A stretch of 64,000 bases of DNA from a phage. The number at the start of each line of letters is the position of its first letter. The stretch's first letter is position 1. The translations under genes and the position numbers were made by a program. The stretch lies in the NCBI GenBank assembly GCA_024449565.1, contig GCA_024449565.1_4810.1; one strand, written 5' to 3'. The notes beneath the pieces are model-generated. The model made no database searches. It had not been told where the DNA came from and saw nothing but the letters and a program-made list of their open reading frames with translations. Of this stretch, positions 1 through 64,000 are shown piece by piece.

Positions 1-239
1 AGGTCTATCCAGTAGACAACATCGACTCAATTCAAGGCGAAACAGTATACTTTGAAGATGAATGCGTTCGCGGCATCGGCAAATTTATGGGATTGTGCCC
101 ATCTTCATCCAAAAATAAATTCTATCGTATTCAAGTTGAAGAAAACGATATGTTTGATAAAGTCACGCGCTCGATTGTTCCTGGCGGCGGAACTCCAATC
201 TTTATGGCAGAATCAGACATCAAGGGGATTATCAAATGA
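1..239 (+). CDS. 3-prime end of a hypothetical protein gene truncated by the window start
   Basis: Frame open from base 3 to TGA at 237-239; stop overlaps next start (ATGA). No start codon for this frame inside the window. Confidence 0.35.
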   Translation, partial: VYPVDNIDSIQGETVYFEDECVRGIGKFMGLCPSSSKNKFYRIQVEENDMFDKVTRSIVPGGGTPIFMAESDIKGIIK

Positions 240-475
240 GAACTTTAACCGAACTCGATGTTTTGAAAGACGTTGCAGCGGCGCTGGGCGTTGAAGTCTC
301 TGAAAAGTCGACACTGGGTGCTCTGCGTCGTGATTTACTCGAAGCCGTCGACCGCAACGATTTTGATCGTAAGTGTTTGCAAAAGAAGATTCGACAGGCA
401 GTAAGGGCGGGTAAGCGATTCCGTGCCAGGTCGTTTGCCGCAAGAAAGCTCGACCTTCAGCACGGAATGCTTTAA
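236..475 (+). CDS. hypothetical protein (79 aa)
   Basis: ORF track; AAGGGG purine-rich RBS upstream of ATG; convergent with terminase gene. Confidence 0.45.
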   Translation: MRTLTELDVLKDVAAALGVEVSEKSTLGALRRDLLEAVDRNDFDRKCLQKKIRQAVRAGKRFRARSFAARKLDLQHGML

Positions 476-478
476 TTG

Positions 479-1939
479 TTAAAGGTTAGAGAAGAAGCCG
501 GATGCTGCAACAATTGGTTTCATCAACGCCATGATTGCTGCGTCCGCTTTGTTAGGCGATTTGACTCCACGCTTTGCCATATCCTTTTTCGATTCAACTT
601 TAAACTTACCAAGCACAGACGTGTCTTTGCGCGGCGCTGACATCTCAAAAAGAAATGTCTCAATTTCTTCCGCAGACCAAGCAGGAATCCCAAGTTCTGG
701 AATGCCGTCTGTGTCGATGGAAATCAGCTCATCAGTCGGGTATACGGCCTGCCCTGTTGCATACTCATATGTCTTCCTGAATCGTTCGGCAATCTCAGTC
801 CATTTTTGCGCTTTTATGTTTGCGAAATGGTCTTTATTGAGTATTTCAACGTGTGGTAACTCAAGGAAGACGTCATCAGGATCATCAACAGCACCTTGCG
901 CGTTGAACGCATTAAATTCGATTCTTGGGAATGTTGGATTTTCATGGATTGCATACTCATTAAGCTCATCAAATTTTGAACCAGCAAATGCACCAACACC
1001 GATGGCGTCATAGGTAATTGATGCGCCGAATGTTAATGCATCTTTCCAAACTCCGCTTGCGGACTTAAGCAATTCATCTTCCAGACCTTCCCATGTCTTG
1101 ATGCCGCGCAATACGTTGCCCGTGACAAATGCTGTGGCGTTTAAGTCGTCGCCGTCGTCCGCCACGTCGAAGCCTATACGGTTAGACCCTGACAAGCTCC
1201 ATCCCAGCGTAGGGTGTTTGTGGAGGTTTAGCGCGGCTTTGACGAATGCACGGTTGATTACAGATTTGTCGCCGCCAGTCTTCGGAACGCCGCCATAAAC
1301 GTGCTCTGCCTTTTTTGGGTCGCGCTCGTACATGCCTGCGATAACGTCCAGCATTGTTTGCGACAAGAATGGATTATCTTGCCAGTTTATCTTTTTAACA
1401 ATGGCATTCTTCGGCGGTCGCATAACAAAGTTCTGGTAGACAAAATCGGCCTCTTCATCAGGGTTAAAGATGATCCATATTTCTGACCCTTCTTTACGGA
1501 TTGTTGGCTCAATAATGTCCCACTGTTCTTCAGTAAGCGCGTGCGCTTCTTCCAGCCAAAGTACGTCAACACCTTCCGTTGATTTGATTTCATCAACATT
1601 ACGTGCGATACCATAAAATAGAAATTCAGATTTAGTTCTTTTATGTTCGATAGAGTTCTTTAATAAATTGAACTCATCTTTGAAATCAGAAATTTCTATT
1701 TTGTCTTTTAATAGAGTATATACAGATTCAGAAATCTTGTTCTGGAATTGTCGAACGCAAAGGAATTTTAATTTGAAGTTTGCCGCCAAATAAATAGCAA
1801 AACCAGCGGCATCATGCGATTTGGAAGATGCACGACCGCCGTATATTACTTTGTATCGCGCTTTCGTCTTCCAGACTTCTTTTAAAGCAGGATTCAACTG
1901 GTACATGACTTTCCAATTATGTGTTAGTATTTTATTCAT
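479..1939 (-). CDS. terL: terminase large subunit
   Basis: 486 aa; N-terminal ATPase region (KVIYGGRASSKSHD Walker A-like, VLWLEEAH Walker B-like) and C-terminal nuclease-like acidic region typical of phage large terminases. Confidence 0.8.
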   Translation of the reverse strand: MNKILTHNWKVMYQLNPALKEVWKTKARYKVIYGGRASSKSHDAAGFAIYLAANFKLKFLCVRQFQNKISESVYTLLKDKIEISDFKDEFNLLKNSIEHKRTKSEFLFYGIARNVDEIKSTEGVDVLWLEEAHALTEEQWDIIEPTIRKEGSEIWIIFNPDEEADFVYQNFVMRPPKNAIVKKINWQDNPFLSQTMLDVIAGMYERDPKKAEHVYGGVPKTGGDKSVINRAFVKAALNLHKHPTLGWSLSGSNRIGFDVADDGDDLNATAFVTGNVLRGIKTWEGLEDELLKSASGVWKDALTFGASITYDAIGVGAFAGSKFDELNEYAIHENPTFPRIEFNAFNAQGAVDDPDDVFLELPHVEILNKDHFANIKAQKWTEIAERFRKTYEYATGQAVYPTDELISIDTDGIPELGIPAWSAEEIETFLFEMSAPRKDTSVLGKFKVESKKDMAKRGVKSPNKADAAIMALMKPIVAASGFFSNL

Positions 1940-2015
1940 ATTATAGTTTGCTTGTACAATCTATATCAAGTAAAATTATGATTCCAGCTTAGTAGTGGAT
2001 AAAGGGTGATCTTTC

Positions 2016-2043
2016 GGCCAGATTCTTTCTGGCCATTTTTTTT
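2016..2043 (+). terminator. intrinsic terminator-like hairpin (ggccaga/tctggcc stem, T9 run)
   Basis: 7-bp perfect stem, 5-nt loop, followed by atttttttt on the plus strand. Confidence 0.45.
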
Positions 2044-2063
2044 GATTAAAATTCACAAAAAGT

Positions 2064-2091
2064 TTGCCTTTCTGAAATTCTGCATTATAAT
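2064..2091 (+). promoter_or_regulatory. sigma70-like promoter (TTGCCT - 16 bp - TATAAT)
   Basis: -35 TTGCCT at 2064-2069, -10 TATAAT at 2086-2091, about 27 bp upstream of the 2118 start. Confidence 0.45.
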
Positions 2092-2117
2092 CATATTAAC
2101 TCAAAACCGGAGGTAAT

Positions 2118-2333
2118 ATGAAACTCATCGACCGCGCCATCAAAGCCATTGATAATCACTCCACAGCGATTGCTTTCGTAATGGGATTTTGTTTCACTGC
2201 TGCGTTTGGCGACGTTCACACATTCAAGTCTGTCATCTTGTGTTGGTCCATTTGGTCACTTATTTCTCTGGTTTTGATTCTTCCGATGACGTGGCTTGTT
2301 CTTACTTGTCTTGAATCTCAAGGTGAAGACTGA
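2118..2333 (+). CDS. small hydrophobic membrane protein (71 aa)
   Basis: GGAGG RBS 6 nt upstream; two predicted hydrophobic helices. Confidence 0.6.
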   Translation: MKLIDRAIKAIDNHSTAIAFVMGFCFTAAFGDVHTFKSVILCWSIWSLISLVLILPMTWLVLTCLESQGED

Positions 2334-2554
2334 TGAGACTATCAATCAAAGAGCGGGCAAAGCGGCCCAAAAGGAGTGAGCCAAAGGCCAAATACACATG
2401 CGTTGGCGGACCGTTCGACGGTCAAGTGGTGTGGCTTTCAAAATCTAATCCATCGACGGTTGAGTTCAGCCTTCGTGGAATGCGCGGCAGATACCTGCTA
2501 AATAGAGAAACAAGTGGCAGCACATTTGTGGAGTGGAAAGAAAATGGCAAATGA
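2333..2554 (+). CDS. hypothetical basic protein (73 aa)
   Basis: ORF track; start overlaps upstream stop (TGATG). Confidence 0.5.
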   Translation: MRLSIKERAKRPKRSEPKAKYTCVGGPFDGQVVWLSKSNPSTVEFSLRGMRGRYLLNRETSGSTFVEWKENGK

Positions 2555-2777
2555 ATTAACCTTAACGGTGCCAAAAGAAGTGCTAGACAAGGCATATGCA
2601 GATTCTGTAAAAGAATTAGCCGTAGTGCTTGGAATTGAAAGTGAATTCAACGTTCAGCTTCAATTCCTAAAAGATACTCTTCAAATCAAAGAGAATAGAG
2701 AGGCTGGCGGCGGTGCGCCTTTAGCTTTGGCAATAATCTATGCGGGATTAATTTTGAAGTCTGGAGATGAACTGTGA
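2544..2777 (+). CDS. hypothetical protein (77 aa)
   Basis: Start moved to internal ATG at 2544 preceded by GGAAAG; the longer track ORF 2514 has an implausible N-terminus. Confidence 0.45.
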   Translation: MANELTLTVPKEVLDKAYADSVKELAVVLGIESEFNVQLQFLKDTLQIKENREAGGGAPLALAIIYAGLILKSGDEL

Positions 2778-2929
2778 ATCGTTGGTGCAGTTGGAAGTTG
2801 AAACGTCTTGCCTGGGCCAATGCCGCCAATTCTGCTGGTGTCATCACCGCTGGCGTTGGGTCGGTATGGGATGGCGAAGGCCGTTGGGACTCGCTGTGTG
2901 GCACGCGCCTATTCTTTCGCGTAAAATAA
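2774..2929 (+). CDS. possible small Trp/Gly-rich protein (51 aa, GTG start)
   Basis: GTG start overlaps upstream stop (GTGA); GGAG 9 nt upstream; followed by 8-bp perfect hairpin cccttccc/gggaaggg. Not in ORF track (below size cutoff). Confidence 0.3.
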   Translation: MNRWCSWKLKRLAWANAANSAGVITAGVGSVWDGEGRWDSLCGTRLFFRVK

Positions 2930-2973
2930 TTATCGCCCTTCCCGAAATGGGAAGGGAATTTAAAGAGGTTATC

Positions 2974-3315
2974 ATGAACAACACTTTGTCACAACTGTTA
3001 ATCTGGACTATCGCTGCTATCATCGGCACCGTTATTATGATGTCAAGTGCAAAGGCTGAAACGGATATTTGCGGCAGACTTATTTCTGAAAACGGCGAAA
3101 TTTATTATGGCAACTCAAAAGGTGATTATATATCGCCTGAAGTTTGCGCTCAGAAGAAAGCAGAAATGCAAAAGCAGTATCATGAAGATCAATCTATATC
3201 TCAAGCCGCGCTGATTGAATTAAGTATATCAGCCATCATCTTTCTAATCGTTTTTATGCTCATTATTAAACCAAATAATGGCAGCCACCGTCATATTCCT
3301 CTCAAAAGAAATTAA
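2974..3315 (+). CDS. secreted or membrane-anchored protein (113 aa)
   Basis: Start at internal ATG 2974 with AAGAGG RBS; N-terminal signal-peptide-like segment and C-terminal hydrophobic helix. The longer track ORF 2767 has a junk-like N-terminus. Confidence 0.55.
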   Translation: MNNTLSQLLIWTIAAIIGTVIMMSSAKAETDICGRLISENGEIYYGNSKGDYISPEVCAQKKAEMQKQYHEDQSISQAALIELSISAIIFLIVFMLIIKPNNGSHRHIPLKRN

Positions 3316-3353
3316 GGTTATAATACGGTTGTCGACAAAACGAGGACCGTAAA

Positions 3354-5264
3354 ATGCCAAGGCTAATATTCAAAAACAACTTTGAGGTCGCGCTCGCTCA
3401 GCCAGCGACGACTTCAGACACCACAATCACAATCCGCTCAGGGTCGGGCTTTCCGACCTTGGGCGCAAACGAGCGTGTAGTGGCGACAGTCGTCGACGCT
3501 GCAACAGGCCTCCAATTCGAAATCATCACTGTAACAGCCGTGGTTGGAAACGTGCTAACCGTGCAGCGTGCACAGGAAGGGACTGCAGCGCGTGCATGGA
3601 GCGTCGGAGATTTTTTATCCATAAGGGTGACGGCTGCCATATTGACAAGCACAGTAAGGAATTTTGGAGAATTACCTTCTGGAATAAACTTAAATGCCCT
3701 TACTGGTTCTTGGTTCGGTCAATACCAGCAGTCTTCTAATTCTGCGGCTTCGCAAGTTCTGAATTATCCTGTAGCCCAATCAGGCAGCCTTGAGGTTATT
3801 TGCTCGGCAAACAACTCTGGTGACCAATCTTGCACGCAAATATACAGCACGAATCCTGACAACAAGCAGTACAAAAGAACTTATAATTCAGAAACAAGCA
3901 CATGGTCTACTTGGGCTAAAATATATAACTCTTCCGACGTGATTCCAGTCTCCAATGGAGGGACTGGTGTTTCAGACATAGGATCAATAAGAAGAGCAAT
4001 ATTGGTGCAAGGACTTGAATGTAATGATCAAACTGGTCCCCAATCATACAACAGCTATCGTTCACCAAATTCAGCATACACATGGAAAATAGATAACTCA
4101 GGACTTGTGCAAGTCATAAAGACTTCTGATGGTTCTGCAGTGCCAATACCTATTGAATCAGGAGGGACTGGTGGAATAACTGCTTATAGTGCAAGGGTTA
4201 ATCTCTCTTTGGATAGGCTGCGCCAAGAAGGTGCTTATACAGAACTGAATTCTGCGAACGGAAGATATAGATTTCTTGTAAATGATTCAGGAGATTGGGG
4301 AGGTTTTGATGGTTCCACAAACGGCTGGAAGCCATTGGCAATAGCGCAGGGAGGGACTGGATCAACCACGTTGGAAGGAGCAAGAACGAATCTGAAAATT
4401 GACAGGTTCTTGCAAGGTGATATTGATACAAAAATATCAACGCCTGATTCGCAATACAACTTTTTCATCACTGACGCTGATTGGGGTCTTTATGATGTAA
4501 CATCACTAAATAGAGTTGCACTCCCAATTGTCAGCGGCGGCACAGGCGGAGTAACTGCTGTTGAATCTTGCAAGTCTCTCGCAGCGATGCATTATAAATA
4601 CCCAGCGCAAACATCATTTGGGCAGCAATACATGGAGACTGGGGTTGGATATTACAGCACTGATCAGTCACCAAGTCCAGGTGGAAGCGGTTCTCCATAT
4701 AACTATGCCGAGATACTTACTATATCTGAATTTGGTAATGGAGCTAACTATTCTCAAATCGCATTTTCAGTGTTGACGGAACAACCGCCGCGATACAGAC
4801 AAAGGTTTGACTCTAATCCAAGGTTGACTAATTGGCGAGATTTCCTTATTCGCGATTTGAATACCAGCGTAGACAGCAACGGATTCATAAAAATTGCTTC
4901 ACCAATAGTCAAAATAAGATTTGATGGATCATTTGAGCTGAACAGCGAGTCAGAAGGCTGCACAGTGTCAAGAGAAGGAAAGGGGCACTATTTGATAAGC
5001 GGTTGCCTCGGATTAAATAGTGATGCCGCCTGGGGAGGCGTTAACGGCGGCTTTGAAATTCCAGTTGATGTGAATAAACAGCCTAGAATTTGGCTTGACT
5101 ATAAAGTGAATGAAGATGGATCAGTTGACGTATTCACATATCACAGGGTGCACAATGATGCCCCAGTTTTTGCAAGGAATAACCTTGAAGGTTATGCAGA
5201 CGGAGACCCAATAGACATACCAAAGGATGCATTTATCTCTGTGAGGGTGCAAATGCCAAAATAA
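3354..5264 (+). CDS. tail fibre-like protein with repeated GGTG motifs
   Basis: 636 aa; GAGGA RBS; four copies of [IV]xxGGTG[GAS]x(6-8)AR.NL motif typical of phage tail fibre shafts; Ser/Asn/Gly/Thr-rich. Confidence 0.7.
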   Translation: MPRLIFKNNFEVALAQPATTSDTTITIRSGSGFPTLGANERVVATVVDAATGLQFEIITVTAVVGNVLTVQRAQEGTAARAWSVGDFLSIRVTAAILTSTVRNFGELPSGINLNALTGSWFGQYQQSSNSAASQVLNYPVAQSGSLEVICSANNSGDQSCTQIYSTNPDNKQYKRTYNSETSTWSTWAKIYNSSDVIPVSNGGTGVSDIGSIRRAILVQGLECNDQTGPQSYNSYRSPNSAYTWKIDNSGLVQVIKTSDGSAVPIPIESGGTGGITAYSARVNLSLDRLRQEGAYTELNSANGRYRFLVNDSGDWGGFDGSTNGWKPLAIAQGGTGSTTLEGARTNLKIDRFLQGDIDTKISTPDSQYNFFITDADWGLYDVTSLNRVALPIVSGGTGGVTAVESCKSLAAMHYKYPAQTSFGQQYMETGVGYYSTDQSPSPGGSGSPYNYAEILTISEFGNGANYSQIAFSVLTEQPPRYRQRFDSNPRLTNWRDFLIRDLNTSVDSNGFIKIASPIVKIRFDGSFELNSESEGCTVSREGKGHYLISGCLGLNSDAAWGGVNGGFEIPVDVNKQPRIWLDYKVNEDGSVDVFTYHRVHNDAPVFARNNLEGYADGDPIDIPKDAFISVRVQMPK

Positions 5265-5338
5265 TTCACTCAAGGCGCTGAAAAGCGCCTTTACTTTATG
5301 CGCTATTAAGTTATACTCATTATACGTTAACAAGTGAG

Positions 5339-5629
5339 GTGAATGAAATGAAATTTGAAGACATCGACAAGGCCCAAAAAGCAAAGGCGCTGCCTAAATA
5401 TGTCATCTGTGGTATTGACCCTGAAGATAACCGCTTGGTTTTCTTAAAGCAAGTTGATAGCAATGAATCTGGCGACGCAGCTAATTGGTGCACCCCTTTG
5501 TTTGAGACAGCAGAAGAAGCCCAGAAGGTATTGTCAGAAAGCAATTTACCTAAACACTACAGTGTCGTTTCACAAGATGACATGGCAAAATTAGTGTTTA
5601 ATTTTTATGGATATGGGAGAAGATTCTAA
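5339..5629 (+). CDS. hypothetical protein (96 aa)
   Basis: ORF track; AAGTGAGGTG RBS upstream. Confidence 0.5.
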   Translation: MNEMKFEDIDKAQKAKALPKYVICGIDPEDNRLVFLKQVDSNESGDAANWCTPLFETAEEAQKVLSESNLPKHYSVVSQDDMAKLVFNFYGYGRRF

Positions 5630-5838
5630 TGGAAATTAAATTATTGTCTGATTTCGTAAAAAGTATTGAAGCCAAAGGCATGACAATCAAGGCTAAGAAA
5701 GGCGGCCTTGTTTGCATCGATAAGCAACAAAGTGATCAGAGTATATCTCTTGATGATATCAAGACAATGCAAAAGCTCAATAAGAAAGGTGATTTACACA
5801 AGTTCTTAACGGATATTGGAGCGGTGGACAATGGATAA
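5629..5838 (+). CDS. hypothetical protein (69 aa)
   Basis: ORF track; start overlaps upstream stop (TAATG). Confidence 0.5.
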   Translation: MEIKLLSDFVKSIEAKGMTIKAKKGGLVCIDKQQSDQSISLDDIKTMQKLNKKGDLHKFLTDIGAVDNG

Positions 5839-5929
5839 AGAGGCACGGCGCTTTGCATTTTGGGGCACGGTTTGTGTTGTCGCGCTGTTTGGAATTGCTT
5901 ATGCAATTGTTTACGCTGCAGCGGCATAG
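5831..5929 (+). CDS. possible small hydrophobic peptide (32 aa)
   Basis: ATG 5831 to TAG 5927-5929 encodes MDKEARRFAFWGTVCVVALFGIAYAIVYAAAA (single TM-like helix); fills the gap before the next gene. Below track size cutoff. Confidence 0.3.
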   Translation: MDKEARRFAFWGTVCVVALFGIAYAIVYAAAA

Positions 5930-5931
5930 TT

Positions 5932-6327
5932 ATGATCATCGATATTGAAAAGGCACTCAAGCGTGAATTGACGCCAGGTGCGACCCCTGGCGAAGAAGCC
6001 TACTACCGACCGAAAGCGCAGCGCACCAATGAGATTCCGGTTGTTAAGCGGACAGTGAATAAGAACGGTCAGAGGTCGCGACCGCGCTCTATCCGGTCCG
6101 GTGAAAGGCTGAAAACGATTCGCCAGTGTCTACAACGACTCGAAATCATGGGTTGCCGCGCTTATATCGACCCTGATGGAAAGGTTCTGGTGAGAATTGG
6201 CAATAGTACACAACTACAAGACGGATTGCCCTGTGGCGAATCCAGACCCATAGCAAAGACCGACCGTGTGGCTACTGGCCGCGAGATTGAGGAAAGTTGG
6301 TTGGGTGCTTTCTTATTAAAATATTGA
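5932..6327 (+). CDS. hypothetical Arg-rich protein (131 aa)
   Basis: Start moved to ATG 5932 (MIIDIEKALK...); the longer track ORF 5860 has a Cys-rich junk-like N-terminus. Confidence 0.5.
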   Translation: MIIDIEKALKRELTPGATPGEEAYYRPKAQRTNEIPVVKRTVNKNGQRSRPRSIRSGERLKTIRQCLQRLEIMGCRAYIDPDGKVLVRIGNSTQLQDGLPCGESRPIAKTDRVATGREIEESWLGAFLLKY

Positions 6328-6334
6328 GGATTAT

Positions 6335-6583
6335 ATGAATCAAAATGAATCAGTAGCGTTCTTACAATGGCTGGAAGGTGTTGTGGAGTATTACGCTCCA
6401 AAAGACCGTTTCATCTTTCAAGGCAAAAGTTATAAGCGCAAAGGACAGGCCCAGAAAGCTGCGCGCAAGTACTGGAAAGAAGTTTATTCAGAGTTCTTTC
6501 AGCAGATGGGCATCATCGGCTCGACCGTATCCGGCGACCCAGCACAGTTGGTATCGATTGATGAATCCAATCGTCACAATTAA
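6335..6583 (+). CDS. hypothetical protein (82 aa)
   Basis: ORF track; GAGGA RBS upstream. Confidence 0.5.
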   Translation: MNQNESVAFLQWLEGVVEYYAPKDRFIFQGKSYKRKGQAQKAARKYWKEVYSEFFQQMGIIGSTVSGDPAQLVSIDESNRHN

Positions 6584-6658
6584 TAAATCGATTTGAATGC
6601 CGCGCTATGCGGCTTTATTATAGTTATTGTTAATCACCCAAATATTGAAGGTAATGAT

Positions 6659-7039
6659 ATGTCAAATAAAAATGATTCTGTGAGTCACACATATACTAAA
6701 GGCAGCGGCATTGCTTTTGGTTCCAGCATCAAAATTGACGCTCCACCTTGCTATTCTGATGGATTGGAAGTTGGCAACCGCGACTTAACATGGGTTTTAC
6801 GTCGCCAATCCGATTTAGAAGAGAAGCTGGAAAATATTGAGCGTTCTCTTGAAAGTCTTCGCGACCAGCTTTTTGGTTGTCCTGAAGATGAGTCAAAACC
6901 TGAATCATATGCAGCCAATCGCGGTTTGATTGATAATATGCTTGCTATTACCGCTCGATCAATTGGTAAAACTGTGTCCATTGAATCATTGATCAGCCAG
7001 ATTGCGGATGGCTTTGGTGATGCCCATAAGAGCGAATAG
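6659..7039 (+). CDS. hypothetical coiled-coil protein (126 aa)
   Basis: Start moved to ATG 6659 preceded by GAAGGT; the longer track ORF starts at 6593. Confidence 0.5.
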   Translation: MSNKNDSVSHTYTKGSGIAFGSSIKIDAPPCYSDGLEVGNRDLTWVLRRQSDLEEKLENIERSLESLRDQLFGCPEDESKPESYAANRGLIDNMLAITARSIGKTVSIESLISQIADGFGDAHKSE

Positions 7040-7069
7040 TGGGTGGATGTTGCTTTAACCGTGAATCGT

Positions 7070-7096
7070 GGGTCGCTTAGTGCGGCCCTTTATTTT
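7070..7096 (+). terminator. intrinsic terminator after the 6659-7039 gene
   Basis: gggtcgc/gcggccc stem (one G-U pair), loop ttagt, then tttattttg. Confidence 0.5.
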
Positions 7097-7098
7097 GC

Positions 7099-7174
7099 CT
7101 GCCGCGCAGGAGTGTACTGCCGCGCAGGAGTGTACTGCCGCGCAGGAGTGTACTGCCGCGCAGGAGTGTACTGC
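7099..7174. repeat. tandem repeat, 18-bp unit ctgccgcgcaggagtgta x4 plus partial fifth
   Basis: Four perfect head-to-tail copies at 7099-7170 followed by ctgc; each unit is a near-palindrome. Confidence 0.9.
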
Positions 7175-7551
7175 AAATTTCCTGTGGGTACAAAATAGTA
7201 CGGTACTGTCTAGGACTTTTTCTTTGAAAAGTTAGTGGACCAAATGTGTCGTATTTTGATTAGTGTACCGCAAATTCCATCAAGTAGCAAAACGCACCAA
7301 AAGACCCATGCCCTAAAAACCACACGAACGCAATAATCAATCGCCGTTACAGTTTCCAGCGTTACAATTAGAAAGCGAATGATTCGATGCATAATAATAT
7401 GAAGCATAATGATTCGAAAGCTAATGGTTGCGCGTAGGATGATATCGGGAGGGATTATTCGAGATGCGTGTAATTTCGCATGCGTACTATTTTCGGGCGA
7501 AGGGTCGGCATATTCTTCGTTTTAGCTCGGAACGAAGGGAAAGTTTTGCGC

Positions 7552-7628
7552 CTTTATAAAACAACGACTTACGCGACCCGCCTTAACGGTCCGATATAGG
7601 TGTCTATATAAAACAAGGACTTACGCGA
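7552..7628. repeat. two 25-bp direct repeats (ctttataaaacaacgacttacgcga / ctatataaaacaaggacttacgcga)
   Basis: Copies at about 7552-7576 and 7604-7628, 2 mismatches, inside a ~570-bp non-coding stretch. Confidence 0.7.
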
Positions 7629-7750
7629 TGTTCTCCATTTAACGTAATACCTGTTATGCGAACTAAGGCGCATCTCGACGAAGATTGTGCGACGACGAAG
7701 GGAAGGATAAAGGAGTTTTCGCGTAGGAGCTCATCGAGATAGGGACGAAG

Positions 7751-7772
7751 AAAAGCCGCGACTAAGCGCGGC
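7751..7772 (-). terminator. terminator-like hairpin downstream of the 7793-8083 minus-strand gene
   Basis: gccgcg/cgcggc 6-bp stem, loop actaag; T-run on the minus strand (aaaa on plus at 7751-7754). Confidence 0.4.
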
Positions 7773-7792
7773 CTATTAGTAACGGAAGGGTA

Positions 7793-8083
7793 TTATAAGG
7801 AGACGATTTTAAAGAAAGAGTAACGGCCTTCGCCTTCGGATACCGCGATATATTCGCCGCCGAACTCCGTAGCAAAATAAACCTTGCCTTCGATAGTAAC
7901 GCGGAAGGTAGAAATATCTTCCTCTTCGAGTTCCGTAAATTCGCTAAAATCGATAGGACTATGAAGCTCCTCGATAGTCGCATCTACGTTAAAGAGATAA
8001 ACGTTTTTAAGTTTTTCGCCAAATACGTTAGAGTTTTCGGAAGTTTCGACGCGAGCGGAACGGATAGCGGCCAAAGTAATCAT
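7793..8083 (-). CDS. small acidic protein, paralog family member 1 (96 aa)
   Basis: AGGAGA RBS; CpG-rich codon usage; aligns with the 8719-9003 product (IRxAxVE, VYxxNVDxTIE, C-terminal GxxYFxAxE). Confidence 0.6.
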   Translation of the reverse strand: MITLAAIRSARVETSENSNVFGEKLKNVYLFNVDATIEELHSPIDFSEFTELEEEDISTFRVTIEGKVYFATEFGGEYIAVSEGEGRYSFFKIVSL

Positions 8084-8190
8084 AATATTCTCCTAGTTAG
8101 TCGGGAGGGTAGCGACCTATTCGCTACCTCATCCCCTCTCGATATAAAACATTATAGTCTTAGTGTACGAAGAAGTAAAGCACTTTTTCG
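8084..8190 (-). promoter_or_regulatory. upstream control region with AGTGTACGAAGAAGTAAAG element
   Basis: 19-bp element at 8162-8180 recurs at 8560-8578 (direct) and 8621-8639 (inverted, 2-3 mismatches); ctcgata(t/c)aaa also shared with the 8494-8560 region. Confidence 0.4.
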
Positions 8191-8493
8191 TTATTCTGCG
8201 ATAAAATATTTATAAGCTTTATCGCCTTCTACGTCGATATACTCGACGATAATTAACGCTTCGCCGCGCGGCGTAACCGTCTCGATAAGGGTAACGGCTT
8301 CGTCGTCGGTCTTCGCGAAGCGGATTGCGCTACGTTCGGCGTACTTAATATCATCGAAGGAAAGGCCGACGAAAGCGACCGCGCGGACCTTAATAATGGT
8401 AGATTCTAGTTCCGCGTTAACGGCAGCGATAAGAGAGCGAACGGTTAAACGGTCTTCGTCGTAAGTAAGGATAGAAGAGATTAAAGTAGTCAT
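8191..8493 (-). CDS. small acidic protein, possible distant paralog (100 aa)
   Basis: Start moved to ATG at 8493 with GGAG RBS (MTTLISSIL...); the longer track ORF ends at 8550. Confidence 0.55.
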   Translation of the reverse strand: MTTLISSILTYDEDRLTVRSLIAAVNAELESTIIKVRAVAFVGLSFDDIKYAERSAIRFAKTDDEAVTLIETVTPRGEALIIVEYIDVEGDKAYKYFIAE

Positions 8494-8718
8494 AATAAAA
8501 CTCCCGATGCTAGTAGAAGGAAGGGCCATCACCCGTCTCGATACAAACAAGTATACGCGAGTGTACGAAGAAGTAAAGAAAAAAGATAAAATAATTTATC
8601 TCATTTTTATCGAAAAAGTGCTTTACTTTTTTCTACACTATATTATAATGTACTCATATCGGGACGGGATGAGTTAACGAATAGGTCGTTAACGCCCGTC
8701 GAGAACTAGGAGTTTAAA
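8494..8718. promoter_or_regulatory. divergent intergenic control region
   Basis: Lies between divergent starts 8493 (minus) and 8719 (plus); contains inverted pair of the AGTGTAC...GTAAAG element and a tattataat -10-like box. Confidence 0.45.
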
Positions 8719-9003
8719 ATGGCTATTCTTAACGTTTCTTCCATCCGTAACGCTATCGTCGAGAACTACGGCGTAAAACAAATTTTATCCGAAGTTTACG
8801 CCGCGAACGTAGACCAAACTATCGAGGCGGGTGGGGTAACGGTCGCCGAGGCTTTTAAACTTTACGCGGCGCTACCGGAATCGGACCGCGAAGCCTTCGA
8901 AGTAAACGTTAACGGATACTTCTTCGAAGCGGTCGAAATCGGTAACATCTTACTCGTTATGGGCGAAGAAGAATTTGATACCTTCTCCCTCGTCGAAGCG
9001 TAA
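8719..9003 (+). CDS. small acidic protein, paralog family member 2 (94 aa)
   Basis: AGGAG RBS; CpG-rich codon usage; homologous to the 7793-8083 product. Confidence 0.6.
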   Translation: MAILNVSSIRNAIVENYGVKQILSEVYAANVDQTIEAGGVTVAEAFKLYAALPESDREAFEVNVNGYFFEAVEIGNILLVMGEEEFDTFSLVEA

Positions 9004-9083
9004 GAGAGGATTTTTAGAGCGTCGTGCGCGGCGCTTTAATAAAATTCTTTCGCGCCTAGCGCCCTAACAAATAGGAGTTCATT

Positions 9084-9710
9084 ATGGTTAGCTTAAATCG
9101 TTTCTCGACTAGCGGCGACGTTATCGCAACTAAGACCGCCGACCTCGTTGCATTTTATAATGCAAATTCAGGTTCGAAGCCGATTAAAAAATTTGCGGAC
9201 CGCCGGACCGCCGAGACTCGCGTAATCGCGCTAATCGAGTCCTTAAACGCGCTCGATGAGCCGTCCAACGAATCGCCAATCCCCGACGCGAAGCCGCGCG
9301 AGGAAGTGTCCAGCGATGTAAAAACGCATAAGGCGCGTGCGGTCGTTAAAAAGGCAGAGCCGACGCAGGAAGAACTCGACGCGATGAGCGATGAAGAGTA
9401 TGAAGCCTTCGTTAAGAGCGGCTTAAACGATAGTGCAAATTGCGTAGTGCAAAATGGAACTCCTTCCCATCGCCGTTCGAATAGCGAAGGTATTGCAAAA
9501 AGTTGGGACAATAAGGAAGTGGCGCAAAAGCGTCTCACCCGTAACGGCGTTATGGTCGAGGGTGTAGGAGAGTTCAAATCGGTCCGCGCAGCTTTCGCCG
9601 CGCTGGGATTACCGGATAGCAAGCACATTCGCTTCCGTATGAAGCTTAAGGAAGCTGGGCGCTTGAACTTCGAGTTCGGCAACAAGTCCTTTACCTTCCA
9701 GATTATCTAA
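9084..9710 (+). CDS. hypothetical protein (208 aa)
   Basis: AGGAG RBS; CpG-rich codon usage; two internal copies of the TAGTGCAAA(T/A) motif. Confidence 0.6.
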   Translation: MVSLNRFSTSGDVIATKTADLVAFYNANSGSKPIKKFADRRTAETRVIALIESLNALDEPSNESPIPDAKPREEVSSDVKTHKARAVVKKAEPTQEELDAMSDEEYEAFVKSGLNDSANCVVQNGTPSHRRSNSEGIAKSWDNKEVAQKRLTRNGVMVEGVGEFKSVRAAFAALGLPDSKHIRFRMKLKEAGRLNFEFGNKSFTFQII

Positions 9711-9760
9711 TCGAATGGCGGCCCTTCGGGGTCGCTTTTCATAGTGCAAATTGGTGGCTT

Positions 9761-10024
9761 ATGAATACGCTTATTCTCATCGCTACGTTGTCCATCGGAA
9801 GTGGTCGCACCTTATCCCTTTATGACCATAGTGCAAATTGCGCCTATCCTACGCGCGTTGCGGCGATAGTTAATAGTGCAAATAAGATGCTATTCGAGAC
9901 TTGCTGGAGGGTCGATAACGAGAAAGGTCGGGTAGTCTTAGGCTATAGTGCAAATCTGCTGGTGGAGTCGTTCGATTGGACGGTTGAAGGTCGTAAATTG
10001 TTACGTAAAGTGACTAAAAGATGA
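9761..10024 (+). CDS. questionable ORF (87 aa) carrying three in-frame motif copies
   Basis: Weak RBS; three in-frame AGT-GCA-AAT (Ser-Ala-Asn) copies of the motif; may be non-coding. Confidence 0.3.
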   Translation: MNTLILIATLSIGSGRTLSLYDHSANCAYPTRVAAIVNSANKMLFETCWRVDNEKGRVVLGYSANLLVESFDWTVEGRKLLRKVTKR

Positions 10025-10085
10025 CTTATAATAATACACTTTCTAACGCGTTTATGGTTACAACCTTCCCCGTCGTATTACCGAT

Positions 10086-10125
10086 GGCCCTAGAAGTGGA
10101 GAAAATGTGTTCTAGGGCCGTTTTA
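10086..10125 (+). terminator. terminator-like hairpin (10-bp perfect stem) between convergent genes
   Basis: ggccctagaa ... ttctagggcc with 14-nt loop, then gtttta; immediately followed by a motif copy. Confidence 0.45.
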
Positions 10126-10138
10126 TAGTGCAAATTGG

Positions 10139-10612
10139 CTAGTGGCGGGAGAATTGCTCTCCTTCTTTGGCCGCCTCTCCAAAATCCTTGTAGAAATCAT
10201 CCATGGAACGGCCCATTTTACTATTGCCATTTTCATCAATCATCGTGATGCCGTAGATGATATTCAGTTCACGAATGGCATTAAGTTTGGCTGATGCCGC
10301 GACTTCTGGATCACGCACAAGCTTCACTAGATTGTGGATGGAACTCTTTACGCTCCACAATTCCTTCAATGGCATCTCTTCCATACGCTTTTTGTAGCGC
10401 ATCTTGTAGTACGGATTGCGCTGAGTGCACAGGATTCGCTGGCCAGTGTAGTTATCGGTCGCAACCTCCATGCCAAATACTAGTGCAAAAGCTGCGCGCA
10501 TGTCATGGCCTTGAATAACAAGGTCAATGAACTCATCGAATAATGCCTGATTATGCTCTGCAAATCGCGGGTCTTCAAAGTCTTCAGGCATTGCTACATA
10601 ATCTTGACTCAT
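10139..10612 (-). CDS. hypothetical acidic protein (157 aa)
   Basis: Start moved to internal ATG at 10612 (MSQDYVAMPEDFED...); two motif copies abut the start on the other strand. Normal (non-island) composition. Confidence 0.5.
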   Translation of the reverse strand: MSQDYVAMPEDFEDPRFAEHNQALFDEFIDLVIQGHDMRAAFALVFGMEVATDNYTGQRILCTQRNPYYKMRYKKRMEEMPLKELWSVKSSIHNLVKLVRDPEVAASAKLNAIRELNIIYGITMIDENGNSKMGRSMDDFYKDFGEAAKEGEQFSRH

Positions 10613-10693
10613 AGTGCAAATCCCATAGTGCAAATTAATAGTGTGAATTATACAATGAATGAACATTATATTCAAGTGCAGATTGATGTTCAA

Positions 10694-11453
10694 ATTGGCT
10701 GTAAACGTACATAAATCATAGTGCTAAATGAATAGCGGACCGTGATGCGTGGTGTACTGTTTGATACGTATAAAAGAAATCCATCCCTTTCGCCGCTTGC
10801 TATGCAAATCAATGACTTAGCCGCTGCTGGCTGGTTGAAGCGTATCATGACGTATCATCCGTATTGCCGCAAGTCTTTGTTTTTACTTATATCTTACGGA
10901 TAATACGTATAAATATAAGTTCAGTATAAGTATGAGGATGTAGAAAAAAATTAATTTAAATTAATTCAAAATGGAGTTAATTGTTTTTTTCAAAGTTGTA
11001 TAAAGTATAGCGGCGACGCGTATCATCCGTATCATCCGTAAGATGTACCATTGAACCCAGTCGCGGCGCACCATAGAAGTGTGTGGAGTGAACTACGGAT
11101 AGGTCCAAATCTTACGTCATTATACGTTTAAATTCTATGCGTAAGGTTAGCCAGCTAACTATATCTCCTTTTTAATTTCAAGCGGCAATCCCAGAGACGG
11201 CGCACCATGTACACAAACACACCACGGTACACGCTCCAATTCCTAGTGATTTCCTCTCCAATCCCACAACACCACAGTACAATAATCTTCCAAAACCGCA
11301 CACATATTCAAGACGCAAAATTCACGTCACAATCCTCACTACCAACGACACTCTAATAGATTTACACAAATCAATCGATTTATCCGATAATAAAGACTCA
11401 CATTCCACAGGCAAATAAAAAGGGCCAATCGGCCCTCTTAACATTAATCATAA
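10694..11453. other. 760-bp non-coding region with iteron-like repeats, AT-rich dyad and strand-skewed CA-rich tract
   Basis: No ORF of 60 aa or more on either strand; CGTATCATCCGTA-type repeats at 10841-10870 and 11018-11040; AT-rich tract 10943-10991; CCCAGnnnCGGCGCACCAT at 11056-11074 and 11189-11207; G-poor tract about 11208-11400. Confidence 0.5.
11408..11437 (-). terminator. intrinsic terminator downstream of the 11454-11906 gene
   Basis: gggcc/ggccc stem with T-run on the minus strand (ctttttatttgcctg). Confidence 0.5.
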
Positions 11454-11906
11454 TTAAAATATAAAATTCTTCACTCCAAGCCTTTTAAATTCTTTCCTTA
11501 ACATCATATTAAACTTCTTCAATTTAGTTTTATTCATCCTTAGCGGATTGTAGGTGAACACCTTTTCTATTACTTCCTCACTCATTTTTGAGCGCATATT
11601 AGTTGCGTAATAGTTCTTGAACGTATAAATAAGGTAATTTGCTTCAAGCTTAAGTTCAATTACTTCCTCCGATTCATCAAGCTCAAGCAATCCTCTTTGC
11701 GTAAGAATATCTCTTAATATATCCTGACATTTCTTGCAATCACCTTTGCCTAAAAGCGAGTCGATGTAATCGCCGCTGACGCGCTCATCACCGAAGTATG
11801 TTGCGCGACCACAAAGGCTTTGCACTTCTCCTTCGTCAAAGTAGTGCGCGCGATGAGCCCACTTCGGTATGGCCCAACCAGCGGCGATAAGCTTATTACC
11901 CATCAC
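11454..11906 (-). CDS. hypothetical protein (150 aa)
   Basis: ORF track; 4-bp overlap with upstream gene. Confidence 0.55.
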   Translation of the reverse strand: MMGNKLIAAGWAIPKWAHRAHYFDEGEVQSLCGRATYFGDERVSGDYIDSLLGKGDCKKCQDILRDILTQRGLLELDESEEVIELKLEANYLIYTFKNYYATNMRSKMSEEVIEKVFTYNPLRMNKTKLKKFNMMLRKEFKRLGVKNFIF

Positions 11907-12502
11907 CCCTCCTTAACGACCCGATAAGCGATGATGTCTGAACCATAGCCAAGCAACGTTCTGTTCCAACCGATGCAGTCAGAAAAGACATCGTTAGCGA
12001 CAATGCCGTCTCTGTATTTGACGTCTACCCGTTTCCCAGGCACCGGATTCTCACCGCCATGCCACGCTGTCCAAGCATCACCATCATTGCTCTTGACAAC
12101 ACGATAAGCAGCAATGTCGCTGCCATTTAACGCTCCTATATGGCCCCAGTGAAGATGGTCAGAAAGTCTTGATAAAACTTTATCAGCCCCATCACGCAGC
12201 TTGTATTCAACAATCTCGCCAGGCACCGGATTCAAGCCACCAAACCACACATTCCACGCTTCTTCCTTCGGCGCATCCTCATCCACGCCTATAGTAGCAA
12301 CGACGTCGTGCAACTGCTTAACAAGCGCCGACGCATCACGGACCTGTGAGCGTAATGCAACCAACTCGCGTTGCGCTTCACTGTATTTCGCTTCCAGCGC
12401 GGCATAGTCCTCATATTCAACATAGCCGCCTTCATCATCCTTTACAACTTCGCAGGTGCAAGCGTGCTGCGTGCAATAATCAACATCGTAACGTTGTATC
12501 AT
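11903..12502 (-). CDS. hypothetical protein with two copies of a GGxNPVPG...DIIAYRVV repeat domain (199 aa)
   Basis: Internal ~55-aa duplication; N-terminal coiled-coil-like segment. Confidence 0.6.
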   Translation of the reverse strand: MIQRYDVDYCTQHACTCEVVKDDEGGYVEYEDYAALEAKYSEAQRELVALRSQVRDASALVKQLHDVVATIGVDEDAPKEEAWNVWFGGLNPVPGEIVEYKLRDGADKVLSRLSDHLHWGHIGALNGSDIAAYRVVKSNDGDAWTAWHGGENPVPGKRVDVKYRDGIVANDVFSDCIGWNRTLLGYGSDIIAYRVVKEG

Positions 12503-12993
12503 TTTAACTTCTCCAAAATTCCAATAGCGATTTGCGTCTGTTTCTCAAGCGCAAGACGCAGTATGTCAATTTGCAAGTCACGATGGGCCAGTTCAGCGGC
12601 GATGTCAGACTTGCTGTAAAGTCCTTCATGAGTCATGGCATAGATGTGGCGTGTATAATAGCCGCCCTCGTCGAGTTGCTCGATGTCACGTTGCCCGACT
12701 GCGTATTGGTCATCGGTCGATGGCGCTTGGTCCTGAATTTTAATTGCCGTCACTTCCTTTAATGAATCGCGTGATGCTGGCCTGTTCTCTTCGAACATCT
12801 TTCCATCACCAATTTGCTTGCACCAAAGCGAATCGCCGATTGCGTATCCCCACTGGCCGCAACAATCGTTCCATGCAGGCTTCCCCTCATACGCCCAGAT
12901 GGTTCCGTTAGAGTCACGTGCAACGAATTTTGCACGAGCGTCTATTTCGTATTCTTTGCCTTCAAAATTGATGCGTTGCGTTTTGTTAGTCAT
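12499..12993 (-). CDS. hypothetical protein (164 aa)
   Basis: ORF track; 4-bp overlaps with both neighbours. Confidence 0.55.
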   Translation of the reverse strand: MTNKTQRINFEGKEYEIDARAKFVARDSNGTIWAYEGKPAWNDCCGQWGYAIGDSLWCKQIGDGKMFEENRPASRDSLKEVTAIKIQDQAPSTDDQYAVGQRDIEQLDEGGYYTRHIYAMTHEGLYSKSDIAAELAHRDLQIDILRLALEKQTQIAIGILEKLK

Positions 12994-13322
12994 GATGCAT
13001 CCTTAGTTGGATAGAATTTAGGGTTTTTCTTATAGAACGCCTTGAGCCATGCCTTTGCTTCGGCAATGCTGCTGAACTCTTCCTTGGAGAGTCCGGTGCG
13101 GTCCTCGCCTGCGACCTTGAAATGGATGCGCACCTTGAGCCGAAGGTTGGTTGCTCTCGCGTAGTGGCCTTCATAGCCGTCATGATTAAGACTTACTATC
13201 GCGGCGAGCATCTCGCAGTCTTCTTTATCGGGATTGCCGCTGTAACAAATCGGCCAGCCGCGACGTTGGAATGACCTGTATTGGCCTGTCGGCTCAGGGT
13301 CCACGTACCATTTCAATTTCAT
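12990..13322 (-). CDS. hypothetical protein (110 aa)
   Basis: ORF track; 4-bp overlaps. Confidence 0.55.
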   Translation of the reverse strand: MKLKWYVDPEPTGQYRSFQRRGWPICYSGNPDKEDCEMLAAIVSLNHDGYEGHYARATNLRLKVRIHFKVAGEDRTGLSKEEFSSIAEAKAWLKAFYKKNPKFYPTKDAS

Positions 13323-13642
13323 TCAAATTTCTCCGTCTCTTTAATGCACTGTAATACCTCTTCGATGCCCACTTCAACTTGCACATCGCTTTGACGCATC
13401 TCATCGATGAATTCATCTTCACAGCGTATCGGGTTATGCATCGTTGATATTTCAAACACCTCAACGTGACTGACCAGCGGCAAAAGGTGCTTCCTTACTA
13501 ATTTGATTAAAACGTCGTGCGAGTCCTTGTCTTTTATTTCTGATTCAATATTATTTTCTTCACAGAAAAGTGACACTGTGTCACCATCCATGAATCCGAA
13601 CTTAGATGCAAGCGATTGCGCGCGCAAGTTAAGAGTTTTCAT
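13319..13642 (-). CDS. hypothetical acidic protein (107 aa)
   Basis: ORF track; 4-bp overlaps. Confidence 0.55.
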   Translation of the reverse strand: MKTLNLRAQSLASKFGFMDGDTVSLFCEENNIESEIKDKDSHDVLIKLVRKHLLPLVSHVEVFEISTMHNPIRCEDEFIDEMRQSDVQVEVGIEEVLQCIKETEKFE

Positions 13643-13980
13643 TTGACCTTCTCCAATTGGAATCTTGTTTCTGGAAAGCCTGCGACAAACATGTCACGGC
13701 CCTCGACATCACGCTTCACGAACCAACGCATTCCGCTTACTACCGTGAAGACAATTTGCCTTCCATCAATAATAAGTCCTTTTGCTTCATAAAGCAAATA
13801 GGTCTGACCGACTTTGAAGCTGGACAGCTCTTTGCTTGCGCTGGTGCACTTGAGCCGCCACTGGGTGAGATTGGATTCGCTCGCCTCGATGTCAACAACC
13901 TTACCGCGCAGCGGCGATGTGCGCTGAAGTTCGGCCATTTGTTCATCAAATGTCAGCTCACGGCCTTCTTGCTCTTCCAT
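13639..13980 (-). CDS. hypothetical protein (113 aa)
   Basis: ORF track; overlapping neighbours. Confidence 0.55.
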   Translation of the reverse strand: MEEQEGRELTFDEQMAELQRTSPLRGKVVDIEASESNLTQWRLKCTSASKELSSFKVGQTYLLYEAKGLIIDGRQIVFTVVSGMRWFVKRDVEGRDMFVAGFPETRFQLEKVK

Positions 13981-14480
13981 TATTCCTCCACGACGCGATA
14001 AGCAATGATGTCATACCCCGATTCTTTATGACTCCAACGGCATTTTTCGGATTCTGAAGGAAAAATCGTCTTTGTGCCTTGCCTTATTGCCACGCGGACT
14101 AATTTACCAGGCACAGGATTGCAGCCGCCAGCCCATTCAATCCAGCCGTCACTCGCCATCGGTTTATCCTTCAAGCACTCATGCTTCTCACCGATGTGGG
14201 CGACAGGTTGACGGCTTCCGTGATAGAATGCAAGCGCAACATCATGGCTTGGGTGAGTATTAGAAAGGCAAATGTCATCACACCAAAGCTCCATGGTGCG
14301 CGACTTAAGGGTCATGATATTGATATACCACTCGATGGTGTAGTGGTCATTAAGGTTGCCAACGATATAGAAGTTGCGACAAAACACCTTATCGCTATCT
14401 GACTTCTCGCGACGATAGCTTTTGATTGCGCCTGCCTTTACGGCCATTTCCAGTACTGCTTCGAGTTGTTCGATTTTCAT
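13980..14480 (-). CDS. hypothetical protein with one C-terminal GGxNPVPG...DIIAYRVV repeat domain (166 aa)
   Basis: C-terminal 55 aa match the repeat in 11903-12502. Confidence 0.55.
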   Translation of the reverse strand: MKIEQLEAVLEMAVKAGAIKSYRREKSDSDKVFCRNFYIVGNLNDHYTIEWYINIMTLKSRTMELWCDDICLSNTHPSHDVALAFYHGSRQPVAHIGEKHECLKDKPMASDGWIEWAGGCNPVPGKLVRVAIRQGTKTIFPSESEKCRWSHKESGYDIIAYRVVEE

Positions 14481-14713
14481 TTCTTTACTCCGAGTTCAAT
14501 TTGATAGCCGATTAACAATTCATTTTCGCCGATGGTAAATGCATCGACTGGCTGCGACATCACCGCTTTTAAATATACCTTCTTGCGCCGCTTTGCCTTG
14601 TACAAACAACGGTCGCCGCTGCGGTTGTAAATATTAAGCCAGGTGCGTTTACTAATCTTATGAGGCACATGCGGCTTGATGAATAATAAACGGGCTTTAA
14701 GATTTGATGTCAT
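14477..14713 (-). CDS. hypothetical basic protein (78 aa)
   Basis: ORF track; 4-bp overlap with downstream gene. Confidence 0.45.
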   Translation of the reverse strand: MTSNLKARLLFIKPHVPHKISKRTWLNIYNRSGDRCLYKAKRRKKVYLKAVMSQPVDAFTIGENELLIGYQIELGVKK

Positions 14714-15005
14714 AATATTTCCCTCCAGCCATATTCTCTTTAATTTCTTTTAATGCTGCACGACCTTTCTTTGTCATCACGACTGATGAATATCGGGTGG
14801 GGTCTTTCTCTCCTGGCACTTTCCAGTCAACAAGGCCCAGCCGGAATAAGACAGGAATTGATGGCGCGTTAACGTCGTGAAACAGTGAAGGCCGTTTCTC
14901 ATAAGCCTTCTTGCAGTCGCCGCGCAACATGTATGATGTGCTGTCTTCCATGCGATATAAGGTCTGAATCTGGGCTAGGCTTAATCTCATTGCTGTCTTC
15001 TCCAA
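14697..15005 (-). CDS. hypothetical protein (102 aa)
   Basis: ORF track. Confidence 0.5.
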   Translation of the reverse strand: MEKTAMRLSLAQIQTLYRMEDSTSYMLRGDCKKAYEKRPSLFHDVNAPSIPVLFRLGLVDWKVPGEKDPTRYSSVVMTKKGRAALKEIKENMAGGKYYDIKS

Positions 15006-15172
15006 ACTGCGTGTAATGTTTTCTGGTCGAACTTGGACAACGTTTCACGCTCCGAAGCCTTAAGGAATCGCGTGCCAAAGAACAGCATGCCTTGCGGCGT
15101 TTTAACGAGAGACACGCCTTTGTTACGGTAAAAGCTTACCATTGCTGAAGCGTTATGGACTTCGGTACTCAT
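14987..15172 (-). CDS. hypothetical protein (61 aa)
   Basis: ORF track; short, overlaps neighbour by 19 nt. Confidence 0.4.
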   Translation of the reverse strand: MSTEVHNASAMVSFYRNKGVSLVKTPQGMLFFGTRFLKASERETLSKFDQKTLHAVWRRQQ

Positions 15173-15174
15173 AA

Positions 15175-15477
15175 TTAAATCCCCTTAAAAACAAAGCCGC
15201 TGATAACAGATTGATAGTAGGTCACGCCGCGCACCTCTACAACCTTGCAGCGATGGGCCTGGCCCTTATATTCTATCCACCAGACTTCCATATCAGGCAA
15301 GTTGTTGCGACGCGTCAACCAGCCGTGAAACAGCTTGTATGTTTCGCCGACCTTAAAAGGTTTCAGCGTACCGTAAGAATCAACCTTGAATGCGCAGACA
15401 ACATCTTTGCTGTCTTTGTGTACAGCGTCATGAAATAATCCGCTTCTGCCAAACCTTTCGTCGTAACTCATAATCAT
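15175..15477 (-). CDS. hypothetical protein (100 aa)
   Basis: AGGAGA RBS; preceded by the 29-bp repeat element. Confidence 0.55.
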   Translation of the reverse strand: MIMSYDERFGRSGLFHDAVHKDSKDVVCAFKVDSYGTLKPFKVGETYKLFHGWLTRRNNLPDMEVWWIEYKGQAHRCKVVEVRGVTYYQSVISGFVFKGI

Positions 15478-15516
15478 TCTCCTTTGCTTGATGAACTAAG
15501 TATAATACAGGCAAAT

Positions 15517-15545
15517 AAAAAGGCAAGCATTTAGCTCACCTTTTT
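15517..15545 (-). promoter_or_regulatory. 29-bp repeat element: imperfect terminator hairpin with sigma70-like promoter (copy A)
   Basis: Minus strand reads aaaaaggtgagctaaatgcttgccttttt then tgcctgTATTATACT; identical 28-29 bp at 16770-16797. Confidence 0.45.
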
Positions 15546-15548
15546 GAA

Positions 15549-15809
15549 TTAAATATTCTTCGCCTCTTCGTGAAGTCCGACCGACCTTAGTTTGCGCCGC
15601 AAGTAAGCTTTCTTTTCGCTCTCCCGCCCTTTCGGAGTAACGCGCCAGCGTAATGTGTTCTCCAGATTCTTGCGTCGGTTGTGCTCGTCGAGTAGCTCTA
15701 CCAGTGCCTTTGCGTCGTCGAGTGTTAACACCACGGGCCGCGACCCATTAACGGCTTGTCGAAGCTTCCGCGCGGCAACGGCCAACTTGGTCATCGGACC
15801 CTTGTTCAC
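15549..15809 (-). CDS. hypothetical basic protein (86 aa)
   Basis: ORF track; 4-bp overlap with upstream gene. Confidence 0.5.
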   Translation of the reverse strand: MNKGPMTKLAVAARKLRQAVNGSRPVVLTLDDAKALVELLDEHNRRKNLENTLRWRVTPKGRESEKKAYLRRKLRSVGLHEEAKNI

Positions 15810-16189
15810 GGCAACTCCTTATTCATAGGCGTGATAGACAACACCTTCACTTCAGTGATGTCACGGTTGTATTGGCGCTTGATTTGTAGAATCTGAGATT
15901 GGATGCGCGCAATAAAGTGCGACGTGATTCCTTCCTTAACGTTAATCAAGGCCGCAAGCTGAATTGAGTCGATGTCGCTTCTCAATGTTGTTGGACAGTA
16001 AATCGTACTTGGTGCGCCGTAAGCCCGTTGCACTTCATAAGCAGAAGCTTTGAATGACACAAGAAACATTCTTTCTTCAAGTTGGCTTTCGCTTCTTGGA
16101 TTCTTATCGCAACCAGACATGTGTTTCACAAACTCTTCATGCGGAAGGTGCATGACGTCGTGGCAATAAGGGCAGCGTTTCATTCTCAT
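15806..16189 (-). CDS. hypothetical zinc-finger-like protein (127 aa)
   Basis: N-terminal CPYCHx(n)HxxxxC cluster. Confidence 0.5.
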   Translation of the reverse strand: MRMKRCPYCHDVMHLPHEEFVKHMSGCDKNPRSESQLEERMFLVSFKASAYEVQRAYGAPSTIYCPTTLRSDIDSIQLAALINVKEGITSHFIARIQSQILQIKRQYNRDITEVKVLSITPMNKELP

Positions 16190-16422
16190 TTTGCATACTC
16201 CATAGCATATTGCTGCAGCTTAAATGCAGCCTTGTTCAATTGTTTGTGCCTTGCGTACAAGCGCTCACGTTCTTCTTCAGGGCAATCGGCACGAAGAATA
16301 GTCATGGCAATACTTGACATCGCATTAAGGGTGCGCTGAAAAGCCGACACCATGCGCAGCTCATTACGCTTGTTGAAAGACAACTTACCCAGCGCGACAT
16401 TCATAATTGCACCTCGACACAC
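16186..16422 (-). CDS. hypothetical protein (78 aa)
   Basis: ORF track; 4-bp overlap. Confidence 0.5.
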   Translation of the reverse strand: MCRGAIMNVALGKLSFNKRNELRMVSAFQRTLNAMSSIAMTILRADCPEEERERLYARHKQLNKAAFKLQQYAMEYAK

Positions 16423-16718
16423 GATTCACTAGCCTTGAAGCTCCATCCTTCCAGACCGACTTCGCCGCAACAGCGCACCTTTGCCCATCCAGTCATGAGC
16501 CATTGGTGATACTTTTCGAAGTAGGTCGGCTTTTCTGAATAACAATGTATGAGGCCGTCATTGTCAATGGCCACGTAACGCGTCCAAGGCGCAACGGGTA
16601 CAACTACGTCGCCGTGGTCCTCTGGCCAAGGCTTGATGTGTACAGCTGTGTTCAAGTCTACGTTTAACACGCTTCCTAACCGCTCGTCTTGTTCCTGGTC
16701 GATGCCTAAGTAAATCAT
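16401..16718 (-). CDS. hypothetical protein (105 aa)
   Basis: Start moved to ATG at 16718 with AGGTGA RBS; the longer track ORF ends at 16778. Confidence 0.5.
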   Translation of the reverse strand: MIYLGIDQEQDERLGSVLNVDLNTAVHIKPWPEDHGDVVVPVAPWTRYVAIDNDGLIHCYSEKPTYFEKYHQWLMTGWAKVRCCGEVGLEGWSFKASESCVEVQL

Positions 16719-16769
16719 AATCACCTCACTTGTTCGTCTTGATGAAAAGAGTATAATTATTGATAAAAG

Positions 16770-16797
16770 AAAAGGCAAGCATTTAGCTCACCTTTTT
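16770..16797 (-). promoter_or_regulatory. 29-bp repeat element: terminator hairpin plus promoter (copy B)
   Basis: Same sequence as 15517-15545, followed on the minus strand by AATTATACT -10-like box. Confidence 0.45.
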
Positions 16798-16802
16798 GAT
16801 AT

Positions 16803-17135
16803 TCATTTTACATAGTGGAGTAGGTCAATCTCTATCTGTTCACGTGTCCTTGTTATCTTTGTATCACCCGTCCGGTGAGAGAATCGATAGATGGTCAACT
16901 CTCCGTCATTTCCTCTGTCAAACTTCATGCTGGCTAGTCTACAAGCATATATTGCATTAAGCCTTTCGCCATAAGACAGAAGATTGAAGGTCAATACTGT
17001 GTTGCCCATTCTTGCATTTTCTTTTATGCACTTCTTTAAGAAGTAATAAGAATCAGCAAATGCATTGGCCTTCTTCCACACTTCCTTTATCAATCCACGC
17101 TCATGCGCGGCGAGTATTTGATCACGGGTCATCAC
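16803..17135 (-). CDS. hypothetical protein (110 aa)
   Basis: ORF track; 4-bp overlap. Confidence 0.5.
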   Translation of the reverse strand: MMTRDQILAAHERGLIKEVWKKANAFADSYYFLKKCIKENARMGNTVLTFNLLSYGERLNAIYACRLASMKFDRGNDGELTIYRFSHRTGDTKITRTREQIEIDLLHYVK

Positions 17136-17368
17136 TGCACCTCTGTTATTCCGGTGATACGAACGATTACGGTGTCATCTAAATTGAACTGCTGCCGCGC
17201 GACGCGCTTGATGTCGTCCTTAAGGTCCGCAATCAACTCCCTTGTTAACACTGTACGCTCTGAAACGTCATATTGAACGTCAAAGGTATACTCGCCATAA
17301 AATACCGCGCCATTGGGAAGTTGCACGACATAGAATGCCATATACATGGCGTTAATATAATCTTCCAT
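17132..17368 (-). CDS. hypothetical protein (78 aa)
   Basis: Start moved to internal ATG (MEDYINAMYM...) overlapping upstream stop (TAATG). Confidence 0.5.
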   Translation of the reverse strand: MEDYINAMYMAFYVVQLPNGAVFYGEYTFDVQYDVSERTVLTRELIADLKDDIKRVARQQFNLDDTVIVRITGITEVQ

Positions 17369-17715
17369 TACACATTCTCCACGGGTCGACGGATGAGTTT
17401 GCGTAATCCTTCGGGCCAGACCTTCTTGATGACGGCTTTTGCTGGGCTGGATGAAAGCTTCTTCAGCTTCAATAGGACACACCCTTCATCATCGTTCGGT
17501 TGCACCTGGATAACGACTCGCGCTTGTCGGTCGATGACCATGACATCCCCAACGCGGATGTCTTTCACCAACACGCCCATCTCTTTCGTACCGGATATGC
17601 CAATCACGTGGTCGCAACGGACTCGCGACGGTATCAACGTACCGCCTTCAGCCATCTCACGCACGCGCTTCTTAATCTCTGCGCCATACAACGTTTCATC
17701 TTTAACATGAGCCAT
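17368..17715 (-). CDS. hypothetical protein (115 aa)
   Basis: ORF track. Confidence 0.5.
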   Translation of the reverse strand: MAHVKDETLYGAEIKKRVREMAEGGTLIPSRVRCDHVIGISGTKEMGVLVKDIRVGDVMVIDRQARVVIQVQPNDDEGCVLLKLKKLSSSPAKAVIKKVWPEGLRKLIRRPVENV

Positions 17716-18196
17716 GGTCGAGTACCTTATAAAGAGTGCAAGAAGGACTGCTGAATTCCCTTAATGCATAAGCCACGTTCAAGCTGCCAGGTTCTTTCTT
17801 TGCGTTTGTCACTTCCATGCATTGGCAGCCGTTTATGCTGTATCGTCTTACTACAACAGCATTGAAAATCTGACTGCCGTAATAGACGCAGACGATAACA
17901 TCACCGACTTCTATTTTATCAGCCGGAACAGGCTTAAGGCGCGGCTTTTTATCAACATAAGTCTTGATAGGAACTTGTACGCAACGAGATTGATGGTAAA
18001 TAGGTCTTGTTGCACCCTTGACGTTGCGCTTCAGCAATTCATCAATGGCATAGTCAACATCATCACTTTCAAACTCCTTCATGATGAAGTCTCTTACCCT
18101 TACACGAAGGTTAACATCTGCTTCTGCACGTCTCAATGCGTGTAAAATTTCTTCAGCTTCTTCTTTGTTCAACATTAAAGGGCGATGTATGATCAT
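17702..18196 (-). CDS. hypothetical protein (164 aa)
   Basis: ORF track. Confidence 0.5.
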   Translation of the reverse strand: MIIHRPLMLNKEEAEEILHALRRAEADVNLRVRVRDFIMKEFESDDVDYAIDELLKRNVKGATRPIYHQSRCVQVPIKTYVDKKPRLKPVPADKIEVGDVIVCVYYGSQIFNAVVVRRYSINGCQCMEVTNAKKEPGSLNVAYALREFSSPSCTLYKVLDHGSC

Positions 18197-18198
18197 AA

Positions 18199-18462
18199 TT
18201 AACCTCTGATTTGTGACACAAAACGTTTATAATGTTCTTTGGCCAGGACGCGTGCGCGCTCTTTCGTATGGCCGCTGGCTTCAAGTACGCGGCGAAGCTG
18301 CTTGATTGCGTCTGCCTTGCTGATTTTATTATTGCTAAATTGATATTTATTCATTTCTTCATCTTCTCTCAATTCTGATTCAAAATCCAAACAATCTTCT
18401 TCGCCACTTCTCGTTTCGAGAAATAATTTGCACTTGCCTTTTATCATAAGTTTGTTATTCAT
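18199..18462 (-). CDS. hypothetical protein (87 aa)
   Basis: ORF track; 4-bp overlap with upstream gene. Confidence 0.5.
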   Translation of the reverse strand: MNNKLMIKGKCKLFLETRSGEEDCLDFESELREDEEMNKYQFSNNKISKADAIKQLRRVLEASGHTKERARVLAKEHYKRFVSQIRG

Positions 18463-18680
18463 GCTTCACAAGCCGCCTTAATTTGACGTGGAGTAACGAT
18501 GACCACTTCACCAACCAGTGACTTGTCATCTTCTTTTACCGTATCGATTCGAACGCGATAGTGATTGCGACCGCGCGAATCAGTAAGGTGTTGATCCAGC
18601 TCAAGGATGGTTCCTGCACGCATGTGATGTCCTGATATCCAACGGATACGGTCGCCAGCCTTAAGGGTTTTCTTGCTCAT
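18459..18680 (-). CDS. hypothetical protein (73 aa)
   Basis: Start moved to internal ATG at 18680 (MSKKTLKAGD...); track ORF extends to 18845 with a junk-like N-terminus overlapping the upstream gene. Confidence 0.45.
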   Translation of the reverse strand: MSKKTLKAGDRIRWISGHHMRAGTILELDQHLTDSRGRNHYRVRIDTVKEDDKSLVGEVVIVTPRQIKAACEA

Positions 18681-18687
18681 CTTCAAC

Positions 18688-18966
18688 TCACTTATAATAT
18701 TTAAACATAGCCGCGCAAAAGTCTTGCATGGCATTCTTAATTTGCTTCTTAAACAACGGGTCATGCATCGTTTCAACATTCGTCTTAATCCGAACGTGAC
18801 CGATAACATCAAACGCAGTCGCTGGCATCGGCTCATAGATTTCATGATCGTTCAAGATTATATCTAGCTTTGACTCAGAAATCACGGGATAATTCTTGCC
18901 AGCAGTAAATTGGTCATCAATAGGTGATGTGCACTTGACAAAGAATACTTTGTATGTAGTAATCAT
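18688..18966 (-). CDS. hypothetical protein (92 aa)
   Basis: ORF track. Confidence 0.5.
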   Translation of the reverse strand: MITTYKVFFVKCTSPIDDQFTAGKNYPVISESKLDIILNDHEIYEPMPATAFDVIGHVRIKTNVETMHDPLFKKQIKNAMQDFCAAMFKYYK

Positions 18967-19172
18967 AGAGAATCCTTCGGGCCGCAGTAGCGCCCGTCCA
19001 GGTAGCGGTCATATTGGATTAAAGCGAATGTTTTCAGCGAAAGGTTACGGCGCTTAAACAGATGACCAGTTGCTGGATTCTGCTCGTGCGCCGTTGGATA
19101 AAGGCGTGACAGGTAGTGGATGAGGACTTGCAAAGCCCTACGTTGATTTGTTATTCTCCCCTGTGTATTCAT
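18963..19172 (-). CDS. hypothetical protein (69 aa)
   Basis: ORF track; 4-bp overlap. Confidence 0.45.
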   Translation of the reverse strand: MNTQGRITNQRRALQVLIHYLSRLYPTAHEQNPATGHLFKRRNLSLKTFALIQYDRYLDGRYCGPKDSL

Positions 19173-19362
19173 GGCTGAATCTACCCTCTGTCAATATCCG
19201 GTCATGGATGACTATACCAGTACAGCGCAGGCGGTTGGCATTGCTTCGCGCCTTTGCTGCTTGATGAGGATTGAACAAGCCAAACAAACTAGCCTTAAAA
19301 GCAAACTGGTAATATTTGATTAAGGTACTAAGTGCTAACTCAATCCTGTCTAAATTAATCAT
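19138..19362 (-). CDS. hypothetical protein (74 aa)
   Basis: ORF track; first gene of the minus-strand run. Confidence 0.45.
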   Translation of the reverse strand: MINLDRIELALSTLIKYYQFAFKASLFGLFNPHQAAKARSNANRLRCTGIVIHDRILTEGRFSHEYTGENNKST

Positions 19363-19401
19363 AATATCACCTCGTCAGAAAAGCAAATATTTTGATGATA
19401 A

Positions 19402-20049
19402 TTATCCTGTGGCCTGCATATTGCGTACATACTTCTGCTCTAATGAATAGATGAAGTCGGCGACAGTCAATCCCTTCGTGTGCCATTCATACATGGTGAA
19501 GCCTGTATTCAGGAAATAGCCGCGCACTTTATCCATTGCTTCAGCTTCCTCCATTGAAGCCATCAGCGCGGCGACGTTGTCATAAGAAGGCACAAATCCC
19601 TTCTTGCGTAGCGCATTGCGCAAATCTTTAGTTCTGAATCCAATCTTGCAAGGGTCATCACGACCAGTAGATGATGCAACCTTTGGTAGCGCAAGGAACT
19701 CTTTAAGGAACATTGCAATGTTCAAGTCGCCTGCGTCATCAAGCTTCTGGATTCGGTTGCGACCGCGACCCTTGAATTCACTTGCGCGAGGGTGAGTGCC
19801 AAAACAGTGCGCACCTTCCAGTTTAGGGTCGATGATCATTACATCTTTACCAATGCGCAGCTCTACGTAGTAAAGATAAGACTCATCGACAAGCTTTGTA
19901 CGCTTGCAAGTGATTGAGTCCTTATCATAACCAAAGCCACGCAACACGGTTGAAATCATCCGGTTCATTTCTTCGCCGTGAACATCACTTTCTTTGTTCA
20001 GTTCACCAAGATGTTGAAAGAATTTAGCGATGTTGATTGCTTTATTCAT
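19402..20049 (-). CDS. hypothetical protein (215 aa)
   Basis: ORF track; stop overlaps helicase gene start by 1 nt. Confidence 0.55.
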   Translation of the reverse strand: MNKAINIAKFFQHLGELNKESDVHGEEMNRMISTVLRGFGYDKDSITCKRTKLVDESYLYYVELRIGKDVMIIDPKLEGAHCFGTHPRASEFKGRGRNRIQKLDDAGDLNIAMFLKEFLALPKVASSTGRDDPCKIGFRTKDLRNALRKKGFVPSYDNVAALMASMEEAEAMDKVRGYFLNTGFTMYEWHTKGLTVADFIYSLEQKYVRNMQATG

Positions 20050-21719
20050 CAGAATTCATCCTTATCTCTTCCCAAAGAACGTTTACGTTCAATAACCTTC
20101 TTCAAGAACTCAATATCTTCAGGGTCAGACTCATCGCGGATAAGATACGCTAAGATGGTCATCAAGTCAGAAATGTATTCCCCTGCTTCATTCTTAATCA
20201 GCGGCGTAAAGTAACCGCGCTGGTTGCGATAGGTCGCAGGTTCAAAGCCAAGCTTTGACATGTGCGGCGCAAGGGTACGAGAGAAAGGCGACTTGCCGCA
20301 CTTCGCTCTGAATCCCATAGCGATAGCACCACTGGTAATGTGCCAGCGTCCGCTGTGATGTCGGTCATAAGGCGCGGTGATGACGACTTCAACAAGGTCG
20401 TTGTCAACCATCTCATCACGGATAACGCCTCGCGCACGTTCCATTTCATTCTTGCTGAACTCAGTAAGCATGCGAGATGTTTCACCAACAAACGCGTTAT
20501 AGCCTGCTTCGCCGTGCTTCTCCATCCACGCAGCACACTCAGCCATCAACTGCCAAACGTCTTCTTTCAAAGTAGAAAGGTCAGCTTGGAAGTCTTTCGA
20601 CCAGTTCGGTTGCCCGTCCTTATCAGCGAGTTGGCCAACAAAGATAGGATACACACGACGGTTGCCTGTGTCATCACGTTGCATGCCTGCGTATTCGTTG
20701 CCGTCCATGATAGCAATCCACTGGCGTGGTTTCACCTGCGTATCTTCAAATTTGAAGTCCAGGTCGTCTTCCGTCTTAGTCAGGAATGCTTTCATGTTTT
20801 CGATGTCGGCCTTTTTAAAGCCTGTCATCTCGCCGACGTTCGCGATAATTGAGCGACCCGTAATAGCTCGCAAGAACGGGTTGAAGTTCTGCGCGGCTAA
20901 GTTCAACGGAATCGGTGTTGCGTGGCGGTCGTTCATAATAGCTTCGCAAAGCAGCTTGCTAAAATAACTCTTGCCTGCGTTCTGGCCGCCGATGAGCGCG
21001 ATGGAGATTGGCGCTTGACAGCCAGGGTTGGTCAGGCGGTTGTAGAGCGATAGCCAAAAATACACACCGATTTGTCGGTTTAACTCTGTATCGAACGGTC
21101 GGAATAGCTCGATAAGGTATTTCTCGATGCGCGCAGTACCGTCCCATTCAGGCAGCTTCTTGTAGAAGAAGTCCATCAGGTCGTCACGCTGATAACGCAT
21201 GGCCCATTCCTTATAGGATTGAGCGACCTGACGTGAGTTTGGGTTGGACAGTCCTGCTGCGTCGACAGCGGCAACTATCTCTGTGACTTCTAAGGTACGG
21301 TCAGTGAATGTTTCGCCGCGATGGTCGACTAAGCGCCCACGAAAAGTATCTTTGTGAGGGAATGGAACAACGCCACTTCCCTTATCAAACAACGCGTCGA
21401 AAACCGCATAACGGTTCATGTCACTTGTCCGGTCTGCCTGTAGAACGAAGTCATCTTTGGTCGGCTTGTAGTGAGGGAACTTGATTACCTGAAGTGAGGC
21501 GAGCAAGCGTGCTCTTTCAACCAAGTCTTCTTCACCGTAGCATTCCATGCGCTCTGAATCTTTTTCAACGGCTTTATGTTGAAGGCTGATTTTAGCTCTG
21601 GTGCCTTGCTGCTCTGCTGCCTGCATTTCTTCCGAAACGCCTGCATCTTGAATTTCGTCAAAGATTGCACCAAATTCATCACCTGTATCCTCTGGAAGAT
21701 TGTCATTATTAATTGACAT
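20049..21719 (-). CDS. P-loop NTPase, putative primase-associated replicative helicase (VirE/D5-like)
   Basis: 556 aa; Walker A IALIGGQNAGKS; Walker B-like hhhhDG region; size and context of phage primase/helicase proteins. Confidence 0.6.
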   Translation of the reverse strand: MSINNDNLPEDTGDEFGAIFDEIQDAGVSEEMQAAEQQGTRAKISLQHKAVEKDSERMECYGEEDLVERARLLASLQVIKFPHYKPTKDDFVLQADRTSDMNRYAVFDALFDKGSGVVPFPHKDTFRGRLVDHRGETFTDRTLEVTEIVAAVDAAGLSNPNSRQVAQSYKEWAMRYQRDDLMDFFYKKLPEWDGTARIEKYLIELFRPFDTELNRQIGVYFWLSLYNRLTNPGCQAPISIALIGGQNAGKSYFSKLLCEAIMNDRHATPIPLNLAAQNFNPFLRAITGRSIIANVGEMTGFKKADIENMKAFLTKTEDDLDFKFEDTQVKPRQWIAIMDGNEYAGMQRDDTGNRRVYPIFVGQLADKDGQPNWSKDFQADLSTLKEDVWQLMAECAAWMEKHGEAGYNAFVGETSRMLTEFSKNEMERARGVIRDEMVDNDLVEVVITAPYDRHHSGRWHITSGAIAMGFRAKCGKSPFSRTLAPHMSKLGFEPATYRNQRGYFTPLIKNEAGEYISDLMTILAYLIRDESDPEDIEFLKKVIERKRSLGRDKDEF

Positions 21720-21794
21720 TTAATCCTCCTGATACGGCTTTGTTATATTGTTGCATGGATATATCCTTTCAGGGTGCGGTAAATAAACGCCAGA

Positions 21795-21814
21795 AATCTG
21801 GCGTTGTATATTAA
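21795..21814 (-). terminator. hairpin (aacgccag/ctggcgtt) between minus-strand genes
   Basis: 8-bp perfect stem with 4-nt loop; weak T-run on the minus strand. Confidence 0.3.
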
Positions 21815-21855
21815 TATAGTAAAACTCAATTTAAAGCAATATAACTGGTGAACTA

Positions 21856-22146
21856 TCAGCAAGGAAATTGGTCAGCGTATGCCTTTCTCAATTTGTTTAC
21901 TGATTGAACAGCATGAAGGTATTGGCAATCGGTGAAGATGCGGCGCAAATGATCCATAGAAGACAGGTCATCGTTAGTAACCACCAGAATCTCTTCCGAA
22001 GGGCAGCCAGCTTCTTTGACAATCTCATTAAGATTTTCGCCACTAATTTCTTCAACACGTTTCACCTCATCGATACCGTAAACATCAACGGCAACTTCGA
22101 TGTCGTCATCGCTGATATTTTCACCATAAAGAATTACAATATTCAT
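21856..22146 (-). CDS. hypothetical acidic protein (96 aa)
   Basis: ORF track. Confidence 0.5.
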   Translation of the reverse strand: MNIVILYGENISDDDIEVAVDVYGIDEVKRVEEISGENLNEIVKEAGCPSEEILVVTNDDLSSMDHLRRIFTDCQYLHAVQSVNKLRKAYADQFPC

Positions 22147-22247
22147 TTACTCACCCCTGCCAAATAATATGCCATATCCAATACATATAATAGCCCCAGG
22201 ATGATAACAAGGGAAATGATTAATGTGTATTTCTTTACGGCTTTCAT
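22143..22247 (-). CDS. possible small membrane peptide (34 aa)
   Basis: ATG to TGA overlapping downstream start (ATGA); encodes MKAVKKYTLIISLVIILGLLYVLDMAYYLAGVSK. Below track size cutoff. Confidence 0.3.
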   Translation of the reverse strand: MKAVKKYTLIISLVIILGLLYVLDMAYYLAGVSK

Positions 22248-22265
22248 AAGTATCTATACCTAAAT

Positions 22266-22529
22266 TTACTGTTGAGGATCACCAATGGAGTCTGTCGCAT
22301 CCCATTCAACGCGTGCTGTGCGTTCTGCTGGTGGGCAACCTTCGCCAGCTTGAAGCTCAACAACACCTTCATGAGAGCAGCACTGGCACTCTACAAGGTC
22401 GCCATCTTCCCAGGCACCTTCCTCCGCGTTGCGATGCTGCCGCACCTTGATAACATCGCTTGCACAGTTAGGACAAGTCGAGAGATTGCTGGTAACGTTC
22501 CAGGTGAACTCGTTACGGAAAGCACCCAT
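22266..22529 (-). CDS. zinc-ribbon protein (87 aa)
   Basis: Start moved to internal ATG (MGAFRNEF...); CPNC and CQCC pairs. Confidence 0.45.
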   Translation of the reverse strand: MGAFRNEFTWNVTSNLSTCPNCASDVIKVRQHRNAEEGAWEDGDLVECQCCSHEGVVELQAGEGCPPAERTARVEWDATDSIGDPQQ

Positions 22530-22530
22530 G

Positions 22531-22821
22531 CTACACCTCTTGATCTCTTTGCTGTTGAATCGCGGCTGAAGCTTCGTCAAAATTGACTGGCTCAACGGTG
22601 AACGTTGCACTGACCGTAAGGTTTTTAATAGTCAGCAGCGTATTGAATCGTTCGGCCTGAAGATTCATAGCGACATGCGTGGATACGTTAAGGATTGCCC
22701 CAACAACTTCCTCCACTGCGTAGCCTGCAAACAAAGGAAGAATCTGGTTGACAAGCTTAAGCTCGTTTTCAACACGAAGATTTTGTGCTTCTTCAACGGT
22801 CATCATTTTTGGTTCGTTCAT
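22531..22821 (-). CDS. hypothetical protein (96 aa)
   Basis: ORF track. Confidence 0.5.
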   Translation of the reverse strand: MNEPKMMTVEEAQNLRVENELKLVNQILPLFAGYAVEEVVGAILNVSTHVAMNLQAERFNTLLTIKNLTVSATFTVEPVNFDEASAAIQQQRDQEV

Positions 22822-22823
22822 TT

Positions 22824-22970
22824 TTATTCCTTAACAAATTCAGAGTAGTGTTGGGCCGCAGCCGCTTGATGGTGAGCCATGACTCCTTGAAGGGTCGGAA
22901 GCTCTGCTGGTTTAGGTTCTAACGACTTTAACAGACATTCAACCTCGATGTTCAATTCTTCGCTTTGCAT
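22824..22970 (-). CDS. possible small protein (48 aa)
   Basis: GAGGTG RBS before ATG; encodes MQSEELNIEVECLLKSLEPKPAELPTLQGVMAHHQAAAAQHYSEFVKE. Below track size cutoff; coordinates approximate. Confidence 0.3.
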   Translation of the reverse strand: MQSEELNIEVECLLKSLEPKPAELPTLQGVMAHHQAAAAQHYSEFVKE

Positions 22971-23028
22971 GAATCACCTCTGCTTCAGTTCATAAAATGA
23001 TTATAGTTGCTATGAAAATAAAAGCAAA

Positions 23029-24111
23029 CTATTTTATGCCACCTGCACGACGATTTATCATGTCAAGTTGATTCTCAATATAAGGCATGACGATTGCTTC
23101 AACAAAAGCAGTCCAACCTTTCTTGCCTTCCCCTTTCCGGTGACAGTCGTGGGCGCAACCGAACACAAACTCATGTTCTGCACCAGGAATAGGGCCGCGA
23201 AAGTAAGCGCCATACGGGTCGCCGTTGGTGTGTTCTTCACCCCAAGGACAGATTATGCGGCACTTGCCTGACATGTTCTCGATGACGTCGCCATCAGACC
23301 CTTCACCCATTTTGTTGCGCGATAGAATCTGCTGGGCTATTTTATACCAAACAGCATCATACTTGTATTCATCGACGTCAATTTGAATCTCACGCTTTTG
23401 CGGCATGACGACGTGAAAGCCAAATGCCTGACAAATGTCTTCGATGGTGTAGCGCAATGAGTAGTCTGCATGGACAAGTCGGCAGCGGAACGGGTCGCCG
23501 TTCTCATCGACATATTTATAGGGGCCGTCGTGAGTCACACGCTTGTTGTTGATGCACCCAGGAACACGGCCCACGCGCGTTACGTCTTTAATCGTGTTGT
23601 CGCCGCCCTTCTTGAGTACCATGTTAACGAAAGACCCAAGGAACGCTTTGAACTGAATAAGATGGTCAATCGGTTCTTTAAAGAAGTACCAAAGCTGGTG
23701 GTTGTTCGGTGAAGTCTCGACGATGACAGTCGGCTTCAGTCGCTCAAAAAAGAATTCCAAATCTAAATCGCCTTTGGACCCTTTACCGTGACCGATGTCG
23801 TCGACCATCATCGCCATGCCATGGCCAAAGGCCGACTCTGTACGCCAGTATCGCATCTCACCCGTCTTTGGGTTGGGAGACTTACGCATTGAACTTATGC
23901 AGGCGTAACCGTTCTGATGTTGCATCAGCGGCTTTCCCAACTTCCAAGGCTTAGGCCAGAAGCTACTGTTAATCTTCTTGCCGCGCTCGTCAGTCTGCAC
24001 CGTTGCTTCAGGCGCAAACACCGTCATGACGCGCTCATCTTCTGGAATGCCTCTTTGGAGTTCTGTTAAAAACTCTTCGATTATTTTTGCTTCTTCTCTT
24101 AAACTAGCCAT
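23029..24111 (-). CDS. putative DNA primase / primase-polymerase-like protein
   Basis: 360 aa; acidic hhhVDDIGHG motif; Cys/His cluster CPWGEEHTx(n)FGCAHDCH; adjacent to P-loop helicase. Assignment by motif and context only. Confidence 0.4.
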   Translation of the reverse strand: MASLREEAKIIEEFLTELQRGIPEDERVMTVFAPEATVQTDERGKKINSSFWPKPWKLGKPLMQHQNGYACISSMRKSPNPKTGEMRYWRTESAFGHGMAMMVDDIGHGKGSKGDLDLEFFFERLKPTVIVETSPNNHQLWYFFKEPIDHLIQFKAFLGSFVNMVLKKGGDNTIKDVTRVGRVPGCINNKRVTHDGPYKYVDENGDPFRCRLVHADYSLRYTIEDICQAFGFHVVMPQKREIQIDVDEYKYDAVWYKIAQQILSRNKMGEGSDGDVIENMSGKCRIICPWGEEHTNGDPYGAYFRGPIPGAEHEFVFGCAHDCHRKGEGKKGWTAFVEAIVMPYIENQLDMINRRAGGIK

Positions 24112-24271
24112 CTTTCTTTCCTTCGGTGATCAATACCTGCAGTATAATATTGAGTGATACAAAGTCAACAATATTTACCATTTAGTTCACAATTTCGATT
24201 TACTTTGCTTTATACTATATCTGCAATTATACTATCAGAAAATATTTCCGCACTAACAAAGGTCGCCTGAA
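24112..24271. promoter_or_regulatory. divergent promoter region between primase-like gene and plus-strand replication block
   Basis: AT-rich 160 bp with several TATAAT/TATACT-like boxes on both strands. Confidence 0.4.
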
Positions 24272-24598
24272 ATGAACGAAAAAGAGACGAAGCAACGCGA
24301 ACGTGCAACACACGTCGGAATCGTTGAGTCCTTCCTTAATACAAGATTGAATTCAAGCCTAACAATCATGCGATTCCTGGGTCAACCAGACAGAATCAAA
24401 TTTATTTTTGCCGCAAATCCGGTATCGCTGTACATCCCTGTTGAATCCATGGCGTACTTAGTGCGCGACGAGAAAGGATGGAAGATACCAAACACAACTG
24501 TTTTCTTCAGTCATGTTGATGGTGAGATGTTTGAACGAAAAGAAGATTGCCATTTTATTCCAGTATATCTGGACCTTGACAGCGTAGTGGAGTTATAA
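24272..24598 (+). CDS. hypothetical protein (108 aa)
   Basis: ORF track; stop overlaps helicase start. Confidence 0.5.
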   Translation: MNEKETKQRERATHVGIVESFLNTRLNSSLTIMRFLGQPDRIKFIFAANPVSLYIPVESMAYLVRDEKGWKIPNTTVFFSHVDGEMFERKEDCHFIPVYLDLDSVVEL

Positions 24599-25782
24599 TG
24601 AACATTCCAGAATTTAATGATGAGCCAGTGATTCAGTTTAACGCGCAACAAATCGATGCCATCGAGAAGGCCGTTGCATGGTACAAGCGGTTGCAGGACG
24701 GTAAAACGACGAAGCGTGTGTTTTTCATTGCTGGCTATGCAGGGACTGGTAAAACCTCTATTGCTCGCGAGATTGTGCGTCGCTGTGTCGGTGAGTACGG
24801 CGCTATCTATATTGCGCCGACCGGAAAGGCTGCAAGCCGATTAAAGCAAAAAGGCTGTCGTGGCGCTAAGACCCTTCACCAGTTCATCTATAACGTGCGC
24901 GGCGTAAATGACGACAATGAGCCAATCTTTTCGAGAAAGTCAAAGCTGGATGAAAGGCCGCACCTTGTTGTACTCGATGAAGCGTCGATGGTTGGCGAGT
25001 GGGACACAGAGCGCCTTCTTGATCACCGCATCCCTGTCCTGGCATTAGGCGACATTGGACAAGTCCCTCCGGTAAAAGCCGCTGCCTACTTTACTGAAGA
25101 TGCCGTTGACGTGCTGTTAACAGAAATCATGCGGCAAGGGAAAGAGTCCAATATAATCCGCGCCTCCTTCTTCGTGCGCCAAGGCAACCGCCTTCCTCCG
25201 CGTGAATACGATGACGTCAAAGTATTGGCAGAATCGCCGCGCGTTACTGCATTGAAGAAATTCATGGGCGAAGATGATCAAATTATTTGCTCCTATAATA
25301 GCACCAAAGATAAATGGAATTCGTTATTACGGCAAGTGAGCGGACGTATAACGCCAATGCCAGGAATCGGCGAGAAGGTTATTTGCACCTTCAACCAACA
25401 CGGTCCAGGATTCTGTAATGGCGAGCAGGGGATTGTTATTAGCTATGAGCCAGTGCCGGACTTTGAAAGGGATGAAGACGAGTCGAATGAAATGATGTAT
25501 GTCAACTTGCGCTCATTGACTGATGGTAAAGATATAAAGGTAAAGATTAATCCTCTTTCCTTCTCTACTGATCAGGAAGTGCGCAAAGAAGCGCAACGTG
25601 CTGTTGGAGGCATGGACTATGGATATGTCATCACGGTGCACAAATCGCAAGGCAGCGAGTGGGACAATGTGTGCGTGCTGGAAGAAATCTTGCGCGGCGT
25701 TCCGTACTCCAAGATGATGTACACCGCAATCACCCGTGCCAAGAAGAATCTGACCGTGTACCGTGATTTGAAAGCGCGTTAA
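24598..25782 (+). CDS. SF1 DNA helicase, Dda/RecD-like
   Basis: 394 aa; Walker A GYAGTGKTS, DEAS box VVLDEASM, C-terminal VHKSQGSEWDNV and TAITRAK motifs. Confidence 0.8.
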   Translation: MNIPEFNDEPVIQFNAQQIDAIEKAVAWYKRLQDGKTTKRVFFIAGYAGTGKTSIAREIVRRCVGEYGAIYIAPTGKAASRLKQKGCRGAKTLHQFIYNVRGVNDDNEPIFSRKSKLDERPHLVVLDEASMVGEWDTERLLDHRIPVLALGDIGQVPPVKAAAYFTEDAVDVLLTEIMRQGKESNIIRASFFVRQGNRLPPREYDDVKVLAESPRVTALKKFMGEDDQIICSYNSTKDKWNSLLRQVSGRITPMPGIGEKVICTFNQHGPGFCNGEQGIVISYEPVPDFERDEDESNEMMYVNLRSLTDGKDIKVKINPLSFSTDQEVRKEAQRAVGGMDYGYVITVHKSQGSEWDNVCVLEEILRGVPYSKMMYTAITRAKKNLTVYRDLKAR

Positions 25783-25940
25783 TGTTGACGTAAATTTACG
25801 AAAAATAAAACTGAAAATCAGTTTAATTAAAGTGGCATTGCCGCCATAGTTTTTAGTTGCTACTGGCGGCGACTGAAGGCATAATTAAGTTATCCCAAAC
25901 GGGGAATATAAAATAAACTAATTTATTTAAGGACTGTCAA

Positions 25941-26780
25941 ATGGCCGAAGCAATCAAAGTATTATCTAAAGAAGAAAAACAAGCCGCTGCAGCAGAACGT
26001 CGTCGCGTAGCTGAAGAAAAACGTTTGGCTAAAAAGAAAGAAGCCGAAGAAAAGCGCCAGAAGCGCGAACAGGAAAAACAAGCCAAGCGTGAAGAAGCCG
26101 CGCTGAAACGCAAGCAGGCTGCTGACGAGAAGGCTCAGAAGCGTGCTGAAGAAGCAGCTAAGAAAGCTAAAGAGCGTGCAGAAAAGGCCGCTGCTAAGAA
26201 AGCAGAGCGTGAAGCCGCTAAAGCAGCAAAAGAAATCGAAAAGGCAAAGGCTAAAGAAGAAGCCAAGCGCCTGAAAGCCGAGCAGGCTGCGGCCAAGAAA
26301 GCAGAGCGTGATCAAGCCCGTGCTGCAGCGAAGGCCGAAAAAGAGAAGGCCAAAGAAGAAGCTAAAGCGAAACGCAAGGCAGAGCGTGAAGCTGCTAAGA
26401 TTGCGGCGAAAGAAGCTGCAGAACAGCAGAAAGAACAGCGTAAGAAAGAAGCTGAAGAACGTCGCAAAGCCATCGCAGAACGTAAGGCTGCTAAAAAGGC
26501 AAACGGTCAGCGTCGTGCAAAAGCCACTCACTTCATCTACACTGGCAATGGCCTGAGCCAGCCGCAAGAGCATTCCACCCGTGGACGCGTTCTGGCGGCG
26601 ATCAAAGAAGGCGAAGTTGGCGTGGCACAGTCTATCGATGAGCTGGGCGAAAAAGTTAAAGATCAACTGTTTGGCGCTTCCGTTCGCTCCTACCTGAGCA
26701 AGCTGGAAGAGATGGGACACATCGAGTTTGTCGATGTTGAATCCAACGACGATGCTGAAGACGGTGATCAAGCGGAATAA
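25941..26780 (+). CDS. Lys/Ala/Glu-rich low-complexity coiled-coil protein with globular acidic C-terminal domain
   Basis: 279 aa; ~190 residues of KAE-rich repeats (EEKRxAKK, AEREAAK) then ~80-aa non-repetitive acidic domain. Confidence 0.65.
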   Translation: MAEAIKVLSKEEKQAAAAERRRVAEEKRLAKKKEAEEKRQKREQEKQAKREEAALKRKQAADEKAQKRAEEAAKKAKERAEKAAAKKAEREAAKAAKEIEKAKAKEEAKRLKAEQAAAKKAERDQARAAAKAEKEKAKEEAKAKRKAEREAAKIAAKEAAEQQKEQRKKEAEERRKAIAERKAAKKANGQRRAKATHFIYTGNGLSQPQEHSTRGRVLAAIKEGEVGVAQSIDELGEKVKDQLFGASVRSYLSKLEEMGHIEFVDVESNDDAEDGDQAE

Positions 26781-26808
26781 CCTGTAGGACGGTTATATAG
26801 CGGTAATT

Positions 26809-26836
26809 GACCCACACTTGATGTGGGTCTTTTTTC
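26809..26836 (+). terminator. intrinsic terminator after the KAE-rich gene
   Basis: gacccaca/tgtgggtc 8-bp stem, loop cttga, then ttttttcg. Confidence 0.6.
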
Positions 26837-26914
26837 GTCTGTACTAAATAGAAATGACTTGTTGCTGTAAATTAATTTAGCTATTATACTTCTCATATCA
26901 CCCACAAAGGAAAA

Positions 26915-27910
26915 ATGAACATGAAACAACCTGTAATGATTATCGGCGGCGGCTTGGCAGGACTTATTACCGCGTGTCACTTCCCGAACTCCATTGTGTA
27001 CGAAGCAGGGGAACGAGCGCCACAGCACAAGGCGCTGCTACGCTTTCGCGGCGAAGAAGTAAGCCGTATTACCGGAATCCCTTTTAAGGCCGTGACAGTT
27101 GACAAGGCTGTGTATTTTCGCGGTAACTACTATAACGACCATTGCCCAATCAACCTTGCCAATATGTATTCGATGAAGGTCACCAATCAGTTTGGTAGCC
27201 GTTCAATCATGAAGCTTAAAACTGCAACGCGTTATATTGCGCCGGACGACTTCTATGATCAGCTTGTCGATAAACTGGGTGATCGCATATTCTTCAATAC
27301 TCCGGTTGACACGCTTTGCGGCTATAGCGAGACGCCAATCATCAATACATCGCCGCTGCCAGTCATGATGAAGCTGGCAGGAATTGATCAAAATATTGAC
27401 TTTTCATTCGATAAAGCAAACATTCGCGTTTACCGCTTTAAGATTAAACGTAAGTGTGAACTGTATCAAACCATTTACTTTCCTGATTGCTCCGTCAGAA
27501 CTTACCGTGCATCAATCACTGGCGACACATTGATCATTGAAACAATTCCTTTGGTTAGCGTAAGTGAAGCCGCAGTTGAAGCCGCTGGCGGCATTACTCG
27601 TTACCGTGACATTAAGTTGCGTGCAGAAGTTGACGAAGTGTTGACGGCCTTTGGTCTTTCATGGAGTGACATTTCTCTCGAAGAAGTTGAAAAGGTCGAC
27701 CAGAAGTATGGCAAGATTGTCGACATTCCGAAAGACTTGCGACACGCTCTACTCCTACAGCTGACCATGGATTTGAACGTATTCAGTGTCGGTCGATTCG
27801 CTACTTGGCGAAACATTTTGCTTGATGACGTTGCTCATGACCTTGTTGAAGTTGAAAAACTCATCAAAGCAAATAACTATCAAAAATTTGCTTATATTGC
27901 TAATAAATAA
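26915..27910 (+). CDS. FAD/NAD(P)-binding oxidoreductase-like protein
   Basis: 331 aa; N-terminal dinucleotide-binding fingerprint VMIIGGGLAGLITA. Confidence 0.55.
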   Translation: MNMKQPVMIIGGGLAGLITACHFPNSIVYEAGERAPQHKALLRFRGEEVSRITGIPFKAVTVDKAVYFRGNYYNDHCPINLANMYSMKVTNQFGSRSIMKLKTATRYIAPDDFYDQLVDKLGDRIFFNTPVDTLCGYSETPIINTSPLPVMMKLAGIDQNIDFSFDKANIRVYRFKIKRKCELYQTIYFPDCSVRTYRASITGDTLIIETIPLVSVSEAAVEAAGGITRYRDIKLRAEVDEVLTAFGLSWSDISLEEVEKVDQKYGKIVDIPKDLRHALLLQLTMDLNVFSVGRFATWRNILLDDVAHDLVEVEKLIKANNYQKFAYIANK

Positions 27911-27918
27911 TTTGCTTT

Positions 27919-27955
27919 CTGCTTCAATGGGCGTATACTTTAATCATTGAAGCAG
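27919..27955 (+). other. 11-bp perfect inverted repeat (possible RNA processing or attenuator hairpin)
   Basis: ctgcttcaatg ... cattgaagcag with 15-nt loop; no T-run. Confidence 0.4.
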
Positions 27956-27976
27956 AACTCATAAGAGGAAACGAAA

Positions 27977-28423
27977 ATGAAACGCATCACTGGAATCGCG
28001 CTTGCCGCAACTGCTATTCTCGGAACCATGTATATGGAAGCGACTGAAGCTGCCATCCGTACTTCCGATTCAATCGCTGTTTACGATTGCGAAGCGATGG
28101 ACGGCAAGACCGCAGCGACGACTGGCGCAACAATTACCACTTACATCGGTGTGAACGAGCAGGAAGGTCTGAATATTCAGATTCAGGGATTCACCGGAAA
28201 AGGCGCCAACCGGACTCCGTGGATGCAGCGTTTCACTTTCGTTCAGCCTCGTTCGACTGGCGACTTTATTAACCTGATTGGTGAAAACCGTTCTGGTGCA
28301 GAAATCTTTACCTCAATGAGTTCTAATAATGAACCAAAGAAAAGTTTTCAGTTGCTTTATAACGCACAATTCGTTTATCATTGCACCTTCTCTGGTGATC
28401 AGCAACTAGTGAATTACCGTTAA
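27977..28423 (+). CDS. secreted protein with signal peptide (148 aa)
   Basis: AAGAGG RBS; N-terminal signal-peptide-like segment MKRITGIALAATAILGTMYMEATEAA; two Cys in the mature part. Confidence 0.6.
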   Translation: MKRITGIALAATAILGTMYMEATEAAIRTSDSIAVYDCEAMDGKTAATTGATITTYIGVNEQEGLNIQIQGFTGKGANRTPWMQRFTFVQPRSTGDFINLIGENRSGAEIFTSMSSNNEPKKSFQLLYNAQFVYHCTFSGDQQLVNYR

Positions 28424-28436
28424 TAGGATAATTAAA

Positions 28437-29246
28437 ATGAAAGTTGAATTAATTCGATACACCCAAGATGCACTTGACCTTTTGCTGGAAACAAAGAACA
28501 CGCGCATGACTGGTAAGCCAGTCTCTGAGATGACAGAATCAGAGAAGCAAGAGCACTGGCGCTACATGCTTGATACAATCAAGTCTCCTTTTGACTTTGT
28601 GGACTATATCTTTGATATCACAGCTGTATCAAAGAACATGACCCATCAGATGGTACGCACACGCACAGGCGCATATCAAGAACGCACCAGCCGCGCTCAG
28701 GAGTCGTCTGCATTTGATGCGATTCGTCCGAAGGCATTCGAGCACCCTTCTGACTGCAATGATGAAAATGCATTTGATGATGTGCACATAAGAAATCACT
28801 CATTGGCAGAGAAGTGGGATGATGCGATGGCCACGATTGACGCTCTATACCAAGAGCTTCGCGCGGCTGGCGCAGAGATTCAAGATGCACGTGCCGTGTT
28901 GCCTTCTAATATGCAAACGCATATCATGGCAAAGTTCAACTTGCGCACTCTACAACAAATGGCCTCTAACCGCTTGTGCACGCGTACTCAAGGCGAGTAT
29001 CAAGAAGTATTCCGTGCAATGGTTGCGGAAGTCCTTAAGGTGCACCCGTGGGCCAATCCTTTACTACAGCCGCAGTGCATCGGTATGGGTAAGTGTGCAT
29101 TTCCTCGTCACGGTAAGGCCCATTGCCCATGGTATCGTGATTGGATGGATACGACTGCACAGCAAGAAGAATTGCGCATTCAGTTTTGGGATGCCGCGCC
29201 AATCACCAACAATCCAGTTGCTAAAGATGGAGTATCAAAAGGATGA
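28437..29246 (+). CDS. thyX: flavin-dependent thymidylate synthase (ThyX)-like protein, divergent active-site motifs
   Basis: 269 aa; SPFDFVDYIFDITAVSKNMTHQMVRTRTGAYQERTSR matches the ThyX core, with RHR as RTR and SPFEH as SPFDF. Confidence 0.6.
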   Translation: MKVELIRYTQDALDLLLETKNTRMTGKPVSEMTESEKQEHWRYMLDTIKSPFDFVDYIFDITAVSKNMTHQMVRTRTGAYQERTSRAQESSAFDAIRPKAFEHPSDCNDENAFDDVHIRNHSLAEKWDDAMATIDALYQELRAAGAEIQDARAVLPSNMQTHIMAKFNLRTLQQMASNRLCTRTQGEYQEVFRAMVAEVLKVHPWANPLLQPQCIGMGKCAFPRHGKAHCPWYRDWMDTTAQQEELRIQFWDAAPITNNPVAKDGVSKG

Positions 29247-30115
29247 GCATTAAAAACAGCGAAATCTTAAATGTATTCGACCTTGACGGAACGCTGTTTG
29301 ATGACCGTTGGCGCTTAGACCGCATTAAGGTGGCAGGTCCGTTGTCAGACTATGATGATTATCACAGCGGTATTGGTTATGATCAGTTCTATCCTCACAT
29401 TGCATCAGCAGTAGAGTCGGCATCTCTTCGCGGTGAGGCGGTTGAATATTGGACTGCAAGGCCAGAAAAATACAGACAAGTGACTTTTGAACGTCTGGAC
29501 AATGTTTTTCCTTTTGATGAATTTACAATCAAGATGAGAGACTATGGCGACAAACGTCCATCAACTATTATGAAATCTGCATGGCTATCGCACGCATTGC
29601 GGCACGGCGATTATCGAATCATCAACGTATTCGACGACCGACAAGACGTACTCGCGCGGATGCAAGATGAAGCATTGTATTATAATTCCGTTGCTCAAAA
29701 TAAAATCGCTTTTACATTTAATCTTTGCAAGGCAGGTGAAGTGGTGCAACAATTAGCAATTGATCCAAGCGCAACAGGGCAAGAAGAGACTAAGGCTGTG
29801 GAAGTTGAACAATCTCCGGCAACTGCCGCCGATATTCTTGATGCAATGGCAGCAACCTTCCGTGAGCGCAACGCTGTCTATGGCGATAACGCTGTGATGG
29901 TAGGTCAGGTTATGCAAGTGCTTTTCCCTAATGGCGTGACGTTGAAAACGCCGGAAGACTACCACATGTGGCATCTGTTCGAGCTTAAGATTGTCAAGCT
30001 TACACGCTTCGCAATCAGCGGCCTGAAGCACGAAGACTCTATACACGATGATGGTGTTTACAGCGCCATGTGTGAACGTCTTGTTAACACCCATAATATT
30101 AATTTCAATAAATAG
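29243..30115 (+). CDS. HAD-superfamily phosphatase-like protein with unknown C-terminal domain
   Basis: 290 aa; HAD motif I FDLDGTLFDD at the N-terminus; start overlaps ThyX-like stop. Confidence 0.55.
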   Translation: MSIKNSEILNVFDLDGTLFDDRWRLDRIKVAGPLSDYDDYHSGIGYDQFYPHIASAVESASLRGEAVEYWTARPEKYRQVTFERLDNVFPFDEFTIKMRDYGDKRPSTIMKSAWLSHALRHGDYRIINVFDDRQDVLARMQDEALYYNSVAQNKIAFTFNLCKAGEVVQQLAIDPSATGQEETKAVEVEQSPATAADILDAMAATFRERNAVYGDNAVMVGQVMQVLFPNGVTLKTPEDYHMWHLFELKIVKLTRFAISGLKHEDSIHDDGVYSAMCERLVNTHNINFNK

Positions 30116-30144
30116 TTTACTTGTGCGTTTCGATGAGTTATATT
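30116..30144 (+). promoter_or_regulatory. sigma70-like promoter (TTTACT - 17 bp - TATATT) within conserved element
   Basis: Shares ~26 nt (GAGTyATAwTTAyyTCATCGAAACGAA) with the element upstream of 37108; overlaps an 11-bp perfect inverted repeat. Confidence 0.45.
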
Positions 30145-30180
30145 TATCTCATCGAAACGAAGTCCAAAAAGGATAAATAA

Positions 30181-30864
30181 ATGAAAAAAGTAATTGTTGT
30201 AACTGGCTGCAATTCCGGTCTTGGTAAGTCCATTTTTGACACCCTTGGCGCTTACGGTCATGAAGTTGTCGGTATTGATTTGGAGAACGGCTATGACATC
30301 CGTAACGCGAAACAGATGAAAGAGCTTCTCTCTCAATACGACGTAGAAGGCTTGATCAACTGCGCTGGCGTCAACTCCAACAACTGGTTCGAAGATGTTA
30401 ACTACGAAGAGTTCAATCGCGTTATGCACACCAACGCCTTCTCTTTCGTCAACACGACTCAGGCCGCGCTGAAAAGTCTTATTGACAACAAAGGTTTTGT
30501 GATCAACATCGTTTCCAACGCTGCGCATATTCCTATGACGTCCAGCTTGTGTTATAATGCTTCCAAGGCTGCTGCGCTCATGATTAGCAAGCAGATGGCT
30601 CACGAGCTTACGCCTAAATACGGGATCACGGTATTCTCTATTAGTCCTAACAAGCTACGTGGTACTGGCATGTCCAAACAGATTGAAGATGCTGTTTGCG
30701 CGACTCGCGGCTGGACTCCTGAATACGCTGCTGAATACCAGAAAAAGGCACTGATGAATGGATTGGAGACTGAGCCGCAAGTAATTGCTGACTTCATTCG
30801 CCATATCTTAATTACGGGCGCATGGCGCTTTATGTCTGGTACTGATATTCCATTTGGGAAATAA
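30181..30864 (+). CDS. short-chain dehydrogenase/reductase (SDR)
   Basis: 227 aa; cofactor motif VTGCNSGLGKS; catalytic YNASK (YxxxK). Confidence 0.75.
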   Translation: MKKVIVVTGCNSGLGKSIFDTLGAYGHEVVGIDLENGYDIRNAKQMKELLSQYDVEGLINCAGVNSNNWFEDVNYEEFNRVMHTNAFSFVNTTQAALKSLIDNKGFVINIVSNAAHIPMTSSLCYNASKAAALMISKQMAHELTPKYGITVFSISPNKLRGTGMSKQIEDAVCATRGWTPEYAAEYQKKALMNGLETEPQVIADFIRHILITGAWRFMSGTDIPFGK

Positions 30865-30867
30865 ATC

Positions 30868-31038
30868 ATGACTATCAAAGTTGTTGTAGAAGTGATTGGC
30901 GACGTAGCAGAAGTGAAGATTGATCAAGAAGGTGTTGGATTTGAAGTAATAAGAATCGAAAACGCAAAGATTAACCACGAGCGCGTCGGTTCCATTGAGA
31001 CTTATTCCATCGAAGGCAACACAGTAATTAATCAATAA
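30868..31038 (+). CDS. possible small protein (56 aa)
   Basis: ATG 30868 to TAA 31036-31038 encodes MTIKVVVEVIGDVAEVKIDQEGVGFEVIRIENAKINHERVGSIETYSIEGNTVINQ. Below track size cutoff. Confidence 0.4.
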   Translation: MTIKVVVEVIGDVAEVKIDQEGVGFEVIRIENAKINHERVGSIETYSIEGNTVINQ

Positions 31039-31058
31039 TATTTAATTAAGGAAACAAA

Positions 31059-31610
31059 ATGCCACATTTTAAAATTGAACAAATCGCCCTGTCAATCCCA
31101 GATGCTCAACGCGCTCAGGACTTCCTGGCTAAAATAGGCCTGACAGAATGGTTCCATGATCACGTTGTTGCTACTGGTCGCGTATTTGAAGCTGATTACT
31201 TTAAAGGTCAGCGCGGCGATTGCACCAATGAAGCTAACTTGCGCTTCAACTATCAGGCTGGCAACGGTACTGATGGCGGCGCTGGTAAGCCTCTTGAGCT
31301 TGAAATCCTTGACTATACAAAAGGTTGCAACTGGATTCGCGAAAACATCGAATACATCGATGCGCACGACAATCAGGTTAGCCATCTTGGTATGCACGTG
31401 ACTGCCGCTGAACTTGCTGAATGGCGCAAGTTCTTTAAAGAAGAAGGCATTCAGGTTGCGCAGGAAGTTGTGACCGACTCTCACACCAACCCAAACATTG
31501 CTGGTCAGCGTCGTTACAACTATGTAATCTTTGATACGCGTGAAATCATCGGCGTTGATTTGAAGTTTATCGTGCGGTTGAATCAAGACGGTACTCCGTA
31601 CACTGCATAA
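31059..31610 (+). CDS. VOC (glyoxalase/dioxygenase-like) family protein, tentative
   Basis: 183 aa; AAGGAAA RBS; N-terminal HFKIEQIALSIPDAQRAQDFLAKIGL resembles the VOC beta-alpha-beta-beta-beta signature. Confidence 0.45.
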   Translation: MPHFKIEQIALSIPDAQRAQDFLAKIGLTEWFHDHVVATGRVFEADYFKGQRGDCTNEANLRFNYQAGNGTDGGAGKPLELEILDYTKGCNWIRENIEYIDAHDNQVSHLGMHVTAAELAEWRKFFKEEGIQVAQEVVTDSHTNPNIAGQRRYNYVIFDTREIIGVDLKFIVRLNQDGTPYTA

Positions 31611-31626
31611 CGAATCTTGAATCTGT

Positions 31627-31651
31627 GGCCGTCCTAATGGGCGGCCTTTTT
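31627..31651 (+). terminator. intrinsic terminator after the enzyme cluster
   Basis: ggccgtcc/gggcggcc stem, loop taat, then ttttt. Confidence 0.55.
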
Positions 31652-31664
31652 GTAGGAGGCCAAT

Positions 31665-32207
31665 GTGTTATTTCTCCCTTATGACTTCGAAACAACAGGA
31701 TTAACCGTGCACCCGAAAGCGCCGCTTGGAATGCAGCCGCGCCCTATTGAATTTGCAGGGTTGTTGACGGACGGCAAAGAGATTCTTGAAACGTTCGAGT
31801 TCATAATTAATCCTGAAATTGTGATTGAAGAAATCATCACAAAGATTACCGGATTGACAAATGAAGACCTTGAGTGCAATCCACCATTCATCAATTTTGT
31901 CCCGCAGCTAAAAGAAATCTTCAAGAAGACGGATGCCACTATCGCGCACAACCATGCGTTCGATAAAAACATTCTTGATTATGCACTACAGCGCGAAGGA
32001 CTTACGCTTGATGATGTTAATTTTCCAGAAATAAACATTTGTACAGTTGAGCAAACCTTGCCTATTTTTGGCCGAAGAGTTAAGCTTCAAGAGCTGTATG
32101 AATTATATTTCGGAAAATATGAACAGAAACACCGTGCATTAGACGACGTAATATTACTGCACAAAGTCTGCCAACAAATTGGCGTATATGACATCTGGAG
32201 TAAATAA
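31665..32207 (+). CDS. DnaQ-like 3-5 exonuclease (DEDDh family)
   Basis: 180 aa; GTG start with AGGAGG RBS; Exo I FLPYDFETTGL, Exo II HNHAFDKNIL, Exo III HRALDDV. Confidence 0.8.
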   Translation: MLFLPYDFETTGLTVHPKAPLGMQPRPIEFAGLLTDGKEILETFEFIINPEIVIEEIITKITGLTNEDLECNPPFINFVPQLKEIFKKTDATIAHNHAFDKNILDYALQREGLTLDDVNFPEINICTVEQTLPIFGRRVKLQELYELYFGKYEQKHRALDDVILLHKVCQQIGVYDIWSK

Positions 32208-35104
32208 TGTTTCCACAATTGAGAGTTCGCAGCGGTTACACGTTCAAAGAAGTTTATGGACGGCATCCTGAAATTATAGCACGGCTCAAAGAGTTGGGCT
32301 GCGAAGTCGCGGCATTAGTTGATAACAACACATGGGGTCACGTTCGCTGGGAAAAGGAATGCCAGAAAAATGATATTAAGCCTATGTTTGGAATGGAGAT
32401 TCCAATCATCGACCCTGATGCGGACCCGAAAAAGGGATTCAAACCGAAGGCTTGGATATTGGCCCTTGACTTAAAATCTTTTTACAACGCTACAACACTT
32501 GCAACGCAGCGCGGTGGACTTACCCGTGCAGAGTTCGGTGCGCTTGATGGCGTCGTTAAATTCTGTGGCGGTGCCGTGGAGTTGCTGCGGCCAGAGGACT
32601 ACGACTATATAGACGTCAACCCATCATCGTTCCTTTTGGCAAAGCGCCAGGCATTGGCTCATCGTAGCAGTGGAAGGCCGCTGGTTTTAACCGGATACAA
32701 CCACATGCCTTCACCTGAGCACGTTGACTTTGCTTATGCGTGGGAAGTGCGCGACACGGTCAAGCCGCACTGCATCGTTGACGCGGAAGACTTGCGAAAA
32801 CAGCTTAAAGGCATCTTGACTGAAGATGAACTTGATCAGGCAACGGCCAATGCTGTTGACATAGCAAACGGCATAGTCGGACTTGACCTGAAATTACGCA
32901 AGGCACCGATTATTCACCTTGCTGGTGACATGGTAAAGCTTGCTCGCGAGGGTATGGAGTACCGTCTAAAAGCAGGTCACATCAAAGAATGGACTCAGGA
33001 ATACGAGGACCGCTTCAACGAAGAAATTCACCAGATTCAGCTGAAAGATTTCGACTCATACTTTCTGGTGGTAGCGGACCTTGTACGATTCGCAAAAACA
33101 AAAATGCTCGTCGGTCCTGCGCGCGGCTCATCGGCTGGTTCACTTGTTTGCTATTGCCTCGGCATCACGGAAGTGGACCCAATCCCGTATAAGCTGCTGT
33201 TTGCCCGATTCATCGACGTAAGCCGCGCCGACCTTCCTGACATCGACATCGACTTTGAAGATACCAAACGCTATATGGTGTTTGATTATCTTAAAGAGAA
33301 ATATGGCGAAATGAACGTTGCAAAGCTTGGCAACATCAACACGCTTAAGGCCAACTCAGTAATGGCTCAGGTTGGTAAGAAGTTCAACATTGGATATCAC
33401 GAAACAGCCAACATCAAAAACGCATTGCTTGAATACTCATCCGGTGACGCCCGTTATGGTCACGGTCTGGAGGATACCTTTGCAACAACGACCACGGGCC
33501 AAGAGTTCGTGGCGAAATATCCTGACGCCGCGCGATGCATGGGTGACCTTGAGATTCACCCTTCCCACACTGGCGTTCACGCAGCGGGAATCATTGTGTG
33601 TAATGACCCAATCTCTGATTACTGTACTGTAACTGCAGAAGGGATTGCGCAAATCGATAAGCCTGACAGCGAATACCTCAACCTTTTGAAGCTTGATGCG
33701 CTGGGCCTTCGTACTCTCGGTATTATTTCTGATACAGGCGTTATTGATGCTGAAACGCTCTACGGAATCAAGCTTGATGATCAAAGCGTCCTTGACATTC
33801 TTAACGAAAACAAGATGTCAGGCATCTTCCAGTTTGAAGGTGATGCTGTACGCTCAGTAACAAACTTTGTTCATGTCGATAACTTTAACAAAATCGACAA
33901 CCTGACAGCTTTGGGTCGACCTGGCCCGTTGTCATCCGGTATGGCCCAGAAATACATTGAACGCGCGGCAGGGCGTGCGCCGATTGAATACGACGTGCCG
34001 CAGCTTGAGCCGTACTTAAAAGAGACTTACGGCGTGTTTCTTTACCAAGAGCAAATCATGGCCGTGGTTAAAGAGATTGGTTCATTTGACTGGGCGAAAA
34101 CGTCCGCTGTGCGTAAGGCGATGTCAGGCCGTAAGGGTGAAGAATACTTTAACAAGCTTGGCGAGGACTTTGTTGCAGGCGCAATCAATAACGGCGTACC
34201 GGAAGCGGATGCAAGAAAGCTTTGGCAAGCAATGGCTACGTTCGGGTCATGGGGCTTTAACAAGTCGCACTCCGTGTCATACGCGGTCGTGACCTACTGG
34301 ACATTGTGGCTTAAGCGACACTACCCGTTGGAATTTGCCGCTGCCTGCTTACGCGCTGCTAAGGACGAAGACCAGACGATTGCGATATTACGTGAACTTG
34401 CGAAGGAAGGCGTGGATTACGTTCCAATCGACCCTGATCACTCTTCGATGAACTGGACCATCGCGAACGGAAAGCTAATCGGCGGCATTATGAACGCGAA
34501 AGGGTACGGAATGGTGAAGGCGATGAAGTACATCGAAGCGCGTGAAGCCGGAACCTTAACGCAGAAGCAAAAGGACGCATTGGCCAATGCTGAAGTAAAA
34601 TATGGCGACCTTACAGAGATGCACACAAAGTTCGGCTGGGCGTATAATGACCCGTATCTGATTGGCGTGACGTCCGGCGCTTCAATACGCCAGATGAAGG
34701 AAGTCGGTGATGACGAGCGCGCAATAGTAATCGGCAAGTTGACAAAGAAAGTGCTTGCGGACGAGAACGAAGCAACACGCATCCGTAAACGACTTGAGCG
34801 CGGCATCTATACAAAGCAAGGCAAGCTTAAAAAGGGTCTTCAAGCTGATGGCCGCTACGCAGAGTTTGACCAGTACGGGAACAAGCTTGAGACTCAGTTC
34901 ATCGACCTTATGTGCAAAGACGACTCGACCGACTCGCCAATGCGCTTCAGGATTCGTCCAGAGAAGTTCCAGAAGTACGGGAAGTACATCGCTGAAAACG
35001 TCGGGAACGGCGCATTCTTCCTGATGAAAGGTCGTAAGCTTGAAGGCATTGACATGTTCATCGTTGACGTGATCAAACAGGTGTATCCAGATGGCAACAA
35101 ATAA
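32207..35104 (+). CDS. dnaE: DNA polymerase III alpha subunit-like replicative polymerase (DnaE family)
   Basis: 965 aa; degenerate N-terminal PHP region; polymerase core GPARGSSAGSLVCYCLGITEVDP ... DLPDIDIDFE matches the DnaE palm motifs. Confidence 0.85.
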   Translation: MFPQLRVRSGYTFKEVYGRHPEIIARLKELGCEVAALVDNNTWGHVRWEKECQKNDIKPMFGMEIPIIDPDADPKKGFKPKAWILALDLKSFYNATTLATQRGGLTRAEFGALDGVVKFCGGAVELLRPEDYDYIDVNPSSFLLAKRQALAHRSSGRPLVLTGYNHMPSPEHVDFAYAWEVRDTVKPHCIVDAEDLRKQLKGILTEDELDQATANAVDIANGIVGLDLKLRKAPIIHLAGDMVKLAREGMEYRLKAGHIKEWTQEYEDRFNEEIHQIQLKDFDSYFLVVADLVRFAKTKMLVGPARGSSAGSLVCYCLGITEVDPIPYKLLFARFIDVSRADLPDIDIDFEDTKRYMVFDYLKEKYGEMNVAKLGNINTLKANSVMAQVGKKFNIGYHETANIKNALLEYSSGDARYGHGLEDTFATTTTGQEFVAKYPDAARCMGDLEIHPSHTGVHAAGIIVCNDPISDYCTVTAEGIAQIDKPDSEYLNLLKLDALGLRTLGIISDTGVIDAETLYGIKLDDQSVLDILNENKMSGIFQFEGDAVRSVTNFVHVDNFNKIDNLTALGRPGPLSSGMAQKYIERAAGRAPIEYDVPQLEPYLKETYGVFLYQEQIMAVVKEIGSFDWAKTSAVRKAMSGRKGEEYFNKLGEDFVAGAINNGVPEADARKLWQAMATFGSWGFNKSHSVSYAVVTYWTLWLKRHYPLEFAAACLRAAKDEDQTIAILRELAKEGVDYVPIDPDHSSMNWTIANGKLIGGIMNAKGYGMVKAMKYIEAREAGTLTQKQKDALANAEVKYGDLTEMHTKFGWAYNDPYLIGVTSGASIRQMKEVGDDERAIVIGKLTKKVLADENEATRIRKRLERGIYTKQGKLKKGLQADGRYAEFDQYGNKLETQFIDLMCKDDSTDSPMRFRIRPEKFQKYGKYIAENVGNGAFFLMKGRKLEGIDMFIVDVIKQVYPDGNK

Positions 35105-35513
35105 CCGTGAGCAGAAATACATATTCGTGCCTTTGAAGAAGCATTCAGAATCGGTATTGAAGCTTCAACGAATCGAGTCGATGACTGGTGATGGCGTGCC
35201 GGACGTAATCGGCACCAACCGGAAAGGGCGCGGCTTTTGGCTTGAAATGAAGTTCTTTGAATCGTGGCCTGCAAGGGCCACCACTGCACCTTTTAGAAAT
35301 GCATTTGAGAAAGGCCAATGCAGCTTTCTTTCTTCGTGGAATGATTGGAAATACCCATCATTTGTTCTGCTTAAGGTTGATTCTGAGAAGATGTTTTATT
35401 TAGTCCACCCTTCTATTGAATTAAAGCGTTATAATATTGCAGACGTTCAACGTGAGATAATCGTGAAGGGAACTATTCATCACATCATCAAGTATTTAGA
35501 GGAATTGTCATGA
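35091..35513 (+). CDS. PD-(D/E)xK nuclease-like protein (VRR-NUC-like), tentative
   Basis: 140 aa; GVPDVIGx(n)FWLEMK fits the PD...ExK pattern; overlaps DnaE end by 14 nt. Confidence 0.45.
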   Translation: MATNNREQKYIFVPLKKHSESVLKLQRIESMTGDGVPDVIGTNRKGRGFWLEMKFFESWPARATTAPFRNAFEKGQCSFLSSWNDWKYPSFVLLKVDSEKMFYLVHPSIELKRYNIADVQREIIVKGTIHHIIKYLEELS

Positions 35514-37033
35514 AAACACAAGGGATGCGCCACCAATTATTGGCGCTTGATAAAGCAGGTCGCAGAAAATACTTTGCTTATTTTATGGAGCAGGGTCTTG
35601 GCAAAACCTGGACTGCTTTGGCAGAGTTTGAAAAACACTTCGCCGCTGGCGCATTTGATGCCATGGTTATCATCGCTCCTAACGGTGTACACTCAAACTG
35701 GATTCGCCGTGAAGCACCAGAGCACCTTTCCATCAAATGGATTGGTCATTACTGGCGCGGCAATGACAAGATGAAAACTAAAAAGGGCAAAGCAATTTGG
35801 GAGAAGATGTTTGCTGATCACTATCCTGAAGGTGAAGTGCCTGCGCGCATCTTCTCATTCAACATTGACACGGTGAATACGCCAGTCGGTTATCAACACA
35901 TCGAATCGGTCCTGAAGAAGTATCGCTGTTTGATGATCATTGATGAATCGACGCGTATCAAAAATAACACAGCCAAACGCTCCATCAAGGTTGTAGAATT
36001 GGGACGGCTGGCAAAGGCCCGTCGAATCCTTTCTGGCACGCCGCTGCCACGCTCGCCTGCTGATATTTACATGCAGTATCACTTCCTTGAAGCTGGCTTG
36101 CTTGGCACCAAATCGTTCCGTGCATTCAACTCTGAATTCACAGTACTGCTTGAAGCGCACGACCCAGAGATGCAGGCCATTCTCAAGAAAATCGGCGGCA
36201 ACGGTTATGGCATTCCGCAAGTGCCGCGCAAAGACCAGTTTGGTCGACCGATGTACAAAAACCTTGACAAGCTTATCCGGCTGATGGAGCCGCACTATTT
36301 CCGCGCGACAAAAGCGGAATACTTGCCGGACCTTCCAGAGAAGGTGTACAAGTTTATCGACTTCGAGTTGTCGCCTAAGCAGCGCGATGTCTACGATGAA
36401 CTCAAGAATGAGTACAACTATCTGATGGAGTACAAAGGGGAAGAAGAAAACGTTAAGTTTGAGATGATCGCATCTCGCACTAAGATGAAGCAGGTGACAT
36501 CAGGCTTTGTTAAGGTATATGATGAGATGGTCTACATGGAAGACAACCCACGATTCACAGCCTTTAAGGATTATGTGGAAGGGGTGCTGGAAGACGACCC
36601 AGAGCGCAAATTCATTGTTTGGGCCATCTTTAAGGAAGAGATGAACCAGATTAAGGACTGGCTTGAGTCTGAAGGCGTGGTCACTGGTGTGTATAACGGT
36701 GAGACATCAAAAGAGCAGCGTGAGTTCTTGATTGATGATTTCCAGAAGAACACAGTCGAGAACGGTGGGACGCAAGTGTTGGTTTGTCACGCTGCAGCGG
36801 CAGGCATCGGGATCACGCTTACCGCCGCCGACTTGGCAATCTATTATTCTTGCAACTATGACAACGAGTTGCGCAAACAATCCGAAGACCGAAATCACCG
36901 CATCGGCACCAAATCAAGCGTGTTGTATGTTGATTTTATTGGGGTTGATACCATCGACGAAGAAATTCAGCGTTCATTAAGTATGAAGTCTATGCTTGCT
37001 GATCACATCCTCGACGGCAAAAAGATGAATTAA
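35510..37033 (+). CDS. SNF2/DEAD-like superfamily 2 helicase
   Basis: 507 aa; motif I EQGLGKT, motif II IIDESTRIKN, C-terminal helicase region. Confidence 0.8.
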   Translation: MKTQGMRHQLLALDKAGRRKYFAYFMEQGLGKTWTALAEFEKHFAAGAFDAMVIIAPNGVHSNWIRREAPEHLSIKWIGHYWRGNDKMKTKKGKAIWEKMFADHYPEGEVPARIFSFNIDTVNTPVGYQHIESVLKKYRCLMIIDESTRIKNNTAKRSIKVVELGRLAKARRILSGTPLPRSPADIYMQYHFLEAGLLGTKSFRAFNSEFTVLLEAHDPEMQAILKKIGGNGYGIPQVPRKDQFGRPMYKNLDKLIRLMEPHYFRATKAEYLPDLPEKVYKFIDFELSPKQRDVYDELKNEYNYLMEYKGEEENVKFEMIASRTKMKQVTSGFVKVYDEMVYMEDNPRFTAFKDYVEGVLEDDPERKFIVWAIFKEEMNQIKDWLESEGVVTGVYNGETSKEQREFLIDDFQKNTVENGGTQVLVCHAAAAGIGITLTAADLAIYYSCNYDNELRKQSEDRNHRIGTKSSVLYVDFIGVDTIDEEIQRSLSMKSMLADHILDGKKMN

Positions 37034-37046
37034 TATCAAAAATAAT

Positions 37047-37075
37047 TTGACTTGTCACGGAAGATGAGTCATAAT
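37047..37075 (+). promoter_or_regulatory. sigma70-like promoter (TTGACT - 17 bp - CATAAT) within conserved element
   Basis: Near-consensus hexamers; followed by TCATCGAAACGAA as at 30145-30160. Confidence 0.5.
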
Positions 37076-37107
37076 TACTTCATCGAAACGAAACAGAGGA
37101 ATACAAA

Positions 37108-37371
37108 ATGGTACGCATCCTTGAACGTTACAAAAATGAATCTACTGGCGCAATCGCTTTCAAACGTCTTTTGGTCAAAGAAATTGACGGTATGTTCCGC
37201 GTTGTTAAAGAGTTTGATTATGGCAACGGTGCTGGGGTGAATACCGTTATTATGCCTGGTATCAAGGCATATAAAACATTAAAAGGCGCTGAGAAGGCTT
37301 TGGCGGCTTGGAAGTCTGAACGTTATCAAATGACCCGTGTTGAAGGTCTAATGCAAGAAGGTAAAATATGA
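37108..37371 (+). CDS. hypothetical protein (87 aa)
   Basis: ORF track; AGAGGA RBS. Confidence 0.5.
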   Translation: MVRILERYKNESTGAIAFKRLLVKEIDGMFRVVKEFDYGNGAGVNTVIMPGIKAYKTLKGAEKALAAWKSERYQMTRVEGLMQEGKI

Positions 37372-37619
37372 GCAACAAAGTATTGTTAATTGGTCCGCCA
37401 GCTTGCGGCAAAACGACTAGCGCAAAGAATATTGCTGAAGTCATGGGATTGAATAACATTTACGACATAGGAAAGGGTGGAGAAGACAATTTTAAGTCCG
37501 CACTCAAAGATGACAAGGAAGGTCTTTATGTCACTGTGAAATTACCGCGCGGCATTCGCCGTGAACAATTTGATATTGTAATTGAAGTCAACAGAGGATT
37601 TATCGATGTCAGATATTAA
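37368..37619 (+). CDS. small P-loop-containing protein (83 aa)
   Basis: Walker A LLIGPPACGKTT; too short for a complete kinase or ATPase. Confidence 0.5.
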   Translation: MSNKVLLIGPPACGKTTSAKNIAEVMGLNNIYDIGKGGEDNFKSALKDDKEGLYVTVKLPRGIRREQFDIVIEVNRGFIDVRY

Positions 37620-38163
37620 TTGGGAAGATGATTTGCCGCAGGTTGCTCCTGAGAGCATTCAAGAGCGCCTTGCGCGCTTAGTATCGGAATTGGCAGAACG
37701 CCAAGAAGCTTTGACAGAGCTTGAAGATGAAGCTGATATGCAAAAGCAGCGCATCAGTGAAATCAAAACTGTTCTGCTTCCTGGTGTTATGGATGAGCTT
37801 GGCGTGTCCGAAATCAAGCTTGAAGACAAGACCAAAATCAAGGTCGAGTCAAAAGTGAATGCTTCAATCAAGAAAGAAAACGAATTAAAAGTTTTCGATT
37901 GGCTTGTCAACAACGGTTACGGCGGCCTGATCAAGTCCAGCGTCACGGCTGAGTTCGGTCGCGAAGAAATCGAACAGGCGCAAGAGATTGTTGCCGCACT
38001 GCGTGAAGATGGTGTTGAAGCCACATTGAAACAAGGCGTTCATTCTGCTACACTGAAGTCGTTTGTAAAAGAACAGCTGGAAGCAGGCAATCCAGTTAGT
38101 GAAGATATTAGCGTTTTTGAATACAAAGAAGCTAAAATAACCTTGCCTAAAAGCAAAAAGTAA
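37606..38163 (+). CDS. hypothetical acidic coiled-coil protein (185 aa)
   Basis: Start moved to ATG 37606 (MSDINWEDD...). Confidence 0.5.
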   Translation: MSDINWEDDLPQVAPESIQERLARLVSELAERQEALTELEDEADMQKQRISEIKTVLLPGVMDELGVSEIKLEDKTKIKVESKVNASIKKENELKVFDWLVNNGYGGLIKSSVTAEFGREEIEQAQEIVAALREDGVEATLKQGVHSATLKSFVKEQLEAGNPVSEDISVFEYKEAKITLPKSKK

Positions 38164-38222
38164 TTTAACCTTTATCTTGAAATCAGGTTGCCACGAAACT
38201 TGATACTATAGGAAAATATCAA

Positions 38223-39083
38223 ATGTCTAAGAAAGAAACTACCGAAGTTGCAGCGAAAAACACCCAGATGTCCGCTATGGCTGATTTTGTCGACATGACC
38301 GATTTTGGCGCTGGTTTTGAAGGTGCCGATGCCGATGCGTATGCCATTCCTTTTATCGTCGTACTGCAAAAGATGTCTCCGATGGTCGACGAAGATGATC
38401 CAAAACACGTGCCTGGCGCAAAAGCTGGTATGCTGTACAACACCGTTACTGGTGAGTTGTATGACGGCAAGAAAGGCGTGCAGATCATCCCTTGTGCATT
38501 CAAACGCACCTTCATCCTTTGGGGCGGTCGCGAGTCCGACGATAAAGGCTTTAAAGGTGAATTCACCAAAGAGCACGTTGATGCAGAAGTCGCGGCAGGC
38601 CGCGCTGTTGAAATCAACGGTAAGGTGTTTGTTCCAGACGAAAACGGCAAAGTGCACGAGAAAAAATCTCCTTACTATGCAGATACACGTAACCACTTCG
38701 TCATTCTGTTGAATGAAGAAACGGGTGAATTTGGCAGCGCCATGTTGTCTTTGACTTCTTCAATGATCAAGCCGTCTCGAATGCTGATGACCGCGCTACA
38801 GCAGAAGAAAGTTCAGACTCCGCAAGGTCTGAAAACGCCGCCGACCTTTATGAACATCGTTCGCATGGGTGCTGCATCCCAGTCCAAAGACGGCAACACC
38901 TGGTCCGTTCTGAAGTTTGAGCTGGAAGGTCTGGTGCAGGACAAAGGTCTGTACGAAGTCGCCAAAGCATTCCACAACGACGTGGTTGGCGGCAACGTTA
39001 ACATTGACCGCAGCAAGCAGGAAGAAGCAAGCGGTGCCGCTGGTCCTGTCAATGAAACTCCGACCGACGCAGAAGAGTTTTAA
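38223..39083 (+). CDS. putative single-stranded DNA-binding or annealing protein (acidic C-terminal tail ending in Phe)
   Basis: 286 aa; C-terminus ...NETPTDAEEF resembles SSB-type acidic tails; position within replication block. No fold-level evidence. Confidence 0.4.
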   Translation: MSKKETTEVAAKNTQMSAMADFVDMTDFGAGFEGADADAYAIPFIVVLQKMSPMVDEDDPKHVPGAKAGMLYNTVTGELYDGKKGVQIIPCAFKRTFILWGGRESDDKGFKGEFTKEHVDAEVAAGRAVEINGKVFVPDENGKVHEKKSPYYADTRNHFVILLNEETGEFGSAMLSLTSSMIKPSRMLMTALQQKKVQTPQGLKTPPTFMNIVRMGAASQSKDGNTWSVLKFELEGLVQDKGLYEVAKAFHNDVVGGNVNIDRSKQEEASGAAGPVNETPTDAEEF

Positions 39084-39099
39084 TCGACAATCAAATCAA

Positions 39100-39130
39100 C
39101 AAGGCTGCCGATTGGCGGCCTTTTATTTAT
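39100..39130 (+). terminator. weak terminator-like hairpin after 38223-39083
   Basis: gccg/cggc stem region followed by cttttatttatc. Confidence 0.3.
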
Positions 39131-39140
39131 CTGGTGCATC

Positions 39141-39659
39141 ATGATAGAAAGAATTGTACCGCTCCTGAAGATTCTGGCCCTTGTCGGCGCGTTTGCCGCT
39201 GGATCATACGTTGAAGACCTTAAGCAAACCAACGCATCACTGGCCAAGGATAATCAATATCTGACATCGCTTAATGAGCGTAAGGACAAGATAAATGCAC
39301 TCGAAGAGCAAATTGCAACTTTACAGGTTGAATCGGCATCGGCATATGAGAAGGGTCGCCAGGAAGCGCAACTGGTTGCTGATGACACTATTGCTCGTTA
39401 CAAGTCTGGGAATATCAAGCTGCGCGAGCAACTCAGCTGCTCCCGTGAGTTACTCAGGAGTGTGCCCGACTCTGCGACCACTGGACGCCTCTCTATCCCA
39501 GAAGGAAACTGTGGACTATCAGAAGAAGATGTCAGATTTCTTGTTCAGTTCGCCGCAGAAACAAATCGATTAAAAGAGAAAGTTAATAGCTTGATTGATA
39601 CTTATAATCAGGCTAAAATAAAAATCGATCAATTCAATGCATCAAAGGAAAATAAATGA
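39141..39659 (+). CDS. i-spanin-like protein (Rz-like): N-terminal TM anchor plus coiled coil
   Basis: 172 aa; TM helix IVPLLKILALVGAFAAGSYV then coiled-coil region; contains embedded lipoprotein ORF in another frame. Confidence 0.5.
   Translation: MIERIVPLLKILALVGAFAAGSYVEDLKQTNASLAKDNQYLTSLNERKDKINALEEQIATLQVESASAYEKGRQEAQLVADDTIARYKSGNIKLREQLSCSRELLRSVPDSATTGRLSIPEGNCGLSEEDVRFLVQFAAETNRLKEKVNSLIDTYNQAKIKIDQFNASKENK
39346..39573 (+). CDS. o-spanin-like outer-membrane lipoprotein (Rz1-like), embedded in alternate frame
   Basis: Track ORF 39295-39573; lipoprotein signal with lipobox-like LVTSLGISSC; entirely inside the i-spanin-like gene. Start codon uncertain. Confidence 0.45.
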   Translation: MRRVARKRNWLLMTLLLVTSLGISSCASNSAAPVSYSGVCPTLRPLDASLSQKETVDYQKKMSDFLFSSPQKQID

Positions 39660-40279
39660 AACAGATTTATGCAAACATTCGCCATTGGGCTTCTGACCGT
39701 AACATCATCCAAGGTTGCGACCTTAAGGACCAATACCCGAAGCTTATCAGCGAGTTTGGGGAGTTAACCGACCACGTTGATCAACTCCATGACCTTGTGT
39801 TCTTCGACCCTGAAATTGGCTATACAGAGCAGGCCATCTGTGACTTGCAGGCCGCAATTAAGGACGACATTGGCGATTGCCTTGTTGTGTTGACCATCCT
39901 GGCAGCGCAAAACGGTACTGAAATCGAAAACATTAATGGCGGCGGTTGCGCTGATAAAGGTGCTCACCCTCATTCATTTATCCTTCGCCTGGCAAAGACC
40001 CTTGGACGACTTGGTGATGCTATTGCCAAGAATCAGACCATGGATATTGACGTCACCATCATGGCCGCAGTCGATTACCTTTCCGGCGTAGCTCATGATT
40101 ATGGCCTTCGCTTATCCGACTGTGCGCAAGCGGCCTACGAAGACATCAAGGACCGCAAAGGTGTCATGTACAACGGAACGTTCATCAAATCTACTGATCC
40201 AGCTTATGAGCACTCCTGCAAAATGGTAAAGAAGCTGGAACTTGAAGACCGTGTGATCAGAGAAGTTACAGGACAATAA
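39656..40279 (+). CDS. MazG-like nucleoside triphosphate pyrophosphohydrolase
   Basis: 207 aa; EFGELTDH motif (ExxGEL) typical of all-alpha NTP-PPases. Confidence 0.5.
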   Translation: MKQIYANIRHWASDRNIIQGCDLKDQYPKLISEFGELTDHVDQLHDLVFFDPEIGYTEQAICDLQAAIKDDIGDCLVVLTILAAQNGTEIENINGGGCADKGAHPHSFILRLAKTLGRLGDAIAKNQTMDIDVTIMAAVDYLSGVAHDYGLRLSDCAQAAYEDIKDRKGVMYNGTFIKSTDPAYEHSCKMVKKLELEDRVIREVTGQ

Positions 40280-40281
40280 TT

Positions 40282-41244
40282 ATGACAGCATTAAAACCAA
40301 TGAAGGGTTGCCAACGTAAGCAGATTATCGAGCGCGGCGAAGATGTGCCGCTGCCTTGCGGACTTTCATTCAAGGTCGATGGCATACGCGCAATGGCGTA
40401 TGACAACTTGCCAATGGGCACATCCGGCATGGCGCTGAGAAACGTTCAAATCAAAAAAGAGTTCCTCTTTTTGGGTGAACTAATTCACGGACTTGATGGA
40501 GAGCTAATCGACGGCAATCCAAATGACAAGAACGTCATGCAACAGGCCTATACTGCATGCATGAATACTGATGCAATCACTAACTTTACATGGTGGGTGT
40601 TTGATGACTTCAGCGACCCTGATTTGCCTTTTGAAAAGCGTTATGCAAACTATCGAGCTAGAGTTGCTGAAGTTAATCAACATCTCATCAACCATGGTCG
40701 ACGCCCATTCCTTCGCGCTCTCGAATATCGCAACATCGAAAATATGGAGCAGTACGCGGCAATGCAAATCGAAGCAGACCAGCTTGGCTATGAAGGCTTG
40801 TATGGCAAGTCTTGGACGGGCAAATACAAGCATGGCCGCGCAACGCCAAAGTCACGTGATGTGTGGAAGGACAAGCCGTGGACAGATGAAGAAGGGTTGA
40901 TCATAGACTTCGTTGAGATGATGGAGAACAACAACGAAGCATTCATTGACGAATTGGGTCGCACCAAGCGTTCAAAAGAGGCTGAAGGCTTAGTTGCAAA
41001 AGGATACCTTGGATCATTTGTAGTTGTCAATCCAAAATATGTTGATGAGAAAGGTGAAATGATTCCTTTCCGCGTCTCCGCTGGTTCAATGCCTATGGCA
41101 GAGAGAAAAATGCTTTGGGAGAATCGCGAGAATTATCGAAACAAGTATTTGACATATAAATTCTTTAACTTTGGCATAGTTGACGTGCCGCGCTCTGCCT
41201 TGTATAAGTGCTTCCGTGATATTACCGATATGGAGTATTTTTAA
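40282..41244 (+). CDS. ATP-dependent DNA ligase (nucleotidyltransferase superfamily)
   Basis: 320 aa; motif I SFKVDGIR (KxDG), motif III LDGELI, motif IV YEGLYGK, motif V-like VWKDK. Confidence 0.65.
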   Translation: MTALKPMKGCQRKQIIERGEDVPLPCGLSFKVDGIRAMAYDNLPMGTSGMALRNVQIKKEFLFLGELIHGLDGELIDGNPNDKNVMQQAYTACMNTDAITNFTWWVFDDFSDPDLPFEKRYANYRARVAEVNQHLINHGRRPFLRALEYRNIENMEQYAAMQIEADQLGYEGLYGKSWTGKYKHGRATPKSRDVWKDKPWTDEEGLIIDFVEMMENNNEAFIDELGRTKRSKEAEGLVAKGYLGSFVVVNPKYVDEKGEMIPFRVSAGSMPMAERKMLWENRENYRNKYLTYKFFNFGIVDVPRSALYKCFRDITDMEYF

Positions 41245-41318
41245 CACACTGGATAAATAATTGTTGCGTATAATCTATCGCGCCGTTTTCTAGAATTTAA
41301 TATACAGTGTATACATAA

Positions 41319-41344
41319 AGCCGGAAATTTCCGGCTTTTCTTTT
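41319..41344 (+). terminator. intrinsic terminator after ligase gene
   Basis: Palindrome agccggaaatttccggct then tttctttt. Confidence 0.55.
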
Positions 41345-41419
41345 ATTTACTTTCGGCGTATTTACTTTCAAAACCTTGAGCCTATACTATTAATATTCAT
41401 AATCAAAAGGTGAATTATA

Positions 41420-41962
41420 ATGAAAGCGAACAAATTAAAGATTGTTTTGATCATCATCATGGCTATGCTGACAGTTATATTCTTCACCAAGACTGCATCG
41501 GCTGAAAATATGTTTACGCCGCCGAATGGAAGTGCAAAAGTTTTGACAAGATATTTCAACAATGGGCAGTCATTTGAGTTTTGCTGGAATAAATACGACG
41601 TAATAAAAGAAAGATTTGACAAAGAAAAGATGTGCGTAATGAATGATCGCGGTCGGCAGGTCGTGTCGTTTGTGTTCGGAATGTCAATGGCAAAAGTTGA
41701 TGCCCCTGAAATCGTTGTCAGGTATAATACATTGGACAGCGGCCTTGTCGACAAGACATACCCTGTTGCAGTAGACAGCAGGACAGGCGGCGCACTAATA
41801 CTCACTCCAGAAGATAAATCAGATGTCGTTAACATGCTCATCAACAGCAAAGACGTAATCGTGTTTTATCACATTGAAGGCGTATCAGACTACCAAATGG
41901 CCTACTATCCACTGCCCTTGAGAGATGCTTCAGGTAATGTTAAGACACAGGAAGTGCGTTGA
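41420..41962 (+). CDS. secreted protein with signal peptide (180 aa)
   Basis: N-terminal KLKIVLIIIMAMLTVIFFTKTASA signal-like segment; AAAGGTG RBS. Confidence 0.55.
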   Translation: MKANKLKIVLIIIMAMLTVIFFTKTASAENMFTPPNGSAKVLTRYFNNGQSFEFCWNKYDVIKERFDKEKMCVMNDRGRQVVSFVFGMSMAKVDAPEIVVRYNTLDSGLVDKTYPVAVDSRTGGALILTPEDKSDVVNMLINSKDVIVFYHIEGVSDYQMAYYPLPLRDASGNVKTQEVR

Positions 41963-42189
41963 CATGGGTGGTAGTTATGCAGAAAGATTTGGAAGAAAAC
42001 AAAAGGCTGAAAAAGGCTTTGACGTCTCAAATCTTATCCCTGTTGGTAAAGCTTATTGGGGAGTCAATTAGCAACAAGGTGGCACGGGCCGCGATTGTGG
42101 GTGCAATTGGTATGGCGGGGTATTATTTCGACTTACCAGACATTGATACAAGTTCCGCTCCGCCCGTCCAAGTTGAAGCCGTAAAATAA
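41959..42189 (+). CDS. small membrane protein (76 aa), possible holin-like
   Basis: One hydrophobic helix AAIVGAIGMAGYYF; convergent with the endolysin gene. Function is inference. Confidence 0.4.
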   Translation: MTWVVVMQKDLEENKRLKKALTSQILSLLVKLIGESISNKVARAAIVGAIGMAGYYFDLPDIDTSSAPPVQVEAVK

Positions 42190-42191
42190 AC

Positions 42192-42213
42192 AAAGGCCCA
42201 TATGGGCCTTTTT
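42192..42213. terminator. bidirectional terminator between convergent genes
   Basis: Palindrome aaaggcccatatgggccttttt with A-run before and T-run after. Confidence 0.6.
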
Positions 42214-42214
42214 C

Positions 42215-42859
42215 TTACATAACTGCTAGTGCATCTTTGTAACGCTTTCTTCGCAACTCACCGTGGTTTGCTGCGTTCGGCGCGGCCCCGTTAATCCGCT
42301 TAACGGTTGAATCAAAATTTCCTGCATCCGCAAGAGGAATACAGCCGCTATTCTTAAAGAACCATGCCGCGCTGTCAGCAATGTATTTTGGTTCAGTCAG
42401 AATATCAGGATTGTTCAATGCATCATAGCCTGATTGACGCGTATATTCCGCATAGTTGGCCTTTCCAGTCAGCTGAATGGCACCACGGCCACGGTACTTC
42501 CAACCGTCGCCAGATGCTACTGAACCGTTGCCCATGCGGTTTGCATATGTATTATTGGCGATTTCCACAGGTTTACGGGCAATCGACAGTGCCAATGAGT
42601 TCGGGGCACTTCCAGAGCGACCGTTGACGCTGTAACGACTAGGCCATGTATTGGCAAGACCTTGAGCGGAATAATTCAGATTTTCCACAAAGGTCTTCAG
42701 ACTGCCTGTTTCCACTCCTACGTTTGCAAGCAGCGCCGCGACGGCATTCTTGCTTTTGATTCCGTAGTGCTCACAAGCCTGCTTGAAGGGGTCGACCCAT
42801 TTTTCAGCAACATCCATGCTGCATCCGGTCCCTTTAGATATTACGTTTGCATTAATCAT
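42215..42859 (-). CDS. endolysin, glycoside hydrolase family 19 (chitinase-like) type
   Basis: 214 aa; GVETGS and RGAIQLTGKANY motifs characteristic of GH19 phage lysins. Confidence 0.7.
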   Translation of the reverse strand: MINANVISKGTGCSMDVAEKWVDPFKQACEHYGIKSKNAVAALLANVGVETGSLKTFVENLNYSAQGLANTWPSRYSVNGRSGSAPNSLALSIARKPVEIANNTYANRMGNGSVASGDGWKYRGRGAIQLTGKANYAEYTRQSGYDALNNPDILTEPKYIADSAAWFFKNSGCIPLADAGNFDSTVKRINGAAPNAANHGELRRKRYKDALAVM

Positions 42860-42867
42860 AAATCACC

Positions 42868-44652
42868 TTATGCGCTTCTGTACCAGCCGTTCAAGACGAC
42901 ATATCGCGGCAGAGTTGAAACAGCCGTCGGCACGGACTGTCCTGCATCGCCAGTGTTACCGACCACATCGTGAGTGTGAGCGGGAAGTGTATAGCTGTGG
43001 CTGTGATTTCCGGAAAATTGAATATTCAAGCCATGGGTGTGTGAACCAGAAGATTGAATATTGTGGACATGGTTGCCGTTAGTTGAAGTGTTGAATTTGT
43101 AGTTATCATAATCCGTCTTTCTGCTTCCAATGTTGTTGTTTGTTCCATCATAAACTCCGTATCGAGCTTGGTCGGCAAACGCCTCGCCCCATCCGCTGTC
43201 GTGATGGTGGTTACCAGCTGCATCCATACCGTGAGAGTGAGCACCGTTTTGGCTTGTATCACCTATGTGGTTATGGTTGCCTGCGTCTCCAGTGGTATTT
43301 GACCATGGACCACTTTGTCGCGTGGTAATGTTCACGCTGTGATTGTGGAGTGGAAGCATTGCAGCGGTAAGGGTAACAGAGTCTGCACCGCCTGTATCAA
43401 GACCGTTTCGCGCCGTGCCAGACGTGCGAATCACCATGTTATCAGGCAACCTTGTCCATACCTGACCGTAAGCGCCCAGTTTAGTATTTGGGTTAGTCCC
43501 GTTGGTAAGGAATCGAGTCTCACCAACTTCGAATACGTCGCCCATGGTAATCAACTTCGCGGCAAGCGCGTCAAGTTGCCTTTTGGTAACAAATTGCTGC
43601 GGCTCCGTAGCATCAACGCCGATTTGCGCCGCGCCGAATGCCTGAAGAAGACGCCAAACAGTGCCGTCATAGATGATGGTGAATGGCAACAGGCCTACGA
43701 TAGCGCCAGCTGGCAACTCGCTGCCGTCGAATCCAAGAACGGCAACTTTGTTTACACCAATGGTCACGGTGACAGGTCCGGTAGTCGTCACATCATTGAC
43801 GATTGTCAGGCGACTACCTGCTGACGGAGGCCATGAATACCCTGCTGGAACGGTAAGGATTATGTCTTGCGCTCCTTTACCTGATGCAAGATTCGGCGTT
43901 CCAATTTGCACGTCTTGAACAGTGGCATTTTGAATCCAAGCACTCCAAGCACCAGAAGTATAAGAGCGAGTAAACAAATAGCCATTCATTGATGTATATT
44001 GCTGCAAGGCAAAGGTTTGCGCATCGACCTGCCAAGCGCAGACCTGCAGCCGACCTGCAACCTTCGTTGCGCCAACTGCATTCGGGATGTTAGAGCACAG
44101 AGCGGCGACGGAATCGGATTGAATCACGATAGTTGTGGAAGTCGTGATATTATCGAAGTCCACAAAACTTGAAATCAATCCACGAACAAAGTACGGGTTT
44201 TGCGCATCGCCGCCAGCAGGCATCGGAATGTATTTTCGCGCTTCGCTGGGCAGCGTTAATTCCTGCCAAGATTCCGTTTCTCCGTTGGCTGGCACGGCGC
44301 TTGTGTTGCCGTCGACCACGCTTTGAAAGATGCGCCACTCAGGCGCTGAAGGCGTTCCAGAGTTGCTTACTACGATGGCGTTTTTCGGGTATCCATCCGG
44401 CTTCAAGTCAGAAGAGAAATATTGTTGAGCGCCATGATCTTGAATAAACATAAGGTTGTCTGTAATCAAATTCAGCAACCAGTTCATGGATTCGCGCTCA
44501 ACAGCTTTCGCGGCGACGTTTCCAGCCTCCAGGGCAAGCGCATAGTCAGGGGTGTAGCCGCGCTGGAAGTTCACATAACCACTTGGGCTTGCATCCGGCA
44601 CCACGGATACATCACCGCTTTGCGCGAAAGGTCTGTTAATAAGTGTTGGCAT
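42868..44652 (-). CDS. tail fibre protein with C-terminal His-x-His repeat region
   Basis: Start moved to internal ATG with GAGGA RBS (MPTLINRP...); C-terminal 150 aa contain many HxH motifs as in metal-binding tail-fibre tips. Confidence 0.65.
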   Translation of the reverse strand: MPTLINRPFAQSGDVSVVPDASPSGYVNFQRGYTPDYALALEAGNVAAKAVERESMNWLLNLITDNLMFIQDHGAQQYFSSDLKPDGYPKNAIVVSNSGTPSAPEWRIFQSVVDGNTSAVPANGETESWQELTLPSEARKYIPMPAGGDAQNPYFVRGLISSFVDFDNITTSTTIVIQSDSVAALCSNIPNAVGATKVAGRLQVCAWQVDAQTFALQQYTSMNGYLFTRSYTSGAWSAWIQNATVQDVQIGTPNLASGKGAQDIILTVPAGYSWPPSAGSRLTIVNDVTTTGPVTVTIGVNKVAVLGFDGSELPAGAIVGLLPFTIIYDGTVWRLLQAFGAAQIGVDATEPQQFVTKRQLDALAAKLITMGDVFEVGETRFLTNGTNPNTKLGAYGQVWTRLPDNMVIRTSGTARNGLDTGGADSVTLTAAMLPLHNHSVNITTRQSGPWSNTTGDAGNHNHIGDTSQNGAHSHGMDAAGNHHHDSGWGEAFADQARYGVYDGTNNNIGSRKTDYDNYKFNTSTNGNHVHNIQSSGSHTHGLNIQFSGNHSHSYTLPAHTHDVVGNTGDAGQSVPTAVSTLPRYVVLNGWYRSA

Positions 44653-44662
44653 TGCCGTTCCT

Positions 44663-47401
44663 CTACACGATGTATTTAATTTTTGATAAAAGGGTTGATG
44701 CCCAATCACCAGTTAAGTCAGTTATGTTCATGCTTGAAACATAACCGCCAGCAGCACTTCTTGGAAAGTTTACTGTCGCTACAACATCCCCATTCGAAGC
44801 TATCAATTGAACTCCAGTCGCCAGTGACCCTGGGTTTTTGATGTATATAGAAGTTGCAGTTTTCTTTGCAAAGTCTTCGCTTGTTGAAATCGCAAGCGCA
44901 TTCATCGTATTACCAGAAACAAGCATCAAGCTTAAAATATCAAGTTCAAGAGTCGTACCAACTTCGGTCGGCAAGTCTTTCCCTGATATCAAGCCAATGC
45001 TTATTCCACCTGTCGAACCATCCCAAGTCGTTCCTGCAACAATCTCAGCGGCAAGGTCAACTTCGATACGTTGCAAATCACCTGCGCCTATGCTGTAGAA
45101 TTTAGGGATATAGCCGCCCATACCATCCGGTACGGTTACGAAAAGTTTTTGACCGTTTACCGTGTTGTTTTTAACTATTGCGATAAATGACAAAGGACCA
45201 GTCAGGCTGCCAGTGTATTTAGTAGCAAGTACAGCGCGTGCATAACCGGACGCTGGCACAGTTCCTATTGTAGCGGAAAGCTTGAATGATGGGAACTGGT
45301 TGGGCGCACCGCTGATTGGCGTCGCCGTTACCGTGTTATCTCCGTCCTTGACGATATTGCCAAAAGATGTGCCGTCATTGGGCTGTGTGTATCGCCAGTA
45401 GTTTGTGATCGCGGCACGTGGGATTTCACGACCAAAGTCATCTCTTGATGCTTTTGAGATTGAATAGTCGTTGACAAGTGCGCCGTCGATAACTTGGTTC
45501 ACACCTTTCAGAGATTCAAGCTGTCGTATTACGCCTTTAAAGTTGTTCAGCGGCCACTCGTTTATGCCGCCAACTCTGATGATGCCGTCAGTGTTAATCC
45601 ATGCGACACCTTCCGTTTCGAATCCTACTCGCGTGTCTGTTATGTTGCTGACAGTCAAATCAATATCAGATAAGTCTGCGACTTCTTGGTAAAGCTGCCA
45701 ACGTATTCCGGCATTTGCTGGCAAGAATCCTTCATTCCTGTCGCCAACTAGCGTCTTAAAGTTGTCGGATAAGTTGTTGGCGAAATAAGGCCCGATGACA
45801 TATTCCATGTAATAGTCAGCGGTCGGCGGCGGCGGTACGCCGTCCAATCGGCTAACGTTCCATGAGCGTCTGATGCCGTCAGTCTCTGCAATCAATGTTG
45901 CGTTTCCTGGGTACGGGTAGCCGCCGATTGAACCAGAGTATGCAAGCGATGAACCAGGCTGCATGAATGATTCACCTACCACGCCATCCCTTGTTGTCAA
46001 CGGACCGTTTGCGCAAGATATGTTGTTGAGCGTTCCTGCCGTAACAGACAGGATTGCCGTTCCATCTGCAGGAGGATTTTGAGTCCCATAGAAATAAGGC
46101 TCAGGCCCATTAGGATTTTGAACAGGGTCGCAAACACAAATGGAGTATCCAAAAAGAAGCGCATCAGACCCTTCAGGCAATTCGCGAGTCTGGGTTGATC
46201 CAGCGGCAGTTGCTTTCAACTCAATTGAAAAGCTTGTTTTCACCCCAGCCGTCGCGTTTGCAGTTTGCTCTACAATCCAGATTCTGTACCAATCGCCGCC
46301 GATTGCCTTGATGCCACCACGATTTGATTCCCTTCTCACACCGTCGAACTTGCCTGTGATGAAATAACTCAAAGAAGAGTCAAGGTTGAACTGCCCAGTC
46401 ACTGGGTCGAAAAGTTTTCCATTACTCGATGCATCACTGTTCTCTGTTACGGAAACAGAAGCCACGTTTTCAGAAAGCACTTTTATGTAGAAGCTATAGC
46501 AAACGTTGACACCAGCCTGAGAAGGAAGCGCAATAGATTGGGCGCTTGGATTATTGGCCAAAGAATACACAGGCTCGCCGCTGGAAGCGGTCTTGATGAC
46601 CCGTACTGCGTTGGCGAAATTCTCTATGGCCTCTCCTGGGTAGTCACCGCACAGTTGTCCGTAATAGTCAGGGCCGCCATATTGTCGTGTATCGCCGCCG
46701 ACAATACCAGCGCCGGAACCATTGCCCCATGAATACCAGTCTGGGTGCGCCATCCGTGACACGGTGCCTGACACTCCGCTGATGGTAAGTCCTGCGTTGT
46801 TGCCATGGCTTAAAAGTATCTGCTTATAATCGTGCTGAATCTCAGTTGACCCTTGCCAGTCGTACAGAAGGAATGAGCCATTGGTTGATTCAGACGAAGA
46901 CACCGCGCCTTGAGTATTGTCGGTCACATATGCGTAGCGTGATGAAGAATAATCCCAAGCCTCTCCACGGTTGAAAATCCACTTAAGCATGCGGTTGATA
47001 CTTTCGATGCGGCCATCACTTGTAAGCGTCAGATAACGAAGCTTAAGAAGTATGCGTGCTTCTTCGATATTCTTTACAACCTTCCCGCCAGCACCAAAGA
47101 AGTTGCCGCCGATGTTGTCCGCACCTTCAAAGTTGTCGCGCGTCGGTCCAAACGCCCAGTTGTGCTCATAATTGCTTAAGTCCACAAAGTCTCTTGGTAT
47201 GCAAAGAATGTCGCACCAAATATAAATGCCCATTGCATCACAAGTATCAATGTTGAATATGTTCTTGTACCAGTCAATCCAAAACTGATCTTGATATCGC
47301 TCGTACCAGTCACTTTTCTTTTGCACCAAAGATGTGATGTTTGGCGCATTGTTCTGCATCCACTTAAGGTTTTGCAACAGGTTTGTGTCAAACTTTTGCA
47401 T
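44663..47401 (-). CDS. large tail fibre or baseplate-associated structural protein (912 aa)
   Basis: Position between baseplate-like gene and tail fibre; Gly/Ser/Asn/Thr-rich. Confidence 0.55.
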   Translation of the reverse strand: MQKFDTNLLQNLKWMQNNAPNITSLVQKKSDWYERYQDQFWIDWYKNIFNIDTCDAMGIYIWCDILCIPRDFVDLSNYEHNWAFGPTRDNFEGADNIGGNFFGAGGKVVKNIEEARILLKLRYLTLTSDGRIESINRMLKWIFNRGEAWDYSSSRYAYVTDNTQGAVSSSESTNGSFLLYDWQGSTEIQHDYKQILLSHGNNAGLTISGVSGTVSRMAHPDWYSWGNGSGAGIVGGDTRQYGGPDYYGQLCGDYPGEAIENFANAVRVIKTASSGEPVYSLANNPSAQSIALPSQAGVNVCYSFYIKVLSENVASVSVTENSDASSNGKLFDPVTGQFNLDSSLSYFITGKFDGVRRESNRGGIKAIGGDWYRIWIVEQTANATAGVKTSFSIELKATAAGSTQTRELPEGSDALLFGYSICVCDPVQNPNGPEPYFYGTQNPPADGTAILSVTAGTLNNISCANGPLTTRDGVVGESFMQPGSSLAYSGSIGGYPYPGNATLIAETDGIRRSWNVSRLDGVPPPPTADYYMEYVIGPYFANNLSDNFKTLVGDRNEGFLPANAGIRWQLYQEVADLSDIDLTVSNITDTRVGFETEGVAWINTDGIIRVGGINEWPLNNFKGVIRQLESLKGVNQVIDGALVNDYSISKASRDDFGREIPRAAITNYWRYTQPNDGTSFGNIVKDGDNTVTATPISGAPNQFPSFKLSATIGTVPASGYARAVLATKYTGSLTGPLSFIAIVKNNTVNGQKLFVTVPDGMGGYIPKFYSIGAGDLQRIEVDLAAEIVAGTTWDGSTGGISIGLISGKDLPTEVGTTLELDILSLMLVSGNTMNALAISTSEDFAKKTATSIYIKNPGSLATGVQLIASNGDVVATVNFPRSAAGGYVSSMNITDLTGDWASTLLSKIKYIV

Positions 47402-47407
47402 AGTTCC

Positions 47408-48679
47408 TCACACAAATTTAACGTTGATGAAGCCGCGCATAGTATTCGCCTTATCCCAAGGGTTGGCAATCCACTCGCTGCCGTAATCGGATGGATAATT
47501 TGGCGCTGCCTGTCCGCTTTTTACTGCTGCAATTTTGCAATCTTTGATATAAAGTCCTGGATATTCGCAGGATACTGCTGAAGCAATTTCAAAAGAAGAT
47601 TGAGATTGACCCACTGCATATCCTTGCTCGCCGTTAAAATTGCCATTGCCGTAATTCAGTACAGCGGCAATAATAGACTCTGCATCAGCGGTCGCCGTTC
47701 CTCTTGAAACGGTTATGTCAACATACAAGTCATATATCACTGCAGTATTAAATTTGACAAAATAAGACAGTTGCGATTCTTCGTCGACAACTTCTATTCC
47801 ATCAGGCGAGTTGACTGGATCACCTTGATTAGCAGCGCCAAAGTCCCAAGGTTGACCGCCCATCTTCGCCTTGAATATCGTCTCCGCAAACACTTGCTTG
47901 TCAAATGTTCCGCTTGCGCACACCCAAACACCGTTAGGCGTTGAGAAGGTGATGCCGCGCACCGTTCCAGGCGCTCCTGTGTCGTTCTCAACGACCATCA
48001 CAGATTCTACACCGTCGACCGACATGGCGCGAGCGCGAATGGCACCAAGCGATGCAATGCCCTGCTGGTAAAGACGCTTAACACGAGCGGCCTTTAATGC
48101 TCCGTCGCTCATGTATTGTGTTCCTGGCACGGTCGTTGTTGCCGACGTTGAATAAGTTCTTGACCATCCGATGACATCATAACCTTGCACCACTGTAAAC
48201 TCTTCATCAGGCGCAACAGTGAATGATCCATAATCTTTTGACGCAAGAGTCATATTGCTTGTCTTGCCAGTCGAAGTGATTTGAACGTCTTCCAGAACAT
48301 ACCAGTATGTACCATTTGAATCAGTAAGAAGACTTCCAGCAGGAATTTCCAGCAGCGGCGTTCCCTCTGCAGTCACACCTTTCAACATCGTGCTTACGTT
48401 CTTTGTGCGCTCGATACCAAGAAGCGCCGCGATTGCATCAAGATATACTCCATATGAGTAGTTAGGGTTGATGAGACTTCCCAATTCGGCATTGTTCTTC
48501 ATCACTGAAGTTCTTGCCAACGTTTCTGTTGCGATTAGAGTGCCTTGCGGCGTCGAAGCATCAACATCAAGCCCGACCCCTAAAGACTCAATCCATTCAC
48601 CTTGAACATCAGCCAATAAATCTGCCGTGTCAATGGTGATCACACCAGTGCTTACTATGTAAGAATATTGTGCACTCAT
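47408..48679 (-). CDS. baseplate protein, putative baseplate J-like wedge
   Basis: 423 aa; size and position upstream of fibre genes. Context only. Confidence 0.4.
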   Translation of the reverse strand: MSAQYSYIVSTGVITIDTADLLADVQGEWIESLGVGLDVDASTPQGTLIATETLARTSVMKNNAELGSLINPNYSYGVYLDAIAALLGIERTKNVSTMLKGVTAEGTPLLEIPAGSLLTDSNGTYWYVLEDVQITSTGKTSNMTLASKDYGSFTVAPDEEFTVVQGYDVIGWSRTYSTSATTTVPGTQYMSDGALKAARVKRLYQQGIASLGAIRARAMSVDGVESVMVVENDTGAPGTVRGITFSTPNGVWVCASGTFDKQVFAETIFKAKMGGQPWDFGAANQGDPVNSPDGIEVVDEESQLSYFVKFNTAVIYDLYVDITVSRGTATADAESIIAAVLNYGNGNFNGEQGYAVGQSQSSFEIASAVSCEYPGLYIKDCKIAAVKSGQAAPNYPSDYGSEWIANPWDKANTMRGFINVKFV

Positions 48680-49428
48680 TCTATCATATTCCCAGTTCTG
48701 TTTCCAGGCCCGTTACCGATATGCCCGTGAGTGGATACATCAATGCCGCCGACCGTTGTGCCAGTCGGAAGCGTTGCCGTCGTTCCTTCTTTGCCTTCTA
48801 TCCCACCATTGAATGTTGCCTTTCCATTTACTATCAATTGTTGATCGATAGTGGTTATCGGGGTCTTGACGTTTACTCCAGCAGACGCAGTTATGTTTAT
48901 TGAGTCATCGCTTAGTGCAATTCTCACAGCGCCGCTGAGGGATTGAATTACCATTGACCCTGCATCCTCTCCGCTTATGGTGTATTTTCGGAATACATCC
49001 GGTATGAACAGTCCATCAGCGAAAGTTTTTACACGGCCATTGGTAGGCGCGGTCGGCTTCAATTCTTCAAGGAATGTCGACAACTCGCGGTCGCCAGCGA
49101 ATATCCAGCCCAAGTCGCCTTCCTTCAAAGGGAAGTTGATCACGAATCCGCCGCCGCCGATTGCCAGTACCGGAATTGACACCAAAGGTTGACGCTCCAC
49201 TGGCTTATCATCAAGACTTACGAAATGAATAACAGGTTTTATGACTGCTAAATTTTTCTTGCGGTCATAAGATATTACTTGCGCAGGAATCATACCATCA
49301 GTGGTATACTTGCCACGGTCCAGCATTCCCTGAAGCGCGGCAAACATACTTGATTTGTCAGTTTGGTTGGGGCTTGTAAGTTGGGTTAACTTTTCTGCCA
49401 TCATAGACTCCTTATATCTGATCAACAA
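48676..49428 (-). CDS. baseplate component, tentative (250 aa)
   Basis: Gly/Thr-rich C-terminus; position in baseplate block. Context only. Confidence 0.4.
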   Translation of the reverse strand: MLIRYKESMMAEKLTQLTSPNQTDKSSMFAALQGMLDRGKYTTDGMIPAQVISYDRKKNLAVIKPVIHFVSLDDKPVERQPLVSIPVLAIGGGGFVINFPLKEGDLGWIFAGDRELSTFLEELKPTAPTNGRVKTFADGLFIPDVFRKYTISGEDAGSMVIQSLSGAVRIALSDDSINITASAGVNVKTPITTIDQQLIVNGKATFNGGIEGKEGTTATLPTGTTVGGIDVSTHGHIGNGPGNRTGNMIE

Positions 49429-49461
49429 ATTATAATCTATAAGGAGTCTATAAGCAATATT

Positions 49462-49983
49462 TTAGCGATTTGACTTTGATTCTTTAATGGCAGCTTCGTT
49501 TGAGTAGGCTTCATTAAGTGATTTTGCTATTAAACCATCAAACATGGCAAATGCATCACGCAGTGAATAGTATTCTTCCAACTCCTTTAAAGATGCAAGG
49601 CCGTTATTTATTAGACTTGCAACCATTGGCTCAAGATAATTAGGCTCTACTGTCGGTGCATCCGCCAAGAATCTATTTGGAATTTTGGTGCTTTTCCAAT
49701 CGCTAAGGAATCCAAAGTTGTGCTTTTTAACGGCTTCCATCAATACTTTCAACACAAGATTAGGCGGCAAGTGATTAGGAATACTTTTCACTTCCTCACT
49801 AATTACTTTTTCAGAATTAAGCCTTACTTTGGACCCGTCGTATTTGATTACATAACATTCACTCAATAATTCAAGTGGGGTTAATATACTTATGTCATCG
49901 ACCATTTCAAATGCATCTATTGCGCTGAATTGATGAATTTCATAAGTTACGCCAAACAAGTCGATTATTTTATTCTTTCTCAT
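49462..49983 (-). CDS. hypothetical structural-module protein (173 aa)
   Basis: ORF track; within tail/baseplate block. Confidence 0.5.
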   Translation of the reverse strand: MRKNKIIDLFGVTYEIHQFSAIDAFEMVDDISILTPLELLSECYVIKYDGSKVRLNSEKVISEEVKSIPNHLPPNLVLKVLMEAVKKHNFGFLSDWKSTKIPNRFLADAPTVEPNYLEPMVASLINNGLASLKELEEYYSLRDAFAMFDGLIAKSLNEAYSNEAAIKESKSNR

Positions 49984-49985
49984 AT

Positions 49986-50858
49986 TTATGCCGATGGTGC
50001 AACGCCGCCCGTCACCGTAAATATATCATCACGACTCGCTAAATCATATTCAAGTTGCATGATGACAAATGTGGTGTCGTTCAAGCTTGGGTTTAAGACT
50101 GATTTGAATTTAACACCTTGTGCAAGCTTCAAATCTGCGTTATACATACAAGTGAAGTCTGCACCCCACTCGTTCCACATCGGTATTCCGACAAATTCCT
50201 CAATGACTGTAATCTGGTCTGGATTTAGAATTTTGTCTTTATCCTTAACAATTAACGTATCGTCATCAATGTATGCCGCGATTGAGTTGCGTTGATAGTT
50301 CTGGATCTCAAGCAGCAGCGCAGCAGCAACATATGTTGTTCTTCCTGGGTTCACAAGTCGCTGATTGTTAATCGACGTGTCACAAATAACAGTATCGATG
50401 CCCATTTGTTTTGCAGACCATTCCACAAACTCTTTGAAAGTCGGGTTGGATGGCGCGGCTTGAGTTATGAACTTCGTTCTGTTTATTTGGTTGGTGTAAC
50501 AAGTGATTCTGATGACAATATTCGGCGGCGGTGCTGTGATCTCAACTGTCGTCACCTGTCCCTTGTATACCAAGTTGCTGCTGATTACGCTCCCTTCTCT
50601 GTATCCAGCTTCAATAGTCACGTTAACATAGTTCGCCGCCAACTGACCTTGATCACGCAGACGTTTGTTGAATGCCGTGAAGTTGGAAAGCAGGTACTCT
50701 CTCAAGTACCCTGTCAATCCTGCGACTTCAATCGTGGCCTTATTCTGAACGGAAAGTGCTGCCTTTTTGATTCGGCATCTAAGCATCAATCCTTCATCAA
50801 GCACTTGGCTTGTGCCATCCGGCATAGATAAGGTGACTTTAAGGATTCTCTTTTTCAA
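49986..50858 (-). CDS. tail/baseplate hub-like protein, tentative (290 aa)
   Basis: Immediately downstream of the tape measure gene. Context only. Confidence 0.4.
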   Translation of the reverse strand: MKKRILKVTLSMPDGTSQVLDEGLMLRCRIKKAALSVQNKATIEVAGLTGYLREYLLSNFTAFNKRLRDQGQLAANYVNVTIEAGYREGSVISSNLVYKGQVTTVEITAPPPNIVIRITCYTNQINRTKFITQAAPSNPTFKEFVEWSAKQMGIDTVICDTSINNQRLVNPGRTTYVAAALLLEIQNYQRNSIAAYIDDDTLIVKDKDKILNPDQITVIEEFVGIPMWNEWGADFTCMYNADLKLAQGVKFKSVLNPSLNDTTFVIMQLEYDLASRDDIFTVTGGVAPSA

Positions 50859-50862
50859 ATTA

Positions 50863-53043
50863 TCACCACTTCAAAGGTGTAGCAGTAAGGTTGTTTATGT
50901 CATTGATATCATCTTGTTCAAGCACTCGTTTCGTTTCGAATGCCGTGCTGCGTGGGTCTTGAGCGCCGTTGACGTTGATGACAACGTTTTTCTGACCCAT
51001 AGTAATATCACGCCCACCAGGTCGACTATTCGCGGAAAGGTCGCCGCCGTATTTCTGGAATGCCTCAAGTTGGAATGCAGCAAGACGAGCATTCTTCATC
51101 GCTTCGGCTTGAATGTTCGGTCTTACACCTGGAGTTGAAGCCAGTTGCATGTTTTTAATATAATCCCTTTGCGTTCCAAGTTTAAGGTAAGTTTGAGCAA
51201 AGTCAATATCGCCTTTGTTAACTTGCCCTTGCATCAACTGCTCAACTGGCACGTTTAGGTATCCTGCAACGGCTTCTTGCAACTGTCTGTATTGCACCGT
51301 TTGGCGGGATTGGCCTTGTACTGGTGCATAACGGCCCTTTGGTGCTTCCGCTCCGCTACCGCTAAGTACTGGAGTAACTGGTGCACCTTGCGGCGCTCCT
51401 GTGGCGTATTCTCCATTCGCCTGTCGGTCGAGAGCGGCCATTACCTTGCCAGGGTATGCACGGGTGTTCTTTCCCCATCCGCTTCGGTCATATCCACCGT
51501 GATACATAGTCAGCGCAAGATTCCAATCGCCATTGGCAGCTGTTAAATATTCCTTGAGAAGTTGAGCGCCGCCCATAATGTTTTGTCTTGGGTCGTTACC
51601 GTCTGTGATACCAAGTCCCTTGAAGTTGGAAGGCATTATTTGCATCAATCCGGTCGCGCCTGCTCCGCTCACAGCGTTAGGGTTGAATCCAGATTCGACT
51701 TCTGTGACGGCCTTCATCATCGCAACAGGGATTCCATAACGCTTGGAAGCTTCCTCATAGATTGAGTCATATGCAGTCGGATTTCCTGACCCCAAGTTGT
51801 TGCCTACGGTCGCACCAGTGCTTAGTGCTGGTGTGCCAGGCATTGCGGATTGGCCTGCGCTTCGTCCTATCTCACCAGCCCATGCAGCCCACGCTTGTCG
51901 CTCATCAATAACACCAGCAAAGGTTGAAACGGCGCTTGAAAACAGGTTGATGTCGCGAGTGAAAAGTGCTTGCGCAGAGCGTTGTTCAGCCGCGTTTTGC
52001 TCCTGGTTCCTCTGGCGCTTCACATCGCCGTCAGCCATCTGAGTTATCCATCTATCAACGGCACGCTCGTGACGCTCGTTAACAGCCGCCTGTTTATCGA
52101 ACGGGTGTTTCAAATCAGCGATGAAATTGTCGACAAATTCAGACCATCCATCAGACATCCTTTGGAACATCATCTGGAATCCTTCGACTGTATCGGCAGT
52201 CTTGCTGACAAGCGTCGAGAATGCTGGCATCACGTTCTCGCCGATTACCAGTTCAATGCGTCGCCAGTCTTCTTGAATTTGGCCCATGCTGTTTCGTATC
52301 GTTTCAAGCGCAGCCTGCTGTCTTTGCAGCTTCGCCGTTTCTTCGTCGCTTATACGGGTGCTTTCTTTGACTGATTGATTTCGCTCACGAAGCGCACGGA
52401 CTTCATCGGCGGTAAAACCTGCCAGAGCACCAATAGCACGAGCGGTTTGCTCATTCACACTTCTCAGCTTTGTGCCAATTTCATCAAGCAGCTGGTTTGT
52501 GTCTTTGATGCCGCCGTTACTGTTGAAAGGACTGGTCCCCATCTTGTTCAGCAGCAAGTTATCCTTGTTCATCACATCTGGGTTGGTGTATGCGTTGAAT
52601 GCGAGATTAGAAGCCTTGCTGATTAAATCCCTTGACCCTTGCGCACCAAGAACTCCGCCTGAACTTTCATTCAATTGTCGCTGTAATTGCTCTACGCCAA
52701 TTGGTGAAAGACCTGCTTCAAATCCAAGCTTCCTTTGCGCTTCGTATTCTTTTCGAACATCAACGATAGATTTGACTACGACAGCCAATCCTGCGACAAC
52801 AGGGACGAGCGCGGCAAAGCGATAAGTAAGCCGCGCAAGGATTCCGTCAATAGACCCCAGTTCAGCTGTGAGAGGCTTCAACTCACCAAACACATCCTTG
52901 AATGCTCCAGTGAAGTCTTTGCCAGCGGACTTTGCCTTTTTGTTTGTCTGATCAACCTTATCTTGCAATTGCTCAAGACGATTGATGGACTCTTTCAAGT
53001 CCACCGTATATTGAAGAACAAATTTTTCTAATGAGTCAGACAC
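50863..53043 (-). CDS. tail tape measure protein with lytic transglycosylase (SLT) domain
   Basis: 726 aa; N-terminal coiled-coil-like region; SLT signature VTEVESGFNPNAVSGAGATGLMQIMP; position between tail and baseplate genes. Confidence 0.7.
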   Translation of the reverse strand: MSDSLEKFVLQYTVDLKESINRLEQLQDKVDQTNKKAKSAGKDFTGAFKDVFGELKPLTAELGSIDGILARLTYRFAALVPVVAGLAVVVKSIVDVRKEYEAQRKLGFEAGLSPIGVEQLQRQLNESSGGVLGAQGSRDLISKASNLAFNAYTNPDVMNKDNLLLNKMGTSPFNSNGGIKDTNQLLDEIGTKLRSVNEQTARAIGALAGFTADEVRALRERNQSVKESTRISDEETAKLQRQQAALETIRNSMGQIQEDWRRIELVIGENVMPAFSTLVSKTADTVEGFQMMFQRMSDGWSEFVDNFIADLKHPFDKQAAVNERHERAVDRWITQMADGDVKRQRNQEQNAAEQRSAQALFTRDINLFSSAVSTFAGVIDERQAWAAWAGEIGRSAGQSAMPGTPALSTGATVGNNLGSGNPTAYDSIYEEASKRYGIPVAMMKAVTEVESGFNPNAVSGAGATGLMQIMPSNFKGLGITDGNDPRQNIMGGAQLLKEYLTAANGDWNLALTMYHGGYDRSGWGKNTRAYPGKVMAALDRQANGEYATGAPQGAPVTPVLSGSGAEAPKGRYAPVQGQSRQTVQYRQLQEAVAGYLNVPVEQLMQGQVNKGDIDFAQTYLKLGTQRDYIKNMQLASTPGVRPNIQAEAMKNARLAAFQLEAFQKYGGDLSANSRPGGRDITMGQKNVVINVNGAQDPRSTAFETKRVLEQDDINDINNLTATPLKW

Positions 53044-53046
53044 AGT

Positions 53047-53463
53047 TTACCCCTTGTTTGGAGTCTCGCCGCTGAGGAATGGCGCGATTAATCGCATCGA
53101 TTCGCCAATAAATGCTGCAGCCATTTCGCCGCCAACCTGTTCCCAGTATCCTTCACGTTCAGCGTGAGTCTCTGGGTTGATTCCGTTTTCCATCAACACC
53201 GCTTCGAAAACCAATTTTAAGTTTTCCCAGTCGCCAAGATGGTTGTCAATAAGTGCGCCAGTGCTCAGAGGAATTTCTTGCCCGACATCAAGTTCAACCT
53301 TCGCAAAGCTTAATACTTCCATTGTGTATTCTGAACGAAAGGCGGGGTCTTTTGACATCGCAAATTCGATGAATCGGCGCTGTATGTTCCAACCTTCCAT
53401 CGCAGTCATTTTGCTGATTTTAATTTCTACTTTGCGACCAGTTTGTTTATTGGTGATCTTCAT
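53047..53463 (-). CDS. tail assembly chaperone-like protein, tentative (138 aa)
   Basis: Directly upstream of tape measure gene. Context only. Confidence 0.35.
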   Translation of the reverse strand: MKITNKQTGRKVEIKISKMTAMEGWNIQRRFIEFAMSKDPAFRSEYTMEVLSFAKVELDVGQEIPLSTGALIDNHLGDWENLKLVFEAVLMENGINPETHAEREGYWEQVGGEMAAAFIGESMRLIAPFLSGETPNKG

Positions 53464-53464
53464 T

Positions 53465-54025
53465 TTATATTCCTACTGTTGATTTTATTTTATTATATAA
53501 CGAACTCACAGTTGTAGTCAAACTGACTGGCTCTTTAATAGCCACGCCATTTGACGATTCATCTGCGGACTGTTTAGGGTCAAAGCTTCCTTGAATACTA
53601 AATGACGTCTGTTCAAATGTTATTACAATTGAGACTCCATTCAGGTTTTCTTCTGACTGAGTTATTTCGACATCAGACATCGACATTTTGCTTGCAATTA
53701 TGCTTCGAGAAGTTATTGAAAATGTAACTTCATCATTGTCGAATGTATTAATTATGTTTTCAATAGTCGATTGGTCATTGCAAATTACGTTTAGCGCCAT
53801 GTGCGCTGGCATTATTACTTTTGCCGCCTGTAGATTGCTTACTGAGGATATGCTTGATACTTCCACCACCTGCATTGCCGTTCCAGCAAGTGGAAATTGA
53901 GTGGTTTCTGCTGGTGATGTTATTTCTGCAGATACTGGAGAAAGCTTTGTCCATACAGGAATCCCTGTTGACTCATTCGTTATGGTCAAAGATTGACCAG
54001 AGAGCAGAATCGAAACAAAGTCCAT
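53465..54025 (-). CDS. hypothetical tail-module protein (186 aa)
   Basis: ORF track. Confidence 0.5.
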   Translation of the reverse strand: MDFVSILLSGQSLTITNESTGIPVWTKLSPVSAEITSPAETTQFPLAGTAMQVVEVSSISSVSNLQAAKVIMPAHMALNVICNDQSTIENIINTFDNDEVTFSITSRSIIASKMSMSDVEITQSEENLNGVSIVITFEQTSFSIQGSFDPKQSADESSNGVAIKEPVSLTTTVSSLYNKIKSTVGI

Positions 54026-54558
54026 CAGAACATCCCCTTGATGCCATTCATCACCTTTGTTGCAACGCCAGTGACGCTGGCAGTGGTTTCTTTTATATAA
54101 GCTATGCCGCGCTCGATGACAGTTGAGTCGGCTGCTTGCGCTGTTTGAATAGACACATCCTGCTGTGTTAATATTTCGTGGAATACCAGTTGTATGGGTT
54201 GTGAAGTTATATTGTCAGCATCTTGGCTGAAATTGTTATTTTGCAGCACCATACGTTCAAATATTAGCCCACGAGAATTTATTGTGTATATCGTGGACCT
54301 GTTTTGCAACATCTTTGCGATTGCGTCGGACGCGCTTTTTGTCTGTGCTATTACAGTCACAGTCAATATTCTAGGCATTTTGACTCTGCCATCGACGATA
54401 TAGCTTCCGTCTTCCCTTTGGTTTTTGAATATCTTTGCTTGGAGTCTTATTTTAACGTTAACAATCGCCCAACCAAGCGTTGACACTTCCCCAAGGTTGA
54501 AGCTTCTTATTGTGAAGCTTCTGTTGGAAAGACTATATGACAATAAATCGATAGCCAT
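54025..54558 (-). CDS. hypothetical tail-module protein (177 aa)
   Basis: ORF track; start overlaps upstream stop. Confidence 0.5.
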   Translation of the reverse strand: MAIDLLSYSLSNRSFTIRSFNLGEVSTLGWAIVNVKIRLQAKIFKNQREDGSYIVDGRVKMPRILTVTVIAQTKSASDAIAKMLQNRSTIYTINSRGLIFERMVLQNNNFSQDADNITSQPIQLVFHEILTQQDVSIQTAQAADSTVIERGIAYIKETTASVTGVATKVMNGIKGMF

Positions 54559-55055
54559 TAAATTGACCCCAATATGCTCTGCACCACGCCTTTTGCAATT
54601 TGCGATGTGCTCTGTGCGCCGCCGTAGCTGGCAAACACGAATGTGTATCTGTTTGTCTTACGACGACCGGACTGCTCAATGGAGTCGCCAAGCGGACCGC
54701 TGATGATGGTCCCGTTCGAAAACGCCACTCTGCCGCCATCAGGATATGTAATAAGCATTGATGTGACATCCTGGATAGGAAGCCACTTGAATCCGCCTTT
54801 ACGAGCGGAAAGCAAAAGCTTTAGGTTTATGTCGTCTTCAGTGTTTGGGATCACTGCAATGGATACGCGAACGACGGCGGCCTTGTCATAAATACAAATG
54901 CCGCCGTCATAAGTAAGTTGATAGCCTACTGATTCAACTTCCTCAATAATTAGCGAATCCTGGTCATCAGACAAAGAACTGATATTCAGCCCAACAGGAA
55001 AAGATTGGAGAGCGACAATTCTAATGCTTGTGCCAAATCCACTAATATTGACCAT
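54558..55055 (-). CDS. tail tube-like protein, paralog of 56006-56473 product (165 aa)
   Basis: N-terminus MVNISGFGTSIRIVALQSFPVG versus MINVSGFGASIRLVASNTFPNG; similarity continues along the protein. Confidence 0.5.
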   Translation of the reverse strand: MVNISGFGTSIRIVALQSFPVGLNISSLSDDQDSLIIEEVESVGYQLTYDGGICIYDKAAVVRVSIAVIPNTEDDINLKLLLSARKGGFKWLPIQDVTSMLITYPDGGRVAFSNGTIISGPLGDSIEQSGRRKTNRYTFVFASYGGAQSTSQIAKGVVQSILGSI

Positions 55056-55057
55056 GT

Positions 55058-55324
55058 TTACTCCGCAGATGCAGATTTAACTGCTGCAAGAATTTCATCC
55101 TTATAAGAAAGACCTTTGATGTCAATCTCATGTTCCTTTGCATAAGCCTTCAATTCAGAGACGCTCATTGAATCAAAATCAACTTTCGATTCTACTGCCT
55201 TCTCTTCAACCTGTTCTTTCTTCTCCGCAACAGGGTTTGAAGTCTTTTTGAATAATTCCGATGCGTCTTCAAATTTTTCTCCAAATTTCATGACGCCATT
55301 AGCAAAATGAATTACTTGTGCCAT
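55058..55324 (-). CDS. hypothetical protein (88 aa)
   Basis: ORF track. Confidence 0.5.
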   Translation of the reverse strand: MAQVIHFANGVMKFGEKFEDASELFKKTSNPVAEKKEQVEEKAVESKVDFDSMSVSELKAYAKEHEIDIKGLSYKDEILAAVKSASAE

Positions 55325-55680
55325 TATTGATTACTCACCTTTATACGTTCGCCATAAATAGTCACCACTTCAGCGGTGAATCCAAGAATACCGTTTTGGA
55401 TGGTGACAGTCAATGAGTCGATTCCGGCAACGTCTGCTTTCTTCAGAATAGCATCTGCAATCGACTTTCTCGCACCGTCTTCATCAACGGGCGATTTGAA
55501 AACAGTGCCCAAATAATCGACTCCGTTTTCAACATCGTACAAGTCTTCACCAAGTCGCATTTGATGCGCCGCCTTGATAACTTGTACCATGGCCTTTTCT
55601 CCTGACAGAATATTCAAATTTCTTCCATCAGGCAGAAACAGGTCATTGTTATCATTAACTTCAATCGTTAGAGTTGTCAA
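55324..55680 (-). CDS. hypothetical protein (118 aa)
   Basis: ORF track. Confidence 0.5.
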   Translation of the reverse strand: MTTLTIEVNDNNDLFLPDGRNLNILSGEKAMVQVIKAAHQMRLGEDLYDVENGVDYLGTVFKSPVDEDGARKSIADAILKKADVAGIDSLTVTIQNGILGFTAEVVTIYGERIKVSNQ

Positions 55681-56006
55681 ATTGCAAACTCCGCTTCAGC
55701 AGTTTTCTGGAATTCAGCCAACTCAGATTCTGACATGTAATATAAATTACAGCCGCCAGAGTTAAAATGCTCATAATCGGGTACGCTGTCAAAAATAAAG
55801 TTGCCGTACCCAATCATGAGATATTTATAAGGCACCATTGGTATACCACCAAAACAACGTACCCCCTGAATCAACAATTCGCCATTGCGGTAAACATCTG
55901 CGCACATGTGCTCAATTGCGGCGAATATGTGCAGCTGCCAATAAGCACCGTCAACGTTAAAGCTGATATTCTGGTTAGGTACACTGTCAAGTGGTATTTG
56001 ATACAT
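55677..56006 (-). CDS. hypothetical protein (109 aa)
   Basis: ORF track; 4-bp overlap. Confidence 0.5.
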   Translation of the reverse strand: MYQIPLDSVPNQNISFNVDGAYWQLHIFAAIEHMCADVYRNGELLIQGVRCFGGIPMVPYKYLMIGYGNFIFDSVPDYEHFNSGGCNLYYMSESELAEFQKTAEAEFAI

Positions 56007-56473
56007 TATAAAATCTCTTGGTTGCTCACGCCAGTTTTGACTACGTTCTCAAACTTAAAGCGATATTGACGTGTTTTTACACGACCCTGAGACTGGATGC
56101 CAGGAATCACTGAACCAGTCGTCAAAGTTCCCTTGTTCAGTGTGATGACCATGCCAGAAGGGTAGGTCAGAATAAGGGTGATCACGTCTTTCGCAGAGTT
56201 CTTGCGCTTGCCTACACGGTTAGCCGCTGCCAGAACATCTAAGTTTACATCGCTTTCAGAAGTAGGGATGATGTTGACGCCTACTTCAAGAGGGTTGGCA
56301 CGGTTCCAGACTACCAAGTCACCGTTCAATCCCATTGCCGCTTCAGAGATTTGAAGATCAGGCGCGTCAATCGGATCAGCATCATCTGCGAAATCAGAAA
56401 GAGTTACACCATTTGGAAAAGTGTTTGATGCCACTAAACGAATCGAAGCGCCAAAACCGGAAACGTTAATCAT
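56006..56473 (-). CDS. putative tail tube protein (155 aa)
   Basis: Directly downstream of the putative sheath gene; paralog of 54558-55055. Confidence 0.5.
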   Translation of the reverse strand: MINVSGFGASIRLVASNTFPNGVTLSDFADDADPIDAPDLQISEAAMGLNGDLVVWNRANPLEVGVNIIPTSESDVNLDVLAAANRVGKRKNSAKDVITLILTYPSGMVITLNKGTLTTGSVIPGIQSQGRVKTRQYRFKFENVVKTGVSNQEIL

Positions 56474-56520
56474 TACAGATTCCTCTCAGAGAGATGGCCG
56501 CCAGTTACGGCGGCAATTAT

Positions 56521-58059
56521 TTAGATAAGAACGTCACGACCTTCAACGCGACGCACAGCATCATCTTTAGAGTAGATTAGCGTGTATGTTGCATAGTATT
56601 CGGTGCGCCCATCGGAGGTGGTTTCAGTATCAAAGTCTACAGTCAGCCAGTAACCGATAGTTTCAACCTGCCGCCAAGCAGTGTTGTCACCGGAAGTTTG
56701 CGTGATGTATTGTTTCTGAATCTCAGTCAGCGCCTTGCCAACAGAGATGGTGCCGTTAACCTTTGCATTGTCAACAGCAACTTGAATCATGGCTTGTACA
56801 GTCGCTTTACCTTCTTCGTTTGCAGGCACGCGACCAAGATTCAAGAACATGCTGAACAGCTGAGAAGTGATAGCAGATTTAAGCCACATCTCGTTGGCAT
56901 AAGTATTCATGTCAACTGCTGCGGTAGACCCGCCCATCAATACGCCGCGCTGGAAGAATGCCAAGGTTTGTCCGGCCTGCTGAGTTGCACCGATGTAGTT
57001 AGCACGGTTTTGATCAGCAGTATCTGCGCGAGAGTCAGTTGAAACAGTCACATTGCGAGTATCAAACTGATAATACATGTAGTTTTGAGTTGCATTCACA
57101 GTATTATAGTTTGTTGCCGCGAGGATTTCAGCAGGTGCTTGGTCGATGTAATCGTTTGCAAGGTTAGTTGCACGAATCATCATGCCAACGCCTGAGTACC
57201 CTTTCAGAGCGGTATAGTATGACCCGATATTAGCGAACGAAGTCGAGAATAAATACATGTACATATTATTCTGCGAATGAGTCCACGCTGCCACAGCGGT
57301 AATCTCTTCCAGAGTTCGGTCTGCTCCAGCGAAAAGGAATGAGCCGAAGTTGTTGGAGATTTCCACAGATGCTGCGATTGCTTCTACCGGACTTGAAACG
57401 CCCTGGCCTGCAACGGTTACGGTGCCAGTGGTGGTCCAACCCAATGCTTGAGACGGGTCTGTCGGTTGGCCTGTGACGTTGATAGACAGATTGCCTGCAC
57501 CAGCAGTCGACGGCGCTGCTTCCAGCGTGAACTGCTGAGTATTAGCGTTCCAATACACTTCTGCATCAGCAAGTGCAGGCACCGACGTACCGCCTTCTGC
57601 TGCAAATTTAGTATTGATTGCCGTTTCCAGAAGTTCAGCCACATTCGCCAGACTTGTTGCCGCTGAAAGGTTAATTGCGTCAGTCAGGTAGTCTGTGCCA
57701 TCATAAGTAATGCTTAAGATAGCGCCAGTGAATGCTTGAAAAGTAGCAAGCACTTTAGGCTCAGTATCACCGATTACCATTGCTGGAATCGCAGTTGAAA
57801 CAATTCGCGAGAAGCTGATTGAATCAGGCGAGTTAATTTGCTTGCTGATGAATCCAAAATATGATGCTGCGCGCTTATATTCTTCGGAAGAATAACCGAA
57901 ATATGATCCAACAGCATCAGCCGTTGAAAATTCTGCTACAATGCCTGGCGGCAGAACTGTATTAGAAGTCATGACGCGAAGCGACAGTTTGCGAACTGCA
58001 ACAGCCGCGCCTGCTCCGACCCCTGATACAATTTTAATATAACGAGATTGACTGATCAC
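56521..58059 (-). CDS. putative tail sheath protein (512 aa)
   Basis: Large Ala/Thr/Ser-rich protein immediately upstream of tube-like gene. Inferred from gene order and size. Confidence 0.45.
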   Translation of the reverse strand: MISQSRYIKIVSGVGAGAAVAVRKLSLRVMTSNTVLPPGIVAEFSTADAVGSYFGYSSEEYKRAASYFGFISKQINSPDSISFSRIVSTAIPAMVIGDTEPKVLATFQAFTGAILSITYDGTDYLTDAINLSAATSLANVAELLETAINTKFAAEGGTSVPALADAEVYWNANTQQFTLEAAPSTAGAGNLSINVTGQPTDPSQALGWTTTGTVTVAGQGVSSPVEAIAASVEISNNFGSFLFAGADRTLEEITAVAAWTHSQNNMYMYLFSTSFANIGSYYTALKGYSGVGMMIRATNLANDYIDQAPAEILAATNYNTVNATQNYMYYQFDTRNVTVSTDSRADTADQNRANYIGATQQAGQTLAFFQRGVLMGGSTAAVDMNTYANEMWLKSAITSQLFSMFLNLGRVPANEEGKATVQAMIQVAVDNAKVNGTISVGKALTEIQKQYITQTSGDNTAWRQVETIGYWLTVDFDTETTSDGRTEYYATYTLIYSKDDAVRRVEGRDVLI

Positions 58060-58071
58060 GTCGGTGTCCTC

Positions 58072-58557
58072 TTATTTAATGACTTGGCTGCTGACAGATT
58101 GCCACATGAGGCTAGTGTGAATCAAAGGCTTGTCGAATCCCTTCACACGTACAGTATATCTGGCGTTTGGTTGCCACGGTCCGTTTTTAATTGATTCGAC
58201 AATCTTTGCTTCCATCGCAAGCCCAATTTGACCCAATGCCTGTCTAGCGTCTATTTTACCGGAAAAAATCTTTTTAGCAATTTTATTCTCTATTTCACTG
58301 CGCTCACTAACGAATAATTCATAGGCATATCTCATGAATGGTCTGGGTGGCACTTCTACCCTGACTGGGCCTTGTCCAAAGTTCAAAACGGCTATGTGAC
58401 CAAACTCGTTAAGCCGCGCGACTTCTGACACCAGTATGCCTTCTCCACCAGTTTCTGAAGGGTATCTGGTAGAATCAAACCATCCTGCCTCAACAGTAAG
58501 ACCCTTCATAGATTGAAGTGCCTTAATCTGTTTTTCTATCATTTTTGATTTTGTCAT
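58072..58557 (-). CDS. hypothetical head-tail joining region protein (161 aa)
   Basis: Start moved to internal ATG (MTKSKMIEKQ...); the longer track ORF overlaps the upstream gene. Confidence 0.45.
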   Translation of the reverse strand: MTKSKMIEKQIKALQSMKGLTVEAGWFDSTRYPSETGGEGILVSEVARLNEFGHIAVLNFGQGPVRVEVPPRPFMRYAYELFVSERSEIENKIAKKIFSGKIDARQALGQIGLAMEAKIVESIKNGPWQPNARYTVRVKGFDKPLIHTSLMWQSVSSQVIK

Positions 58558-58558
58558 A

Positions 58559-59140
58559 TTACACCGGAACGTCACCCAAATCATTATTAACAGCTCTTGC
58601 CACTGCAGGAGTATCAATTGAAATTGCGTTTCTGTGAAGTATTACCAAATCAAAAGAAGGGAATGATTCAAACTGCGACATGTCATCATAAAACTTTTCA
58701 TTATTATTCATGTCGATTCGATATACTGATGCTTGATGCTTTTTGAACCAATCTCTCAGATTGGCTTTATGAGTTATGAATCTTGCTAAATAAGTCAAAA
58801 CATCATTAGCTGTAGGCTTTTCTGGATTGCCAGGGACTTCTGGAAATAAGCCGCTAATTTGAAAACGTGTTGCGTATATTTGATCTTCAATATCTTTAAA
58901 TTTGCCATTGACGAATTGAGATTCATCATTGACAAATTCATTCTTTCTCATCGACCAACCGAATGGAACTGAGAATAAAAGGTTAAACCAAATCTGATCA
59001 CCAGTCGGAATGCCCTGTTGAGTCGGTTGATACTTTTTCTGGACCGGAACAGCAGAAAGGTCTGCACGACTATACGCCGCCAGACCTTCTTCAATTCGCG
59101 TCGCCAGCATGTCAATCAGGTCGACATCTGTCATATACAC
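58559..59140 (-). CDS. hypothetical virion-module protein (193 aa)
   Basis: ORF track. Confidence 0.5.
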   Translation of the reverse strand: MYMTDVDLIDMLATRIEEGLAAYSRADLSAVPVQKKYQPTQQGIPTGDQIWFNLLFSVPFGWSMRKNEFVNDESQFVNGKFKDIEDQIYATRFQISGLFPEVPGNPEKPTANDVLTYLARFITHKANLRDWFKKHQASVYRIDMNNNEKFYDDMSQFESFPSFDLVILHRNAISIDTPAVARAVNNDLGDVPV

Positions 59141-59141
59141 C

Positions 59142-59528
59142 TCAAGTAGACACTGGAAAGCTTTGTTTTACTTCCACGGCAAGGCAAGACGTCCAACCAT
59201 CTTGGTCAAACCATGTCGTTTCATCTTCCATCTTGTACGTTTTGCCACCAAACACAAAATAGTCGCCGGAAGCGTCGCGGTCAAGGTCAACAATGTCTTT
59301 GTCCACCCAGATTTTGACATAGTTCTTTTGAAGCTCTAATCCAAGCTCAACGTATTGGTTTCGAAGAACAGCCTGCACCGAAGCAAGTAGGGTGATTGGT
59401 TCTTCATATGTAGTGACATAGTTGCGCATCTTATCAAGGGTGCGCCCCTTGTACATGTAATATTGAATCGGTTGGCGACCGATGACCTTTGTCGCAACTC
59501 GATATAAGTTTACGCCAGGAATCCTCAC
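59142..59528 (-). CDS. hypothetical virion-module protein (128 aa)
   Basis: ORF track. Confidence 0.5.
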   Translation of the reverse strand: MRIPGVNLYRVATKVIGRQPIQYYMYKGRTLDKMRNYVTTYEEPITLLASVQAVLRNQYVELGLELQKNYVKIWVDKDIVDLDRDASGDYFVFGGKTYKMEDETTWFDQDGWTSCLAVEVKQSFPVST

Positions 59529-59989
59529 CAGAATACCCCACCAATTTTACGAAAGCCTTCGCGCTCTGGAAGCCCACCGAATGACAAGCCGCCAACGGCC
59601 AGTGCTTGCAGAAGCGCCCAAAGCGCCATGCCATAAGGAGTGCTTGAAAGCCAGTATTCCCAACCATCACTCGCAGGCGGCGCTACCTTATTCACGGTGA
59701 TGTCACCGATTGTTGCACCAGTCACGAAGCCGCCTTGTTCAACTCCGTCACCAGAAGACACAGACACCTGTTGGTCTGCGGCTATGCATAAAAGATGAGC
59801 CGTCATATATTCCAATGCCAGCTCCAATTTACTGCCATTTAAAACACGACAAGGACTGTCTTGTGATTCAATAAATTCACATGCCATGTCATAGAATACT
59901 TGAAGCGTTGTGTCAGGGAATTTGACCTGATCAGCAAACTGTGGAAATTTTATTCTGAACTTTTCGTAATCTAATGACATGGCATTCAC
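59525..59989 (-). CDS. hypothetical virion-module protein (154 aa)
   Basis: ORF track; 4-bp overlap. Confidence 0.5.
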   Translation of the reverse strand: MNAMSLDYEKFRIKFPQFADQVKFPDTTLQVFYDMACEFIESQDSPCRVLNGSKLELALEYMTAHLLCIAADQQVSVSSGDGVEQGGFVTGATIGDITVNKVAPPASDGWEYWLSSTPYGMALWALLQALAVGGLSFGGLPEREGFRKIGGVFW

Positions 59990-59994
59990 CTTAT

Positions 59995-60459
59995 TTAAAC
60001 GCGGAACAAATCATCTTCTTGTTCGCCGCTCAATTTAACCTTGATGCGCTTGTCAGCCGTCTCACGCGTCATAGGTGCGAACGGGTCATCTGACATGCCG
60101 CGCACTTCTTTAGCGACAGCTTTATGATTGCCAACGATGTCGTGGTTAACCACTTTAACCAGACCTTTTTCAAGGTGCTGCTTGAATACGTGATGATCTT
60201 TTAAATGTTCAAAATCAGCATCGCTTACAACGGTGACGATTCCTTCAGGAGTCCACAAAGGTGCACCATCAGCGCCTTTTGCCATTTCACCAAAGCCGGA
60301 AGTTGCCGAAGTAAGACCAGCACCGCCCTTGATCAGAATCTGTTTGCGAATATTTGGAAGAGCGCCTGAACCAGCTTTTGCATTCGGGTTTTCTTTCACT
60401 TCCGTATAGAAAGTGTAGTTGACTGACATAGACATAGTTGAAACGATGTATTTTGGCAT
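59995..60459 (-). CDS. hypothetical virion-module protein (154 aa)
   Basis: ORF track; downstream of capsid gene. Confidence 0.5.
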   Translation of the reverse strand: MPKYIVSTMSMSVNYTFYTEVKENPNAKAGSGALPNIRKQILIKGGAGLTSATSGFGEMAKGADGAPLWTPEGIVTVVSDADFEHLKDHHVFKQHLEKGLVKVVNHDIVGNHKAVAKEVRGMSDDPFAPMTRETADKRIKVKLSGEQEDDLFRV

Positions 60460-60520
60460 TTTGTAGTCCTATTTATATAAGCCTCAGATAAGCCCCTACA
60501 GCCCTTGAGGTCTATTGATA

Positions 60521-60546
60521 TGGGGCGAAGCCTTTCGACCACGCCC
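60521..60546 (-). other. stem-loop downstream of the major capsid gene
   Basis: ggggcg ... cgcccc inverted repeat in the 115-bp gap after the capsid stop; no clear T-run. Confidence 0.3.
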
Positions 60547-60574
60547 CATGTGTTTTACTGTGTAATCACAGCAA

Positions 60575-61714
60575 TTAAATACCAGTCATACGGACGACTG
60601 CGAACGGACGCTTGAGCAGAACGCCTGCTGTTGCGTTTGCGTAGTCTTCAACGTAGCTCTTAGCACGCTTTTCAACGCCCAGAGTCATGAACTTGGTTTG
60701 AACCAGCTGACTGAATACGGAACCATCATCGCTTGAACCATCGATTGAGGAATCGATGTGATCAGCGTACAGGTATGCCACGTTCAAGAAAGTCGGGTCG
60801 CTGCCAAGTGCGCCGTTGAGTTCCGGTGCAGACTTGATCTTCATCTTCGGATAAGTCTGGGTGATCCAGTCACGTACAGAAATACCGAAGTCAGTGGTGT
60901 TGGACAGCCAATCGATAGAGTTAGTCGGCAGCGCAAGAGTCATGTCAACCTTCTCTGGATCAATCTGGTCCTGAGAGTTCACACGAATTTGACGAACCAT
61001 CAAACGGATGTCTGCAGTCACCTGTTGGAAAGTCGCAGTGGCCCAGCCGGAAGTGGTGGTGGAAGTCATCGCCGCTGGCAGGTTTGGATCATTCAGGAAG
61101 CCGAACGTGCGGTTGTTCCCGTTGTACCAACCATAGAAGCCGATTGCGTTACGCATGATTTCCAGAGATACAGCAGCCTGCTGGCGTTTGGTTTCTGCGG
61201 AGTTCAGACGCATCGCAGACGCGCGGCCTTCTTCCAGCATACCAACTGCCATGCCCATTTCACCGCGAACGATAGAGCGACGTTCAAAGTTTACGTTCCA
61301 GCTTGCCAGAGGAATAGAGGTGAAATCACCATATTCAACTGCGGTGCCAGCTGGTTCAACGATGCCCTGAACGATTTCTGCATCTTCCCACTGACCAACG
61401 GTATCAATACCAACCAGCTCGTCGATTTTACGAGCAGCTGTCATGATTTTGACGAAGCCAGGCAACCACTGCTGCAGGAACTGCAACGGGGTCGGGATTG
61501 ACGGAGTAGTCTGCGGCGCAGTAAACGCGGCATCACCTACGCGGAAAGCGCCTGCACGGTTTAAGTGCTCAATCTGATCACGCACAATCGCGGAATCAAA
61601 CACAATACCGATACGAGCAAGCTGGGAAACAGCCGCGTCGGTGACGGATTGCATATCAAAAGGGCGCACCTTGCTCGCTGGGAGGCGAGAGTGTGTTTGG
61701 CTAATGCGAGTCAT
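60575..61714 (-). CDS. putative major capsid protein (379 aa)
   Basis: Size and position downstream of scaffold/protease-like gene and upstream of tail genes; followed by long gap with stem-loop. Not confirmed by homology. Confidence 0.55.
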
Positions 61715-61728
61715 TATTCACCTGCCTA

Positions 61729-62367
61729 TTAACGAGTCAATTGTACAATGGTATAAGTGGAAGACTGGACGCTTGGGCCGGAAAGGGCAATAGCAGTCGG
61801 GTCAATCACGATACCGCCTGGAATGGCAACCATGCCAGTTGGCAGTGAGCCAGTATAGGCGATAATTGCACCAATAGGCAAGTTGTTCGGGTTATCCGTG
61901 CTGGAGATGCCTTTAGGTACATAAGCGAGCAAATCGCCATAGTTAAGCGTCTGCGGGCTGGTGCTTGGGTTGAATACTTCAACTACGAGGCCCGTGCACA
62001 TGTCGTAGAACTCGCCTTCGCTGTATTGAGGCAGAACCATGCTGGCGCCCAAAGGACCAGTAGAGTTGCCATACAGCGCGTAACGCTTGCTATTGCCGAG
62101 GATGCCGTAGTAGTTGGTGCCGCCCAGCTCAACTTCAAAGTCCTGCGCGCCCAAAGTTTTGGTTTGACCAGTGCCCATTAAGGATACGTCAGCCTTAAAA
62201 CCGAACACACGGCTGATGGCGTTTACGTTTGCGCCTTCGTTGGCGTTGGCAATTCGACCTGGCTTCCCACGCTGTGGGCCGTCGCGAACGATGTCGCCAG
62301 GAAAGCCAGTTGTATATTGACGGCCTACACTAGTTTGGAAAGTCATGTTTATTCCCCTTTCAACCAA
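61729..62367 (-). CDS. head-module protein, possible decoration or accessory capsid protein (212 aa)
   Basis: Gly-rich; between scaffold-like and capsid genes. Confidence 0.45.
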   Translation of the reverse strand: MVERGINMTFQTSVGRQYTTGFPGDIVRDGPQRGKPGRIANANEGANVNAISRVFGFKADVSLMGTGQTKTLGAQDFEVELGGTNYYGILGNSKRYALYGNSTGPLGASMVLPQYSEGEFYDMCTGLVVEVFNPSTSPQTLNYGDLLAYVPKGISSTDNPNNLPIGAIIAYTGSLPTGMVAIPGGIVIDPTAIALSGPSVQSSTYTIVQLTR

Positions 62368-63767
62368 GCTTCAAATGCTTCGTCAGTTGCTGCAGAATCC
62401 GCAGCGGCCTTTTGTTTTGCGACTACACGCTGTTTTTGACCGTGTTCAACGCCACGCAGATAATTATCCACCACGTCAAACTCAGCACCATCAACGCACT
62501 TCAAGCCTAACTTTTTAGCGCCATATTTCGCTACGGACTTGGAGTCCATAGTTGCATGATCAAAGGCACCAACAACTTTAGACAGGCGCTGGTAGAGGCT
62601 ATTCTTACGAGCAGAATCAGCGTAGAAAGCAGCAACTGCTGAATCAGATGCCATTGAGTGTTCCCCTTTTGCTGGACCTGGCGACGCTTTCGCCGCTTTT
62701 GTCGGTTTGTCATCTTTTTCGACCGAAGCCCCCTTTACGTTGCTGTTTTGCAGGCCGCTAACCACATCTTCAGCTTTGTCGCAAGGTGATACATCTTCAG
62801 CCTTGACTTCAACTTCTTCGTCTTTGACTTCGGCTTCAACTTCTTCTTCATCACCTACCGCGCCACCTTTCAGTTTTGCAATAAGTGCTTCGATTTGGCT
62901 GATCAATTGCGGAAGTTCGCCGCCAGCGTTAGATTCAGTTTCAACTTCAAACTTCTCTTCACCTTCTGGGGTTTCTTCTGCTTCTGCCTTGACTTCTGGA
63001 TCAACCATTACTTCTTCACGATTTTCGGTTGAGTCCTTCTCTTCTGCTTTCACTTCAACTTCGTCCTGATGAGCAGCTTCAGTACTCTCTTCATTCAGAA
63101 ATTGTTCGAGCGCAGGGATCAGTGATTTCAGCTGTTCAACAGCATTATCACGCGCTTTACCTTTTAACGGTTTTAGCATGTCTAAATCCTCGTTGGATGG
63201 TGTTACAGTCGTCAAACAAAGATGGTCAAAGCAACGACCATCCAGCACCCGTGCACCTGGTACTCGACCAACGTCCACGAGAGCAATGTGGTTGCCGCGA
63301 AGAGTTGTCTGCACCACTTCATACGGCTGCCCGTCAAACTCTCCAGACTGTATGATGAATTCACAGTCATATCCCAAAGACAAGTCAACCTTTCCAGAAT
63401 CAATGGCCTTCTTCAGACGACGGCTAAACACTTTAAGGTCGCCGCGCATCCATGGCTTGTCATAATAAACATTGCCAGTCAGAACGCCATCAACTCCATA
63501 CTCTTCGGGTGCTGTGTTATCCTCATCACCTTCGAATCCAGAAAGCATTTCGTGATTGTCGATGAAAGGGATATTTTTGAATGAATCTATCGCTTCGGGG
63601 TCTTTCACCGCTGACTCTGGGCGATAAACTTTTACGATGCGATTCGGATCACCATCAAGTCCAACCTGACCTGCAGAATAATCAAAAATGCCAAATGACG
63701 AAATGGGACAACCCACAATCATCAAGAATCCATTTTTGTCAATTTCGCGTGCCGTTTGCATTCGCAT
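62349..63767 (-). CDS. putative prohead scaffold/protease fusion protein
   Basis: 472 aa; N-terminal globular domain, highly acidic Glu/Val/Lys-rich middle typical of scaffolds, C-terminal domain; first gene of structural operon in the window. Confidence 0.45.
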   Translation of the reverse strand: MRMQTAREIDKNGFLMIVGCPISSFGIFDYSAGQVGLDGDPNRIVKVYRPESAVKDPEAIDSFKNIPFIDNHEMLSGFEGDEDNTAPEEYGVDGVLTGNVYYDKPWMRGDLKVFSRRLKKAIDSGKVDLSLGYDCEFIIQSGEFDGQPYEVVQTTLRGNHIALVDVGRVPGARVLDGRCFDHLCLTTVTPSNEDLDMLKPLKGKARDNAVEQLKSLIPALEQFLNEESTEAAHQDEVEVKAEEKDSTENREEVMVDPEVKAEAEETPEGEEKFEVETESNAGGELPQLISQIEALIAKLKGGAVGDEEEVEAEVKDEEVEVKAEDVSPCDKAEDVVSGLQNSNVKGASVEKDDKPTKAAKASPGPAKGEHSMASDSAVAAFYADSARKNSLYQRLSKVVGAFDHATMDSKSVAKYGAKKLGLKCVDGAEFDVVDNYLRGVEHGQKQRVVAKQKAAADSAATDEAFEAWLKGE

Positions 63768-64000
63768 CCACCCTCAAATAAGTATTGTGTATTATATCTA
63801 ATGAAAAAAACTTAGGCAAACAATAATTATGGTTTGAATATGTATAACAACCGATATAGCCGCGCCTTAATTAGTGTGATACGGATGATACGGATAAAAT
63901 GAGGCGTATTTTTATCCGTATCGGTGTATAAGCCGCGCTATCACTGGTGTGCTACGGATGATACGGATGATACGGATACTTTTCATATATAAGAGTTTAT
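63768..64000. promoter_or_regulatory. upstream region of the structural operon with TACGGATGATACGGA iteron-like repeats
   Basis: Repeats at about 63878-63896 and 63954-63980 are reverse complements of the CGTATCATCCGTA repeats at 10841-11040; AT-rich. Confidence 0.45.

Follow-up and report, generated by a model that had tools for sequence, protein, structure and literature searches.

The open reading frame (ORF) at positions 28437..29246 (+ strand; 269 amino acids, ATG start) encodes a full-length Thy1/ThyX homologue, with family membership far beyond chance. It lies in a 64-kb window, the whole stretch of DNA analysed here, which is a Wifcevirus. By residue alignment, the protein is a variant of the ThyX flavoenzyme belonging to a large viral branch, here class II, that is defined by changes including the loss of His53 and Tyr91 (T. 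maritima (Tm) numbering). We suggest that class II ThyX may make a 5-hydroxymethyl-dUMP (5-hmdUMP)-type product feeding thymidine hypermodification, a reading nearly tied with that of a plain thymidylate synthase. The database label 'thymidylate synthase' for class II should be treated as unverified.

The Pfam family PF02511 (Thy1) matched residues 5–205 with E=9.1e-30 and 104 bits against a cut-off of 24.8 bits, covering profile positions 2–191, and PHROG 85 matched with E=8e-37. An AF2 model of the protein (pLDDT 89, pTM 0.83) had T. maritima ThyX (1o26) as its top Foldseek match, with a target-normalised TM of 0.74, and all of the top 50 matches were ThyX. With TIGR02170, the thyX equivalog model, the protein scored 80.3 bits, under the cut-off of 87.9, while T. 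maritima ThyX scored 227. An AGGA lies 8 nt 5' of the ATG, and the stop codon overlaps the start of the next gene (ATGA).

Residues were mapped onto Tm numbering by HMMER alignment to PDB chains and by MAFFT, two independent procedures that were concordant. The core string SPFDFVDYIFDITAVSKNMTHQMVRTRTGAYQERTSR, on which the sequence-only reading had built its comparison with ThyX, is present at residues 50–86. That reading had reported threonine for the histidine of RHR and phenylalanine for the histidine of SPFEH; both alignments agree, placing T75 at Tm His79 and F54 at Tm His59. The serine-containing segment, described there as rearranged, is instead substituted (S83 to A79, S88 to T84), with R90 retained as R86. 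Three further losses had gone unremarked, namely Tm H53 to I48, N85 to Q81 and Y91 to A87, and these are more significant than those of the RHR and SPFEH histidines. Canonical residues at shifted positions are ruled out, as the two alignments agree and the relevant loops contain no His or Tyr. H40 and Y43 correspond to Tm H43 and Y47, residues common to both classes.

The segment I48-K-S-P-F-D-F54 (28578..28598, +) aligns with Tm H53...T55-P-F-E-H59, with both histidines replaced; I48 and F54 are invariant among 65 clade members. The ThyX-motif region, H70-Q-M-V-R74-T75-R76-T-G-A79-Y-Q81-E-R-T84-S-R86-A87 (28644..28697, +), departs from the motif RHRxxSxxxxSxR in that the three arginines are retained, His is changed to Thr, the first Ser to Ala and the second Ser to Thr. 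RTR was found in all 120 of the 120 closest database proteins. I48, Q81 and A87 stand in place of the folate-stacking His53 and of the two residues that hydrogen-bond to it, Asn85 and the lid and general acid Tyr91. The roles of H53, N85, Y91 and S88 in the canonical enzyme have been described, with Tyr91 called strictly conserved and His53 a conserved histidine, and mutation of Tyr91 lowers the flavin oxidation rate 1000-fold (PMC11940539). The tyrosine acts as a lid that keeps solvent off C5 and N5 (PMC6514825). The earlier proposal that a ThyX fold is combined with changed catalytic residues is thus fully supported, and the His53–Asn85–Tyr91 triad is also gone, clade-wide.

The substrate site is largely intact. 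Equivalents of the dUMP contacts are present at Q71, R74, R76, T84 (a conservative change), R86, R152 and R179, whose Tm counterparts are Q75, R78, R80, S88, R90, R147 and R174. R179 is the equivalent of Tm R174, the uracil-O4 contact. The arginines among these residues, whose roles are known from canonical ThyX (PMC3498832, PMC6514825), are invariant across the clade. Equivalents of the flavin contacts Tm R78, R80, N163 and R165 are retained, N168 and R170 among them, and in the putative FAD site the equivalents of H79 and H178 are Thr and Arg, respectively. Since these contact-residue equivalents are conserved, the stacking of dUMP on FAD is probably as in canonical ThyX. The invariance of R179 makes dCMP an unlikely substrate.

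The protein carries a C-terminal extension with a four-cysteine motif that T. maritima ThyX lacks. It comprises an invariant C181, C214-x5-C220-x9-C230 and an invariant F222-P223-R224 (28977..29126, + strand). C181 is placed two residues past the uracil-contacting R179, and residues 200–250 have high AF2 confidence. C181, C214, C220 and C230 form a probable metal site (Zn or Fe–S). No solved ThyX structure matched this region when it was searched with a class I example, and our literature search found no metal site in ThyX. As a class II hallmark the motif fails: it is found in canonical ThyX of MAGs labelled as cellular organisms and is missing from the P0168-like class II group.

Across a GTDB scan and the databases, class II ThyX was found solely on phage or phage-sized contigs. 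Canonical (class I) proteins accounted for 73 of the 77 GTDB loci classified, and all 73 keep both H53 and Y91; each of the 25 class I loci tabulated has the complete H53/H59/RHR/S88/Y91 set. A neighbour-joining tree split the two classes cleanly, and the co-variation counts for H53 and Y91 were 11/1/2/113. Within class II, position 79 is free to vary (T, H, Q, S or N), and many proteins have a hydrophobic residue (V, I, F or L) at position 91. Members are merely 30–60% identical, yet their substrate and flavin contacts are strongly conserved, and the gene is kept in hundreds of sequenced lytic phages. Some class II genes contain inteins, inserted in the conserved core, or a GIY-YIG homing endonuclease, which points to conserved, functional genes. 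Fusion partners gave no functional clue beyond this, the only recognizable ones being the inteins, the endonuclease and a weak, sub-threshold Pam3_gp59 match; several other N-terminal regions of long class II proteins had no Pfam match. Identification of the long RQR/F91 proteins (one of 529 amino acids) with the characterized Chlamydia ThyX, from which it would have followed that thymidylate synthase activity tolerates the substitutions, is unsupported; in the GTDB scan this group lies on contigs with a Pol III alpha gene, from MAGs labelled Actinomycetes and Gordonia. Our literature search found no characterized class II ThyX and no ThyX-type hydroxymethylase.

In the window, genes for a flavoprotein, ThyX, a HAD phosphatase and a short-chain dehydrogenase/reductase (SDR) lie in one transcription-unit-like block bracketed by terminator-like hairpins. 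The upstream hairpin (26809..26829, +) has an 8-bp stem and a T-run, and the downstream one (31627..31646, +) an 8-bp stem with 7 G–C pairs and a T-run. The partner flavoprotein (26915..27910, +; 331 amino acids; PHROG 4828) has a GxGxxG FAD-binding motif and the fold of UDP-galactopyranose mutase (UGM), protoporphyrinogen oxidase and amine oxidase, with UGM the best structural match. It is shorter than these enzymes (331 against 365–470 amino acids), shares 9–17% identity with them and has no match among Pfam or NCBIfam models. A 148-amino-acid ORF (27977..28423, +) with a hydrophobic, signal-peptide-like N terminus separates the flavoprotein gene from that of ThyX; it had no matches in the other loci and is not conserved beyond the genus.

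The gene whose start overlaps the ThyX stop codon (29243..30115, +; PHROG 4889) encodes a HAD phosphatase of the PNKP-phosphatase type (DxDGT; HAD_PNKP E=5e-8) followed by a ~90-amino-acid domain. It also comes after ThyX in PB1 and at loci L005, L010, L028 and L086. The C-terminal domain has weak DUF6378 matches and no structural relative; on such weak matches, a MazG-like NTP pyrophosphatase acting in dTTP exclusion is unsupported. The SDR (30181..30864, +; FabG-like, with TGxxxGxG and YxxxK motifs; Pfam adh_short E=1e-31) occupies the corresponding position at L005, L086 and L087 and is missing from PB1, F8 and 14-1. The last gene of the unit (31059..31610, +) encodes 183 amino acids with a weak, sub-cut-off match to the glyoxalase/VOC fold (Glyoxalase_4, E=0.0023) and has a homologue in L005.

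The flavoprotein–ThyX pair is co-inherited and recurs in widely differing phages: PB1, the podophage Ss1, the 207-kb phage RHph_Y65 and metagenomic phages. Actinophage class II proteins have no flavoprotein partner. Around class II ThyX, much of the gene order matches that of a conserved Pol III alpha replication module, and the synteny may in part reflect plain inheritance. Since RHph_Y65 has a family A polymerase, replication-module synteny alone does not account for the pairing. Neither the window nor RHph_Y65 contains a ThyA homologue, and in RHph_Y65 class II ThyX is the sole C5-transferase, alongside dCMP deaminase, dUTPase, RNR and DHFR. No 5-hmdU DNA kinase or aGPT-Pplase was detected in the scanned neighbourhood or is annotated in Bas99, PB1, F8 or 14-1.

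Pbunavirus is the sister genus of Wifcevirus. A 2025 preprint reports hypermodified thymidine in the DNA of the Pbunavirus phages F8 and 14-1, affecting about a quarter of thymidines, in TG context, and leaving about 75% as ordinary T (PMC12191111). The nucleoside masses are 362 and 390; the preprint proposes no biosynthetic genes, and its authors describe such phages as lacking known ones (PMC12191111). By our mass arithmetic, the two values fit 5-hmdU plus a tetritol or a pentose, less water, and so a C4 or C5 sugar. The mass of 362.3 fits an ether isomer and a dU bearing a C5-(1-deoxypentitol-1-yl) group equally, while 390 is better fitted by an O-glycoside of 5-hmdU. Between F8 and 14-1, whose adducts differ, ThyX and the flavoprotein are 94–97% identical and the HAD protein 81%; the small ORFs 58, 60 and 61 are divergent, and ORF70 is the most divergent (56%).

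Wifcevirus phages themselves resist nearly all tested restriction systems. For four enzymes site avoidance is not the cause: the window contains 13 EcoRI, 8 EcoRV, 8 EcoKI and 81 EcoP1I sites. The TG fraction of the window is 26%. TG does not occur in EcoRI or EcoRV sites, and a TG-directed modification of the Pbunavirus type would therefore not explain resistance to these two enzymes.

We tentatively favour the reading in which class II ThyX makes a 5-hmdUMP-type product. The enzyme would still transfer a one-carbon unit to dUMP C5 by way of reduced FAD; with the Tyr91 lid and acid and the His53 gate gone, water or another oxygen nucleophile would capture the exocyclic-methylene intermediate instead of its being reduced. 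The product would be 5-hmdUMP or a close relative, the former already known as an acid-trapped intermediate of canonical ThyX (PMC3498832), and would serve as the entry metabolite for Pbunavirus-like thymidine hypermodification. Provision of the sugar-derived group and its TG-specific attachment would fall to the flavoprotein, HAD phosphatase and SDR, together with further enzymes acting on DNA. A different C5 chemistry such as hydroxymethylation, as the sequence-only reading had put forward, gains circumstantial support from the flavoprotein–phosphatase–reductase neighbourhood, the lack of a ThyA-type hydroxymethylase in the genome, the 5-hmdU-plus-sugar masses in Pbunavirus and the restriction resistance of Wifcevirus. 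Class II ThyX appears to be the best candidate so far for the first step of Pbunavirus thymine hypermodification. It is plausible, if short of probable, that class II ThyX and the UGM-fold flavoprotein together constitute an unrecognized flavin-based route to a C5-functionalized deoxyuridylate (5-hmdUMP or a sugar derivative) at the entry to this pathway.

Several observations weigh against the 5-hmdUMP reading. With hydrophobic residues at position 91 in many class II proteins, exposure of the site to water would not be a general feature, and the actinophage members have no flavoprotein partner. Given ordinary T at 75% and TG specificity in Pbunavirus, a nucleotide-level hydroxymethylase alone cannot explain the pattern; additional DNA-level steps are needed, and none was identified. 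The gene set of RHph_Y65 fits a plain thymidylate synthase equally well.

That class II ThyX is simply the phage's thymidylate synthase (dUMP to dTMP) with a divergent active site is almost as probable. The His53/Tyr91 gate would have been dispensed with, perhaps to gain speed at the expense of regulation or of protection against oxidase activity, or the reductant, or the way in which the one-carbon unit is delivered, would differ, possibly with involvement of the partner flavoprotein. Other proteins would then introduce any thymine hypermodification at a later stage, into DNA. The strongest prior for this reading is homology; in addition, every dUMP- and flavin-contacting arginine is retained, and the gene sits in a DNA-replication module. 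RHph_Y65 has no other thymidylate-synthase-like gene beside its dCMP deaminase, dUTPase, RNR and DHFR, and free variation at position 79 indicates that the RHR histidine is dispensable. The mostly canonical T of Pbunavirus and the sequence specificity of its modification likewise imply DNA-level chemistry. The 1000-fold slower flavin oxidation of a canonical Tyr91 mutant (PMC11940539) weighs against this reading, as does the score under the curated TIGR02170 equivalog threshold. The occurrence of class II on no clearly cellular contig is odd for a housekeeping activity, and standard dTMP synthesis has no place for the neighbouring UGM-fold, HAD and SDR proteins.

The remaining alternatives are far less probable. 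UGM forms a covalent flavin–sugar intermediate, and the flavoprotein and ThyX might jointly attach a sugar-derived carbon to dUMP C5 by flavin-N5 iminium reductive alkylation, giving a C–C-linked 5-(1-deoxypentitol-1-yl)-dU nucleotide, also of mass 362. The exact fit of 362.3 to the C-linked as well as the ether isomer, the structural match of the partner to UGM and the co-inheritance of the two proteins are consistent with this scheme; it is nevertheless a pure chemical analogy and very unlikely, as each protein is predicted to bind its own flavin, TG specificity in Pbunavirus speaks against incorporation of a pre-made nucleotide and an O-glycoside of 5-hmdU is the better fit for the 390 species. 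Equally improbable is methylation or hydroxymethylation of another pyrimidine nucleotide (dCMP, UMP or CMP). The altered Tyr91 equivalent and the ThyX paralogue PolB, which is relaxed in its sugar specificity and methylates dUMP and UMP in vitro (PMC5954106), would allow it, but the invariant R179 and the retained equivalents of Tm R90, R78 and Q75 argue for uracil, the modification reported in relatives is on thymidine rather than cytidine, and there is no ribonucleotide-antibiotic context. Least probable of all is a catalytically dead relic, a non-enzymatic nucleotide-binding regulator or a mere NAD(P)H oxidase: the loss of several residues deemed essential to canonical ThyX would fit, but the conservation of contacts at 30–60% identity, the inteins in the conserved core and retention of the gene in hundreds of lytic phages speak against it.

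ThyX is studied as an antibiotic target, and the literature on its mechanism regards Tyr91 and His53 as conserved residues of functional importance. A very large viral branch lacking both would point either to greater plasticity of the mechanism than had been supposed or to a new reaction. The flavoprotein, ThyX, HAD and SDR genes are the prime candidate set for Pbunavirus hypermodification, in a genus among the phages most used therapeutically against P. aeruginosa, and for Wifcevirus resistance. A flavin-based route, if true, would also explain that resistance and would predict hidden DNA modifications in many other phages with the flavoprotein–ThyX pair. I, L or V at position 53, a residue other than Tyr at 91 and a paired PHROG 4828 gene provide a search signature for class II that may flag other phages with possibly modified DNA.

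Compared with canonical ThyX/FDTS (T. maritima TM0449, M. tuberculosis, H. pylori and PBCV-1 A674R), the protein has the same fold and Pfam family at ~21% identity. It keeps the equivalents of Q75, R78, R80, R90, R147, N163, R165 and R174, lacks H53, H59, H79, N85 and Y91, with S88 replaced by Thr; it falls in a separate clade from phages and phage-sized contigs with a dedicated flavoprotein neighbour. PDB entry 4p5a, labelled 'Thymidylate synthase ThyX' and presumably PolB, matched it weakly (E=0.5). PolB, from the Streptomyces polyoxin pathway, offers a precedent for recruitment of a ThyX paralogue to a modified pyrimidine nucleotide pathway; it differs from ThyX chiefly in substrate, accepting UMP and dUMP, and in serving an antibiotic pathway (PMC5954106). 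The functional analogy that we propose, by inference, is with the ThyA-family dUMP/dCMP hydroxymethylases of SPO1, T4 (gp42), ViI and M6 (PMC8989533; PMC3498832), which have an unrelated fold and mechanism, with a cysteine nucleophile and no flavin. In both cases a virus-restricted thymidylate synthase offshoot would hydrate, rather than reduce, the exocyclic methylene and feed DNA hypermodification, making class II ThyX a putative flavin-using equivalent of the dUMP hydroxymethylases, derived from ThyA, of other phages with hypermodified thymidine. Known thymidine hypermodification proceeds from 5-hmdU through 5-HMUDK to aGPT-Pplase and further enzymes (Lee et al. 2018, 2021), and no ThyA-type hydroxymethylase, 5-hmdU DNA kinase or aGPT-Pplase is recognizable here. 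In these pathways and in Pbunavirus alike, T is replaced partially and with sequence bias by 5-hmdU-derived adducts, which are amines or amino acids in the known pathways and sugar or polyol groups in Pbunavirus.

The ThyX-like ORF opens with an ATG and occupies exactly 28437–29246 on the plus strand (269 aa), with an AGGA 8 nt 5′ of the start and a stop codon overlapping the start of the next gene; the peptide picked out by the sequence-only reading corresponds to residues 50–86. Pfam Thy1 (PF02511) matches the protein end to end (E = 9.1e-30) and PHROG 85, 'thymidylate synthase', matches at E = 8e-37. Solved ThyX enzymes are distant sequence relatives (HMMER against PDB chains, best E = 2.7e-4). 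An AlphaFold2 model built from 102 homologues was confident (pLDDT 89, pTM 0.83), and its best PDB matches were all ThyX (1o26, target-normalised TM 0.74, ~21% identity). The query belongs to the Thy1/ThyX superfamily. Against TIGR02170, the curated NCBI equivalog, it scored 80.3 bits, below the 87.9-bit cut-off, compared with 227 bits for Thermotoga maritima ThyX (residues 51–201 of the sequence used confirmed by PDB-chain alignment). It also departs from the RHRxxSxxxxSxR motif and lacks the His53/Tyr91 pair. Because it falls short on these three equivalog tests, we do not count it among the verified ThyX thymidylate synthases; 'thymidylate synthase' is its label in every database entry examined.

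We mapped residues onto T. maritima ThyX using a HMMER alignment to PDB chains and three MAFFT alignments, all concordant. The replaced positions are His53 (query I48), His59 within T55-P-F-E-H59 (S50-P-F-D-F54), Arg74 (H70), His79 (T75), Ser83 (A79), Asn85 (Q81), Ser88 (T84), Tyr91 (A87) and His178 (R183). Those kept are Gln75 (Q71), Arg78 (R74), Arg80 (R76), Glu86 (E82), Arg90 (R86), Arg147 (R152), Asn163 (N168), Arg165 (R170) and Arg174 (R179), the last of which we take to be the uracil-contacting arginine. Given this concordance, both histidine substitutions named by the sequence-only reading, RHR His to Thr and SPFEH His to Phe, are correct; the serine segment that it described as rearranged instead carries a set of point substitutions. 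The most significant changes, which it overlooked, are those in the His53–Asn85–Tyr91 triad. His53 stacks on the folate pterin and the reduced flavin, held by hydrogen bonds from Tyr91 and Asn85 (PMC11940539), and the tyrosine is a lid screening uracil C5 and flavin N5 from solvent (PMC6514825). Mutation of Tyr91, a residue described as strictly conserved, is cited as slowing flavin oxidation 1000-fold (PMC11940539). The RHR motif touches the FAD phosphates and ribityl (PMC6514825), and dUMP is hydrogen-bonded by R78, R80, S88 and R90 (PMC3498832), whose query counterparts are kept or conservatively changed in the alignments. Canonical enzymes, too, can have His at 74 and differ at 178, so neither change is diagnostic. 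The query is a folded ThyX-family protein that keeps core dUMP- and flavin-contacting residues and lacks the triad and the RHR histidine.

RTR is present in 120/120 of the closest database proteins. An exhaustive HMMER search of 1.84 billion proteins gave 1604 clusters at E ≤ 1e-3, and we tabulated the best 150 of these 1604 cluster representatives, 127 of them full-length. Both His53 and Tyr91 are missing in 113/127, the variant branch termed class II here, with I/L/V at 53, F at 59 and A/V/T/I/F/L at 91; 11/127 have both, all at the weak end of the HMMER list (H53/Y91 contingency table 11/1/2/113; Fisher p = 4e-13, kinship among sequences ignored). Position 79 is free within class II (T 66, H 21, Q 13, S 7, N 5), so the RHR histidine is the least diagnostic change. 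Scanning GTDB at one genome per species returned 80 loci, of which 77 were classified and 73 were canonical (class I) at H53 and Y91. These lie in assemblies labelled Leptospirales, other Spirochaetota, Caldisericota, Eremiobacterota, Firmicutes, an archaeon and others, several on contigs of 0.3–3.7 Mb, and H53, H59, RHR, S88 and Y91 are complete in 25/25 fully tabulated class I loci. The four variant GTDB loci and a further locus, L004, lie on contigs of 10–65 kb. Pol III alpha was detected on L003, L010 and L028, while L005, L010 and L028 carry the flavoprotein–ThyX cassette; the contigs therefore probably come from phages and were swept into MAG bins. A midpoint-rooted NJ tree of 163 sequences separated a clade of 113 (108 variant, 5 mixed, 0 canonical) from one of 48 (47 canonical, 1 mixed, 0 variant). 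Class II forms a clade and was seen on phage or phage-sized contigs alone.

Inteins and homing endonucleases are typical of highly conserved phage nucleotide-metabolism genes. Three class II homologues (P0165, P0158, P0166) show inteins in the conserved core, near profile position 70 by the RxR motif, and a GIY-YIG homing-endonuclease fusion, and the substrate-binding arginines are invariant across class II proteins 30–60% identical. Together, these sequence features argue that class II proteins may well be active enzymes. Within the query clade, C181 (two residues after R179; codon at 28977–28979), C214-x5-C220-x9-C230 in the C-terminal extension (29076–29126) and an F-P-R motif are also invariant. 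Some canonical ThyX show a comparable RxC...CxnCxnC arrangement; they come from MAGs labelled as cellular organisms (L007, L009, L011, L024, L025, L080). A class I example of this Cys-rich region had no match among solved ThyX, and our literature search found no mention of the site; the four cysteines probably form an undescribed Zn or Fe–S site.

The window belongs to the genus Wifcevirus (~95% identity to Bas99, FEC19 and WFH). Beyond the genus, the nearest ThyX homologues belong to phages of Serratia, Pantoea and Xanthomonas, and all Pbunavirus (PB1-like) phages carry one at 49% identity. Strong terminator-like hairpins on the plus strand (26809–26829 and 31627–31646) bracket seven genes: a 331-aa flavoprotein of UDP-galactopyranose mutase (UGM) fold (26915–27910), a 148-aa ORF with a signal-peptide-like N-terminus (27977–28423), ThyX, a HAD/PNKP-type phosphatase with a weakly DUF6378-like tail (29243–30115), an SDR (30181–30864), a small ORF and a weakly VOC-like ORF (31059–31610). 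This suggests a discrete transcription unit inside the replication region. The 148-aa ORF had no family match and no homologue among the other phages compared; some Wifcevirus records carry a 'TolA protein' label somewhere within this stretch. The C-terminal ~115 aa of the HAD ORF (29768–30112) hold a ~90-aa domain with invariant Y-G, F-P-x-G and D-S..D..Y, fused to the phosphatase in the window, PB1, F8 and 14-1 and free-standing in distant phages (L086 10538–10867; L087 12887–13204); searches gave weak DUF6378 matches and no structural relative. A gene for a MazG-like pyrophosphatase (39656–40279) follows the cassette 10 kb downstream.

In several unrelated settings the flavoprotein gene closely precedes that of class II ThyX: PB1, the 42-kb Cronobacter podovirus Ss1, the 207-kb Rhizobium phage RHph_Y65, three phage contigs from MAGs and, going by size and position, metagenomic phages with a ThyX of just ~35% identity. 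In many of these phages, ThyX is followed by HAD and SDR genes. It is present in 362 records of the phage collection, with flavoprotein to query-like ThyX counts of 292/292 (Pseudomonas), 27/27 (Escherichia), 9/9 (Serratia), 6/6 (Xanthomonas) and 8/10 (Rhizobium); the ThyX groups of actinophages, Bacillus and archaeal viruses lack it. The query's class II ThyX is co-inherited with this flavoprotein. Synteny is weaker evidence, because much of the gene order is common to the conserved Pol III alpha replication module; RHph_Y65 has a family A polymerase, yet keeps the gene trio within 6 kb, adjoining dUTPase and RNR, and also encodes dCMP deaminase, DHFR and a 5′-deoxynucleotidase. E. coli ThyA had no tblastn match in the window or RHph_Y65 (best E = 0.53), leaving class II ThyX as the only C5 one-carbon transferase in both. 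RHph_Y65 (L089 609–1124, EVB97_003; L090, L091) combines DHFR, dCMP deaminase, dUTPase and RNR with class II ThyX only; if ThyX regenerates THF, a DHFR would not be expected where no ThyA produces DHF.

DNA of the Pbunavirus phages F8 and 14-1, long taken as unmodified, contains a novel thymidine-derived nucleoside replacing about one quarter of T, in TG context, with masses of 362 ('sugar alcohol derivative') and 390 ('circularized aldopentose derivative') (2025 preprint, PMC12191111). By mass arithmetic, 362.3 equals 5-hmdU + tetritol − H2O (dU bearing a C-linked 1-deoxypentitol is an isomer), and 390.3 equals 5-hmdU + pentose − H2O; TG context accounts for 26% of T in the window. The two phages carry different adducts. 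Most proteins of the region are 94–99% identical between them, ORF70 (PHROG 5310; F8 L094 15894–17090, 14-1 L095 15997–17301) only 56.5%, the HAD protein ORF57 81% and the small ORFs 58, 60 and 61 78–82%; by this divergence, these five are candidates for adduct specificity or anti-defence. For EcoRI, EcoRV, EcoKI and EcoP1I, site avoidance is excluded as the cause of the reported in vivo restriction resistance of Wifcevirus, because the window holds near-normal numbers of their sites (13, 8, 8 and 81, respectively). XbaI sites are strongly depleted (1 versus 18 expected) and HindIII sites enriched (49 versus 18).

We infer that class II ThyX still uses flavin to transfer a one-carbon unit to C5 of dUMP; two readings of its product are nearly balanced. 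In one, to which we give just under an even chance, it makes 5-hmdUMP-type nucleotides. A ThyA-family hydroxymethylase places the hydroxymethyl carbon on dUMP in all previously characterised thymidine hypermodification pathways (PMC8989533), and 5-hmdUMP is an acid-trapped intermediate of canonical ThyX (PMC3498832). Without the Tyr lid/acid and His gate, water or another oxygen nucleophile would capture the exocyclic methylene, and the resulting 5-hmdUMP-type nucleotides would start sugar or polyol hypermodification, to be finished by the neighbouring flavoprotein, phosphatase and reductase with putative TG-specific DNA-level enzymes. The reduced flavin would be catalytic with no net oxidation, as in UGM, and the NADPH/folate gating triad would therefore be dispensable. 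Canonical T, however, is most of the T in Pbunavirus, TG specificity requires DNA-level steps of which none was found, many class II proteins have a bulky hydrophobic residue at position 91, TG does not occur in the EcoRI and EcoRV sites, and the DNA chemistry on which the reading draws comes from Pbunavirus.

The other reading, which we rate slightly less likely, is that class II ThyX is just a thymidylate synthase that has diverged, with the hypermodification arising elsewhere. The mutagenesis literature speaks against it, as do a conserved set of partners that dTMP synthesis does not call for and the lack of class II on clearly cellular contigs, a distribution like that of the ThyA hydroxymethylases, which are confined to phages. 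Three minor rivals are each highly improbable: sugar alkylation through a joint flavin-iminium, another nucleotide as acceptor, and an inactive relic.

If class II ThyX does yield 5-hmdUMP-type nucleotides that feed DNA hypermodification, this enzymatic way into it would be new. Our literature search found no published recognition of class II, of the catalytic residues it lacks or of the flavoprotein with which it is paired. Conceptually, it stands closest to PolB, a ThyX paralogue that has been neofunctionalised, and to the ThyA-derived hydroxymethylases.

Follow-up and report, generated by a model that had tools for sequence, protein, structure and literature searches.

A putative host sigma-70 promoter-plus-leader module present in two copies in the DNA-metabolism gene cluster of a Wifcevirus myophage

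Why are two genes of the same phage gene cluster preceded by almost the same sequence? The question is raised by two sites in the window, that is, the whole stretch of 64,000 nucleotides that was analysed. The first site (S1) precedes a gene with a Pfam match to adh_short at 1e-31, a FabG-like short-chain dehydrogenase/reductase (SDR) whose ATG is at 30181; the second site (S2) precedes a gene of 87 amino acids with its ATG at 37108. The window belongs to a Wifcevirus myophage of E. coli. Around both sites, a 12-kb stretch shares 94-97% identity with Wifcevirus myophages that infect E. coli and Shigella, among them TH35, Bas98-101, FEC19, WFC, WFH and vB_Eco4M-7; at a greater distance come Pantoea phage Kyle, the Myosmarvirus phages of Serratia and the Pbunavirus (PB1-like) phages of Pseudomonas. 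Both sites are located within a rightward DNA-metabolism gene cluster that encodes, in this order, a thymidylate synthase, a polynucleotide-kinase-like (PNK-like) protein, the SDR, an exonuclease and a DnaE-type polymerase, helicases, and Pam3 gp33/gp34-like proteins. An upstream terminator is absent. The parts of the two sites are as follows, with start sites predicted by homology to the promoters P001, P028 and P049 of Pseudomonas phage 14-1.

30098..30115, plus strand: AT-rich stretch before the S1 -35, placed as an UP element would be; the polynucleotide-kinase-like gene ends within it (stop codon 30113-30115)
30116..30121, plus strand: S1 -35, TTTACT; fits the CTTTACT -35 consensus of the mapped phage 14-1 sigma-70 promoters
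30139..30144, plus strand: S1 -10, TATATT, after a 17-nt spacer; lies inside the loop of the S1 inverted repeat
30149..30161, plus strand: S1 start-site and initial-transcribed motif TCATCGAAACGAA; predicted transcription start site (TSS) A30151
30151..30180, plus strand: predicted 5' leader of the SDR mRNA, 30 nt; Shine-Dalgarno AAGGA at 30169-30173
37047..37052, plus strand: S2 -35, TTGACT
37070..37075, plus strand: S2 -10, CATAAT, after a 17-nt spacer; the spacer motif GGAAGATGAGT stands directly before it
37080..37092, plus strand: S2 start-site and initial-transcribed motif TCATCGAAACGAA; predicted TSS A37082
37082..37107, plus strand: predicted 5' leader of the mRNA of the 87-aa gene, 26 nt; Shine-Dalgarno AGAGGAA at 37095-37101

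From the -35 to position +11, S1 (30116-30161) and S2 (37047-37092) align without gaps and are identical at 34 of 46 positions; for the core 30-mer the count is 26 of 30. The common layout is TTKACT-N17-(-10)-N4-TCATCGAAACGAA, and the four nucleotides between the -10 and the TCATC motif are TATC at S1 (TATATT-TATC-TCATCGAAACG) and TACT at S2 (CATAAT-TACT-TCATCGAAACG). Upstream of the -35, the AT-rich stretches 30098-30115 and 37029-37046 agree in 13 of 18 positions by hand count. S1 and S2 are the sole matches to the pattern TTKACTTGT-N7-GATGAGTYATAWTTA, for which shuffled sequences give an expectation of 0, and they carry the only exact copies of the 13-mer TCATCGAAACGAA on the plus strand of the window; with one mismatch allowed there is a single match, formed by the left arm of the S1 inverted repeat on the minus strand. 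When 18 intergenic promoter-like sites were compared in alignment on the -10, with both hexamers left out, S1/S2 was the best of 153 pairs (22/32 identical; mean 8.9, sd 2.9). The alignment, the unique pattern and 13-mer, and the top-ranking pair together indicate that the likeness is real and goes beyond a common consensus. The original prediction, made from the letters alone, had placed near-identical sequences at these positions, which is accurate to within 1 nt, and its -35-like hexamers at 17-bp spacing (TTTACT/TATATT and TTGACT/CATAAT) are read in the same way here.

Compared with the sigma-70 hexamers, S1 matches in 9 and S2 in 10 of 12 positions, both -10 elements have A2 and T6, and the spacers of 17 bp agree with the sigma-70 criterion of 17 +/- 1 bp. 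A weak point is that the -35 and -10 of S1 are only moderate matches to the consensus. Mapped counterparts are found in Pseudomonas phage 14-1. A scan of its genome for TCATCGAAAC returns 3 matches, all on the minus strand (700-709, 49227-49236 and 65233-65242), and the surroundings of all three read CTTTACT-N17-(-10)-N4-TCATCGAAACGCGAAAC, followed by a conserved leader up to AAAAGGA, with TATAGT, TAATAT and CATAAT as -10 variants. Table S3 of the ONT-cappable-seq study of this phage (Putzeys et al. 2024, PMC10914365; bioRxiv 10.1101/2023.10.13.562163) lists start sites at 707 (P001), 49234 (P028) and 65240 (P049), all typed as sigma-70; set against these entries, the start of each copy is exactly the A of TCATCG. 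According to the same article (PMC10914365), a P001 fragment restricted to -50 to +1 drives strong msfGFP expression in E. coli and P. aeruginosa with phage factors absent. Because this reporter construct was made without the leader, the leader is dispensable for basal activity, and because it was active without phage proteins, we infer that a phage factor is not needed. In the article text searched (PMC10914365) we found no mention of a common leader motif; the motif analysis described there used 50-bp upstream regions.

The three 14-1 promoters resemble S1 and S2 in (C)TTTACT, the spacer of 17 bp, the -10, the 4 nt, TCATCGAAACG and the start at A; like the module of the window, they have an A-rich leader, occur in several copies per genome and are found in replication and early modules. 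They differ in a number of respects. The -35 is CTTTACT in the 14-1 module, as opposed to gTTTACT at S1 and the variant TTGACT at S2, at the same 17-bp distance; the leader continues after the motif with CGCGAAACCCTTCAA in 14-1 and with GAAGTCC or GAAACAG in the window; and phage 14-1 lacks the SDR gene. The 14-1 copies also occupy other promoter positions, P028 corresponding to a third site of the window (S0, described below) rather than to S1 or S2. The CAAAAGGA that precedes the ATG in 14-1 has a good match at S1 (CCAAAAAGGAT) and a partial match at S2 (ACAGAGGAAT); the mid-leader differs from 14-1.

We consider it likely, with a probability of roughly 0.8, that S1 and S2 are copies of one host sigma-70 promoter-plus-leader module; the same estimate includes the proposal that the module is typical of the PB1-like lineage, comprising Pbunavirus, Wifcevirus, Kylevirus and Myosmarvirus. 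A shared promoter-plus-leader element had been part of the original prediction and is supported by the homology to measured 14-1 start sites. Host RNA polymerase with sigma-70 would read the -35 (TTTACT or TTGACT), the 17-bp spacer and the -10 (TATATT or CATAAT), and transcription would start at the A of TCATCG, namely at A30151 and A37082, positions transferred by homology from a phage of another host. Each predicted start is an A located 7 nt after the -10, as in the three mapped 14-1 promoters; the literature searched yielded no transcription-start data for Wifcevirus. The resulting mRNAs would begin with AUCGAAACGAA and carry a short, A-rich and essentially unstructured leader that ends in a Shine-Dalgarno sequence. 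The predicted structure of the S1 leader is small (-7.2 kcal/mol, z -0.5; 30151-30215), and no significant structure is predicted for the S2 leader.

Further copies, for which the original prediction had advised a search, are present in diverged form, at S0 and at 16733-16755 on the minus strand.

27911..27957, plus strand: S0, diverged third copy, TTTGCT-N17-TATACT-TTAA-TCATTGAAGCAG; predicted TSS A27946
16733..16755, minus strand: diverged copy, TATACT-CTTT-TCATCAAGACGAA, within the early region read leftward; the TCATCAAGACGAA part is at 16733-16745
about 15482-15504, minus strand: related site in the leftward early region, TATACT-TAGT-TCATCAAGCAAAGG

The motif of S0, TCATTGAAGC at 27944-53, is in a genomic position equivalent to P028 of 14-1. 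The relaxed pattern TAnnnT-N4-TCATYRA has 6 matches in the window, compared to 0.69 expected. A third GATGAGT-like match, at 10020, was dropped, as the downstream motif is absent.

The occurrence of the module in other genomes was considered at increasing distance. In the complete genome of Bas98, S1 and S2 are the sole copies of the 13-mer and its half-site. Across 15 Wifcevirus genomes, the S1 13-mer has one change each in Bas99 and Bas101, and the S2 element of Bas101 has two changes, one of them within the 13-mer; conservation at this level says little, because the genomes are about 95% identical. A scan of IMG/VR for GATGAGTNATANTTANNTCATCGAAACGAA returned four Wifcevirus contigs only, with two copies in each, and did not find the exact form outside Wifcevirus. 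In the positional counterparts of S1 in Kyle, MyoSmar and MTx, TATCTCATC..AAACGAA or TATCTAATTTCAACGAAG is kept after the -10: Pantoea phage Kyle has TATTCT-TATC-TCATCTTAAACGAACG and the Serratia phages MyoSmar and MTx have GATAAT-ATATC-TAATTTCAACGAAGT, in both cases with an unrelated spacer. The P028 module was compared among 5 divergent Pbunavirus genomes: it varies upstream of the -35, in the spacer and in the -10, but not at all in the 43 nt that lead from -6 to the ATG. No match to the S1 module was found in 5,426 complete E. coli genomes (BLAST, E up to 10); the module is therefore neither host-derived nor a mimic of a host site.

At the positions equivalent to S2, the promoters of 14-1 (P025), Kyle and MyoSmar are without TCATCGAAACG, and the S2 motif was therefore probably acquired by conversion from a sister promoter, or by convergence. 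The 14-1 counterpart of S2, situated after the helicase gene, has a mapped start at 40195 in the published start-site table, and its spacer and -10 read GGAAGATGCGG-CATAAT, to be compared with GGAAGATGAGT-CATAAT at S2. The transcription unit TU026 listed for 14-1, which extends from P025 to terminator T008, ends after two genes, and this layout of genes and terminator matches the putative S2 unit.

The retention of the start and leader segment across genera and at non-equivalent positions, together with the 6 pattern matches versus 0.69 expected, suggests selection on this segment. Most likely, the conserved part from -6 to +11 has its effect during initiation or through the RNA, by way of start-site selection, promoter escape, the mRNA 5' end or translation, and it is probably not a protein operator. 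A role in initiation, escape or at the 5' end is favoured because the conserved block coincides with the transcribed part, extending in Pbunavirus through the whole leader. PN25 of phage T5 and A1 of phage T7 are strong host-polymerase promoters of virulent coliphages, in which the initial transcribed sequence tunes promoter escape. S1 and S2 share with them the sigma-70 type, the lytic phage and the AT-rich upstream region, but no sequence similarity; in PN25 and A1, productive initiation is influenced by the initial 10-20 bases of the transcript. By this analogy, AUCGAAACGAA might, hypothetically, affect promoter escape as well.

S1 is distinguished from S2 by an inverted repeat that is embedded in the promoter.

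30126..30137, plus strand: left arm CGTTTCGATGAG of the S1 inverted repeat, within the promoter spacer; transcribed in read-through RNA only
30148..30159, plus strand: right arm CTCATCGAAACG of the S1 inverted repeat, at -3 to +9 of the predicted start

The arms form a perfect repeat of 12 bp around a 10-nt loop that contains the -10, with predicted folding energies of -22.1 kcal/mol (z -5.9) as RNA and -12.7 kcal/mol (z -7.8) as DNA. A perfect inverted repeat had been predicted here, but as an 11-bp repeat at 30121-30152 and as part of the shared element; its length and coordinates are corrected by the above, and it lies outside what S1 and S2 have in common. The 12-bp repeat is confined to S1. 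S2 retains only the 5-bp dyad GATGA/TCATC, and its folding is not significant (z -1.1 as RNA, +0.45 as DNA).

The S1 palindrome invites the alternative that the common GATGAGT-(-10)-TCATCGAAACGAA is an operator, at which a phage or host DNA-binding protein covering the -10 and +1 co-switches both promoters, with the S1 palindrome as the full dimer site. S1 does share with lambda-type operators that overlap promoters a perfect palindrome, of 12 bp and centred on its -10, the motif overlaps the usual site of action of a repressor, and GATGA/TCATC is retained at S2 in the same register. Unlike in lambda-type operators, however, a second palindromic copy, a recognisable repressor gene and conservation in related genera are all absent: at S2 the outer left half-site is missing and the symmetric core is reduced to 5 bp, each genome has two exact copies only, and the copies in Kyle, MyoSmar and 14-1 lack the left arm, though not the right arm and the leader. 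The conserved block of Pbunavirus reaches the ATG, which fits a role in RNA or initiation better than an operator of about 20 bp. A search for a regulator gene among 57 uncharacterised small ORFs gave no Pfam match (0/57), although a novel binding fold might go unrecognised in this way, the PHROGs comparison gave only families without a listed function plus one Rz-like spanin, and no regulator gene is listed in the annotations of Bas98 and WFH. Nothing similar to the motif occurs in the 5,426 E. coli genomes, and the homologous P001 is constitutive in uninfected cells according to the reporter data published for 14-1. To our knowledge, the motif fits none of the sites of E. coli PurR, Cra, GalR/LacI, ArgR, DnaA or IHF. 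We regard an operator as distinctly improbable. The original prediction had offered TCATCGAAACGAA as either an initiation region or a regulator-binding site; the former agrees with the homology to mapped 14-1 starts, and the latter has gained no support.

That the similarity reflects history only, a promoter duplication or gene conversion having left bases beyond the hexamers without function, is also unlikely in our view, even if conversion and selection are mutually compatible and several observations point to such a history. By its spacer, GGAAGATG, S2 is similar to P025 and thus looks chimeric, its upstream half being old and its downstream half S1-like; the counterparts of S2 in 14-1, Kyle and MyoSmar do not have TCATCGAAACG; and the likeness of S1 and S2 extends into the upstream AT-rich stretch. 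History alone is opposed by the retention of the motif between E. coli and Pseudomonas phages, whose helicase genes are about 65% identical in DNA over the aligned part, by its presence at non-equivalent promoter positions in different genera, and by a leader that is invariant in divergent Pbunavirus while adjacent promoter bases vary. A very small chance is left for the reading in which S1 and S2 have in common not a promoter but a structured RNA element, for instance an attenuator, a terminator or a site of processing. Phage operons often contain hairpins between cistrons, and the S1 hairpin is strong (-22 kcal/mol, z -5.9), but it cannot be the common element since S2 does not fold into any significant structure. 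As an intrinsic terminator the S1 stem was rejected: it is A+T-rich and followed by AAGTCCAAAAA, with no U-tract, and it is absent from the terminator scan. No Rfam family matches within 27500-39500 at E up to 1, and the published cappable-seq data show the 14-1 homologues to be primary 5' ends.

With S1 and S2 read as promoter-plus-leader modules, the S1 hairpin can form only in read-through RNA, because the left arm is upstream of the predicted start and A30151 lies within the right arm; it would mark read-through RNA as distinct from RNA initiated at the promoter. In the 15 Wifcevirus genomes, the stem has two substitutions, both C-to-T in the right arm, by which G.U pairs are kept in the plus-strand RNA, a weak piece of evidence. 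S0 has a perfect repeat of its own, of 13 bp (27917-27929/27945-27957), again with the -10 in the loop and with a sequence different from that of S1. A single inherited hairpin with compensatory changes was considered for S0 and S1 and rejected: the symmetry axes are one base apart, and the two are treated as separate solutions. The same layout, in which spacer and leader each contribute an arm and the -10 sits in the loop, recurs at a further promoter.

49403-49451, minus strand: promoter inverted repeat upstream of the baseplate-spike gene, 14 bp, perfect

Here the 3' arm is made up of the Shine-Dalgarno sequence together with the AT of the start codon, and the predicted fold amounts to -26.7 kcal/mol for read-through RNA as against -2.2 kcal/mol for RNA from the predicted start. 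The equivalent promoter of 14-1, P018, has a mapped start at 28318 and was validated with a reporter, as reported for that phage (PMC10914365); it has the same layout in unrelated sequence, GGGAAGGCT pairing with AGGCTTTCCC directly before the ATG. Overall, the window contains 4 perfect inverted repeats of at least 12 bp with loops of up to 21 nt, compared to about 0.08 expected by our own estimate, and they are thus about 50 times commoner.

Such an arrangement recalls the fold-back inhibition of IS10/Tn10, reportedly described by Davis, Simons and Kleckner in 1985 as a protection against outside transcription. As in S1, S0 and the baseplate-spike promoter, the arms flank the element's own start and the hairpin is present in outside transcripts only. 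In IS10/Tn10, translation is blocked by sequestration of the ribosome-binding site, which is also predicted for 49403-49451 (-) but not for S1. The right arm of S1 ends at 30159, about 9 nt short of the Shine-Dalgarno sequence at 30169-73, which leaves the ribosome-binding site unburied, and the predicted structure around it is the same in read-through and promoter-started RNA; for these reasons S1 is not assigned to fold-back inhibition. A possible, though rather doubtful, generalization is that PB1-like phages use promoter-embedded repeats to make read-through RNA differ from internally started RNA, with variants acting via processing or stability (S1 and S0) and via occlusion of the ribosome-binding site (baseplate spike and P018), and that a 5' end with AUCGAAACG serves as a functional mRNA tag for stability, translation or promoter escape.

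The transcription units that would result from S1 and S2 are probably delimited by two hairpins.

31627..31646, plus strand: terminator-like hairpin, GGCCGTCC..GGGCGGCC followed by a T-run; a terminator is annotated at the equivalent place in phage WFH; probable end of the S1 unit
39101..39122, plus strand: terminator-like hairpin, from terminator scan and comparison with the phage WFH annotation; probable end of the S2 unit

Promoter S1 would provide extra transcripts for the SDR gene and also for a small ORF and a gene with weak glyoxalase similarity, before the terminator at 31627 is reached. S2 would do so for the 87-aa gene together with a P-loop ORF, a DUF7307 gene and a Pam3_Gp34-like gene, its unit closing with the terminator at 39101.

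In the literature searched, the motif string appeared only in unrelated primers among the matches listed. The paper on phage JG024 mentions unnamed intergenic motifs of PB1-like phages, whose sequences are not printed. Sigma-70-type promoters of virulent phages are known as such; for the conserved initial-transcribed and leader segment we found no description in the literature searched. The results overturn no current view and amount to a solid, fairly ordinary annotation, the promoter-embedded hairpins being the more unusual lead. These arm-in-spacer/arm-in-leader hairpins offer an idea of how read-through might be separated from promoter-driven expression in dense phage operons. For practical purposes, the module provides a usable promoter pattern, (C)TTTACT or TTGACT, 17 bp, -10, 4 nt and TCATC, and a candidate portable expression part, its 14-1 homologue being strong in both hosts in the published reporter assay. 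For the phages themselves, Wifcevirus would gain two internal promoters with starts predicted to the single nucleotide, and these would represent a promoter-plus-leader cassette that has been kept from Pseudomonas to E. coli phages, with the transcribed part as its best conserved portion.

The promoter-like site upstream of the baseplate-spike gene is one of the following features:

7099-7188: tandem repeat of the 18-nt unit CTGCCGCGCAGGAGTGTA
15513-15547 and 16765-16799, minus-strand in function: 35-nt repeat, two copies, 94% identical
27911-27957, plus strand: promoter-like site preceding the 27977 gene
37368-37619, plus strand: extra ORF (83 aa) of the S2 operon, with a P-loop (AAA-like N-terminal) match
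49400-49457, minus strand: promoter-like TTGCTT-N17-TATAAT 5' of the baseplate-spike gene
63819-63791, minus strand: strong promoter-like site TTGCCT-N17-TATAAT heading the late structural operon
63858-63977, read on the minus strand: iteron-like repeat cluster with several copies of ATCCGTATC and two of AGCGCGGCT(T)ATA

The baseplate-spike site includes a perfect 14-bp inverted repeat, whose left arm (49451-38) coincides with the promoter spacer and whose right arm (49416-03) comprises the Shine-Dalgarno sequence together with the 'AT' of the ATG. The left arm would act as an anti-Shine-Dalgarno sequence. Predicted folding yields -26.7 kcal/mol for the read-through RNA versus -2.2 kcal/mol for the internal-start RNA; in this model the ribosome-binding site would be buried in the former and free in the latter. 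The arm layout resembles that of IS10 fold-back inhibition. The equivalent mapped promoter of the distant Pseudomonas phage 14-1, P018 (PMC10914365), has the same layout, although its sequence is different.

The 27911-27957 site likewise contains a perfect inverted repeat, of 13 bp (arms 27917-29 and 27945-57), and the -10 TATACT is located in its 15-nt loop. The start region of this site, TCATTGAAGC, is a diverged copy of the motif found in S1 and S2, the two copies of the promoter-plus-leader module. In phage 14-1, the mapped promoter P028 occupies the equivalent genomic position.

In the replication clusters of Serratia phage MyoSmar and Pantoea phage Kyle, many intergenic promoters harbor a G+C-rich palindrome (e.g. 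CTTGACGCCTCCAATTGGAGGCGTTATTAT) in their 17-bp spacer, in many cases extending into the -35 and -10. The T-rich -10 comes after the palindrome, and the arrangement has the appearance of an intrinsic terminator that overlaps the promoter following it. The spacer motif AGGA(A/T)G(A)TG recurs across genera. In the window, the 35-nt repeat contains an imperfect hairpin plus a T-run overlapping the -35 hexamer TTGCCT at two promoters of the early region; each of these promoters starts with TCATCAAG.

The 63858-63977 cluster, located directly 5' of the promoter-like site that heads the late structural operon, also includes a perfect 13-bp inverted repeat (arms 63887-99 and 63910-22) and may serve in regulator binding or in packaging. 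The tandem repeat at 7099-7188 has three complete units and then bases 1-4 of a fourth, without a mismatch.

The 83-aa ORF is carried on a 238-nt insertion, which phages WFH and Bas98 do not have; the DUF7307 gene 3' of it has its true start at about 37606. The interval 30865-31058 (compared with 5872-6257 of relative L002 and 2869-3039 of relative L052), which separates the SDR gene from the weakly glyoxalase-like gene, varies in small-ORF content among Wifcevirus genomes and is a variable cargo spot within the S1 transcription unit.

Follow-up and report, generated by a model that had tools for sequence, protein, structure and literature searches.

A probable embedded two-component spanin gene pair in the replication block of a Wifcevirus-type Escherichia coli myophage

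The window (the whole stretch of phage DNA that was analysed, 64,000 nucleotides) carries two overlapping genes, one wholly inside the other, which are preceded by a terminator-like hairpin. The features of this locus are as follows.

39101–39132, plus strand: intrinsic-terminator-like hairpin followed by a T-run, with a 9-bp stem containing 6 G-C pairs and a GAUU loop (terminator scan; also annotated in phage Mansfield)
39141–39659, plus strand: predicted i-spanin gene, starting with ATG and encoding 172 aa (ORF list, phrog_1327, hydropathy, AlphaFold2)
39282–39286, plus strand: Shine-Dalgarno-like AAGGA, 8 nt before the ATG at 39295 (a ribosome-binding site is annotated here in Mansfield)
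39295–39573, plus strand: predicted o-spanin gene, starting with ATG and encoding a 92-aa prolipoprotein in the +1 frame, wholly inside the i-spanin gene (ORF list, relatives, annotations)
39412–39423, plus strand: lipobox codons Ile40-Ser41-Ser42-Cys43 (pattern match), Cys43 being the predicted lipoylated residue
39421–39570, plus strand: predicted mature o-spanin of 50 aa, CASNSAAPVSYSGVCPTLRPLDASLSQKETVDYQKKMSDFLFSSPQKQID, whose +2 residue is Ala and which contains 4 Pro and, at mature position 15, a second Cys

An earlier note on this DNA had described a 172-aa ORF containing a second ORF in another frame. Both are present in the ORF list, with 39295–39573 lying inside 39141–39659 at an offset of +1, such that the inner ORF extends from 0.30 (or 0.39, when counted from a second ATG at 39346) to 0.83 of the outer gene. 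Kyte-Doolittle hydropathy of the 172-aa protein, taken over 19 residues, peaks at residues 5–23 (1.8), and no other segment exceeds 1.6. The AlphaFold2 model, for which an alignment of six family members served as input (mean pLDDT 79.7), consists of a helix at residues 5–106, a non-helical linker at 107–127 and a second helix at 128–170; the N-terminal transmembrane segment is helical in the model. The same note had proposed an N-terminal transmembrane helix followed by a coiled coil. The hydropathy profile bears out the former, and the two long predicted helices may form the latter. Two periplasmic cysteines, Cys100 and Cys124, are invariant in the six aligned sequences.

The inner product begins with a very basic n-region, followed by the h-region LLMTLLLVTSLG. 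The string LGISSC, previously singled out as lipobox-like, contains I-S-S-C, which was recovered by pattern matching with [ILMFTV][^REKD][GAS]C and also fits the consensus [LVI][ASTVI][GAS]C. The codon of Cys43 is located at 39421–39423, and the second Cys of the protein, residue 57, is conserved in all relatives. Two start codons come into question: initiation at the internal ATG (39346) would give a product of 75 aa, and the same mature lipoprotein would result from either start. All five lineages compared (the window and four metagenomic relatives) retain the AAGGA, the ATG at 39295 and the 8 nt that separate them. Residue 52 of the i-spanin, which overlaps this ATG, varies among N, Y, H and D, all of them encoded by NAT codons followed by G, thereby preserving the +1 ATG. 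Since the Shine-Dalgarno sequence and the ATG are kept while the overlapping i-spanin residue changes only among NAT codons, the comparison favours 39295 as the start that is used, which is also the start annotated in Mansfield and the BASEL phages. Conservation of the ATG at 39346 is uninformative, because this codon falls in the invariant i-spanin motif AYEKGR. With the Shine-Dalgarno-supported start the signal peptide is unusually long, with 42 residues preceding the Cys.

The pair was compared with the membership criteria of Kongari et al. 2018 (PMC6139136) for embedded two-component spanins, namely a single N-terminal transmembrane domain in the i-spanin, a mainly alpha-helical periplasmic domain, an o-spanin gene that is nested completely within the i-spanin gene and read in a different frame, an outer-membrane lipoprotein signal, and periplasmic cysteines available for intermolecular disulfides. 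The transmembrane domain was found by both hydropathy and AlphaFold2, and the model provides the two periplasmic helices with their linker. The inner gene is fully enclosed and out of frame; its product, by pattern matching, carries a lipoprotein signal without an inner-membrane retention residue at +2; and the sequences supply Cys100, Cys124 and Cys57.

Searches of the protein families gave a graded result. The i-spanin matched PHROG 1327, annotated as 'Rz-like spanin' (E 5.7e-27; residues 6–160 on profile positions 9–156 of 158), and the o-spanin weakly matched phrog_4306, also 'Rz-like spanin' (E 8.6e-4 for the 92-aa form and 5.1e-3 for the 75-aa form). The i-spanin gave no match to Pfam PF03245 (Phage_lysis, bacteriophage Rz; gathering threshold 25.4 bits), even at E <= 10. 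An hhalign comparison of the six-sequence i-spanin profile with lambda Rz was not significant (E 0.098), and the mature o-spanin could not be aligned with lambda Rz1 by BLASTP. The pair is filed here as a putative two-component spanin by its architecture and PHROG family, and not as a demonstrated Pfam Rz member; the latter is not claimed, since PF03245 was not reached and the profile comparison with lambda Rz was not significant.

The genomic setting of the pair involves three further features.

41317–41348, plus strand: terminator-like hairpin with a T-run, behind the DNA ligase gene (terminator scan; an equivalent is annotated in Mansfield)
42192–42211: bidirectional terminator between the endolysin gene and a convergent gene encoding 70 aa (terminator scan)
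42215–42859, minus strand: gene for a soluble GH19 endolysin of 214 aa (PF00182, E 2.2e-7; phrog_181 endolysin, E 4e-69)

The hairpin at 39101–39132 (fold of -15.9 kcal/mol, z = -2.1) is situated downstream of a Pam3_gp34-like gene and ends 9 nt before the i-spanin ATG. At the other end of the pair, the i-spanin stop overlaps the start of a MazG-like gene in the sequence ATGA (39656–39659). The spanin genes are the first cistrons of a unit comprising the spanins, the MazG-like pyrophosphatase and the DNA ligase, which is closed by the terminator at 41317. A scan for sigma-70 promoters in the gap between the upstream terminator and the i-spanin start yielded no convincing promoter. Since the unit stands directly behind an intrinsic terminator within the replication block, its transcription probably depends on polymerase reading through that terminator or on a phage promoter that went unrecognised. 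The plus-strand position among replication genes, proposed in the earlier note, is evident from the neighbours in the window, in Mansfield, in Bas100 and in four metagenomic contigs. The distance to the opposite-strand GH19 endolysin, which had been estimated at about 2.5 kb, amounts to 2,556 bp from the i-spanin stop, and the dispersal of the lysis genes, also noted before, is a layout conserved across the relatives. Such dispersal is not new, as unlinked spanin genes are established for T4 (Kongari 2018, PMC6139136).

A 1.1-kb query spanning the spanin locus matched 29 records of Wifcevirus or Wifcevirus-like phages over its full length, at 90–98.5% nucleotide identity, and the identity to Wifcevirus phages amounts to 95–98.5%. 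The best matches were Bas100, Bas98 and Bas101, followed by WFC, FEC19, ECML-117 and WFH, and phage Mansfield was matched in a protein search with the i-spanin. On the basis of the 29 full-length matches, the window is the genome of a Wifcevirus-type E. coli myophage; a tRNA scan across it found none. The i-spanin is 96.5–98.8% identical to the proteins of ECML-117 (98.8%), Mansfield and Bas98–101. The pairs of these phages are essentially the same genes as those of the window, sharing the lipobox, the neighbouring genes and the ORF embedded in the +1 frame, and the Wifcevirus relatives differ from the window pair by few amino-acid substitutions (e.g., the lipobox MSSC in WFC).

Both genes are annotated, together with ribosome-binding sites, in the Mansfield record (2019), and the records of Bas98–101 (2025) carry the annotations 'Rz-like spanin' and 'o-spanin'. 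Bas98–101 plate on engineered K-12 (PMC11990801). Kongari et al. 2018 (PMC6139136) include ECML-117 among the embedded two-component spanins, where both of its subunits form singleton families. Given these annotations and the catalogue entry, the embedded spanin pair of the window is already known, and the present analysis adds little, arriving once more at an annotation that exists for a standard lysis function. It is of practical use for the annotation of Wifcevirus records, most of which, as deposited, designate both genes as hypothetical or leave out the embedded ORF. Spanins are nowhere mentioned in the Mansfield, vB_Eco4M-7/ECML-117 and BASEL papers, and no experimental report on the spanins of this Wifcevirus lineage was found.

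More distant relatives were detected in two sets. A protein search yielded four metagenomic relatives (contigs L007–L010), with 57–67% identity by BLASTP and 53–66% in the alignment. The four contigs share the gene order DNA polymerase, helicase, DUF7307, Pam3_gp34-like, i-spanin, MazG-like and ligase, which continues with a secreted protein of ~180 aa and a small protein, followed on the opposite strand by the endolysin and a tail fibre. The +1 frame is open in each of them and encodes a basic, hydrophobic signal, then a lipobox of the form ISGC, ISSC or TSSC, and the second Cys. The conserved sequence of the mature o-spanin in these relatives reads SAPxxYxGVCPTLxPLxxSLSxxETxDYQxxMSxFLF, and its alignment with the window protein displays the conserved motifs G-x-C-P, D[YF]Q and MSxFLF. 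Among the relatives as a whole, the lipobox variants are ISGC, ISSC, TSSC and MSSC. A scan of IMG/VR with the i-spanin returned near-identical Wifcevirus contigs only.

The second set was obtained by tblastn of the i-spanin and comprised Yersinia phage PY54 (28.8% identity, E 6e-13), Burkholderia phage Mica (31.5%, E 2e-6) and the Pantoea phages LIET2 and Nafs113 (E about 1e-11, in the C-terminal half). The homologs in PY54 (ORF63) and Mica directly follow holin and endolysin genes, i.e., they form canonical cassettes, in which respect they differ from the window pair. In PY54, Mica and Nafs113, an embedded lipoprotein ORF is present in the +1 frame, and its mature part aligns with the window o-spanin; the motif C..GxCP...D[YF]Q..M..FLF is common to PY54, Mica and the window. 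Scores against PF03245 were 62.4 bits for Mica, 23.9 bits for Nafs113 and 17.1 bits for PY54. Thus Mica reaches PF03245 and PY54 reaches DUF2514, in contrast to the window i-spanin, which reaches neither; Mica may be considered an indirect bridge from the latter to PF03245. The o-spanin homolog of Nafs113 matched phrog_3198 ('Rz-like spanin') with E 8.9e-6. In the annotation of Nafs113, another lipoprotein, encoded upstream, is labelled o-spanin, while the true homolog is embedded in the i-spanin gene.

Compared with lambda Rz/Rz1, the window pair has the same +1 offset of the embedded frame, and its i-spanin plan of transmembrane domain, helix, linker and helix resembles the TMD-CC1-linker-CC2 plan of Rz (PMC6139136). 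In both systems the lipoprotein o-spanin has one extra Cys and the i-spanin two periplasmic cysteines. No significant direct sequence similarity connects them, however, and the window o-spanin starts earlier in the outer gene (at 0.30–0.39, versus 0.48 in lambda), is less proline-rich than Rz1 and is encoded outside any S-R-Rz cassette. The T4 genes PseT.3/PseT.2 share with the window pair their location apart from the holin and endolysin genes (PMC6139136), but the T4 spanins are of the separated architecture and those of the window are embedded.

The classic embedded Rz/Rz1 architecture postulated in the earlier note is borne out by the PHROG 1327 match, the helical plan of the outer protein, the lipobox and the conserved inner frame. 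The locus very probably encodes a two-component spanin of embedded lambda Rz/Rz1-like architecture, a reading to which we assign a probability of roughly 0.9. What the sequence itself reveals is a helical protein with an inner-membrane anchor and, co-encoded and co-evolving with it, a lipoprotein of outer-membrane type. Its mode of action may be envisaged according to the lambda model (Kongari 2018, PMC6139136, and work cited there). The i-spanin would be anchored in the inner membrane and extend its helical domain into the periplasm; it would bind the o-spanin via the C-terminal parts of both proteins, giving a bridge that passes through the peptidoglycan. Stabilisation of the complex would probably involve homotypic disulfides, formed by Cys100 and Cys124 of the i-spanin and Cys57 of the o-spanin. 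Destruction of the peptidoglycan by the GH19 endolysin would leave the complexes free to change conformation, and in the last step of lysis these would fuse the inner membrane with the outer one or disrupt both.

Three other explanations were weighed against this one. The inner +1 ORF might be a chance open frame in a coiled-coil gene, untranslated, in which case only the 172-aa membrane protein would be real. Its omission from the annotation of most deposited relatives would fit, although missed embedded o-spanins are a known bias of gene callers (PMC6139136). When the outer gene was recoded synonymously 20,000 times with the codon usage of the window, 1,496 recodings (7.5%) contained an ATG-ORF of 92 aa or more in an alternative frame, which favours this explanation; an alternative-frame ORF passing a signal-plus-lipobox filter arose in only 99 (0.5%), which speaks against it. 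When the same filter was applied to the six frames of the whole window, which contain 284 ATG-ORFs of 40 aa or more, 2 passed, the second being the Rossmann-type N-terminus of a 331-aa enzyme. The earlier note had named beforehand a lack of conservation of the embedded ORF in related phages as grounds for abandoning its claim, and this attempt at refutation failed: the ORF is kept in relatives at 53–66% i-spanin identity. Down to 53%, the lipobox, second Cys, mature motif, Shine-Dalgarno sequence and ATG are kept with it, and homologs occur also in Nafs113 and PY54. Moreover, the third positions of the outer frame are the second positions of the inner frame, and lowered variability at these sites is therefore the expected mark of purifying selection on the inner frame. 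Across the window and the four metagenomic lineages, the fraction of variable third positions dropped from 0.94 ahead of the overlap and 0.82 in its signal-peptide part to 0.45 in the stretch encoding the mature o-spanin, and rose to 0.83 beyond that stretch. The variability is thus halved over the mature peptide (24 of 53 positions there, versus 66 of 73 outside; Fisher p = 5.7e-8). Judged by this alignment, the inner +1 frame is under selection, and a fortuitous frame is exceedingly improbable.

The remaining two explanations accept both proteins and question their role. The pair could be a membrane-anchored periplasmic complex with a function other than lysis, e.g., superinfection exclusion or early envelope remodelling. 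Phage lipoproteins with exclusion roles exist, and a position in the replication operon, co-oriented with the DNA polymerase, helicase, MazG-like and ligase genes and apart from the endolysin, fits such a function better than a late lysis function; there is also no direct Pfam Rz match. Against this, both proteins have homologs in the holin-endolysin-Rz/Rz1 cassettes of PY54 and Mica, the whole window contains no other lipoprotein candidate able to serve as spanin, and the T4 spanin genes are likewise unlinked to the other lysis genes (PMC6139136), all of which makes a role outside lysis quite improbable. About equally improbable is that the spanins are real but redundant, the outer membrane being disrupted mainly by some other, unrecognised factor in this fast-lysing group. 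The very short latent periods reported for ECML-117 and vB_Eco4M-7 (PMC7048862, PMC11990801) are in line with such a factor, as are the different membrane protein of 201 aa that occupies the spanin slot in the sister genus Kylevirus and a crude lipobox scan of the whole genome of phage Kyle, in which no recognisable spanin candidate appeared. Against redundancy, both overlapping frames are under strong purifying selection in divergent relatives, and no candidate for an alternative factor was identified in the window.

In Kylevirus (PA1 and Kyle), this 201-aa glycine-zipper membrane protein is encoded between the Pam3_gp34-like gene and the MazG-like gene, at the place that the spanin pair takes up in the window. 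The protein has two hydrophobic segments, belongs to phrog_1544 (function unknown) and has no homolog in the window. Its identity as a GTA-type holin with three transmembrane segments was considered and rejected, the best Pfam match being C19orf12-like at 29.8 bits, below the 30-bit cutoff. It is conceivable, but rather unlikely, that the position constitutes an exchangeable envelope-disruption slot in the replication operon, filled by Rz/Rz1 in Wifcevirus-type phages and by the 201-aa protein in Kylevirus. Should the 201-aa protein indeed be a non-orthologous replacement, acting as an outer-membrane disruptor or a holin, it would represent a new lysis factor. Within the same rather unlikely reading, the locus would also offer a handle on lysis timing if early co-expression of the spanins with the replication genes underlies the latent periods of 10 min or less reported for these phages.

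As to the holin, this phage group is reported to lyse exceptionally fast (PMC7048862, PMC11990801). The N-terminus of the GH19 endolysin contains no hydrophobic or SAR segment (hydropathy maximum 1.18), and some export or permeabilising factor is therefore to be expected. In agreement with the earlier note, which had identified no canonical holin, none is annotated in Mansfield (1–47 kb) or Bas100 (23–68 kb), which between them span the entire gene map of the genus, nor in the 29 relatives under the two regions searched. [quoted passage not shown] PHROG and Pfam searches with the small membrane proteins at 2118–2333, 2974–3315 and 41420–41962 returned nothing informative, and homology of the 71-aa protein to Kyle gp019 was unsupported (BLASTP E 5.5). 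The candidate put forward in the earlier note, a 76-aa membrane protein at 41959–42189, corresponds to the following gene.

41977–42189, plus strand: PA1-LRP ortholog of 70 aa, with the ATG at 41977 that is used in the annotations of relatives (the 76-aa ORF starts at a TTG at 41959)

The start is thus more likely to be at 41977, and the product is only weakly a membrane protein: its best 19-residue hydropathy window reaches 1.23, below the transmembrane threshold of 1.6, and two conserved short hydrophobic helices are interrupted by conserved charges. The protein belongs to phrog_5165, of unknown function, and matched no holin family. What speaks for the candidate is its relationship to PA1-LRP. 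The gene adjoins the endolysin gene in convergent orientation, and tblastn matched phages Kyle and PA1, with PA1-LRP being 52% identical and syntenic. In published work, PA1-LRP of the Pantoea phage inhibited growth and, on co-expression, made endolysin-dependent lysis stronger (PMC11538084); the assays were slow ones of 24 h, distinct from a holin test. The 70-aa protein is a plausible candidate for a non-canonical holin or lysis helper, and the published PA1-LRP cloning primers map exactly onto the orthologous ORF.

In the window, only 9 nt separate the i-spanin start codon, which is served by a weak ribosome-binding site, from the end of a strong terminator-like hairpin upstream of it; taken together, these two features suggest that expression of the spanin-MazG-ligase unit is attenuated and dependent on read-through.

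Window 39101-39132 (+), terminator-like hairpin

In the record of Pantoea phage Nafs113, the label "putative o-spanin" is attached to a lipoprotein gene, ORF67, located upstream of the i-spanin gene, ORF66.

Nafs113 4467-4733, ORF67, 88-aa lipoprotein labelled "putative o-spanin"
Nafs113 4734-5234, ORF66, i-spanin gene

ORF66 itself harbours an embedded +1 ORF, whose product (MKKPWLIIALVISGC...) matches phrog_3198 and is clearly homologous to the o-spanin of the window. The deposited o-spanin call is probably wrong; otherwise, the phage possesses an extra lipoprotein.

In the sister genus Kylevirus (phages PA1 and Kyle), the position between the Pam3_gp34-like and MazG-like genes is occupied by a 201-aa protein rather than by an Rz/Rz1 pair.

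PA1 1753-2358 of the reverse complement (reverse strand), ORF of the 201-aa protein
Kyle NC_048796.1 41649-42254, 201-aa protein

This protein, assigned to phrog_1544, has a glycine-zipper at the N-terminus plus two hydrophobic segments, and may represent a non-orthologous replacement of the spanin pair. A crude lipobox scan of the entire Kyle genome yielded no o-spanin or u-spanin candidate.

The endolysin is subject to modular exchange: at the exact place of the GH19 enzyme of the window, two metagenomic relatives (L007 and L008) encode a 150-aa endolysin of another family, while their spanins and the small LRP-like gene remain in position.

L007 9065-9520 (-), 150-aa endolysin, phrog_90 / phrog_17029
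L008 9078-9530 (-), 150-aa endolysin, phrog_90 / phrog_17029

Directly 5' of the LRP-like and endolysin genes lies a gene that is retained in Wifcevirus, the metagenomic relatives and Kylevirus.

Window 41420-41962 (+), 180-aa protein bearing a cleavable signal peptide of the classical type (…TKTASA|E)

Its product, which has no family match in PHROG or Pfam, may serve as a periplasmic partner in lysis or host interaction.

Two small membrane proteins are encoded near the start of the window, both lacking matches in PHROG and Pfam.

Window 2118-2333 (+), 71-aa protein, two hydrophobic segments, acidic C-terminus
Window 2974-3315 (+), ~113-aa protein inside ORF 2767-3315

The former, divergent from the large terminase gene and annotated as hypothetical in all relatives, is an alternative holin candidate; BLASTP detected no similarity to Kyle gp019, whose position is comparable. 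The latter combines an N-terminal signal or TMD (LLIWTIAAIIGTVIMMSSAKA) with a C-terminal TMD and two mid-sequence cysteines. It has no lipobox, and its topology resembles that of a u-spanin lacking the lipoprotein signal.

The sole false positive of the lipoprotein filter has a Rossmann-type N-terminus (GGGLAGLITAC), and the "oxidoreductase" of Kyle (54048-55010) is homologous to it.

Window 26915-27910 (+), 331-aa protein
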